From positions 558,001-622,000 of the forward strand of contig CDLV01000016.1 in assembly GCA_001244265.2 (NCBI GenBank): a stretch of 64,000 nucleotides of DNA. The letters run 5' to 3'. Source of the stretch: Microbotryum violaceum (taxonomy: Eukaryota). The notes beneath the pieces are model-generated. The model made no database searches and was not told the origin of the DNA. It saw only the letters and a program-made list of their open reading frames with translations. The first letter of the stretch is position 1. Each line of letters begins with the position of its first letter. Position numbers and translations under genes: made by a program. Positions 1-64,000 of the stretch are shown piece after piece.

Positions 1-355
1 GCAGTTCAAACCGCTGCTTTCTGTTCATTCCCCTTCACCGCTTCATCCGCACAACGGGCTCCGTCTTCCTTCCAAAGCCTGCCTCACTGATCCCACCAAT
101 GCTCGTCATTTTCCGAGTCTTTGCGGCGCAAAAGTGAACGCCCGTTCGAAATCACATCCTCTTCCTCTCCCTCCCGTAAGCCGACTTAGCCTCCCTCCTC
201 TCGTGGCCGCCGGGAATGACTCGTCGTCGAGACGCCCAAGTCCAGAGCTTACTGCCGCCACGACTTCTATTAGCCCTGAGAAATTAAAATAGCGGATGCG
301 ACCGGATCCCGAGTACCACAGTATTCACGGCAACCCAACGAGGCCGCGTCCGACA
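1..355 (-). mobile_element. Probable LTR fragment running off the window start, related to the Gypsy LTR at 32558
   Basis: Minus strand begins TGTCGG at 355. An exact 18-mer (GGATCCCGAGTACCACAG, 304-321) recurs inverted at 32585-32602, about 30 nt inside the TGT start in both cases. Confidence 0.4.
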
Positions 356-3300
356 CGTCGACCGGTTCGGAGCCCACCTCCGTCGGAGCCATCGATCCCG
401 AGCCTTGATTACTACCTGTGGCAGTGCACCCAAGGCACGGGCGAACAACAGATGGAGGGGTGCGTGGCGCTTTGGCTTTGGTGTACCGACGACGCTGAAC
501 TTTTTCAGCAAACGACAGCGGATGGCCTGACTTCGGCAGCCCTGGTGACACGATTGATGAGACGGACGACAACACGAACAAAGGAGTTGACTTTGACATG
601 AGTGATCATTCGAGCGACGATTTGATTCGTTACTCTATCGACGCCACAGCCAACGGTGCATTTGGGCTTGAGGAGTGGGACTTCAGTGCGGAAGATGATG
701 GCAGTGATGACGAAACTTGGTGAAATTTTTAATGGCTGTCTGGAATCGAAGGCTCTTGTTCCAAAAGCCTCAATCCAAACAGATGATGTGAGCGCTCGCG
801 TGCTTTTGCCTTTTCCATTGACTAGTGTCTCTTCATGTCATACAATATTGCCCTTCTCCCGGAAGTGCAGGGAATGCAAAGTAGCAACCATACGACCGAG
901 AGGCAACCAACGCTGGCAGGGCTTGGCTACCGCTTAAATGCGCTCTAGCCCGCTTGAAAAGGTTACTGCCCAGCAGTGGTGCCGACAGCGGGAGGTCTAA
1001 CAGGTTAGCTAGAGATCCAGGAGGAAAGCTCTTTGCTTTTGGCGATGAGGTAAACGGGCATCTTCTTGGCTGCGCTTAGTGAGTGCGCTTTCAAATTTCC
1101 GCCATTGCGTTTGGTGTTTATAGCGTGCGCAGTCAGGCCAGTCAGATGCCCGAAGTCCGTGCCGGGTCTTTGTTGATACTTTCTGAGATCTCAGCAGGGC
1201 TCACATTGCTAATTATCAGACTCCGTTTACCCCCACACTCTAATGTGTACTCGGCTAAACTGGTCCCATACTCGATCTGTTTTTCGGTGCTTTTCAATGG
1301 TGTTGTCTTGGCCACTTTAAGCCACGCAGCCACTAAGACAGTTGTACGTTTACCTCGCCATTGGACTCTCGACATTTCAGATACATGACGACGCACTCAA
1401 TACCCCTGACAGGATGTATGTGTATGATTGAACTCATTCGTTTGATGATGAGAAATGAGTTTGACAATACACCGATAATATTTGTCCCGGTGCTGAGAAA
1501 CGGATGACTTCAGATGCCAATCACACCTGCGCCTTTCATGTGCTCTCTGCCGTGTGACCCGATCCGTTGCGTGCTCTCACCGGTACATGTACTACTGTTA
1601 TATCGTAAAGGCAGAAGCTCGGAGTTAGCTATGGACAGAAAAGTGGGGCGTAAACACCTGAACGAACATCATTGAGTCAGGATCACGATGTTGTTCTTCG
1701 TACGATACCATTCCTCCTCGCATCAGCCTGAGTGCACGAGTGGCCTGCGAGCTATTGTAGGCCTCCGACTGTTTCTACTGTCGACCAACGCAGCCTTTGC
1801 AGATGACAGTTCTGGTGGTATCTCAATCGGTCTCCTCGGTTCTGTTTTCTTGAAATCGTCTTTGTAAGAGCGAGGGTCATCACCAGATCGTACTGTAGTG
1901 GCACTGAAAGTGACTAAGTTTTTGAGTCAGGGTACCCGGCACGGGGAAATCCACCCGTGGTCAACATTGCAATCGAAATCGTCTTGAATACTCGGGTTTC
2001 CACATGGCAGATAAAACCTGAGATTTACCAGTCACCCTTTGTATTGCACTTCCCATCAATTTGCCTACAGCCTTCTACTGCACTGTCCGATGCTGCGTTG
2101 GGTGCGCAGCTGAGCTAGCTGAGGGTCAAGCGAGAAGTCCCTGGTCATGCATGCATTGTGAAAAATGCGATTTGTCAGAAGTCAAGTCGCACTTCAGAGA
2201 ATAGGACACAATCAGGTGATGAGAAAATGAAGAGCTACACAACCAAACTCTGAGACGTCCTACCGGAAATGTCACCGGTGTGGCCCCCTTGTGTGCTTTG
2301 TGTCAACTATCGAGATGCGGAACAATCACAAACTGATCATTGGTTAATGTGCGAGGCGCGAGAGACAGCGATGAGGTCGTGTTTGGAAAGGTGTAAGATC
2401 GCTCCCAATCGGTCTTTGCAGAAGAACAGGAACATGGACAAGAAGAGGGACCAATCATCAACCTGGTCCGACTCAATTTGAGGAGCATTTAGTCACACAG
2501 TGTGCGTCGACGCGTCGATGTGCTTGGGCCAAGGTCAAAGTGCGGGAGCGAACCGTGAGCCACATTGTTATTATATCTAATACTTCAATAACAGCAAGTG
2601 ACCAGTCAGCTTTTTTTTCCCAATACCATTAATACCCTTAAGACCCAGTAGGGCCCAATATGACTCGGCAAAAGGAAACCCCCATCTTCGAGATCCGAAG
2701 CTCCGAAGCTCAGGGTCTAGCCAGTGTGCTCAACTGCATTCTCTCCGACTTTTCCAAGGTTTTTAGGTAATGTTATAATTGTACTGTTGTTGAATTCTAT
2801 TGAAGAACAAAAGGGGTAGTAAGTAGTGTGTGAAGAGAAGCAGAAAATTAGGAGGGAGGGGGGGGGGGGGGGCAGAATTCGAAGGTCAATAGAGCAGCTG
2901 TCTTACCTGTGCATACTTGGTTGTATCCTCCATCTCGTCAGCAGGCGGTATTAGGTACAACAGCTATATCGCATTTCGGTTCCGAATTCGACTCTTGGGA
3001 ACATTGGTATAGGAAGATTGGTATTGTCTATAAGGATAACTCTAACACCGAGTAGCTAAAAAGCTTCGCTTCACGGCTCGTGGAACGCCCACTGCAGAGA
3101 GGTGCACCCGTGCCGGGGTGGGCGAGGAGGGGGGAGTAGTGGCACACCATCCCTCTACCAAGCTCTTCCCGGGCCAAAACACAGAAAAGCTGCCTTATCG
3201 CGCGTGCGCGCACGAGTTCATTTGGCTGGCTATTGACCTGCCGAACCGCAGACGGGCCCGAACGGGCGGCCATCGCGCGCCATCCTGGGTCTGCACCTTC

Positions 3301-3414
3301 TGCCCTTGTACCTTCCTTCGCACTTCGCGTTTCCTCTTCCCCAGCTGCCACGTTCAGGCGCCGATCAAAGCCTCGCATACTGGACAGCTGCCCGCGGACA
3401 GACTCGAGCCACCG

Positions 3415-4418
3415 ATGGGAGCCGACGGGGGATCCTTCGCCAAACGGGATGACTTGATCAAGACGAAGAAAGCCACTGTACATGCTGATCAGCACGAACT
3501 ACAGCGACTCCTCTGGCACACGTGCGCCTTATCGAAGGAGCCTTTGCGTCAGCCAGTAGTATCTTGCGCTCTTGGCAAGCTCTACAACAAGGAAGCGCTG
3601 ATTTCACATCTACTCGACCCGGCGTCTGGCAGCGACGGCCATGCGGTCGCATCGCACATTCGATCATTGAAAGACGTCACGACCCTCAAGCTAACGACCA
3701 ATCCTGCGCTTGGTCCGTCAAGCTCGCCCTCGTCGGATGAAGCCGCTCCTGTGAATGCTCTAGATGCCATCAAGTTCGTCGCCCCATTTGTCTGCCCCAT
3801 CTCCCTGCGCGAGATGAACGGATCCACCAAGTTCGTTTATCGAAGACCCGGAGGATACGTCATATCCGAGGCGTCCCTCAAGGAAATACGCAAAGCTGGA
3901 GCGGAAGCGACCTTGCTTGTCGACGTCGGCACGAGCTTGTCGACGGACACAAGCTCGTCACAATGGATCGTCATCAATCCGCGAGCAGATGAGCTGGAAG
4001 CTGCGAAAGTTGCTTGGGAGGCCGAACGAGATTGCGCAAAAGATGCGAAGCGTAAACTCAGAGCCAGCAAACGTAAGGCAGGCGATAATACCGGATCCTT
4101 ACATCCGAACAAAACGAAGCCACCCGAACGAACGATTCGGATGGCACCCGTCGGCCCTGCGATCAAGGCAGGTTCGTCCGTGCCCCTCCTCTCTTCGTCA
4201 CTGGCCGCGAAGTTGGCCGCGGAGAAAACGACACTATCTCCTGCCATTGCCTCGCTCTACGTCGACCCAACGGCCGATCCGAACCATGTGAGTCACGACT
4301 AGGCGCGCTCGCAGCGAGGTCGCGACGTCCACTCACGCGCCTGTGTGCCCTCTCGTAGGACAAAGACGGCCGCTCAACTTGGATGACCCGTGGTGCTTTC
4401 ACCAGGTATGCTGGTTGA
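3415..4418 (+). CDS. RTF2: Replication termination factor 2 (Rtf2) homolog, 2 exons (3415-4287, 4359-4418), ~310 aa
   Basis: N-terminus MGADGGSFAKRDDLIKTKK; CALSKEPL...VVSCALGKLYNKEALISHLL; HIRSLKDV; FVCPISLREMNG. Intron GTGAGT(4288)...TAG(4358) restores the C-terminus DKDGRSTWMTRGAFTRYAG*. Confidence 0.92.
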
Positions 4419-5224
4419 GCTCGAAAAAGCTTGCTTGATTCGGCCTACGAACCCCGGGTCCCCATCAGATGTTGTAACTTTCCTTGATCTCAGATTTCAG
4501 TTTCCCCGTGCCGCATGCACATTTGCAATCATACTACCCAGGTGGTACTTTTTGTTCATATTCCGCGTTTCGCAAAGTGGACTGTAAAAAGGATAGTGCC
4601 CGGCACGAGGTTCACTGCGTGAAATATTTCTAGAGCCTGTACACGGCCGGCTCTCTTCTGTTTCTTGCATAGTGCCAGGCGCTAGTGTCGCTCGTCGAGC
4701 GTGAGTCTTGTCCGGGTAATACGACGAGCAGTCTTCGACTGAACGACGTTTGTGCCGATCTTGATTGATAAATTTGATTAGTGATATAACAAACGGCTTT
4801 GCTTTGGGCTTGGGGACGAAGTGGCCCAAGTCGACGCGGCCCCGCGAAGAAACCGGCGGGGCAGCGCAAGTAAGGGGAGGCCAATTTGGGCACGCGGGCG
4901 AGAAAGCAAGACTCCTGAAGTTCCGAGCGAGCAACAGGCGATGTTGTGAGCGAGAAGTGTTGGTTCTATAGCAAAAGGGAGCGATTCATACCGCACTCTA
5001 CCGCACTAGCCTTTCGACTCGCTCGGCGCGCTCGTTGGAACCCGTTGGTCCGCCTTTGGCAACCGGCCAGAACGTGCCCGGAGCTTGACAGATCGGACGA
5101 GCTCGCACTGTGGCCATCCGCGTCACGTTGAGGTCAGCAGCCCTAGCCCGTCGTGCCCAGACTACGCCTGTACTCACTAAACGATTCGGGTGAGACTTTG
5201 TGCGGGTACCCACCAGTCTGCACC

Positions 5225-7956
5225 ATGTCAGCTCTGAACACCGATGCGACCCATCCTGAAGCGAGCAGCGTGATTCTGCCTCCACCCGCGATTCGCTCCA
5301 TCGTCGAGAAGACTGCCGCCTACGTCGCCAAGTCGCCCAACGCAGCCCAGTTCGAAGAGAAGATCCGTGCTCGCGAGAAAAGCGACTCACGCTTCGCCTT
5401 TCTCAATGCCGACGATGCGTATCACCCGTACTATCAACAACGCCTAGAGGCTTTCCGCGAGGGCGAACCTGCGCCGGCCGCGACTGCCCAGACGCCTGGC
5501 CTGGCCGGCGACAAGGCGCCTGTGGGCACTGTTCCTGCAACTTTGGCGGCGGACACAAACCAAGACGACGATGGAATGCCACCCAGGCCGCCAGCTCTCG
5601 AATTCCTTGTCGAGCAACCGCCTGCGATCAACGCCGTTGACCTGTGAGTGCCCGCCATACGTGTTTGGCCTCGGACTTAGCTCTCTCTACTCGCCAACAC
5701 CGCTGAACCCTCTCGCCCGTCTGTTGCAGCGACATTCTCAAGTTAACAGCGCTGTTCACTGCGCGTTCTGGTCGACGCTTCACGTCAGAACTTGCGTCGC
5801 GCGAGAGCCGCAACTATCAATTTGACTTTCTTAGGCCGACGCATTCTCTATTTGGCTGCTTCAATCGGTTCGTACAGGGCCGAGGACCATGTCTTTGGTG
5901 TATCGCCTTGCATGTCTCACTCTGAACCTGCTCATTGCCAGGTTCGTCGAGCAATATACCAAAATTCTCATGCCATCCGACGAGATCCGAAATGGGCTGC
6001 GTCGTCGTAGCCTAGGGACGCTCGACTCGAACCAGCATCGCGTGACCACCGGCCGACGTGAGGTGCTGAGTGATTCGCAGCTACGAGTGGACTGGCAAGA
6101 GTGGGACATGTCTCGACGTCGAGAACTCGACGATGCGCAGGAGGCTAAGCGCGTGGCTTTCGCCGAGATCGACTGGCAAGACTTTGTGGTCGCGTCGACG
6201 ATCGACTTTACGGAAGCTGACGAAGCGGTCTTGACCGAGTTGCCCCCGCCGATGAGCCTTTCAGAGGTTGAGAACATGACAATTGCGCAAAAGAAGATGG
6301 CAGCGATGATCATGGAAGGCAGAAACGCCGGCCAGGACGATATTGTCAGCGATGACGAGACGGAAGGAATGGACATCCGCGGCAACGACGACGATGACCA
6401 AATGCGCGCACGCGATCAAGCCGCTCCCCAACCGACGGCCGTGCAATCACCGGCTATCGAGATCCGGGCAGCTGATACAAGTGCTCCGATGAAGATCCGC
6501 AAAGACTACGTGCCAAAAGGTGTGGCCCCTCGTGTTGCCAGTAGTTTCGCCAATCGGGCTGACATCTTGAATCTGTTGATGCAGCGAATCGGCCTGCTGC
6601 ACCTTCGCAAGCCTTCACCACTTTCAATAACCAACAGATTCCTGTTGAGGAGTTTGCTAGTCACGTCCGAATCGAATTACTGGACCCAAAATGGAAGGAG
6701 GACAAGCGACAGAGCGAGGTCAACCGGTCCACTGCAAATCTTCTACCTCAGGGTCAGCAAGCCGCTCTTCGCCGGAGGGTGGGACACTATGCTGACTCCA
6801 GTTTCTAAAACAGGCACCGATGTCTCCTCCTCAATCCGGAACCTGGCCGCTCATCGACCTGACATCTTCGGCGTCGGTACCGATGACGAGGCCCGGCGCA
6901 AGCAGGAACAAGCTGAAACGCTGGCCAGATCCAAGAAGCGTGAATTAGGCGTGTGGGATGGGCACACAACCACCAAAGACGCTATCACGTCCCGGTACCA
7001 GGCGGGTGCAAATTTAGATGAGCAAATCGAGGCTCTTCATCGTGCCAAAGGATTAGTAGGGTAAGGAAGATGGCACTGCGCATATTATTGATAAGCTTGC
7101 AATGCTGATGCCTCATCTTTTGTCATTGAACAGATCCCAGAATGACAAGGCCACAGTGATCGGTCCCACTGTGCCCAACCTCAGTAATATCGATATCGCA
7201 AGCGCCTCTATGGATGACTCGACCTCTTCCTCTGGGCTACCATCTGTGATGCTAGCTGCTGGTCAGCCTACCCTGGTTGCTACTACGAACACCCCTTCAC
7301 CTGGACAAGTCCCGCTTCCGACTGCTATACCCGTGCCTACGAGTTCTATTGAGACACCCGGGACGGCTGGGCCAAGTCAGACCTTTGATTCATCCTTGCC
7401 ATCTTATGCTGGTGCACAAGCTGGTGTGGTTTCCAATCCCAACAGACCTGCCGACGCGAGCCCGGATGGAGAGCCAACCGCGAAGCGTGCACGCTTGTCG
7501 GTGTCTGGCAACGGTGATCTGCGATCTGAGGCAGAATGGCTGAAAGTGCATGGAACCGTAAGTCACGGCCTGGTCGTATACCACCAATGCTGCTGGCTCA
7601 TTGTACACAAGCATTGTTCGTTTGCAGGATCCCATCCGGATTCGGATCCAGCTTCCCGAATACCCGGCAAAACCAACTTGGGGCTGTGATGGAAGCATTT
7701 TCTCGCTTGAGGTTCCACTCACTCTACTGGTTGGAACCATCCGTGATCGCATTACTGTAAGTTATTGGTTCTGGAACGTGATGCAAGAAACCTGCTAAGA
7801 TGCTTCTGTCGAATCCAACAGAGCAAGGTTGGCCTCCCAGTTTCAAAGCAAAAGCTGCTTCGCAATGGTCGGATACTGGCCAATTCATCAACTTTGGCAG
7901 CACTCAATTTTGAAGAGGGCGACCAAATACAGGTGGCAATTAAAGAGAAGAAGTAG
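5225..7956 (+). CDS. PRP21: Splicing factor 3A subunit 1 (Prp21/SF3A1), multi-exon, about 7 introns
   Basis: Two SURP/SWAP motifs (IRSIVEKTAAYVAK...FEEKIR...FAFLN.DDAYHPYY; DILKLTALFTAR...RESRNYQFDFLRPTHSLF), AFAEIDWQDFVV, MKIRKDYVPK, LAAHRPDIFG and a C-terminal ubiquitin-like domain ending VAIKEKK*. Introns 5644-5729 and 5868-5941 were checked for frame. Confidence 0.93.
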
Positions 7957-8310
7957 CTTCACTATCACTAAAAACTTGCACTGGCATACAAAATCTGCTT
8001 TTCTTTCACTCTGTCTCCTCTTCCTTTACTGTCATCGATTCAAGACCCAGAACAAATCAATGCCCCGTGGATCCAGATCCTGCCAAAGGTGGGCGGGAGC
8101 TTGGCGATGGAGCAAACATGCGAGGATGTAGTGCTTTACGGCCACACAATTGCACGTTGGAGTGGTCACAAGTCGCCTGTGGGCTAAAGAAGAGAATACA
8201 GTTTCCAAGCATTTGAAAGGCCAGCCATTTCACAACTGTACTACACAGCCAAAAAGACTAGTGGAGCAGGAGGTTCTGACGGCACTTCACACGATTCTCA
8301 ACGGAAGAGA

Positions 8311-8340
8311 GGAGATGAGATAAGATGAGATGAGATGAGA
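8311..8340. repeat. (GAGAT)n microsatellite
   Basis: ggagatgagataagatgagatgagatgaga. Confidence 0.6.
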
Positions 8341-8384
8341 TTCAATGCAAGAGAAGGTTAAAGTCTAAGCTACGAAGACTAGAA

Positions 8385-9256
8385 CCAGTGGGAACCCGTT
8401 AAATTAACGGGAGGATCAAATTCAAAAAAAAGCAGGATAATTGAACAGTCTACATGATCTCAGCGCAGAGGTTAAGAAAACACCCTACAAAGTACAGCAA
8501 AGAAACAAATCCATTCATCCTACATTCATCGCTAAAACAGCCTGCATGTCGCTTGTTGCCGGACTTGGCTTCAAACACTTGTGCAATGAGATCCGGACGG
8601 TTGCATGCTTTGTCATTCAGCCCCAGTGCAGCCTTGATTTCCGGTGCTTCGGGGTCGTACGTCATCGTGATGAGCAGCGGAGGCTTTCCATGTTTGACAA
8701 CGCACGCCATTGCATCCTGGTATCGCTGCCACGCGATGTCGCGCGGTCTATTCTTGAACGTCGAGCCCAAGGTCATCGAACGTCCAATTTGATTCGGGGT
8801 CAAGCCGTTGATGCCTTGGGTCGTGGTGAGGCGTAGGTTCTCTTGATGCAACCGGATTCGTTGATTTGATCGGTCTCGACTTGGGAGTATATTCGTAAAT
8901 CACAAACTCCAGGAAGGGACACTGGGTGCAATGCGGGATTGAGAAGTACTCGCCGCGTCTGGCAAATCGTGCGCAAAGAATTGTGAACGCGAGACTCGCC
9001 ACCTCGACCCCTTTACTTGACCTTCGTCCTAGGTGTTCAAAAGTTCAATGTCAGTCTGTGCTTGCACCTTCGGCAGAATGGAACATCAGAGAAAGAGCCG
9101 AAGACGCGTACGTTCGCCATCACCATCCTCTTCGTCCCCTTCCTCGCCGTCTTCATCCTCATTGTCGCGGTCTTCGTCCTCCTCTTCGCCTTCGTCAGCA
9201 AGACCGAGACCGGCATGTACCTCCAATGATTGGACCCCATTGTCGATCTGCTCTCG
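8385..9256 (-). mobile_element. Helitron copy 1, 3' part (Rep-domain relic plus 3' terminus)
   Basis: QRYQDAMACVVKHGKPPLLITMT...PEIKAAL...NRPDLIAQVFEAK is the Helitron-like N motif. The palindrome CCCGTTAAATTAACGGG is followed on the minus strand by CTGG|T at 8385. Near-identical to 19995-20860. Confidence 0.85.
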
Positions 9257-12200
9257 AACACGGATCACCGCGCAAGCGACTGTACAGCCAACTGGCAGCA
9301 GGCACCGGATGTCCCGGAGGGGTGGGCCGAATTCGAAAAGAAGACGGCGAAAGCGGCTAAGAACAACACCCTCCATCAAATTGCGGAAAACTCAGAAGAC
9401 GACATCTCAACGGACGAAGAAAACGAGTACGCCCCTCAGTTCATCTCCACCATTCCCATCACTCTGCACAACAACACGAAGTCAAAGACGTTGCAGGCAC
9501 TTGCTGACTCTGGGGCCTCTTCCTCCTTTATCGCAGATAAGGTGGTTGAGAAACTGGGGTTAGTCATGCATCGTCTCCCTGTTCCTACATTGGTCAAAAC
9601 TGCAATCAAAGGCCAAGCACGCGCGTTTCATGTTACCTCGTTTGTAAAGATTCCGATCACGCTCGAGAATGGCGCATGGGAAGCGGGACACACGATTCTG
9701 AAGGTGGCTAAACTGCAGGAGCCCTTGGAAGTGGTACTGGGGTTCAACTTCCTTGTAAAACACAAGGTTACCATTGACTTTGCGGCACACAAGATCCTGG
9801 TGCCACATCCGACCATGCCTGACGTAAAGATCGACCTTCTTGCGCCGGTCTTCGGACCCCACCCCCAGCGAGCCGCGGCGAGGAATGCCAAACGAAGCGA
9901 TAAAGCTCGGATCAACTGGCGTGCAGTGATTGCCTACATCGACGGGGTCCAGCAAAGGGAAACGGAGTTGACGGAGTTGCGACGGCGGGAGGCAAAGCTA
10001 CGGGTCGAGTTCGCGGATCGGTTCCCGGGGGATATTCCTCCGGTTTCGACGTATGAATCACCGGTCCGACACCGAATCGAGCTGAAGGACGGAGCAACAA
10101 AACCGAACTTGAAGGGTTATCGAGCGGCACACCGTTACCGGGAAGCCTGGAAGCGCCTGATTGATCAGCACGTTGCCAATGGCCGCCTTCGAAAGTCGTC
10201 ATCAGAGTTCGCGTCCCCGGCGTTTGTCATCCCAAAGAAAGGTATGGATAAGGACCCGTCAATCCAACCACACATGGTCTGTGACTACCGAGTACTCAAC
10301 AAAGGGACGGTCCGAGATCGCACACCTCTACCACTTCCGGACGAGATTCTGTCGGTCTGCTCAAACGCGCGATTCTGGGGGAAGATCGACATTACAAACT
10401 CCTTCTTCCAAACCAAAATGGCCAAGGAAAACATCCGGAAGACGGCGATTGTAACACCGTGGGGATTGTACGAGTGGACGGTAATGCCAATGGGACTCTG
10501 CAACGCCCCGGCAACGCATCAGCGCCGAGTCAACGAGGCACTCGGAGACCTTATCGGGAGCGTGTGTTTCGTGTACCTTGATGACATCACAATCTTTGCC
10601 GACACCTTGGAGGAACATGAACGACGGGTGCGACTCGTCCTGGAGTCGCTGAGACGGGCGGATCTGTACGTATCGCCGAAGAAGACGGAACTGTTTGCTG
10701 CCGAGTGCTTTTTCCTCGGCCACCAGATCACTCGGGAAGGCATCAAGGTCGATCCTGACAAGGTGGAGCGGATCCATCAGTGGCCGCAACCAAGGACGGT
10801 GAAGCAATTGCGGGGATTCCTAGGTCTGGTGCAGTATCTGCGGAAGTTCATCGACAAGCTTGCGGATTTGACAGCGGTTTTAGTCCCGCTGACACGGAAA
10901 GGGGTGCATGTCAACGAAGGCTGGACGGGAGAGCACGACAAGGCGTTTGAGGCAATCAAGTCCTTGGTGGGCAACCTTCCTTCTCTACATCCCATTGACC
11001 ATTCCGACAAGGGCGACCCATTATGGCTGATGACGGACGCGAGCAATCGGGGAATCGGGGCGGCACTCAGTCAAGGAAAGCAATGGCAGACGGCCATGCC
11101 GGCAGGCTATTGGTCACGACAGTACAACCCAGCGGAAGGCAACTATGCAGCCCACGAGATGGAATTGCTTGCAATTGTGGACGCCCTTCATCACTGGCGG
11201 GCAGACCTTTTGGGTGTTTGATTCAAGATCCTCACAGACCACCACTCCTTGGCGGGCTTCATGAAGCAACCAAGCCTTTCACGACGACAAGCTCGATGGA
11301 CCGAACGACTGGCCGATTACGACTTCGAGATTGTATATGTACGAGGTCCAGAGAACACAGTGGCTGATGCATTGAGTCGTTACTCTTTCCCGGAGGAACC
11401 CACAGCCGGCCGCCAGGCGAGCAACAATGTCAATGTGCTGGCGGAGGCAACTCTCGATCCTGCCTTCCTTTGCAAACTCAGGGACGGTTACCGCAAGGAC
11501 CCGCAATGTCAACAAGCTATCAAGAACATTGACTCAACACCAGGCTACTCAGTCGACAATGGAATCGCACGGTTCGAAGGACGGATCCTCCTGCCAAAGA
11601 CAGGGAACTTTCAGGAGGATGCGCTACATGACGCGCATGATGCCGCAGGCCATTTTGGACTACACAAGACGTATGAACACCTACGCCGCAACTTTATCTG
11701 GTCGGGAATGAAGGATGCATGCAAAGATTACGTTGAGTCCTGTGCTGCTTGTCAGACAATGAAGATGCATGGCACCGGTTTTGCCGGTCGGATCCACAAT
11801 TTGAATGTGCCTGACCGGCCAATGCGGGAAGTTGGCCTAGACTTTGTCGGGCCACTTGTACCTAGCAATGGTAATGACACACTGCTTACGGTAACAGATC
11901 GCCTTTCAGGCTACGTTTGCCTCATCCCCTGCCGCACGACGGACGACGCGACTACCACGGCGGACCGGTTCTTTGAGGGGCGGCATCGACACTTTGGCAT
12001 GCCACGAGTGCTGGTCTCCGACCGCAACAAGCTCTTCACAAGCGAGTTCTGGCGAGCGTACATGGGCCAGCTGGGAACGAAACTGGCAACATCGACGTCT
12101 TTCCACCCACAAACGGATGGCCGAAGCGAGCGAACGAATCGGACCGTGATCCAAGTCCTGCAAACAATGGTCAACCGACGGCAAAATGACTGGTCAAAGC

Positions 12201-13133
12201 ACTTGGCTACGGTGGAGTTTGTGATCAACTCCAGTATGAACAGGTCGACGGGGAAGACGCCATTTGAAGTGGTACTTGGGTTCACGCCGGAGCTGACACC
12301 GATCACCCCAGTGGAGGGCTCAACCACGTCACAGGCAGTCAAATCCATCGTGGAACAACGTGAAGCAGCGGTTGCGGAAGCCCGAGACAATTTGGCAATT
12401 GCAAAGATCCGACAGGCCAACCAGAGCAACAAGACGAGGAAACCGGAGCCCGGGTTTGCAGTGGGCGACATGGTCTTAGTCGACTCGCGGGATCGACGAC
12501 TGCGGTACAAGGCCGATGGGGAAGCACGGTCAGCCAAACTCTTTCCCCGGTTTGACGGCCCCTACGAAGTCCTAGCAGCACGACCCGAAACCTCAAATTA
12601 CAAGCTGAAGCTCAAGGCGGGGGACAAGTCGCACAACGTCTTCCACGCCTCCAAGCTCCGATGCTGGGTAAAGAATAATGGGGTGGTGTTCCCAGGACGA
12701 GAGGCAACGGAACCAGCGGCCATTATCGTCCAAGGAAACGAGGAGTGGGAGGTAGAACGGATTGTGGACGAAAAGGGGAAGGGGTCAAGGAAGAGGTTCT
12801 TGGTGAAATGGAAGGGGTGGGCAGACAGCGACAACACATGGGAGCCATGCTCACACCTGGAAGACACCGCAGCGTTGGAAGAGTGGGAGAGTGGGAAGGC
12901 GGGGGGAGGACAAGGCAAGGAGGGGAGGGTGTAAGGAGGGAGGGGAGTTTGGTTTAGGTGGTGGAGAGTGTAAGGCCCGTGCGCCTGGGCCTTAGGAAGA
13001 GGGGACGCGCGCCTGGGCACTCTTAGTCTCTCTCCAGCAACTGATACGAGTGTCCAGTGTCAATTCTACATACTTTGGTCCTGTGATCCTTGTCGTCGTC
13101 GCTCAGGTGTACACTCCAACGGGGTGTATTACA
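9257..13133 (+). mobile_element. 5'-truncated Ty3/Gypsy chromovirus-type element: PR-RT-RH-IN-chromodomain, PPT and 3' LTR (12930-13133)
   Basis: [12 protein letters not shown] (protease), YLDD (RT), LMTDAS (RNase H), HHCC and DFVGPL...DGRSE (integrase), WEVERIVD...[16 protein letters not shown] (chromodomain). One in-frame TGA at 11219-11221. Purine tract then TGTAA...TTACA. Confidence 0.93.
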
Positions 13134-14682
13134 CGGCCTATCGAAAGTGGCTTGCGGCGCGCGTCGCTTCGGCTGGTGTTGCGCATGGCTCCACGCTTCA
13201 AACAAGCCTTGCTTGCTTTGCTGGCTGGCTCGCTGCTTCGTTGTCAGACTTCCTTTTTGCTGAAGTTGAGCTCCTTGTTTCTGCGGTGGCATTTGTGCGG
13301 CTTGTAGAGGTTCTGCCGGTGGCACCTCGCAGGCCGGGCACGCTCCGAAGGGCGGCAAAGCTTTGCTCGGCATGTGCGCTCGTGCTGATTAGGCGCTCGT
13401 CCGGGTAACATGAGGTAAGGTCCGTGGTTGAACAATATGTAGTCGTTGACGGGCCTAATAACTCGATGACCTGTCGACCATCAATCATGCGGAACGGCAT
13501 AGTGCCATCAATGAGGTGTGTGGAATAACATGTTTTCTTGATGAGGCGAAGCTCCTGTACGACAACATTTGAGAGTAGAACCAACGAGGCGAGCGTGTCT
13601 TGGTTGAAGTGGTTTGTTGTCACTCTGCTGTAGATGTGTCGCACTGTAGGACACAAGACTTGTGTCAAACAAGAACTTCCTCAACTGCCACTCAAAACAA
13701 CGCGCGTACTAACTCCAATAGACAGCGCTTCTTCTCCATAAACAGTTTGATTGCAGCTGAGTGAATGCATGCTACACTTGAGGCCAAAGTAGATCAGAGA
13801 TCCAATCTCCAATGGTGTGGCAGCGGTTACAGCTCCGTCAAGCGATCCAAAATGAGGATAGCGTTGTGCTAGCGCTCCATACTGCTTGTCTCTCTCAGGG
13901 AACTTTTCCTGAAAGTATAGGACCGGCAAAACATTAGATAGTTGCCTTTGTTCCTAAATTCAGCAACAGCTCACTTGAATGCGGCCATCCTCAATATAGG
14001 CGTTCTTCTGAATCTCGTTCAAGCTCCTCGTCGTGCCCGCCATGTCTTCGCAGCGAGATGGTCTCATGGACTGTACCAACCCTTTCAAGACGCATGAATG
14101 TGTTGTACTGCGTCCTTCCTCTGTATTGCTAACCCCTACGCCTGCCTCTCCGCGAGTTGGTTTGCTCGATTCCATCCGCCTCCCTTGAGTAGAACAGCTT
14201 AATGGGCAATCAGGTTGGCCAGTTCAGCGAGAAATTGGTATCGCAAGCATCGACAACTTGAGGCGGAAGTTTCAAGTGTGTGGGCTGTGTAGACCCAAAT
14301 ACGCGTGAGCCTAGACCAAAATTTCGATAGTTGAGCTTGGTAGACGCACGATTGGTTGTGAGAAGCTGTTTGCCTTCTCAATGGCCTCGAGTAGATGATA
14401 AGGTTCAATAGTGGGTGAGCTCGTCTTTGGACAACTCGATGTGAAGAGACGCGTCGGCGGGAGCGACATCAAAGGCGAGGAGCTCGGCGATCATCATGTT
14501 CATGTTGGTGAGCGGCAATAATCAATCGAAGGCATCGTTCAAGGCCTGCGTGAGATGATGTTGTTGTGCTATGCTCCAATCTCGGACCAAAGTGAAGCGG
14601 AACGGAACCTGCGCCACTTCAATATCTAATCGGCCTAATCCCTCACAGCCACTTAACTCAAGTGATTACGGAAGATGGCTAG
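13134..14682. repeat. Dispersed repeat 'B' copy 1 (~1.55 kb), possibly a second Helitron family with a decayed minus-strand ORF
   Basis: Collinear with 16570-18212. Similarity ends just after CTAG|T, which is preceded by a short CACTT...AAGTG stem. Confidence 0.6.
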
Positions 14683-14789
14683 TACTAAGTGACTTGTTCA
14701 AGCGCGAGCATCGCAAAACGCGTCTCGAAGCGAAGGGGCCCAAAGTCATGCCGTAGGCTGCTCAGGGTAGGCCAAAATTGGGCCGACTC

Positions 14790-14957
14790 ACGAGAAAATG
14801 TCAAATTCTAGACATGCGCCTCGGGGGCGAAACGTGTGTTTCGTTCCAAAATGTAAATTCTTTGCAATGAGCCTCGATGATTTTCAGGATTTTGGGTCCT
14901 CAAAATGTCAAAAAATAAAATAAAAAAATGCGCCTCCGGCTGGGCTTTCGGGGGTCC
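14790..14957. mobile_element. Right end of a GGACCC-terminus (Mutator-like) element
   Basis: CGCCTCCGGCTGGGCTTTCGGGGGTCC matches the TIR of the MITE at 31050-31305. A matching left end lies at ~16362-16391. Confidence 0.55.
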
Positions 14958-16360
14958 TGTTGTGGGCGTGTCGGTCTCGGCCAGGTGGTAGGCAGAGGCG
15001 CAGGACCCTCTTTGGCCGTAGCCCAACCTGCGCGAGCTTTGGCCGATGTGAACTCCCTCACAAAGTGATTTTTGGTGTCGGTGGCCTCGGCCGGGTCGAT
15101 GAGCCATATCTGGGCCAAGGCTGGACGTTGATTGATGGTAGGAATCAGGGCGGCGAGTCGATGATGAAAGCAACCAAAAAAGCAAAATGTGCGGGGTCCT
15201 TGAGTGCCTGGTCAAGTCCGGTCAAAGTGGGCAGCCAGCGAGCAAAGTGAACGACAGCGCGTTGCTGTATGACTGTCACAAACGGGATCTTGCGACTTGT
15301 GCCCTTGGCTCACGTGACCTCGGCTCGCTTCGAGTACGGGTCCTTGCTTCAGTATGATCGCACATGATCACGTCTTGATCACATGATCTCGCTTCGCTTA
15401 CATCATCAGCTCACTTGGTCTCATGGTCTCACTTCGGGTACATTTATTGTACACGTGTTCTCGCCTGGTCCACGTGATCTGGCTCGGTCATATGACTCCG
15501 TTTGGCTCTTATCATCTCACTTGATGCACATGAATTCGTTTCATGGGCACGTGTTCCTTTGCATTCTATCCTGTGCATAAAAAGTGTCCAGTGTGATAGC
15601 TTGTTTCTCTTTCTCTTTTCTGCAACTCGAATCTTGCAAAAGGTCACATCCTTGCTCTCGGCCCTCGTCCTCGCCTCTCTCGGGAAGTCCTTGGAACATC
15701 TCACAACTTGTCCCTCGTCCCTCGCCTTGAGCCCCTACGTCCGGCTCACCTCTCCTATCTCTTTGCCCCTTTGTGATAATGACCGGGCATTCTCGCGGAA
15801 CGCCGGAATGCCTTAGCTTCTGTGTAGGTGGGTCGCATGCTTCAGCATGTGGGTCTACTACAGACAATTGTTGTTGGACGGAGCAACTGACCGCTATCCG
15901 AGCCTTCAAGTAGCTATTGATACTCGGGATTGGGCCGGAGAGAGGAGGTAGCTGCACCTTACCCTGCAAGCAGCACATGCTGAAGTGCCCGGTTTGTCCT
16001 TTGCACTCCCAGTGTTGAGCCTTGCAGTGGGCACACACGGCCATCTGGGGCCAAGGTAGTCGCAAATGGGAACCTGGGGCTTGAGTGGTTTGAGCTTGAT
16101 TTGAGGCCTGCGCACTTGCCTCTGCACAAGAAGAGGTGGTGGTGGGGCAAGCTCAGCGTCGGATCGGCCATCGGGCCCTCGCGCTGACCACGCTGTTCGT
16201 TCTACAAAGCTGTACGGCGGACGCTTATACGGGTCGTAATACCAACATCGGTCGAGTGGTTGTCATCACGCATGGGGAGCTGATTCTGTTGATTGGAGCG
16301 GGACAAAGAGGAGAGTTGAGCAGCTGGCTCAGCAGCATGCTAGCAGACGCTCGAGCAAGC
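14958..16360 (-). mobile_element. Helitron copy 1, 5' part (RepHel N-terminal relic), split by a solo LTR
   Basis: CAHCKAQHWE...FSMCCLQGKVQLPPL Cys motif and AQIWLIDPAEAT. Collinear with 21287-21940. Confidence 0.75.
15274..15778. mobile_element. Solo LTR (505 bp) with 5-bp TSD ATGAC
   Basis: TGTCACAAA...TTTGTGATA, with ATGAC at 15269-15273 and 15779-15783. A related truncated copy lies at 24715-~25130. Confidence 0.85.
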
Positions 16361-16569
16361 TAGCACCCCAGAAAGCCCAGCCAGAGGCGCATGTGGAAAA
16401 ACACCCTTTTTTGGCCTTTTTGTCAAAGTTTTTTACCCTATTTTGGCCCCAAAATGTCAAAATTTCACATGCGCCTCTGAAATATTATCAAAATGTGTTC
16501 TACATGCTCAAAAAAAAACAACGCTCAAAAGTCCTCAAAAACGCGTTCCGAGCGTTTGCGGGTGCGCGG

Positions 16570-18212
16570 CGGCCAATCGAAAGTGGCTTGCGGCGCGCGT
16601 CGCTTTGGTTGGTGTTACGCGTGGCTCCAGGCATCAAACAAGCCTGCCTTGCTTGGCTGGCAGGCTCGCTACTTCATTGTCAGAATCGGTTTGCTGAACT
16701 TGAGCTTTTTGTATCCGCCGCGGCATTTGCAGCTTGTAGAGGTTCTGCCGACGGCATCTTGCAGGCCGGGCACGCTCCGAAGGGGGGCAAATCTTTGCTC
16801 GGCATTTGCGCTTGTGCTGATTATGCGCTTGTTGTGGTAAAGTGAGGTAAGGTCCATGATTGAACTATATGTGATTTTTGGCTAATGACTCGATGACCTG
16901 TTGACCATCAATCATGCGGAACGGCATAGTGCCATCAATTTTTTTTTTTTTTTTTATCTAATAGATTTCATTAACAGCATATCTATATTAATGCCTAAAA
17001 ATCCTCGGAAAAGACGGAGGGAATGCAGTTAAGCACACTGGCGAGGCCAGTAGTGTGGGACTCGTTGACCTTGGAACAAAATCAACCATACCCACTAAAA
17101 CCCCCTTAGGCGGTTACAGCGAAACCAGTCGATGAGGTGAATGGAAGAGCAAGCTTTCTTGATGAGGCAAAGCTCCTGTACAACAATATTTAAGTACAAA
17201 CAACGACGCAAGCGCGCTGTTGTCACTTTGCTGTAGATGTATCGCACTGTAGCAGACAAAACCTGTGTCAAGTGAGAACATCACCGCTCAACTGCCATTC
17301 AAGGCATCGTACCAATTCCAATGGATAGCGCTTCTTCTCCATAGGCAGTTTGATCGCAGCTGAGTGAATGCATGCCACGCTGGAGGCCAAAGCAGACCAG
17401 AGATCCAATCTCTCATGTTGTGGTAGTGGTTACAGCTCCGCCGTCAAGCAATCCAAAATGAGGATAGCGTTGTGCTAGCGCTCCGTCTGCTTGTTTCTCC
17501 AAACATTAGATCCAGTTGCCTTCACTCCTCAATTCAGTGACAACTCACTTGAATGACGCCATCCTCAGTATGGACATTCTTCTGTATCCTTGTGTGTTGT
17601 GAGTGCTCAGGCCATCTGGTCACCTCCACCCCATGTCTTTGCAGCAAGATGGTCCCATGGACTGTACCAACCCTTTCAAGACGCATGAATGTGCTGTACT
17701 GCGTCCTTCCTTTGTATTGCTAACCCCTACGCTTGCCTCTCCGCAAGTTGGGTTGCTTGATTCCACCGGCCTCGCTTGAGTAGAACAGCTTGAGGTGGCT
17801 AGACTTATGAGCAGCTTGATGGGCAATCAGGTTGGCCAGTTCAGTGAGAAATTGGTATCACGAGCATCAACAACTTGAGGCGCAGTTGAAGTTTCAAGTG
17901 TGTGGGCTGTGTAGAACTGAACACGCGTGAGCTTAGACCGAAATTTCGATAGTTGAGCTTGGTAGACGCACAATTGGTCGTGAGAAGCTGTTTGCCTTCT
18001 CAACAGCCTCGAGTAAATGACAAGGTTGAGTACTGGGTGTGCTAACCCCCTAACCCCAAACCAAATATAGGCCTACATGGGATGATGTTGTTGTGCTATG
18101 CTCCAATCTTGGACCAAAGTTGGTGAAGCGGAACGGAACCTGCGCCCCTTCAATATCTAATTGGCCTACCCCTCATAGCCACTTAACTCAAGTGATTACC
18201 AAAGATGGCTAG
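16570..18212. repeat. Dispersed repeat 'B' copy 2
   Basis: Collinear with 13134-14682; ends in CTAG|T; carries an extra poly(T)-headed insertion. Confidence 0.6.
16939..17128 (-). mobile_element. Short poly(A)-tailed retroposed insertion (SINE or LINE 3' end)
   Basis: T17 at 16939-16955 followed by ~175 nt that are absent from the paralogous site in repeat B copy 1 (GCCATCAATGAGG, ~13504). Confidence 0.65.
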
Positions 18213-19586
18213 TAATATCCAATGCGAGGATACTTTCCCTTCACCGGACGTGATTATGGTTCACCCTTTTATTGGACAAAATGCCCGCCTATGGAATGCA
18301 ATCCATGACAATCTTGACCTGGTTGCCAAAGGGGTACTTCTCATACTTGTCCATTGCCCACTTGAGACATGCTAGCTCAAGCAGAAACACTGGGTACACT
18401 TTCTCAGCTGCCGATGTTGCCCTCGAGGCAAATGCGATTGGGTGGGTCCTAGTCACCGTTTCTCCTGTTCCGGAATGGGTGTACGTGAAGTGTTGTGACA
18501 ATGTGGCCCCCATCCCTTTCTTGCTGGTATCCATCTCAACAATGAAGGGCTGGTTCCAGTCTGGCGATCGCGAGATGGGGAACATTGATAAGGCCCTTTT
18601 GATTGCCGAGAATGCTCCTTCTTGCTCTGGTCCCCAATTCCAGTCCATAGGTTGAGTTTTCATTGCCCTCTTGTAAGCCCCTCTTGCGGTCAAGCCGTTC
18701 TTCCAGCAGGCAGATTGTTCCACTCAGACACCACGTGTGAGTGCCAAAAGAGGCACGGAGATCGCCGCAAAACCCTTGATGAGTTTATGGTAGTACCCCA
18801 CAAAATTGAGTAAACTTGAGACCTCCCAAGGCGTGTTTGGTCTGGGCCAGTCAATGACTGCTTGTACCTTCGCCTTGTCAGGTTCTCTGCCCTTGGCGGA
18901 GAGGTGGGATCCCCACCATACGGCCAACGACTGTGCAAATGTGCATTTTGCGGGGTTGAGGGATAGCTTGTGCTCTCGGCAAGTCTCCAGTATGAACCGA
19001 ATCCTTTCCAGTTGTTTGTCCAAGGTGTTGGTTGAGGTTGCAAGATCATCCATCCAGGCTTCAATAGTGGTACCAATTGCTGGGCCAAAGGCGGTGGCAA
19101 TGAGTTCACAGAATGTCGTGGGGGGGGGGGGCACCTTTCAGACCAAAGGGCATGACATTGTACACAAAATACCTGTGGCTTTTGACACGGAAGGTGGTTT
19201 TAGCACATCCTCTTTGTCCATGCCTATTGCAAAATAGCCTGAATGCATGTCGAGGCATGTGATGATGATTTTCCCACAAGCCTCTCCGTCATTGCGTCAA
19301 GGTCGCCAATAGGGAACACCATATTTGTGGTTGCGTTGTTAACCTGGAGGTAAGCATGAACCAATCGGAACTCTGGCGCTTTTGCTTTGTCATGGGGGAA
19401 CTCGTACAGCTTTTGTTCTCCGCCCCTGTCCAAGAGTGATTTTGCGACTGCTTCCTCAAGCGTCTCCTTGAGCTCTGCTTTGGACTTTGAGACCGCTGTC
19501 AAATCCTTCTTTGGGACAACACGGGAGTTTGCCCACCATGTGACATCATTCCTGTCAACTTCCCGGACAGTTCCAGCGGCCAGCAT
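18213..19586 (-). pseudogene. Degenerate Ty3/Gypsy RT-RNase H fragment
   Basis: FRLVHAY, AWMDDL, LSLNPAKC, VIDWPRP, FIVEMDTS..GMGATLSQ, HPIAFASR, LELACLKWA; frameshifted. Confidence 0.8.
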
Positions 19587-19770
19587 TATGAAGTTGTGAC
19601 GCCTGCTCAAGCAGTGGTAAGTCTCTGAGGACCAAGGGAGACCAGACCAAGAAGTTGCTTGAGCAGGAGAGAAACCGGTGTGGAGCCAGCTGGCTAGGCC
19701 CGTGCCCACCCAGAGTCAGGCGCACGGACCAGGCTCAGAGTGGGAGAGCTAGAGTGGTGAAAAGTAGGAA
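19587..19770 (-). mobile_element. Copia family C LTR fragment (short form)
   Basis: Matches 42706-42920. Confidence 0.75.
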
Positions 19771-19994
19771 AATGGGTTAATGCTGTGAGCAAATGGTGCA
19801 ATTACCAATTACGCGCGCACATTTACTCCCGAAGCTTGACCCATCTACCCAGGTAGTAAGGTGCAAAGTTCACTTACAAATGGTGCATTCTTTGCGTAAG
19901 TTTGGTGCGTTTGCTCCGGAAGAAAGGTGCATTTACCAATTAAGGGTGTGTTCGGCTGGAAAAGCACTTTTAGGACCTTTCACTTTTAGCTGAA

Positions 19995-22584
19995 CCAGTG
20001 GGAACCCGTTAAATTAACGGGAGGATCAAATTCAAAAAAAAGCAGGATAATTGAACAGTCTACATGATCTCAGCGCAGAGGTTAAGAAAACACCCTATAA
20101 AGTACAGCAAAGAAACAAATCCATTCATCCTACATTCATTGCCAAAACAGCCTGCATGTCGCTTGCTGCCAGACTTGGCTTCAAACACTAGTGCAATGAG
20201 ATCCGGACGGTTGCATGCTTTGTTGTTTGGCCCCAGTGCAGCCTTGGTTTGCGGTGATTCAGGAACGCACTTCATCGTGATGATCAGCGGAGGCTTTCCA
20301 TGTTTGACAACGCACGCCATCGCATCCTGGTATCGCTGCTACGCAATGTCGCGTGGTCTATTCTTGAACGTCAAGCCCAAAGTCATTGAATGTCCAATTT
20401 GATTTGGGGTCAAGCCGTTGATGCCTTGGGTCGTGGTGAGGCGTAGGTTCTCTTGATGCAACCGGATGTGTTGAGTCAATCTGTCTCAACTTGGGAGTAT
20501 ATTTGTAAATCACAAACTCCAGGAAGGGACACTGGGTGCAATGCGGGATTGAGAAGTACTCGCCGCGTTTGGCAATTAGTGCACAAAGAATTGTGAACGC
20601 GAGACTTGCCACCTCAACCCCTTTACTCGACCTTCGTCCTAGGTGTTCAAAAGTTCAATGTCAGTCTGTGCTTGTGCCTTGAACAGAATGGAGCATCCAA
20701 GAAAGAGCCGAAGACGCATACGTTCACCATCACCATTCTCTTTGTCCCCCGCCGTCTTCATCCTCATTGTCACAGTCTTCGTCCTCCTCTTCGCCTTCGT
20801 CAGCAAGACCGAGACCGGCATGTACCTCCCATGATTGGACCCCATTGTCGATCTGCTCTCGGTTTCTGGCAATTGGCAGCCCAGCTTAGCGAAACCCGCA
20901 AAGAGAAATGTTGGGGTGGAAGCCATCTTCCCCTGCAGGAAATAGTAGTGGCTACCGGAGAGGCAATGCAGACGGATGGAGCGAGCTGATGACTTGGTAC
21001 TTGGGCCAACCATCGGGACATTGATCACCGTGCACCTGGAGAATAAGGTCTTGACATCCACAATCTCCCGTGTTGGTGTCGGAATCACAGATAAGCATCT
21101 TCATTTCCATGCTTGACGTAGGAAGGTTGGGTGCGTGTAAGGCCCCAGCGTTGGGCCTTGCAGGTGACAGGATACGAGTATGTATTCCAAAGAATAAACT
21201 GGTCGGAAAGGAAGAGAGGCCCTACTTTCCGGCAATGCCTAAGGCCAGACGCGCATCGGGCCTTTGAGTAACTACAGAGTATTACAGTGCGTTGGTCCCG
21301 GCCTGGCGGGAAGCAGAGGCGCAGGATCCACTCTTTGGCCGTATCCCAACCTGCGCAAGCTTTGGCCTATGCAAACTCCCTCACAAAGCGATTGCCGGTG
21401 CGCAGGATGGAATCGAGCTTGGTCAAAGTAGATTGTTGCATGCAACTGTCTGCGCCGTTGGGTCCAAGTTGAGTGTCGGTGGCCTCAGCCGGGTGGATGA
21501 GCCATGTTTGAGCAAAGGCTGGGCGTTGATTCACGGCATGGATCAGGGCGCCAAGTCGATGGTAGAGGCAACCAAACACGCGAAACACGGGGGGTCCTAG
21601 TTCCCAGTGCCGAGCCTTGCAGTGGGTGCACACGGCCGTCTGGGGGCCAAGGTTGTTGCGGATTGAAACGTGGGGCTTGAGGGGTTTGAGCGTGATTCGA
21701 GCCCGGTGCACTCGCCTTTGCAGAGGAGGTGGTGGTGGGGCGAGCCCAGCGTCAAGTTGGCCATTGCGCTGACCACACTGTCCATTATGCACAGTTGCAC
21801 AGCGGGCTTGTATACGTATTGTAATGCCAAGATTGGTTGAATTGTTGTCATAATGCGCAGGGGGCTGATTCTGTTGATTGGGGCGGGACAAAGAGGAGGG
21901 TCGAGCCGCGGGGCGCCCAGCAGCGGGCGCTCGAGCAGGCCCATGGTACTCCCATGGTACGGCGCTACCCTTGCGCCCAAGACTTGGCGAGGTTGCAATG
22001 GCCCTCCCTGGCGACCTTGGGACCGGGGCATCACACAGTAGCGAAGGTTTGTTCTTGAATGAGTGTCACTAAAATTGGATGAGAGTGGGAGGGAGAAAGG
22101 AAAGGTTTGAGGGAGTGGCACAGGATTATTTATGTGGTTTGTTTTGTTGTTTAGCCCCTAATGCCGGTGGTCAACTGCCAGACGGGCAATGACACGGCGG
22201 GCGCGCCGCATCACGTGACAAATGTTAGCCCTTGCCCCGCGCATCAGCCGCCAGGCGCCAGGCGGTGCTGTAGAAGCAATGTCATGCGAAGCCACACACT
22301 TGCCGTCCATTAAATGCAATATAAGTGTAAGCATTGTTTGACGTCAACTGAAAAAGGAAAGAAAATACTGGGAGCGCTGTAGCTTTGTTGGAACGGCGCG
22401 GAAAATACAAAAGTCACCACAGGGCTTGTACATGACTTCTGATCAGAACCCCAACGCCACAGGCAGGTGCGGCAGACACAACAGTATGCTGGAACATCCA
22501 CCACAGGCGGCCCTCCGGGCCGCAACCTAGTTAAAAACAGTGATTTTAGGTACATTCCTTAACTTGCCTTTTTATATATATAGA
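19995..22584 (-). mobile_element. Helitron copy 2, internally deleted (~2.6 kb, no helicase domain seen)
   Basis: Same 3' hairpin plus CTGG|T at 19995. Motifs GPPVFRVFGCLYHRLGAL...PAFAQ, ISSLHPS...PLLFPAGEDGFH and the DAMA...GKP motif. Probable 5' end TCTATATATATAAAA at 22584 (less certain, since it is preceded by C rather than A). Confidence 0.8.
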
Positions 22585-22622
22585 GGTAGTAAAGCGGCGC
22601 GCGCTGCGGTTAAGGTCCACTT

Positions 22623-23105
22623 TTAGCAGCCAAACACCTCACATTTAGGAACCGCTTTCAAGGCGCAAACAGCAAGGTGAGTCACTGTTGTAGGACATGG
22701 GTTTTGTACCTTGTACACTTGCAATGCCAATGGTCTGACCATGGACAAAGGTACGGGAGTGTGCTCCATGAGCCAGAGAGCTTTCACTTGGCGTCGGCTA
22801 CAGCTCTCTTTGCGCTCAGGGTGTTGCTTCACTATTGCAGCAACAATGATGTTCCAGGCTGGAAGCTTCAGAGGAAGCTCAGGGGAGAGCATGTTGTTGC
22901 CATAGAGATGGACCAAAAAGGTGGTCTGCGCAACGGACCAGTTCTCCACTCGTGTCCTGGCCCCTCTCGACTTGCTTTTGCTCTTGCCCTTGCTTGTGTT
23001 GCTTTTGTTCTTTTTGCACAAAGTGTTTGAGTGAGCGGAGTGCTCAGAGTTGTTCTTGCTGTTGTCGTTGCTTGCGGAGTGTGATAAGGTGGATTTCTTG
23101 GCCAT
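22623..23105 (-). CDS. Myb/SANT-like protein fragment, probable PIF/Harbinger accessory ORF (likely truncated)
   Basis: Basic N-terminus then RVENWSVAQTTFLVHLY...AWNIIVAAI...SRRQVKALW, a trihelix-like Trp spacing, located inside PIF TIRs. Confidence 0.55.
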   Translation of the reverse strand: MAKKSTLSHSASNDNSKNNSEHSAHSNTLCKKNKSNTSKGKSKSKSRGARTRVENWSVAQTTFLVHLYGNNMLSPELPLKLPAWNIIVAAIVKQHPERKESCSRRQVKALWLMEHTPVPLSMVRPLALQVYKVQNPCPTTVTHLAVCALKAVPKCEVFGC

Positions 23106-23134
23106 GGTGGACAGCGTACTGCATGATGGTCATT

Positions 23135-24020
23135 TAGTGAATCTATTATTAAAGAATGTTTAGATTTATAGGAGAATGATAAAGAAAAATGAAAAAAATT
23201 ATGATTGAATAAAGCTGCGGAACCGGTACAGTTCTTAAGTTGTATTTTAGCAGTTAAAAAAGATTAAGACCATTATAATTTAAATTTTATAATATTAATA
23301 AATTTGTTGTTTGAGGAGGTTTTAGTGTAAATAATGCAACATTCTTATTTTTTTCTAAAACCTAATTCAATTAATAGATCTTTAGAATAGTTACCACTAA
23401 GGAATGTTACAGCCATTAAACTTAATGAACCAATCAAGATTGCGAGGTATGTCGAATAAGAGGGTGGATTGCAGGAACTACTCTGTTACAGAGTCAATCT
23501 GCAGCCACATTCATTTTGTTTGCTATTGCATTTCCTAGTTTCAAATTACTTTATTTACTTTTATTTTCATCCCGACTCTTTAGTTTTCCCGCAGCGCGCT
23601 TTATTTTCTTTTTTTAGACAAAAACCAAAAACAGAAACAGCCCCTTTTTTGTCGCCCATTTGTATTTCGAAATAAAAAAGCTAAAGCAAATAGGGAGGAC
23701 ATTGAAAAGTAGTGGATGTTTGTTTTATCAAATTTTTAGCTAAATTAAGTTGTGCTAATTATACGTTGCCTAGAACGTTTCTCCAACTTCTTCAAATAGG
23801 TTCATAAATAAACAAAGGAGGCTGTCTTTATTTTACTCCCGTATTAAAAGTCAAGCCCAACTATCTTTTACTAGTCCATTGACTGAATTAATTGTTTACG
23901 GAGTAATTGTAGGGATTTTATTATCAGATGGTTGAATGCAGCGAGTTAATCCAAAAGGACAGGCACGATTAGCCTTTAAACAGTCAAGTGTGAAATTTAC
24001 TTGATTTTACTATGTATGAT
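23135..24020 (+). other. Probable NUMT: mitochondrial group I intron piece with a LAGLIDADG homing endonuclease fragment
   Basis: Abruptly AT-rich. From 23903 it reads VIVGILLSDGWMQRVNPKGQARLAFKQSSVKFTWFYYV only if TGA=Trp. P- and Q-like elements GATTGCAGGAA (23467) and AATCTGCAGC (23496). Confidence 0.8.
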
Positions 24021-24714
24021 GGACTACATCAGCTTAGCCTGATGGATGACACAACAAAGGCCAACCAACGTGTCTGTGAGTTTTTTTTTGTATCAAGCCT
24101 GATTAGATTTCACATTTGGGTTACCTACGCACGTGAGCCAATGCTGCCACCGAGGCGGCCTGGGCGGTCCGAGCACGTCCCAGCAACCTGCCAGCCTAAG
24201 GGGGTCAAAGCTCAGAGTGCGTCCCTAAAAGTGCTAAAAGTGCTAAAAGTGGCCTCAGACCACTTTTAAGGAATGGTCCCTAAAAGTGACTTTTAGCAAC
24301 ACAACCGTACACACCACTTTTAGGGAGGCTTTCAGAATGGCTGAGGATTTCCCTAAAAGTGCAGCTGAACACACCCTAAGGATGGTGCATCTACCACGTA
24401 GCAGGGCACTCCGCTGTATCTTGCGTAGTATGCCATGTATCACCCTAAAACTTGACGAGGCCTTTTACATGACCACCAAGTACGTCCACAGTAAGAAGCA
24501 CTCTTACCAGGGCCTCATGTAGTTGGAAATTGTGCCTGCACCCCCGGCTCTCGTCCCAACCCCGGACCGAGTAATCCCCCCCCCCCCACACACACCCTAG
24601 GCTGCAATACAATGACTAAGACAATCAATCATCTCAAAGCTGCTGGATGTGTCCCTATGGGGTGGGACACCTTGTATAGCATTCCTTGCCGTATTTCCTG
24701 CCTCAGCAACTTGG

Positions 24715-25130
24715 TGTCACGAATGGAAGCTTGCCACTCCGAGTTTGGCCTCTCAGCACTCTTGTCATCCGCATGACCTCGGCCACTCCTTGGCCTTCCC
24801 GCACCTCAGACCTCCTCTCCCCGCTTTGGCACCTGCACTGCTTTCTTCTTCTCCAACTAAACACTCACAACCCTCTCGCCCCCGACTCTTTTGTGATCAT
24901 CAACCAAGCTCTATTACGTGATCCTTGTGCCTCGCCTCCTCAAGCTCGCCACCTTGTCCCCAGCTCCTCTGGTCTAGTTCCCCCTTTCCGTAGCTTACTT
25001 CTCTCTCTCCCTTCTGCAACTCAAATCTCGTCAAAGGTCACATCCTTGCGCTTGTCCCTTGTCCTTGTCTCTCTTGAGAAGTCACTAGAACCTCTCTCAA
25101 CTTGTCCCTCGTCCCAAGCCCCTTCGACTT
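24715..25130. mobile_element. Truncated LTR related to the solo LTR at 15274-15778
   Basis: TGTCACGAA start; shared TTCTGCAACTC...AAAGGTCACATCCTTGC...CAACTTGTCCCTCGTCCC block. Confidence 0.65.
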
Positions 25131-25739
25131 ATTAGTCCAAGGGAGAATATTCACAGCAGTCTCGTCAGATCGTTATTTCGGATTGGTCAATTGTCTTGTT
25201 GATTTGATCTGGTGTGGCAGAAGCGAGCTGTTGGAGCATTGCGTCATTGGTAACTAGTTCGATTGGAATTGGAAGCGGTGGTGAGCCCATCACGATTGCA
25301 GTGTTTGTTTCAAGATTTCGAGCTCAAGGTTACATTTTGCCCTCTTCTTTGCAACAGAACATCCTGCTCCCGTCGCTCCCGCTGGGCATTTTGAGCGAGA
25401 GGGCTGTGTGTGGGCATATACCATGCGCGGGTCATTGAGTGGCAGCAGAGTCAGGAGAAAAGCAAAGAATCAGTGGCCCGGCCGCAAAGCCACTCACATT
25501 GCTGCTCGTTGTCACCAATTCACTCTTGACCTCACCACAGGTTTCCTTCTTGTGTTTGTCCAGCACCTGCTTGACCGTCTTCATCAAGTCCTGCACCGTT
25601 GGCACCATTGCTGCCCTGAAAATATAGCAAACCTTGACCTTGGCGAGCGTTTGCCCATTGTCACCATTCCTTCCCATAGCCTTGCCCTTGCGCCATACGT
25701 GTGCAAACTTGTCCCGCACGCTGGCCACAATACAGTTCT

Positions 25740-27580
25740 AGAGTCGGGTAGCTGGAAGGCCTTGTGAAGCAATGCGAGCTTGGAGTCCAAGAAGGACTGA
25801 TTGTTGGACATGATGAGACTGTTGTCAACATAGAGAGTGATGATAGCAAACGAAGTGCCCAAATGTTTGATGTAGAGGCAAGCATTGGCAGTTGCCCTAA
25901 TGAAGCCTCGAGACACCATGAGATCATTGACGGCTCGATACCATTCATGGGGCGCCTGTTTGGTGCCATACATTGAACCCACGAGCTTGAGGCACTTGCC
26001 AGGGGATTGGGGACAATTCCATCCTTTTGGGTATCGAACATAGACATCCTCGGTCATCTTGCCGTTGAGAAGGGCGCAGTCAAAATTGAACTGTTCGAGA
26101 TACAGGCCCTGAGCAGCAGCCAGAGCAATCAAGAGCAGAATTGTCAAAGAACAAGCGACAAGAGCGTAGGTGTCATGGTACTTGATGCCTGGGCATTGAG
26201 CAAATCCTTGAGCAACAAGACAAGCTTTGAAACAAATGATTTTGCCATTTGCATTGCGCTTGATACTGTAGACCCAGATTGTGCCGAGTACCCAAATTCC
26301 TTTGTGCCACTTGACATCCTGAAAGACTCCATGATGATTGAATTGTAGAAGTTCTGAGACCATTGCTGCACTCCAATGGTTGCAATAGGGTGACTTCATG
26401 GCTTCCTCAAATGTCTTGGGTATCTTGATGTCTTCTTTGGCAAACACGGCAGCACAGTAGGCATCATAGGGAAGCTTGTTGTGGAACATGGGTGGAGTAT
26501 CCAAGACATTGACCATGATAGCCAAAATGATGGGAAGTATATTTTCCAGAGGTTGAGGTCAACAACATGAACCAGCAGGAAGGTTGTTGGGAAGGATCAA
26601 CATTCTCAAATTGGCCAGGATTTGGACCAGTGCAAACAATGGCGTAACCTTCACAAGGAGCGAGAGCAACTTCTGCCTCACCGTTGAGTGGTTCTTCTGC
26701 GTCATGATAGTTATCAGGTCCATTGTTGTCATCCTTACAAGGAACAACTGCAAGATCCCCCCCTCTGTTGACCAACTCCAATTGGAACCACCGGAGGAGG
26801 CTGTGGATCCGGCAAACTTGGATTCACAACAGGTGAAGTTGGTGTAGACGGCAACACATCTGGCGGAGGATGAGGAGGTTGAGAATGATGAACGGGATCA
26901 GAAGCATCTGCACGATCTTGAGACAAAGTGAAGACGGAAGGAGTCTCAAGGAATGTGACGTGACGCAAAACGTAGACCTGTTTCAACAATTGGACCCAGA
27001 CACGGTAGTTGTATTCACCGGAGTACCTGATGAAAACTCCTTGAATGGAGCAAGGTGCAAGCTTGGAGCGACTGGGAACGTGGACAAACACCGTAGATCT
27101 GAATGGTTGAAGATGAGCAAGACTTGGCTTCTTGCCAAGAAGAACTTCGATCGGTGTTTTTCCTTGAATACAAGGATGTGGTCAACAATTAAGAACAAAT
27201 GTTGCAACGGCCAGAGCATCTGACCAGAATTGCATGGGAAGACCGGAGTCGAGGAGCATTGATCAAACGAGACCCATGAGAGATCCATTGAGTTGCTCTA
27301 CTTGTCCATTTTGCTCTGGAGTATAGGGGGCCGTGAATTCCACGATGATGCCCTGCTTTTCAAGGAGAGCCCGGAACAATGAGTTGTCAAATCCACAACC
27401 ATTGTCCAATCTGTCCCGTTTGATGCTCGGACTCGGCTTGAAACTTCGACCATGCTTTGATAATCATCTCAGCCCTCTTGTCCTTTAGCACAATCATCCA
27501 TTTAGCTGTTGAATACTGATCTACGATAGCGAGATAGATAATATTGCCATGGTGATTGGGATGATCAACAAACCCAAGAT
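25740..27580 (-). pseudogene. Degenerate Ty1/Copia integrase-RT fragment
   Basis: TAPYTPEQNG, FWSDAL, PKTFEEAM, FKACLVAQGF, MYGTKQ, ITLYVDN; many stops. Confidence 0.85.
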
Positions 27581-30203
27581 CAATGAAGACGCGGTAGAGT
27601 GCATGAGGCGCTTTGGTACTCTTGTTGGAGAAGGGTGATCACTTTGACTTGGCCTGGATGCACAAGAAGCAAGGAGTAACCTTTTCGTCCTTCAGAGTGA
27701 TGCCAGTGATAGCCCCAGATTTGACGGCCAAAATGATTGCCACAGGAGATTGATGGCCCAACTTCCGATGTGCTTCCATCTATGAGGAGCAGCGCAGTGA
27801 GCAAACAAAGATGCCAAGTAGAAGAGGATAGGGAACATTAAGGGAAGAAAGGGAGAGAGCCGCGCTAGTCACGGCCTCAGGTAGTCTAAGTCAGAATCTA
27901 AAGAGGTCCGAGCGCAAAGCGCAAGCGCGCCCTAGTTCCCATTCCCCAATCTCTGCATGCTGGAGTTGAGAGTGCCCCTGCAATGTAGTGTACACAATGA
28001 CACCCCCCCCCCCCCTCCCCCCTCGCTCTCAGGCTCCAGGTATTTGGAGGCCTAGACTTTTGCGGTGCCATACAAAGAGCTTCGGGTCAAGGGCCTTGGT
28101 GAGGATGTCGGAGACCATGTCGGCTGTGGCAATGTATTCAACCTTGATCTCACCCTTTTTGACCATCTCTCCTGCACAAAGTGCTCCCGGATGCGAACAT
28201 GACAAGTGCCTGAGAACAATGTCAGGTTGCGTGTCAATGAATTTGCACCTTGATTGTCACCGTAGATCAAGGTGGGTCCCGTTCCTCCAAGAGCTGCTGA
28301 AGGTGAACAGCCTCTTTTGAAGACTGGGAGAGGGCAATGTACTCAGCGTCGATGGTAGAGTCAGCAACATGGGATGACCGTTTCAAACACCAGGAGATTG
28401 TTGCACCAGCCAGAAAATATGCATAGCCCATTGTCAACTTGGACATCCGAACACACACGCCCCAGTTCGAGTTGGAGTAGCCATAGAGCGGACCGGGAGT
28501 AGGCATGTAGCAAAGAGCGCACAAGACTGTACCTTGAATGTAGCGCAGAACGTGTTTGATTGCAGTCCAGTGCGTCGGTCCGGGCTCCTTGGCAAAACAT
28601 GCGAGATAGCTGACAGCATAGGCAAGATTGGGACGAGTACCAAGTGCGGCGTACATCAGGGAGCCAATTGCCTGAAGATAGCGCGTTCGCTCCTGGTCAG
28701 AAGGCAAGGATTGATCGAGCTCAAGGAGGAGATACTTCTGCATTGGTGTGCTGGTGGGCTTGGCAAGAGCAAGGTCAAATTGTTCAAGCACGTCCTGTAG
28801 GTAGCGCTCTTGAGAGAGGGTAATGGAGCCATCATTGCTACGTTTGAGTTGAATGCCAAGAACGTACTCCGCATCGCCAAGTCGCTTGATTCTGTACATA
28901 TCCTCAAGTGTGGACAGAACTTGCTCAATCTTGTCGTCCAAGGGGCCAATGAGGAGCAAGTCGTCGACATAGAGCGCAATGTGGTGCTAATTGTTGCTGT
29001 GTCGCTTTGTGTAGACGCAGAGATCCAAGACCGTGGGCTTGTAGCCGAGTGAACGGAGGGTCGAGTTGATCTCTTTGTTCCAGATGTGTCCAGCCTGCTT
29101 GAGCCCATAGATGGATTGTTTGAGCTTGAGAATCTTACCCGGCAAGTCGATACCCTGTGGTAGTTGCATGTAGAGAAGCTGGTCAAGCTTGCCGTGCAGA
29201 TAGGCCTTGTTAATGTCAGCTTGCTTGATCTTGTAGCCTTGCAAGACAACAATCACAACGAGGGCTCGGATTGATGTAAAGCAAACAACAGGGGAATAAC
29301 GCTCCTGGAAGTCGAGGCCCGGGCATTGAGTGCTCCCATCAGCAACTAGGCGAACCTTACGCAATTTGACATTGCTGAACTGATCACGCTTGGTGCGAAA
29401 GACAAAGTGGGAGCGGAGCAGCTTGGCACTGTCGGGCAGGGCGGCTTGGTCGACAATGACGTAGACCTTGTACTGGTTCAGCAGCGACGTAAACTCATTG
29501 ATGGCTTTGGTTTGCCACTCCTTGGCGTGGGGAGATCACATTGCTTGGTGCCTGTGTGCCAGGTCAGCGTTGCGAGAAGGGAGCATGTCAAGTGGAGCGT
29601 TGGGTGAGGCATTGTGGGCGGCGTAGGCAAGTACCTGAGCTGGGTCGAGCAAGGCGTTGTCAGCAATAGACCGCACCACGTGTGAGAGCAATGCGATTGG
29701 GTCCTCGGAGTTGTCGTTGCTATCTGGCCATGGTGGTGACTCCAGAAGGACATTCCTGATGGGGGCAACGGGGCCAGAGCCGGGTTCAGCGTCGGCGTGA
29801 CCGGTGATGATGTCAAGCTCATCCGCAGAATTTTCCGAGGGTGATGAAGCTGGGAGTGCGGGATTACTGCGAACACGTGGCAACGGGCAGGGCGTGTCGA
29901 TCACCGAATTAGAGTCAGACAAGTTGGATGATGCAGAAAATGTGAGCAAGGCCGCGGGTGACGGTTCAATGGACGCGTCAGGCAACAACGTGGGCAACGC
30001 CGGAGTTGGAGGTGCAACGGGAACGGCTGGTACCGGAGCTGGTGCCAGGACGGGGTGCAGCACAGTTGTAGGGATGACAGAGGGCGGTTTGGGCTCGCAG
30101 ACATGTTGCGGGGCGGCAGGGAACTTGGTCTCCACAAATGTGATGTTGCAACTGATGCAAGTGGACTAGGTGTCAGAGTACGCTGGGTGTCAGGATTGTA
30201 TAA

Positions 30204-30362
<159 letters not shown>

Positions 30363-30565
30363 TAGGCCTTGGCATGTTGGTCATAACCCACAAAGATCAG
30401 TGGGATCTTCTTTGGTTCGAGCTTGGTGCGGTCATGCTGCGGGATGGTGGCCCAGGCGTGGCAACCAAACGTGTGGAGTCGTGAGAGATCTTGGGGAATG
30501 CTGTGCCAGATCGCATCTGGTACACCACCGTTGATCCCTGCATGTGGCGTGAGTTTCTTGCAGTC

Positions 30566-30938
30566 TGTCACGAATCAGCAGTCCGAGGTCTGAGTGCAGT
30601 GCCACCGCGCAGCTTACTCAGTGCTGGGAACTTTCTAGGAGCTTCCAGTTATCTCTATGATCTTGCGCCTTGATCACTTCCTTTGGCTTCAACTTGCTTC
30701 CATGAGTTTCTGTCGCTTTCCCTGGGTTTTCCTGCGACTATAAATAGGCCTTCTGTGTAGAAATCACTCTTGTCTTCCTTCTGCAATCTTGATCTCATAG
30801 TCAACTCCCCCAGTAACCTCCAGCTCCCTCGGCCTCTGTTCTAGTACTCTTACAAGAACAACTACATCAATCCCGCATCTTGTCCCATCATCCTTGCTAT
30901 TGCTTGCTGCCTGCGGCTCAGCAACCTCAACCCTGACA
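30566..30938. mobile_element. Solo LTR (373 bp) with TSD CAGTC
   Basis: TGTCA...TGACA, with CAGTC at 30561-30565 and 30939-30943. Confidence 0.88.
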
Positions 30939-31049
30939 CAGTCAAGATAGTACTGCGTCGCTTCTTCCCAGAGATGGGCCGGGAGACCGGAGTCGTGGAG
31001 CAGAGTCAAGACGCCTTCGACAATCAATCAATTAAGTCGCTTGGCGCAA

Positions 31050-31305
31050 GGACCCATGAAAGCCCAGCCTGAGGCGCGTAGGTAAAATCAGCCAAAATCC
31101 CGGATTTTGGACCTCATTTGTCCACCCTTTTTGGGTGTATTCACCCAAAAATGGCCTTCAAATGTCCAGTCCATCTACGCTCCAACAGCTCTAAAATTGC
31201 TTCAGATGTTCTATAACATCTCCAAAAATTGCGATTTTGGCTTTTCTAGGGCCAAAATTTGTCCACTCTTTACCTACGCACCTCAGGTTGGGCTTTTGGG
31301 GGTCC
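31050..31305. mobile_element. MITE with ~37-bp TIRs (Mutator-like)
   Basis: GGACCCATGAAAGCCCAGCCTGAGGCGCGTAGGTAAA versus inverted TTTACCTACGCACCTCAGGTTGGGCTTTTGGGGGTCC. It interrupts the integrase NGRAERLN motif and has a degenerate 8-10 bp TSD. Confidence 0.8.
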
Positions 31306-31814
31306 ATCGGCACGTCTGTTCAGTTTGGGTGTGTAGGGCATTGACTTGTCGCGACAAATCCCTTGCTCCGTGCAAAACTTGTTGAAAGCAGTGTACTTGC
31401 CACCGTTGTTGGAATGCAGTGTTTTGATCTTGGCTCCTGATGCGTTCTTGACTTCAGCCTTCCAGCGCTGAAAGGCAGCCAGTACGTTACTTTTGCAAAG
31501 GAGTGGGAAGGCCCAAGCTTTGCACAAGAAGTCGTCAATGAAGGTGATCAGGTAGCGTCGGCCGCTCACGGAAGGCTCAGGGAACATGAGTAGGTCTGAG
31601 TGAACCAGCCCAAGGGGAAGTGAAGTGTGAGACTCGGACACAGGGAAAGGTAGCTTGTGCGCCTTGGAAGCCATGCATGCATCACATTTGAAATCATTGC
31701 AATCATTGTCGCTATAAGTCCACTCAATACCCTTCACCTGATTGCTTTTGGCCAGCTTCCTGAGGGTGGGAAGAGAGCAGTGACCAAGGCAGCGGTGAAG
31801 GGTCAGCAGTGAGA

Positions 31815-32099
31815 GGGAGAGAGATCTTCATTTCAAGACTGTATTGCGCTTAAGCACATGTAGTCCGCCAGAAATATCTGAACAAAAATATAGAGGGGTT
31901 ATTGGGGAGTACTGTACAGTGGGGGTGGTTTTTTTAGAAAATATGTTGAGAAATTTGATGCGGAATAAAATCCAGGGAAATTTTTGTTGGGTGGAAACCT
32001 CCGCGCACCCTCGAGCGTAAAACACCGAGTCGAGAAAGGGTCCAAGCGCTGCGCATGCGCAAGCTCAAAAACGCTCTAAGTTGAGTCAAGAAGGGGTCC
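31815..32099. mobile_element. ~285-bp insertion with a 10-11 bp TSD ((C)AGCAGTGAGA) and no evident TIR
   Basis: CAGCAGTGAGA at 31804-31814 and 32099-32109, interrupting the Copia KVSLLTLH codons. Confidence 0.75.
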
Positions 32100-32557
32100 A
32101 GCAGTGAGACCTTGGGAGTACGAGCAGCAATGAGAGCGGTGTGCGTACATAGATGGGCATCCAAGTGGAAGAGCCGGTCAGATTTGGCCAAACCCGTGCA
32201 GACGCGCTTACCCCCCCTGTCCAGCAAGACTTGTCCGTCTTTGGTGAATGAAGCCATGATGCCGTCGTTGGTGAGCATGAAAATGGAGATGAGATTCCCA
32301 AGACAGCCCGGAATGAAGAAGACATTGGACAGGCAAATGCGCTTGCCTGTTGAAGCGACGAGCTCAATGACACCAGTGCCATGCAAAGAAAGCACCCCCC
32401 CTACGCCGCCAATCTGCACACAAGGAGTGTTGTGTAGCTCAAAGAAGGCATTTGAGTCATTGACCATGTGGTGACTGGCGGCAGAGTTGAGGAGGAGGCT
32501 AGGTGAGTCCAATGTGACCAAGAGGAACAAAGCAGCCGCAAAGGAGACACTGGGGAT

Positions 32558-35500
32558 TGTCTCCGAGACCTCACCAGGGTCATCCTGTGGTACTCGGGAT
32601 CCCATTGCGTGCAGCAATGTCGGAAATGAGATGGGACTCCTGATCTCGTCGACTGAATTAGGCTTGGGTCATGCGGGCAACGGCTAATTTGGTGGTCTTG
32701 GGGATCGGGCTGGAGTTGCCTAGTCGGGAAGTGCAGATTTGGCTAACTCAGCCTAGTACCACATGAGCGGATAAAAGTTCAGGACAAAGTATGGCGTGAT
32801 TGCCGATTGTCGGAAAAGAGGAGGAAGCTGGGCCGGAGGGGTTGGAGTGTCCTGGCATTGGAGGGGAGTTCACTGCTTGTTTTTAGGTAGACAACTTCAA
32901 GGATCCAATTCAGCATCTTAGCTGGTTCTCACTTTCTGCGTGTTTTGTTCTTGTACTCGGTCTCGTTTTCCCTTGTCATTTCATATCATCTTTGATCAAC
33001 CACTTTGCTATACCATAACTGGGGAGTCAGCCGGGATTTCTCTTTGTTTCTGCACAAAGGATGCCCTCAAGCCCTAGCCCGTGGTCAGCATCAATGATCT
33101 CAACTTGCCTTTGACACATTGTCATTGGCAGCCCCTGGATATCTTGGAAGGAGGAAAGGAAGGAAAAGGAAGGAAGAATGGTGGAACACTTGGCATTACA
33201 TGAATTGGAACAAAATGGCAAAGGCAACGGAGGCGGAATGGGAAGGGACGAAGTACACAGGGCGGATGGAAATGGTGACAGAAGGACTAGGGACTTGGGT
33301 GGTCATAGCAGGACTCATGAGGGGCTTGGAGATAGAAGGGAGGAGTTGAAGATGGGACCAAGGCAGGGATGAGGGATGGGGAGTGCAAGGAAGAATGGGT
33401 GGAGCAGCTGCGGCGGAGATTGTGGAAACATTGGCAACCCTTGAAAACCCTTACTTAGCGAGGAATGTGGCGTACCCATTGAATGGCCGTAACACGGAGA
33501 AGTTCTTGAGGGAGTATGAGCCCCTATTTAGCGCGCGCTTCACAACCCCTGAGATGTACTGCAAACATCTTCACAATGTGGTGCCTCATTGTTACATGCG
33601 AGTGATTGAGGAGTGGGATGAGTTTAAGGATTTGAACTGGGAGGGGGTGAAGGAAAGGATGGTTGAGGAGTTTGGGGAAGGGGACAATGACAATTTGCCG
33701 GACCATCTATATGAGGTGATTGATCGTCAGTTGGAGGGACGGAGCAAGATCAGGACTCAGCAGGACCTGGATGACTATTACCGCCGCTTCAAGTGTCACT
33801 CCAAGCCCCTGGTGAAGAAAGAGGTCCTCTCGTGGCAGAGTGAGTTGTTGCTGTTCCTCAAAGGTTTGCCTAGAGAGCTGGTAAAGGAGTACGAGTCACT
33901 TTGTAAATTGGCGCATTCCCTTCTTCCTTTGGCGGAGCAAATGGCCAGAGACCGGGAAGCGGCAACCGGCTGGCGAGTCACAAGCGCTGAGATGGTGGAG
34001 ATCAGGAAGAAGCACAAGGAGGATGACCTGAAATACCGTCGAGAGCTTCGTATTGGGGAGTTGTATGGAGAGATGCTCAAGCTGCTCAGAGGAGGAGGTC
34101 ATACGTTGCGTTGAGGAAGGGATACCTGGATACCTGCAGGAGAGACTTCTACAATTCGGACTCAGACTCGGAAGAAGAGGCAGAGGATCGCAGGGATAGG
34201 TGGTGCAATGACAGGTCGCCCAGTCCCGGGCCTAGGAGTGTTCGTTTCTTGGGATTGCCCCTATCTTTCATTTGTTGTCAGTAGTCAGAGTCCATGCCAT
34301 CGACTGCCACACAATCAGCCTTGTCTTGCAGGAGTTGATCGGGAGCGGGACCGGAGGACAATGGATCAAGGAGCTCGAGTCTGCTGGACAACTTCATCAA
34401 CAACTTTTGCCGCTTGGTTGTGAACACAACGATGATGTTGCAGGAACTGGCAACAATGAAGCAGGAGTTTGCTTGCTTCCAACAACCTGGCTCTTTCTAC
34501 GGCGGTAATGTTCAGGGTCCTCAGCAGGGGCAATCTGGTAACCAAGGGCAAGCTCAGAGGGGTTCTCAAGGCTTTGGCTATGGAGGAGGACCGGACGCAA
34601 ACATGCGAGGGGGACAGCCTCAACCCAACGGATACGCTATTGGCACCAATGCAACTCCCTATACGCCTCGTAATCCTGGACTTGACTGTCGTGGTTACGG
34701 ACTTGGAGGTCATCCGACTTGCGCCTGTCCTAAGGTCTTGGAACGTAAGTCAAAGGGGGACATGACTGAAGGAGAATTGGGGAGGTATTATTTCCAGGGT
34801 TGCAAGTGTCCATTGCCGCACCATTTGCCGGAGGGGATGCCGACATATGAGGCTCTTTGGGATGCGTGGGAGAAGGGTTTGAAGCAGAGGAACAGTGCGA
34901 ACCAGGGAGTAAATGGATCAATGGGACAGGATGGTCAAGGAATGGGATTGGCGATGCGCACAGACATTGGATTCTTCTCTTTGGCAGACAAGCGGGATCA
35001 GGACGAAGCCCCTTTTGATGTTTACGCAGCTTCTTGACAGGTCCGTGCGCGCACTCCCAGTGGACCTTACAAAGAGGCGGTGGAGAAGGTGGCAAAGGAC
35101 AAGACTGTTTGTGGTGAACCTTGCCCTGTTTCAACACCACCTTGTGTTTTGTTTGATCTGTTGGCGAAGGAAGCAGGGAATGTCAAGGTGGAAGCATTGG
35201 AGGCACCATTGAGGGATGAGGAAATGACAGAAGCATTGGTCGCTACAAACGCAACATCCACTACTCGTTGCCGGGCTGCTCAAAGTATGCTGCGCACTCC
35301 TGTCTCACAGTGGTTTTTGATCCCGTTGGCTTTGGAACATGTCCTCAACGGCACCAAGGCCAAACTTCCTCTCGGTATGCTTCTTGCGGTTTCAAACAAT
35401 CTTTCCAAGGGTGTAGCGCAGCAATGTCAACGTTGCCGGGTCCCTATTGATGCCATGACTGTGTCTGGATATCATGACAAGATGTCAGAGAATGACTACG

Positions 35501-36840
35501 ACACTCACATCCTGCAAACAAACTCCGGTTTCAAGGATCAACTCTCTGCTTACTACTGTGCACCAATTGGCTGTATGAGGGTTGTCATCAACGGAAAGTC
35601 TGTTCTCGCCTTGGTTGATGGAGGTTCTCAGGTCTTGCTCATTCAGGAGGCTACGTGTCGGGAGCTCAGTATTGCATGCACTTTGACGGTCAGTCATTTG
35701 TTGCGCTCTCAGAACAACGGAGTTAAAGATCTTGGAAAGGTTTGCAGGAACGTGGCAGTGGGAGTGGGAGGTTTGGAGGACATCTGCAAGTTCTTCGCGT
35801 CCAAATCAAGTTTGACACAACCGGCAATTTTGCTCGGAAGCCCTTTCATGGCGGCGGCTTGCGGCAAACAAATGTGGCATGCGGATGGTACTTCTTTGTT
35901 GAACATGGAGATCAGAGGGGTTTTTATGACGGTGGACCTTTTGTTGGTTGGGTCTACAATGACAACAATTAGGGAGGACAGAGTTGGAGACGGGAACATT
36001 TGGGAGCATGACAACACCCGGGACAACTAATCGGAAAACTAGCAGAGGTTGGACTTGATGCACTCAATCTCTTTCATTGAGCTGATCCAGACTGTAACAC
36101 TATCAAGGGGGAGGTGTACAATACAAAGGACGACAATTTTCCATCATCTACGCGCGGCTATGACTTCTCCGCATCTTCTTGTGGTTTTGTCACAGCTTTT
36201 AGGCACAAGGAGTTGTTCGTCAGTGAGGGGGCAAGGGGCGAGGGGTGTGAGAAAAAGCATAGGGGTCAGGCAAAGGGTGTAGGGCCCAGAGGACTGGGGA
36301 TGAAAGTTTTGTCTGGGGGGAGGCAGGGTTCAGGAGAGGGAAGGGTAGCAGGAATGGGAGAAAGGGGAGGGGAAGGCAAGGTTGAATCAAAGGAAGGATT
36401 GGCAGAGGCAGGGGAGTCGGGAGCACCGGGTGGTGCAGTTGACAAATTAGAAAAGGCAACAAAAATAGGTTCAGTAGATTTGAGGCATGGATCAGCTTTG
36501 ATTTGTACCACTTCAGTCAGTAGCAATTCTACCGCAACTCTTTCAACTTACCCAAGTGCTGAATCTGGTGTTGCTGAGAGTTTTGCCAAAGGCCTACAAC
36601 TGGAAGGGAATGTTGATGGGGCCACACGGCTGAAGCAGTGGCTGCAGGATACTGAAAGGGAAGGGGGAGAGTGAGGGGTCAGAATCAGAGGAGAGGGAGG
36701 TGTTGAAGGAGTCAGAGGAGTCGGATTTTAGGGTGACTTGGATGATTTTGGATGACGCAAATGAGAAGGATGAGGGTTGGGACTTGGAGGAAGGTAAGGA
36801 AATTATTAAATTCCATACACTCTTGCTTAGATCAATCTCC
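32558..36840 (+). mobile_element. Degenerate Ty3/Gypsy-like element: 5' LTR (32558 to ~33116-33124), gag and protease, truncated before RT
   Basis: TGT start cutting the Copia; TGACA followed by a TGGCAGCC PBS-like motif; gag-like NGRNTEKFLREYE...W.GVKERM; CRGYG..GH....CP knuckle relic; ALVDGGSQV protease; in-frame stops. Confidence 0.7.
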
Positions 36841-39800
36841 AATCCGCGCCGGGCCTAGCCGCCCGCGCTGCTTGGACCTCTCTTTGGACTTAGAGATATT
36901 TCGCACACTCGCACTGCGCGCCTCTTTAGTCTGCCCCCTAATGCTCCAAACTACTCCCTTACAACCGTACTCTGTCTTGAGTACTTACTGGTTGCCAATC
37001 CAGTCTCCCTCGAGGAGTACAAGTCTACAGGTTATGAGCCCGAGCTCACGCTGCCAACACCATCACCGTCACTTGCAACCATTGTGTTTGTCCTTGTCAC
37101 CATCTTCGTTCTGTACTACACCTTTGCCACCGCCCTCGCCCACACGACCGGCCGTTACTGTGATGATGTCACGCCTGCTCAAGCGGTGGTAAGTCTCTGA
37201 TCAAAGGACCAAGGGAGACCAGACCAAGAAGTTGCTTGTTACACACCTGCTCAAGCGGTGGTAAGTCTCTGATCGAAGGACCAAGGGAGACCAGACCAAG
37301 AAGTTGCTTGTTACACACCTGCTCAAGCACTACCGTAAGTTACCACATCTAGAGGGATGAAAGATGATAGGAACAGTAGTGCTCACCTGCTCAAGCGGTG
37401 GTAAGTCTCTGATCGAAGGACCAAGGGAGACCAGACCAAGAAGTTGCTTGAGCAGGAGAGAAACCAGGGAGGGGCCAGCTGGCTGGGCCTAAGTGCCCAG
37501 CCAGAGTCAGGCGCACGGACCTGGCCCAGAGTGGGAGAGCTAGAGTGGTGAAAAGTAGGCCAAAAGTGATCAAAATGAATAGAGGAGGATGTTGAGGTAG
37601 ATGCAAGATACAAGAAGGACATGAAGGAGATATTTGATCTCACACCCCCCTACTTCGAGTATCAGGGAGCACAGATACCGAGTCGACCGCGGTGCCGAGC
37701 AAAGAGGTCGCGTGACAATGCTTTGGTGAAGATGTCCGCTGTCATCTCACCAGTGTTGATGTACTGGACAACAATATCGCCCATGGAAACCATATCCCGG
37801 ACGAAGTGTTCGCGCAGGCGGATGTGCCGAGTCCGAGCATGAAATACCGGATTCTTGGTGAGAGCATTGGCACCTTGGTTGTCGCCGTAGATGAGGACGG
37901 GCTTTGAAGACGAAAGGCCAAGCTCACCAAAGAGCTGACGCAGAAAGATTGCCTCCTTACCAGCGTGTGACAGTGCAAGGTACTCGGCGTCACAAGTGGA
38001 GTCAGCAACGCGCGATTGAAGCCGGGAGGACCATGAGATGGCAGCACCTGCATAGACAAAAGTGTAACCCATGGTCGACTTGGAAGAGAGGACGCATGCA
38101 CCCCAGTTGCAGTCGGAGTAGCCCAAGAGCGGTGCCGGATCCCCACGAGTGTAGCGTAAGCCGTGAGGAAGAGTGCCAGCAATGTAACGGAAGGTGTGCT
38201 TGACAGCTCCCCAGGCAGCAGCAGAAGGCGAGTGAGAGAAGCGAGCCAAGTAACCGACGGTGTAAGCCAGGTCGGGCCGAGTACCAGTGGATGCATACAT
38301 GAGGGAGCCAATGGCTTGCAGGTACCGAGTGCGATCCGGAAAAGGGGTGGGCTGGAGCTCGACTTCAAGGCGGAGATCGGACTGCATGGGAGTTGCAACC
38401 GGATGGGCGTCGGACATGCCAAATCGAGCAAGGACGTCCTTGAGGTACTGCTCCTGACTCAGGGAGATGGAGCCGTCTGGAGAACGCCGGATCTGAATGC
38501 CGAGGACGTATTCCGCCTCACCAAGCCGTTTGACACCATAGCGCTGCTCAAGACCCTGAAGGGTACGCTCAATCTCGGGAGAGAGGGGCTGATCATGAGC
38601 AGGTCGTCGACATAGAGCGCAATGTAGTGGCGCACATCGCCCGTTGTCCTGACGTAGACGCAGTCGTCGGATTCGGTGGCAACATAGCCAAGCGCGGACA
38701 AGGCAGAGTCAATCTCGTCGTTCCAGATGCGACCGGCCTGGCGCAAGCCGTAGAGGGACCGATGCAGTTGGAGGACCTTGCCTGGCATGTAGATGCCATC
38801 AGGTACACGAATGTACAGGGGTGCATCGAGTTTGCCGTGCAGGTAGGCTTTGTCAATGTCGGCCTGGTGGACGTGGTACCCATGAGCAGCAGCAAGAGCC
38901 AGGAGTGCGCGGATGGAGGTGAATTTGGCCACGGGTGTGAAGGTCTCGTCGAAGTCGATGCCAGAGCGTTGGGAGTCACCACGAGTAACGAGACGGCCCT
39001 TGTAGGACTTGACTTGGCCATGCTGGTCGCGTTTGGTGCGGAAGACAAAGCGGGAGCCCAGGACCTTGGCGTCTGCTGGGACAAGGGACTCGTCAATTGG
39101 TGTGAACGCCGAAAAATCTCGCAAGAGTGAGTCAAACTCGTCGCGGGCCGCAAGACGCCATTCATCCGCTTGAGGGGTGGCCATGGCCGCTCGCCAGTGA
39201 GGTGGGTCGCGAGCGGGGGCAATCAGTTCCGCAGGGTCGGCGGGCGAGGTCTCAATGAGGGCGGCAGCGCCAGAGGCAAGGTAGGCCACGGCAGAGGGTG
39301 AGTGGAGTGCGTCATCCACATCGTCGGGAAACTCCTGCGCCTGGCATAGCAAAGCAACATCGCGTGGGCGTGGCAGGAGATTGATCGGGTCCGGGGAGTC
39401 GGACCGAGCGGGTGAGGATGGTGCTGGCAATACACGGGAGGCCACGGGGCGCGGGGAAGGACAAGGCGTGGAGATGGCCGAGTTGGAGCTGCCTTGGTCA
39501 GAGGCGCTTGATGCAGGAGATTCCGGGTCAGGGAGCTCACGAGCAGGGGAGCCTTGGTCAGGGGCAGGGGGTGCAAGCGAGTCCTGGTCAGGGACCTCGT
39601 GGGCAGGGGAGGGACGGCGCGGGCCCTGGTCAGGGGCTGCCGGCACGGGTCGAGGTGGCTCAGCGCGAGGCGCGAGTGAGCGAGGGGAAGCAACGAGCGA
39701 AGGCTCAAGGGGGTCTACCTGGTCAGGGTATGCGTCAACGGTGACGGGGAGTGGGATTGGTTCAGCGCGAACGTTGGTGGCTGGCCGGAGTGCAGGGAAC

Positions 39801-40159
39801 TCGGATTCACGGAAGACGACATTGCGGCTGAGTTGTATCCTGTGCGTGGACGGCTCAAAGAGTCGGAAAGCCTTGGCATGTTGGTCAAAACCAACGAACA
39901 GGAGGGGCACAGCCTTGGGGTCGAGGTTCGTGCGCTTGGCCGAGGGAAGGTGGTGCCAAGCGCGGCAGCCAAATGCGCGAAGGGTGGAGATGTCAGGCGC
40001 AAAGCCATGCCAACGAGTGTCGGGGATCTCACCACCAATGCCGGCGTGAGGCATCAGGTTTTTGCAGTGCACGTAGTACAAGGCAGCCTCACCCCAGAGG
40101 CGTGAATCAGCGCCAGAGGAGTAGAGCAGAGCAAGGATGCCCTCCTTGATGGTGCGATT

Positions 40160-40557
40160 TGCGAAGGGTGAAAAAATAGAGCAGCTGGTAGCTCGTTGGG
40201 CTTATAACCTGTGATGATGTCACACCTGCTCAAGCGGTGGTAAGTCTCTGATCAAAGGACCAAGGGAGACCAGACCAAGAAGTTGCTTGAATTACACACC
40301 TGCTCAAGCGGTGGTAAGTCTTTGATCGAAGGACCAAGGGAGACCAGACCAAGAAGTTGCTTGAGCAGGAGGGAAACCAGAGAGGGGCCAGCTGGCTGGG
40401 CCTAAGTGCCCAGCCAGAGTCAGGCGCACGGACCTGGCCCAGAGTGGGAGAGCTAGAGTGGTGAAAAGTAGGCCAAAAGTGATCAAAATGAAGAGAGGAG
40501 GATGTTGAGGTAGATGCAAGATACAAGAAGGACATGAAGAAGATATTTGATCTCACA
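40160..40557 (-). mobile_element. Family C LTR plus PBS plus short leader, inserted into family C integrase, TSD CRATT
   Basis: LTR 40210-40557, PBS 40177-40209, leader ending ...CTTCGCA at 40160. CGATT at 40155-40159 and CAATT at 40558-40562. Confidence 0.75.
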
Positions 40558-40850
40558 CAATTGCTGCGCTCGACACGCCCATTTTGTTGGGGCGTGTAAG
40601 GGATGGTGAGTTCCCGATGAATGCCTTTGCTTGCACAGAAGTCGACAAAGTTGCGCAGAGTGAACTCGCCTCCATTGTCAGAGCGGATGGTCTTCACCTT
40701 GTTGCCAGTGGCATTCTCGACTTCAAGGATCCAGTTGCGAAGGCGAGGGAAGACGTCACTTTTGAGTGCCAGGAGGATACACCAGTGCTTGCGAGAGAAG
40801 TCATCAATGATGACCAGCATGTACCGATGTCCACCAAATGTAGGGCGAGT

Positions 40851-41312
40851 CATTTGCGCTACATCGACGTGGAGGAGATCCAGACGGCCAGAGGCGATGG
40901 ACTTGGACCGGGCAAAGGGGAGGGCATGCGCTTTGGAGGCGAGACAAGCATTGCAGTAAAAATCCCGGAGCTCCCGATCCTTATACACCCAAGCCACCCC
41001 AGTAACCAAGCCGCTCTGCACAATGTTTTTGATTTGCGCAACGGGCAAGTGCGCGAGGCGACGGTGCAGAGTCAGCAAGGACATTTGCGCTACATCGACA
41101 TGGAGGAGATCCAGGCGGCCAGAGGCAATGGACTTGGACTGGGCAAAGGGGAGGGCATGCACTTTGGAAGTGAGACAAGCATTGCAGTAAAAATCCCGGA
41201 GCTCCCGATCCTTATACACCCAAGCCACCCCAGTAACCAAGCCGCTCTGCACAATGTTTTTGATTTGCGCAACGGGCAAGTGCGCGAGGCGACGGTGTAG
41301 AGTCAGCAAGGA
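40851..41312 (-). repeat. In-frame 231-bp tandem duplication of the GAG-pre-integrase (HHCC) region
   Basis: The 77-aa block SLLTLHRRLAHL...VDVAQM occurs twice; it is single in the copy at ~56110-56340. Confidence 0.9.
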
Positions 41313-42925
41313 CACTTTGGCAGGAATGGCGAGGAGGGCTTTGGGCGTACAGGGTGTAGGTCCAAGTGCCAAGGCGTACAGGTTGTTCCCAATGGCTTGA
41401 GCGGTAGCGACGACGGCACCCGAGGGACGGGCGATGCTTGCACAACGAGATGCGAAGGAGACGCGGTAGCCAAGTTGATCCAACTGGAAGACGGACAGCA
41501 GGTTGCATGGGAGATCCGGTACCAGGAGGACATTGGACACGGTGATGGGACCCGTTGAAGTCTGGATGCAAATGGTGCCGCAGCCGGTGGAAGGGAGGGA
41601 ACCGGCGACGCCTCCAACTCGTGGGCCTGCGACCGTGCGAAGCTCGGAAAAAAGGCCCCTGTCGTTCGTCATATGGCGATTAGCGCCCGAGTCAAGAAGC
41701 CAAGCCGATTTGCGAAATGGCGAAGGTGTTGCGAGGAGACAGGCCGTGAACGACACAGAGTTGGGTGTGTCCACTGCGGCTGGTGACGCGACTGGCTGGG
41801 AGGCCTTCTTCTCGGCGGTGCGGCGAGCTCGGTAGGCGGCGGCCCAGGCGGTGTCGGGGCATTCCCGGAGCCAGTGCATCTTGCGACAAGACGGATTTGG
41901 GCACGGCCTTGAGCAACCGTGGCGGGCCTGCGGGGTGGCGACGGCAGCAACGGGAGTGTCGACGGGGCGGGCTTTGACATCGCGGTAAAGGCGCGTGAAG
42001 ATCTCGGTGGCGGAGGGCATCGCAGTGGAATCGCCCTGGTCAGCAACGAAGGTGGTGCGCCAGGCGTCGAAGGATGAAGGAAGGCGAGCAAGCAAGTGCG
42101 AGGCAAGAAGGGCGTTCACGGTGACCTGCGAGTCCTGCAGCAGCCGGGCGTCGTTCTCAAAACTGTCGCGGAATTGCAGGAACAGGCGGGAGTGACAGGC
42201 ACAGGGTCGGAGCTGAAGAGGCGTTGGATGACCGGTAGCAGATCGACAGCAGAGACGGTGCCGTAGCGTTCGCGAAGTGCCTGCCAGACCTTGGGTGCTG
42301 CGAGCAATTCGTCGAGGTAAGGTGACAGACCCGGGAGGACAGTTTGCGAATTGACGGAGGCGCAAATGGAGGAGCAGGCGTAGTGGTCCCAGAGAGGGAC
42401 ATACGAAGCAGGCCAAGACTCGAGTGGTACGCCCGTGTTGAGGTAACGGACGACGCCGGAGGGCAGGCGTGAACGGATGGCGAGGACCCAGTCTCGGTAG
42501 CCGGACGAGTTGCGAAGCAGCTCGGTCGTTGCGAAGGCCGCAGAGTGGGTGGGCGGGCGCAAGGGCGGCGCATTGGGCGTGGGCTCGCGGAGCTTGGCTT
42601 CAGGCGCGGAGGCGCCGGCGTCGGACATGTTGCGAAGGGTGAAAAAGTAGAGCGAAGGGCGGGCACGGAGGTGGCCGCACTGGTAGCTCGTTTGGGCTAA
42701 TAACCTATGAAGTTGTCACGCCTGCTCAAGCGGTGGTAAGTCTCTGATCGAAGGACCAAGGGAGACCAGACCAAGAAGTTGCTTGAGCAGGAGAGAAACC
42801 AGAGTGGGGCCGTTTGGCTGGGCCCAAGTCAGCCCAGCCAAAGTCAGGCGCACGGACCTGGCCCAGGTGCAGAGACCAGGCCCAGAGTGGGAGAGCTAAG
42901 GTGGTGAAAAGTAGGCCAAAAGTGA

Positions 42926-45720
<2,795 letters not shown>

Positions 45721-48700
45721 TGTGACAAGTCCACTCTCAGCTCGGCAGAGGCGCCTCGGTCGTTGCGCGCACCCGCTAGCCCGCCCCCTGCGCTGGGGAC
45801 TTAAACGCGCGCGACTGACTCAGCGCGCCAGCGCCGGGTGGATCCGTGCGCGTGCCCACTAGGCCGCCCCCTTGTGGTGGGGACTTAGGCGCGCGCGACT
45901 GCCTTAGCGCGCTAGCAACTTCACCCGCGACTGGGCCTATCTCAGCGCGGGTCCCCTTTCTGTTTCTTAGCTTCCCTCTCACCACTTCTGTTCAACAATC
46001 AACCTCTCCTGACAGTAGTGGTGATTGTCTCATAGGTTATTTGCCCATCGACCTACCGCTGGCATGGACACGTCGTCGCCCTAACGACGGGTGCCCACCC
46101 AACAATCCCCGCCGAACAGCTCGCCGCACTTACGTCGCTGCTGTCGGGTCTCACCACTGCCACATCCGCCACGTCGTCCGGCACCTCTCGCCCCGCCTTT
46201 CCAAAGCACGCACGCTTGGATGGGCCCAAGACGTTTGCGAGCTGGACACGCCAGCTTCGCCTCTGCCTCGCGGACAACATCCGCTCATACGTCCTCGACG
46301 GGATCGTGCCCGCCGACTGGACACCTTCGCACCGCTCTGCCCGCGATGTCGTGGCACGTGAGCTTCTTGCGAACTCGATCGACTCGGCCGAAGTCTCGGC
46401 AGTCCTCGACGCAATCCCTACCGCTGACCTCACAGCGCCCAAAATGTACTCGACGCTGAAATCGCGGTATGCTCCTGACGACGCCACTCGCACGCTTGAG
46501 CTCTTCTCCCGACTGTGGAGTTTCCGGCCCATGCCCGGCACCGTTGGCGAATTTGATGGCTGGATCATGGAGTTCAAAGCTATTGCGCAAGAAATCATCG
46601 ATACGAAGACCACGATCAACGATGTTCTTGCCACACTCCTCCTCGCCATCGCTCACCCGTCCCTCGAGAGTTTCAAGGCATCGTTCACCGATGAACAGCG
46701 CACTCAACGAGCTCTCCCCGTCATCAATTCGCTCGCCGACCGCATGCGTGTTCAACTCCGGTCCACCAACGTCTCCAGCACCCAATCGGCCCTTCTTGCC
46801 TCGTCGTCGTCACGTCCTACCCGTCCCAAGTGTCTCGCCTGTCGCAGCCCTTCGCACCGTGTGGCGGAGTGCCCTGTGAGAGCCGAACACCCGCCGCCAG
46901 GACCCTGTCGCTCCTGCAAGCAGAATCACTGGTCTTTTGACTGCAAAAGGGCTCTCGAGAACGGCAAAAAGGCCGACACGGCGAGCTCGACCGCCGACTC
47001 GCAACACCATGTCGGATGTATCGCCACCGGTTTTCTCGCACGTCGCCGCCAGCTTCGCACCAACTCTTTTGTTGTTGACTCGGGGGCCACCTCGCACATG
47101 GTCTCGGACAAGTCGCTGTTCACGACCTATCGCCACATCGCTCCCACAAAGATTGGAGGCATTGCAGGGGGCATCAACGCCATCGGAACGGGAAACATCG
47201 CCTTTGTTGCCGCCTCGGGCCATCCGATCACGCTCACTGGCGTGCTGCACACTCCCGGCCTGTTCGTAAATCTCCTCTCGGTCTCTCGACTTTGCGACAC
47301 CGACGACGTCCGTGTTGCCTTCACGAAACACGGCATTGACATCGACAAAGAGGGCAACAACATCGCTGAAGGCACGAGGCTCGACGAGGGACTCTATTTG
47401 CTCGACGCTGATCATTCCAAATGTCAGCACCTTGCTCTCCTCTCTCGTTCACAGTCTTCCGTGCCCCTGCTGACTCTCCACCGCTGCCTCGGCCATCTCG
47501 CACCGTCGTCCATACAGAAGATGGTTGCCGCTGGTTTGCTGGAGGGTCTCGGGGCCGGATATAGTGACGAAGAGGTAGAGAAGTTTGTCTGCAATGCGTG
47601 CCTCAGCGCCAAGGGCCATCGTCTTCCTTTTCCCGATTCGGATTCGCACTCCTCCGAGAGACTCGGCCTCGTACACAGCGATGTACTTTCCCTCCCGGAG
47701 CGTTCCTTGACTGGCAAACGATACCTCGTCACGTTCCTCGACGACTACTCGCGCAAACTATGGGCCTACGCAATCGGACATAAAAGCGAAGTCTTCAGCG
47801 TATTCAAGACTTGGCTTGCCGAGGTCGAGCTCGAGACAGGTGCAACACTGAAGGTCCTCCGAACTGACAATGGTGGCGAGTATTGCTCGAGAGCATTCAC
47901 GGAGTTCTGCAAGGTGCGAGGTACGCGTCAACAATACTCTATCCCTCGCACGCCTCAACAAAACGGTCGGCGGAGCGGGTCAATCGGTCCATTGTTGAAG
48001 GCATTCTTGCCCTTCTGGCGGACGCCCATCTACCCAAGCCATTCTGGGAGGAGGCTGCGGCTTACTTCGTTTACTGCAAGAACCTGGTTCAACACTCGGC
48101 TCTCGACAAGGCAACACCGAACTCGGTCTGGCAGGGCGGACGCACCACAGCCTCCGCGCTTCACCCGTTCGGCTGTGCGGCTTGGCTCACGGTCGCGCCC
48201 GAACTTCGCTCTAAACTCGACCGAAAGCGGTTCGCGTTCTGTTCACCGGCTACGACTTGGCTTCCAAAGCCTTCCGCTTCTACGACCCTACAACAAAGAA
48301 GGTCACCCTGGGCAGAAATGCCACCTTCCTCAACACCGAATTCCCCGGGTTACGTGGCGACTCCGCCGAGCCAGACGATGACACGCACTTCGCCAGCGCT
48401 CCCTTTGCCGACCCTCAAACCACCGTCGAATCATGGACCCCACTAGTAAGGTCGGCGCACATGGACGTCTCATCCCCTCTTGATGATTCTTCCATGAGCG
48501 CCGTTGACGTGGCCCCAGGGTACACTGGCGGATCCTTACTTAATTCCACAGATGCCGAATCGCCCGCGTCACCGTCGCCTGCGCCGTCCTCGTCACTGTC
48601 TCCTGAGCCGGCCTCGTCCCCTTCGGCTGCACCATCGTCCGCGCCCTCACCGTCGTTGGCTGCATCGTCGTCACCTTCGGCCTTACCCACTGAATCTGAG

Positions 48701-51339
48701 TACTCCGCCGATCCTCTTGACCTCATCGGATCACAGCCCCAGGCTCCCCTCGACCCAATGGACACCCACTCCCAGACTTCAGCACGTACCGCGAGCCCGC
48801 ATCGCCTGAGGAGTCGCCCGACGAACTCGATCTCATTGGACGCCACTCTTATGAGACAATCACCACTACTGTCAGGAGAGGTCGATTGTTGAACAGAAGT
48901 GGTCTATTTCAGCATACCTATGAGACAATCACCACTACTGTCAGGAGAGGTCGATTGTTGAACAGAAGTGGTGAGAGGGAAGCTAAGAAATAGAAAGGGG
49001 ACCCGCGCTGGATAGGCCCAGTCGCGGGTGAAGTTGCTAGCGCGCTAAGGCAGTCGCGCGCGCCTAAGTCCCCACCGCAAGGGGGCGGCCTAGTGGGCAC
49101 GCGCACGGATCCACCCGGCGCTGGCGCGCTGAGTCAGTCGCGCGCGTCTAAGTCCCCAGCGCAGGGGGCGGGCTAGCGGTGTGCGCGCACCGACCGAGGC
49201 GCCTCTGCCGAGCTGAGAGTGGACTTGTTACAACTCTCGCGACGAGTCCCCGGACGAAATCGATTTCCTCACTTGCCATCACCGCGCGTTCATTGCGACT
49301 GACGACGACAACTCTGATACCGAGGCCATCGAACCCGTCAAATCCATTACGAGCGACCCACAGACCTGACGAGAAGCGATGTTGGGCGACAAACGTGAGG
49401 TATGGGCCAAGGCCACTGCCGATGAGTTCAATTCCATGCGCGACGACTTCAAGGTCTTCACCATTGATGACCGTTCTACAGTACCTGCGGGCGCGACCAT
49501 CGTACCGTCCAAATTCGTCTGGAAAACAAAACGGAACACACTCGGCGAGATCACTGGACACAAGGCACGGCTGGTCGCGCAAGGCAATCGCCAACGTGAC
49601 GGCATCGACTTCACTGAAACCTTCGCACCGGTCGCACACTTCTCTTCGATACGCTCCCTCCTTGCGCTGGCGGCCGCCAATGGCCTCCATGTACACCAAG
49701 CGGACATCGACAAAGCCTACCTTCACGGCGACCTCGACCACGACATCTGGATGACGGCACCGCGAGGATTCGATCTTCCTGGCGATAAGGTGCTCCGACT
49801 GGGACGCTCCATCTACGGGCTCAAACAAGCTGGCAGAATCTGGAATCGACACATCGACGCTTCGCTTCGCGACCTCGGTTACACGGCGACAGGCACCGAT
49901 CACTGCGTCTACGCTCGGCTCGACGATCGACAACGCCCACACTACATCGCGCTGTACGTTGACGATCTTCTGATGATCAGCCCGGACCTCGCCGAAATCG
50001 AACGTGTCATCTCGGGCCTTGAACAACGCTACGGTGTCAAGCGACTCGGCCCGGCGGAGTACATCCTCGGCATCCAGATCAGGCGTCTCAACGACGGCTC
50101 TATCGCCCTATGCCAGGAACGGTACATCATGGACGTGCTCGCTCGGTTCCACTTCGACACTACGACTCGCGGCGCTACCATCCCGATGACCCCCGGTCTT
50201 TCGCTCACCGCCATTCCGGGCCAAGGCACGGAACAGATCAGGTCGTGGTATCTACAGGCAATCGGCTCGCTCCTCTACATCTCGCTTGGCACTTGCCCCG
50301 ACATCGCCTTCGCCGTATCTTACCTGGCCCGCTTCGCCAACAACCCGGGTCAGCGCCATTGGATTGCCGTCAAGCACGTCCTACGCTACCTCCGAGCCAC
50401 TTATCGCGACGAGCTTCTCTACACTTGTGGTAAGACGGACATCAAGGGCGTGGTAGGTTACTCCGATGCCAACTGGGGTGCCTGCGTCGACACATCGGTC
50501 TCCACCATGGGTTTCGTCTTCTACATTGCCGGCTCCGCTGTGTCCTGGTCCTCCAAGCGTCAATCGCGGGTCGCCGACTCTACCACCGACGCGGAATACC
50601 TCGCTCTCTCGCATGCTGGCAAGGAAGGGATCTACCTCAGTCAGCTGCTTGAGGAGCTCCATGTCCAGTCCGGTATCCCCACTCACATCTACACTGACAA
50701 CGAAGCTGCTGCCGCCGTCGCACGAGACCCTGTCCGCGCATCCGGGACTCGACATATCCGTCTGCGTGAGCACTTCGTTCGGGACATGGTGAATCGGGGT
50801 GAGATTTCTCTTTCGCACGTGGGGACAAGCAACATGGTGGCCGACATTTTTACCAAGGCACTCGGCCCGAAGATTTTTTCCATGCATTGCTATGCTCTCG
50901 GCTTGCGCACTCGACATCCACGGCTTGGGTCTGCCTCGCATTCGCGTGGGGGGGGTGTGACAAGTCCACTCTCAGCTCGGCAGAGGCGCCTCGGTCGTTG
51001 CGCGCACCCGCTAGCCCGCCCCCCTGCGCTGGGGACTTAGACGCGCGCGACTGACTCAGCGCACCAGCGCCGGGTGGATCCGTGCGCGTGCCCACTAGGC
51101 CGCCCCCTTGCGGTGGGGACTTAGGCGCGCGCGACTGCCTTAGCGCGCTAGCAACTTCACCCGCGACTGGGCCTATCCCAGCGCGGGTCCACTTTCTATT
51201 TCTTAGCTTCCCTCTCACCACTTCTGTTCAACAATCGACCTCTCCTGACAGTAGTGGTGATTGTCTCATAGGTATGCTGAAATAGACCACTTCTGTTCAA
51301 CAATCGACCTCTCCTGACAGTAGTGGTGATTGTCTCATA
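45721..51339 (+). mobile_element. Full-length Copia family A: 5' LTR 45721-46034 (314 bp), gag-pol, 3' LTR 50956-51339 (384 bp)
   Basis: All domains in Copia order (gag, PR, IN, RT, RH) with a few frameshifts; interrupted by a solo LTR. Flanks ATTCT/GTCCT are not a clean TSD. Confidence 0.92.
48850..49232 (-). mobile_element. Family A solo LTR (383 bp, long form) with TSD ACTCT
   Basis: ACTCT at 48845-48849 and 49233-49237; minus-strand ends TG...TA. Confidence 0.9.
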
Positions 51340-53952
51340 GTCCTGAGCCGGTGCGCCTGGTTCGTTCCGCGCGCCTAAGTCCTCTGCCGATGCGCCCGGC
51401 TCGCTCAGCGCGCCTAAGACCTGTGCCGATGCGCCCGGCTTGATCCGCGCGCCTAAGTCCTGAGCCGAGCGGAGAGTGGATTCTTCACACGACACGCCCG
51501 CCCCCGCCGTCAAGACGAGGACCCACTAGTAAGGTCGGCGCACATGGACGTCTCATCCCCCCTTGATGATTCTGCCATGAGCGCCGTTGACGTGGCCCCA
51601 GGGTACACTGGCGGATCCTTACTTAATTCTACAGATACCAGCCCCTCGTCGTCTCCGTCGTTCGGCCCGTTTTCGTCTCCCGCCACCTCCTCGGCTGGGG
51701 GACCGTCCATCGATGACTCGGATGATCCGCTTGACCTCCTGAACTCCGACACCGCGGTTCGCCTCAACCTGATGGACGTACATCGATCCGACGACGACAC
51801 CTCGGTGACACCCACGCCCGCCGCTGCCGCCTGGCAGCCCCCGATGACGACTCTCCTGATGAGATCGATTTCCTCTCTCGCCATCATCGCGCTTTCATCG
51901 CCACGGACGACGACGACCCCGCCCTCGAAGCCATTGAACCCGTCAAATCGATCACTAGCGATCCCCAGACCTGGCGTGAAGCGATGTCCAGCGACGAGCA
52001 CGACCTCTGGGCTCAAGCTGCCTCAGACGAGTTCACCGCCATGCGTGACGATTTCAAGGTGTTCACCATCGAGCCTCGCTCCTCAGTACCGCCGGGCGCC
52101 ACCATCGTCACCTCCAAATTCGTCTGGAAGACCAAGCGCGATGCACAGGGTGATATCACAGGGCGGAAGGCACGCCTTGTTGCACAGGGAAATCGCCAGC
52201 GCGACGGCATCGACTTCTCGGAGACGTTCGCACCCGTCGCCCGTTTCTCCTCCATTCGCTGCCTTCTCGCCCTTGCCGCTGCCAATGGCTACCACGTTCA
52301 TCAGGCCGACATCGACAAGGCTTACCTTCACGGCGAGCTCGATCACGATATCTGGATGACGACGCCACGAGGCTTCGACTTCCGCGGCGACAAGGTTCTC
52401 CGGCTGCGACGCTCGATCTACGGTCTTAAGCAGGCCGGTCGCATCTGGAATCGCCACATCGACACATCACTTCGAAGTCTTGGGTACAAGGCAACGGGCA
52501 CTGATCACTGCATTTACTCTCGCATTGATGATCAGAAGCAGCCCCATTATATCGCATTGTATGTCGACGATCTCCTCATTGTCAGCCCCGCCCTCGACGA
52601 GATCGAGCGTGTCATCTCCGGCCTCGAACAACGATACGGCGTCAAACGGCTCGGCCCCGCAGAATACATCCTCGGCATCCAAATTCGACGCCTGGAAGAC
52701 GGCTCCATTGCTCTATCCCAGGAGCGCTACATCATGGACGTGCTCGCCCGCTTCCACTTCGACACCACAACGCGCGGCGCTACGGTGCCAATGACGCCGG
52801 CCTCTCGCTCACGGCTGTACCGGGTCAGGGAACGGAACGCATTCGGTCGTGGTACCTGCAAGCCATCGGCTCCCTCCTATACATTTCACTTGGCACTCGG
52901 CCCGACATTGCCTTCGCCGTCTCGTACCTGTCCCGGTTCGCCAACAACCCCGGCCGCCGCCATTGGATTGCCGTCAAACACGTCCTTCGCTACCTTCGCG
53001 CTACGTACCGCGATGAGCTACTCTACGCCTGTGGCCCCGCCAAAATTACGGGTGTGGTTGGCTATTCTGATGCGAACTGGGGTGCCTGCGTCGACACGTC
53101 CATCTCCACAATGGGTTTCGTCTTTTACTTGGCCGGCTCCGCCGTCTCTTGGTCATCGAAGCGTCAGACTCGGGTAGCAGATTCCACCACTGATGCCGAA
53201 TACCTCGCCTTGTCGCATGCTGGTAAGGAAGCGATTTACCTTACGCAACTCCTCTCCGAGCTCCACGTTCGCCCGGTCGATGCAGCCCACATTTTCACCG
53301 ACAACGAGGCCGCCGCCGCCGTCGCTCACGACCCCGTTCGCACTTCGGGCACTCGACACATACGCCTCCGCGAGCACTTTGTCCGCGACATGGTCAACCA
53401 AGGCGAGATCTCTCTCTCACACGTCGGCACAGCGAACATGGTTGCAGACATATTCACCAAGGCGCTAGGTCCCAAGATTTTCGGTGCACATTGCTATACT
53501 CTAGGTCTCCGGACGCGTCACCCACGGCTCAAGTCTACCTCGCGTTCGCGTGGGGGGGGGTGTGAAGAATCCACTCTCCGCTCGGCTCAGGACTTAGGCG
53601 CGCGGATCAAGCCGGGCGCATCGGCACAGGTCTTAGGCGCGCTGAGCGAGCCGGGCGCATCGGCAGAGGACTTAGGCGCGCGGAACGAACCAGGCGCACC
53701 GGCTCAGGACTGAGGCGCGCGGCGCGCAGGACTTAGGCGCGCGGAGCGAGCCTGGGACTTAGGCGCCCCGGCTCAGGTCTTAGGCGCGCGGAGCGAGCCT
53801 GGGACTTAAGCGCAGGGAACGAGCCTGGCCCAAGGGTTAAGCCCAAGGGTCCCAGGCTGAGGACTTGAGGCGCGCGGCTCCCATACTGTTAGCTTCCTAT
53901 TCATCACTCTTGGCTATAACTACATCGCTGACGTAGTAGAGTTGATCGAATA
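51340..53952 (+). mobile_element. Copia family D: inverted LTR fragment 51340-51489, RT-RH 51490-53560, PPT, LTR 53561-~53952 with a GGACTTAGGCGCGCGG minisatellite
   Basis: [33 protein letters not shown] start; repeated GACTTAGGCGC units. Confidence 0.85.
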
Positions 53953-54352
53953 GCGGAGTGCCCTGTGCGAGCCAAACACCCGCCGCCAGGACCCTGTCGC
54001 TCCTGCAAGCAGAATCACTGGTCTTTTGACTGCAAAAAGGCTCTCGAGAACAGCAAAAAGGCCGACACGGCGAACTCGACCGCCGACCCGCAACACCATG
54101 TCGGATGTATCGCCACCGGTCTTCTCGCTCGTCGCCGCCAGCTTCGCACCAACTCTTTCGTCGTTGACTCGGGGGCCTATAAGACGATCACCACAACTGT
54201 CAGGAGAGGTTGAGAGTCGAACAGCAGTGATGTATTTCAGCATACCTATAAGACGATCACCACAACTGTCAGGAGAGGTTGAGAGTCGAACAGCAGTGAT
54301 GAAAAGGAAGCTAAGAAACAAAAGAGGGGCCCGCGCTGGGATAGGCCCAGCC
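53953..54352. mobile_element. Family A gag/PR scrap (+, 53953-54177) and long-form family A LTR 3' part (-, 54178-54352)
   Basis: Matches 44577-44800 and 43630-43729, the latter with the duplicated unit. Confidence 0.8.

Positions 54353-64000: not shown

Follow-up and report, generated by a model that had tools for sequence, protein, structure and literature searches.

An intron that is spliced out of the genomic RNA of a retrotransposon should be lost when the element is copied through that RNA. The LTRs described here raise the question of how a segment that looks like a spliceosomal intron comes to stand at the end of some copies and to be cleanly missing from others. The window (the whole stretch of DNA that was analyzed, 64 kb) contains the transposon nest from which all 14 LTRs of the sample were taken. 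A neighboring Rtf2-like gene could be assigned to Eukaryota and no more narrowly; the host is probably a fungus. The elements were assigned to Ty1/copia by the order of their Pfam domains (gag_pre-integrs, rve, RVT_2), in which the integrase lies upstream of the reverse transcriptase. A G-run PPT and a PBS starting with GGTTAT.. were present, and perfect 5-bp target duplications were found at 2/2 solo LTRs and at 0/3 two-LTR elements. No tRNA gene was found in the window, and hence no tRNA match for the PBS within it.

All eight LTR copies of the first family (family A) were found at the positions given in a first-pass annotation (Table 1). Their alignment showed that five long LTRs end in a unit of 55 nt, a spacer of 14 nt and a second unit of 54 nt; the full-size long LTRs were 382–384 nt in length and the fifth long copy was a fragment, with the beta type in both units and a spacer ending in ..ATAC. 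Each of the three short LTRs lacked exactly one 69-nt period, so that a long LTR minus 69 nt equals a short LTR, and one of them (61804..62034) had in addition an internal deletion unrelated to the loss of the period. The annotation had described a duplicated 69-nt unit. The period is indeed 69 nt, but the duplicated part is a 55-nt direct repeat, to which the 14-nt spacer is added; the repeat extends 2 nt into the PBS (..CATAG GT). The end of the family-A LTR at ..CATA is fixed by the perfect target duplications of the two solo LTRs, and the G that completes the TAG is therefore outside the LTR. The next base after the four long LTRs without a PBS was A, G, G and C, respectively.

Within each of the five long LTRs the two units were identical (0/54 differences), whereas units compared between LTRs differed at up to 9/54 sites and fell into three haplotypes. 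As the units are alike within LTRs yet divergent between them, they must have been re-synchronized and did not evolve freely. In the window, a 15-mer of the spacer was confined to these LTRs (four exact copies and one with a single mismatch); a scan allowing up to 3 mismatches gave eight matches where ~1 is expected by chance, and no further copy pointing to the origin of the spacer was present elsewhere in the window. A third, diverged unit in the leader past the PBS was not significant (123/500 shuffles scored as well), and RNA hairpins of the units were no more stable than those of shuffled sequences (z of -1.4 and -1.4; for the long forms -1.9 and -1.0). Metagenome and genome contigs scanned for the unit patterns and the junction specific to the long form gave no match.

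Table 1. Coordinates of the LTRs and of their repeat units in the window.
Feature	Position	Strand	Remarks
Family-A long LTR	50956..51339	+	3' LTR of element B (45721-51339); PPT upstream at 50948-55
Unit 1 of this LTR, 55 nt	51217..51271	+	Ends ..CATAG
Spacer GTATGCTGAAATAG, 14 nt	51272..51285	+	Donor-like GTATGC; also mini uORF ATG CTG AAA TAG
Unit 2 of this LTR, 54 nt	51286..51339	+	Same sequence as unit 1; CTGAC 23 nt before LTR end
Family-A long LTR	63063..63444	+	382-384 nt class; PPT before, PBS after; common to two tandem elements
Intron-like period of this LTR	63377-63445	+	
PBS region	63445-63472	+	
gag ATG	63473	+	
Family-A long LTR, solo	59325..59707	+	TSD CGGGA; within family-D element D
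Family-A long LTR, solo	48850..49232	-	TSD AGAGT; within element B
Family-A long LTR, fragment, 175 nt	54178..54352	-	Beta subfamily; no PBS after
Family-A short LTR, 314 nt	45721..46034	+	One unit; 5' LTR of element B; then PBS
Family-A short LTR, 312 nt	43418..43729	+	Beta subfamily; PPT before, PBS after
Family-A short LTR, 231 nt	61804..62034	-	Beta subfamily; 5' LTR of truncated element E; then PBS
Family-D 5' LTR	54353..54719	+	Two 64-nt units around GTGTGTAA (54568-54703); then PBS
Family-D 3' LTR	59862..60367	+	Four-period layout
Unit a of this LTR	60077-60140	+	
Diverged intron-like period, 68 nt	60141-60208	+	
Spacer and unit b	60209-60279	+	
Spacer and unit c	60280-60351	+	
Tail	60352-60367	+	
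Family-D LTR	37159..37644	-	Same four periods; 3' LTR of element G'
Family-D LTR	40210..40557	-	Two units; 5' LTR of element G'; then PBS
Family-D LTR	42706..43000	-	One unit; then PBS
Family-D LTR, fragment	19589..19768	-	One unit; no PBS; sole reduced LTR in flank context

The same layout was found in a second copia family (family D), the periods of which are unrelated in sequence to those of family A (homology not significant, z = 1.2; 255/2000 shuffles scored as well). Family D has 72-nt periods that read GTGTGT..CTTAC..CAG and a diverged copy thereof of 68 nt (0/2000 shuffles), in which GTGAG, CTTAC and CAG are kept. The periods of both families thus have the form GT..CTNAC..YAG despite no detectable homology, which we regard as convergence. 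Both the CAG acceptor of family D and the G after it lie inside the LTR, and the AG/GT is away from the LTR/PBS junction. Apart from 139 nt that are missing from it, the family-D 5' LTR matches the 3' LTR at 367/367 aligned bases. The four-period layout was common to two family-D lineages of 96% identity.

Eight host introns were modeled in the window; they measured 61–86 nt and had GTNNG donors (8/8) and YAG acceptors (8/8), and the model yielded an unbroken 745-aa SF3a/PRP21-like ORF. The family-A period had been said to carry intron-like signals, and its GTATGC..CTGAC..TAG fits these host introns in length as well as in splice signals. The GTATGC donor was conserved in 5/5 long family-A LTRs from two subfamilies, the family-D periods have the GTNNG donors GTGTGT and GTGAGC, and the period lengths of 69, 72 and 68 nt are all inside the host range. 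The branch-like motif is located 23 nt before the TAG in family A (CTGAC) and 15 nt before the CAG in family D (CTTAC). All three period types passed a loose intron filter (GTNNG; CTNA 10–40 nt before the end; YAG) with a background of 1.1–1.7e-4 per window position (1.5e-4 at length 69), the LTRs themselves being counted. Over all registers, of which 58 are equivalent for the family-A repeat, the chance of passing was ~1% per family. Part of the family-A intron appearance comes free, because the AG/GT is inherited from the LTR/PBS junction. K-mer contigs of four of the 24 sequencing runs listed for positions 62037–64000 (X14, X16 and X17, guessed to be RNA, and X5, guessed to be DNA) were compared with this stretch at 90% likeness. 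Neither joints nor 69-nt gaps appeared in any of the four, the DNA run included; the contigs ended within the repeat, whose 55 nt exceed the 31-nt word length, and are neutral on splicing either way. A 99-nt contig of X17 was considered as a three-unit spacer-unit-spacer LTR and rejected, since its 69+30 nt form a closed k-mer cycle of the period. Real splicing of the period is plausible, and we put its odds at about even.

The number of periods was 1 to 2 in family A and 1, 2 or 4 in family D. Reduced LTRs made up 6/7 of the LTRs beside a PBS and 1/7 of those beside flank (p = 0.015; 14 LTRs, both families). In family A, 3/3 short copies adjoined the PBS GGTTAT.., which agrees with the claim that short LTRs are always followed by it, and none of the four LTRs in flank context was short; the short forms are hence not distributed at random. 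Of the observations that the first-pass annotation named as refuting its idea, none of those that DNA can reveal was encountered. The PBS also adjoins one long family-A LTR (63063..63444). Fewer periods were present in the 5' LTR than in the 3' LTR in 3/3 LTR pairs. Canonical reverse transcription yields two like LTRs, and RNA splicing alone cannot explain the short DNA of the 5' LTRs or the identity of the units, so that events in reverse transcription or recombination are needed. Three asymmetric pairs out of three would be unexpected if repeats of 55–64 nt were deleted at rates of a few percent, a rate we infer from a review that describes more frequent deletion of longer repeats (PMC3187697). 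The persistence of full forms in flank context (6/7) hints that the periods are inherited via the 3' LTR, like U3, which would put them upstream of the TSS and outside the 5' UTR.

The explanation that we favor, and to which we give about half of our confidence, is a tandem duplication across AG/GT that would have conferred the anatomy of a duplication-born intron, followed by changes in the number of periods and their homogenization in reverse transcription. The long family-A LTR would be a short LTR of which the last 55 nt, adjoining the PBS, were tandemly duplicated, and the 69-nt period would result from the inclusion of 2 nt from the start of the PBS and of 12 filler nt. As the duplicated block would cover the AG/GT at which the LTR end meets the PBS, the extra period opens with GTATGC, has CTGAC 23 nt from its end and closes with TAG. 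This anatomy matches that of an intron that arose by tandem duplication, and removal of the period would restore the short leader exactly. The number of periods would vary by loss and homogenization of copies, for which template switching between repeats, first-strand transfer in an alternative register and/or copying of spliced RNA are candidate routes. Reverse transcription is probably the stage at which the periods change, and short LTRs would lack exactly one period because it was lost there. Splicing would presumably make the duplications tolerable, as it would restore the normal uATG-free leader. We do not think that the period has the role of distinguishing the two LTRs.

Such a role had been proposed in the first-pass annotation, in which the period is spliced only at the 5' LTR and retained at the 3' end of the RNA, so that the two LTRs are distinguished, e.g., by removal of a poly(A) or termination signal. 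The acceptor G was thought to be supplied by the PBS and to be guaranteed only at the 5' LTR. The former applies to family A, in which the LTR ends in ..CATA and the G lies beyond it, but not to family D, where the LTR itself includes the CAG plus the next G, which makes the 5' and 3' copies equivalent. As for the latter, the G was present in 4/4 PBS contexts, but by chance also in 2/4 flank contexts of family A. Consistent with the proposal, short forms were found at 0/4 family-A LTRs in flank context and the A/U-rich spacer contains UAUG and GAAAUA, which may resemble fungal 3'-end signals. U5 is excluded from the RNA 3' end in canonical LTR biology, and retention there holds only if the poly(A) site is beyond the units. 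Removal of a terminator only from the 5' LTR was unsupported; the segment is missing from the DNA of elements with short LTRs and can therefore be neither an indispensable nor an obligatory terminator. The proposal also leaves the short DNA forms and the unit identity unexplained, and we consider it very unlikely, even though foamy viruses silence their 5' poly(A) site via an LTR splice donor upstream of the poly(A) signal (PMC3694450). The periods could instead be a plain variable-number tandem repeat, i.e., a product of template switching with no useful splicing, in which the GT..AG results from the A/GGT junction and chance. Variation and homogenization of copy number are expected of LTR tandem repeats (PMC3187697), each clean deletion may equally be recombination between direct repeats of 55–64 nt, and the family-A AG/GT is the LTR/PBS junction itself. 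The family-D AG/GT, however, is away from that junction, two unrelated periods and a diverged third one pass the intron filter at a chance of ~1% each, and all three lengths (69, 72 and 68 nt) fall within the 61–86 nt of the host introns. We regard a plain repeat as quite possible, if short of an even chance.

Other rivals bear on the 5'/3' bias. If the units were promoter or enhancer repeats of U3, with the TSS in the last unit, the upstream periods would be outside the 5' UTR and inherited via the 3' LTR only. The occurrence of full forms in flank context and of reduced forms by the PBS (6/7 vs 1/7) would then be tolerable only because the 5' copy is not inherited, and the four-period layout kept in two family-D lineages that are 96% identical is in line with this. 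The last family-A unit adjoins the PBS, however, so that R plus U5 would have to fit in <55 nt. Moreover, fungal start sites typically have a pyrimidine-rich tract immediately before them, and in both families such a tract is found only ahead of the first unit; U3 repeats appear unlikely to us. A similarly low probability is given to the view that periods were lost from host DNA once the copy had integrated, and not in the transposition that made it, whether through replication slippage, through single-strand annealing or because short cDNA converted the 5' LTR-PBS region. The absence of perfect target duplications from the two-LTR elements, as opposed to the solo LTRs, and the two LTRs common to tandem elements (PPT before, PBS after) point to frequent homologous recombination in the nest, and cDNA would convert periods only where there is homology on both sides, that is, beside the PBS, as in the observed bias. 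Against this, plain slippage predicts no 5'/3' bias, and the family-D pair without a substitution at 367 aligned positions leaves little time since insertion. Tandem repeats within dispersed repeats are also difficult to assemble, and units might have been collapsed or expanded artificially; the same forms were, however, repeated among 14 copies that differ in their flanks and subfamily SNPs, and collapse would be independent of the PBS context, which makes an assembly artefact extremely improbable.

A further reading, which we hold to be decidedly improbable, is an LTR intron that renews itself and survives retrotransposition. The transcribed LTR end (R-U5) would be duplicated, and the second copy together with the spacer would be the intron, the splicing of which would give a short uATG-free leader for translation. 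Minus-strand strong-stop DNA made from the spliced 5' end would be complementary to the unit and could land on the intronic unit copy kept at the RNA 3' end. In this way unit-spacer-unit would be rebuilt and unit 2 overwritten by unit 1 every cycle, which would account for the perfect unit identity. In this intron-rich host the design would have had two independent origins, one in each copia family.

If the tandem-duplication reading with splicing is true, a short intron that is copied from the LTR's own end and kept identical would be a route by which a retrotransposon can both have and transmit an intron. Such an intron may benefit the element in intron-rich fungi, for instance by improving expression or by taking out an upstream ATG, and the LTRs would be a live, recurrent case of tandem duplication giving rise to introns. 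If the periods are not spliced, two unrelated LTR families with 1–4 periods each and a 5'/3' bias are still a compact natural system, which could reveal the step of reverse transcription or recombination that is responsible for the loss of LTR repeats.

In the full-text literature (main texts) no description of an LTR or leader intron or of U5 tandem repeats of this design was found. Intron gain by tandem genomic duplication of an AGGT-containing segment is known as Rogers' model. A functional intron can arise from a tandem duplication in a single step (Hellsten et al., 2011, PMC3265369), and potato RdRp has been described as a case of intron gain in this manner (PMC4974935). As in duplication-born introns, the direct duplication of family A spans AG/GT, copy 1 gives the donor and copy 2 the acceptor, and taking out one period restores the unduplicated sequence exactly. 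Unlike them, the putative LTR intron is located in a retrotransposon terminal repeat beside the PBS, would disappear with each reverse transcription of spliced RNA, and has copies that are kept identical instead of diverging.

Known retroviral LTR repeats are mostly enhancer repeats of U3. Retroviral direct repeats are unstable in reverse transcription and are deleted the more often the longer they are, and templates are switched about as often in RNA-dependent as in DNA-dependent synthesis (PMC3187697). The repeats of retroviral LTRs and vectors covered there (tens to hundreds of nt) share with the present ones the clean deletion of one repeat and the variable copy number. The units described here differ from them in their position at the U5/PBS edge, in periods with full splice signals and in the marked bias to reduced 5' LTRs. 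In foamy virus the major splice donor is located within the LTR and precedes the poly(A) signal; U1 snRNP at this donor suppresses the 5' LTR poly(A) site independently of splicing (PMC3694450). The present LTRs likewise have a candidate donor within both copies, which could bear on the choice of poly(A) site; the foamy virus acceptor is far downstream in the genome, whereas the whole putative intron here is inside the LTR, and a 5'/3' sequence difference (the acceptor G) exists only in family A.

Canonical introns in LTRs, which the authors call the first such evidence, have been reported for maize LTR retrotransposons; they have a mean length of 1303 bp and yield non-coding, LTR-contained RNAs (bioRxiv 10.64898/2026.05.08.723830). 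The putative intron of family A, by contrast, would be a tandem period of 69 nt within the leader of the genomic RNA. Drosophila copia shows subgenomic splicing. Transcripts of the copia-type element BARE are partly spliced and form separate RNA pools (PMC3735527). These two elements share with the LTRs described here the Ty1/copia membership, but their introns lie in the internal coding region and not in a duplicated piece of the LTR.

BLAST searches with one long LTR as query identified eight family-A (Ty1/copia) LTR copies in the window, all between 43.4 and 63.5 kb, and their positions matched those of the first-pass annotation. Alignment of the eight copies showed a unit-spacer-unit end in five and exactly one missing 69-nt period in three, so the segment is, as claimed, cleanly absent from the short LTRs. 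The repeat overruns the LTR by 2 nt, reading ..CATAG GT after unit 1 and, where a primer binding site (PBS) follows, after unit 2. Perfect 5-bp target duplications flank two solo LTRs (AGAGT and CGGGA) and fix the LTR boundary at ..CATA; therefore the acceptor G lies outside the LTR, in agreement with its proposed origin in the PBS. The PBS (GGTTAT..) provides this G in four of four PBS contexts and chance provides it in two of four flank contexts. A PBS follows the copies 43418, 45721 and 62034rc (rc, minus-strand copy), which are all the short ones, as had been noted, and also the long LTR at 63063. Those followed by flank (49232rc, 50956, 54352rc and 59325) are all long.

Eight host introns were deduced from frame continuity; they measure 61-86 nt, start with GTNNG (8/8), end with YAG (8/8) and carry CTNA-type branch motifs 15-25 nt upstream of the end. 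The family-A period of 69 nt, with GTATGC, CTGAC 23 nt upstream of the end and TAG, fits these local introns in length, donor, branch motif and acceptor, and its earlier reading as an intron stands as a prediction from sequence. A filter built from the host-intron features was scored across window positions and, at a length of 69, was passed by 1.5e-4 of them, LTR copies being counted among the matches; the chance for the family-A period is about 1%, over 58 registers that are equivalent for a one-period deletion. All three types of LTR period passed the filter. The family-A AG|GT is the LTR-end/PBS junction copied along by the duplication and is not independent evidence.

Family D, a further copia family not mentioned in the first-pass annotation, is built on the same plan; its RT region and that of family A share about 66% identity at the DNA level. 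Its LTRs contain 64-nt units with GTGTGTAA between them, giving a 72-nt period (GTGTGT .. CTTAC .. CAG) that is present one, two or four times per LTR. Both family-D LTR pairs, in elements D (54353-60367, plus strand) and G' (37159-40557, minus strand), have two periods in the 5' LTR and four in the 3' LTR. The two longest LTRs also hold a 68-nt period (GTGAGC .. CTTAC .. CAG), a diverged copy of the family-D period (0/2000 shuffles align equally well) in which only the GTGAGC-type donor, CTTAC and CAG signals and the final 10 nt are conserved. Homology between the family-A and family-D periods was not detectable (255/2000 shuffles score equally). The family-D acceptor and the next base both lie within the LTR, and AG|GT is away from the LTR/PBS junction. 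Past the last unit, five of six copies read GCGTGA, as against GTGTGT in the internal spacers; the putative downstream exon would therefore mostly lack a donor.

Positions of the LTR, element and gene features within the window
Feature	Position	Remark
Unit 1, family-A LTR 50956-51339	51217-51271	
Spacer, same LTR	51272-51285	GTATGCTGAAATAG
Unit 2, same LTR	51286-51339	
Target-duplication sites, element B	45716-45720/51340-51344	two-LTR element
Target-duplication sites, element D	54348-54352/60368-60372	two-LTR element
Target-duplication sites, element G'	40558-40562/37154-37158	two-LTR element
Family-D LTR	54353-54719	
Family-D LTR	59862-60367	
Family-D LTR	37159-37644 (-)	
Family-D LTR	40210-40557 (-)	
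Family-D LTR	42706-43000 (-)	
Family-D LTR	19589-19768 (-)	
Rtf2-like host gene	about 3415-4400	left end of window
SF3a/PRP21-like host gene	5225-7956	left end of window; 745-aa frame, uninterrupted in a seven-intron model
Chromodomain gypsy element	9230-12934	in nest

Where a PBS follows, the family-D LTRs hold 2, 2 and 1 units; where flank follows, they hold 4, 4 and 1 periods. When both families were pooled, LTRs were reduced in 6/7 PBS contexts versus 1/7 flank contexts (Fisher one-sided p 0.015, for copies that are partly non-independent and come from a single region); by family, p was 0.07 (A) and 0.20 (D). The 5' LTR was shorter than the 3' LTR in all three LTR pairs, with 367/367 aligned bases identical and a 139-nt gap in element D, 342/348 and a 138-nt gap in G', and 308/314 and a 69-nt gap in element B (45721-51339). 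The 5' LTR of the truncated element E (61804-62034, minus strand) and a family-A fragment of the beta subfamily (106/107) possibly form a fourth pair of like direction. The PBS regions (63445-63472, 46035-46062, 43730-43757 and 54720-54745) have GGTTAT immediately after the LTR and differ among copies at positions 7-8 (AA, TA, TT, TC). The PBS resembles the complement of a tRNA anticodon stem-loop; no tRNA gene was found in the window. A half tRNA primes Drosophila copia.

The family-A LTRs fall into alpha and beta subfamilies, with three unit haplotypes differing at no more than 9 of 54 sites. Unit 1 was identical to unit 2 in all five long LTRs, which the first-pass annotation had not noted, and the beta fragment (54178-54352) carries all beta states in both units. 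The spacer is near-constant, the sole change being ..ATAG to ..ATAC in beta; no other source of it was found in the window. Judged from these sequences, a single old duplication under free evolution cannot be compatible with such identity; the copies would have been either repeatedly re-synchronised or re-made by a templated process. The LTR 63063-63444 is a mosaic, beta-like (as 43418) at alignment columns of about 100-215 and alpha-type at both ends and in the units, so alpha and beta LTRs recombine.

Most likely, the one-period differences, the copy numbers of one to four and the identical units are the expected behaviour of direct repeats in a retroelement. According to the review PMC3187697, retroviral direct repeats are unstable during reverse transcription, longer repeats are deleted more often, and template switching is about equally frequent on RNA and DNA templates. 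Deletion during plus-strand strong-stop DNA synthesis would be confined to the 5' LTR. By our reckoning, errors in the canonical scheme bias towards a shorter 5' LTR by about 3:1, which matches the observed direction, yet three of three pairs is still not a likely outcome. The periods have the anatomy of introns arising from tandem duplication of an AGGT-containing segment, and such a duplication can yield a functional intron in one step (PMC3265369). The association may then reflect survivorship: reverse transcriptase would generate many duplications in the LTR-end region, and those with a spliceable extra period would restore the normal leader and be tolerated. The normal leader consists of the 54 nt unit and the 28 nt that separate it from the gag start codon at 63473, and is free of upstream ATGs. 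Upstream ATGs occur in the leaders solely within the intron-like segments, each as a three-codon mini-ORF: ATG CTG AAA TAG in the family-A spacer (51272-51285) and ATG TGG TAA in the 68-nt period (60141-60208). Reverse transcription of spliced RNA would be an additional route from long to short forms.

The interpretation of the periods hinges on where the transcription start and the poly(A) site lie. In both families a pyrimidine-rich tract is present upstream of the first unit only. Such tracts typically lie just upstream of fungal start sites, and a start near the first unit is suggested, which would place the donor within the RNA. If transcription started in the last unit instead, the periods would be U3 repeats passed on via the 3' LTR; full forms persisting in flank context fit this reading, but it requires an R-U5 of less than 55 nt, and we regard it as unlikely. 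A putative self-renewing LTR intron would account for the perfect unit identity, since strong-stop DNA of the spliced 5' end would land on the intronic unit retained at the RNA 3' end, unit-spacer-unit would be rebuilt, and unit 2 would be overwritten by unit 1 in every cycle. This needs a transcription start at the unit start and a poly(A) site past unit 2, and we hold it to be quite improbable.

The window is eukaryotic DNA with a G+C content of 55%; classification by sequence reached no further than Eukaryota, and the short introns suggest a fungal host. The Rtf2-like and SF3a/PRP21-like genes immediately adjoin an LTR retrotransposon nest that extends from about 8 kb to the window end (at least 56 kb) and holds many Ty1/copia pieces (Pfam RVT_2, rve, gag_pre-integrs); the arrangement could be pericentromeric. 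A perfect 5-bp target duplication, seen at both solo LTRs, is missing from all three two-LTR elements (ATTCT/GTCCT, CAGCC/CAGCA, AATTG/GTAAC). Two LTRs (within 43001-43760 and 62037-63480) are common to tandem elements, with the 3' end of one element and its G-run polypurine tract before and PBS and gag after. Homologous recombination, unlike integrase insertion, would be expected to leave such shared LTRs, and it has clearly reshaped the nest. A 231-nt tandem duplication (97% identical, 40851-41312) lies within the gag-pol frame of a minus-strand copia element. Tandem 39-nt arrays in opposite orientations (51339-51468 and 53582-53828) stand on either side of a diverged copia RT fragment (51846-53586), whose identity to element B is 78%. 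The motif GGACTTAGGCGCGCG was found again in the family-A U3.

The first-pass annotation had also suggested that splicing might strip the 5' LTR alone of a termination signal. This was unsupported, because the family-D 5' and 3' copies are equivalent, elements with short LTRs are entirely without the segment, and the idea leaves both the short forms in DNA and the unit identity unexplained. A precedent in spirit exists in foamy virus, whose splice donor precedes the poly(A) signal (PMC3694450). Introns within LTRs were reported in 2026 from maize; these are long and lie in non-coding LTR-contained RNAs (bioRxiv 10.64898/2026.05.08.723830). Full-text searches of article main texts turned up no account of a short period that arose by duplication, is homogenised and lies at the U5/PBS edge. 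The LTR periods are best seen as a variant of LTR tandem repeats and duplication-born introns, with a real chance that they are something more.
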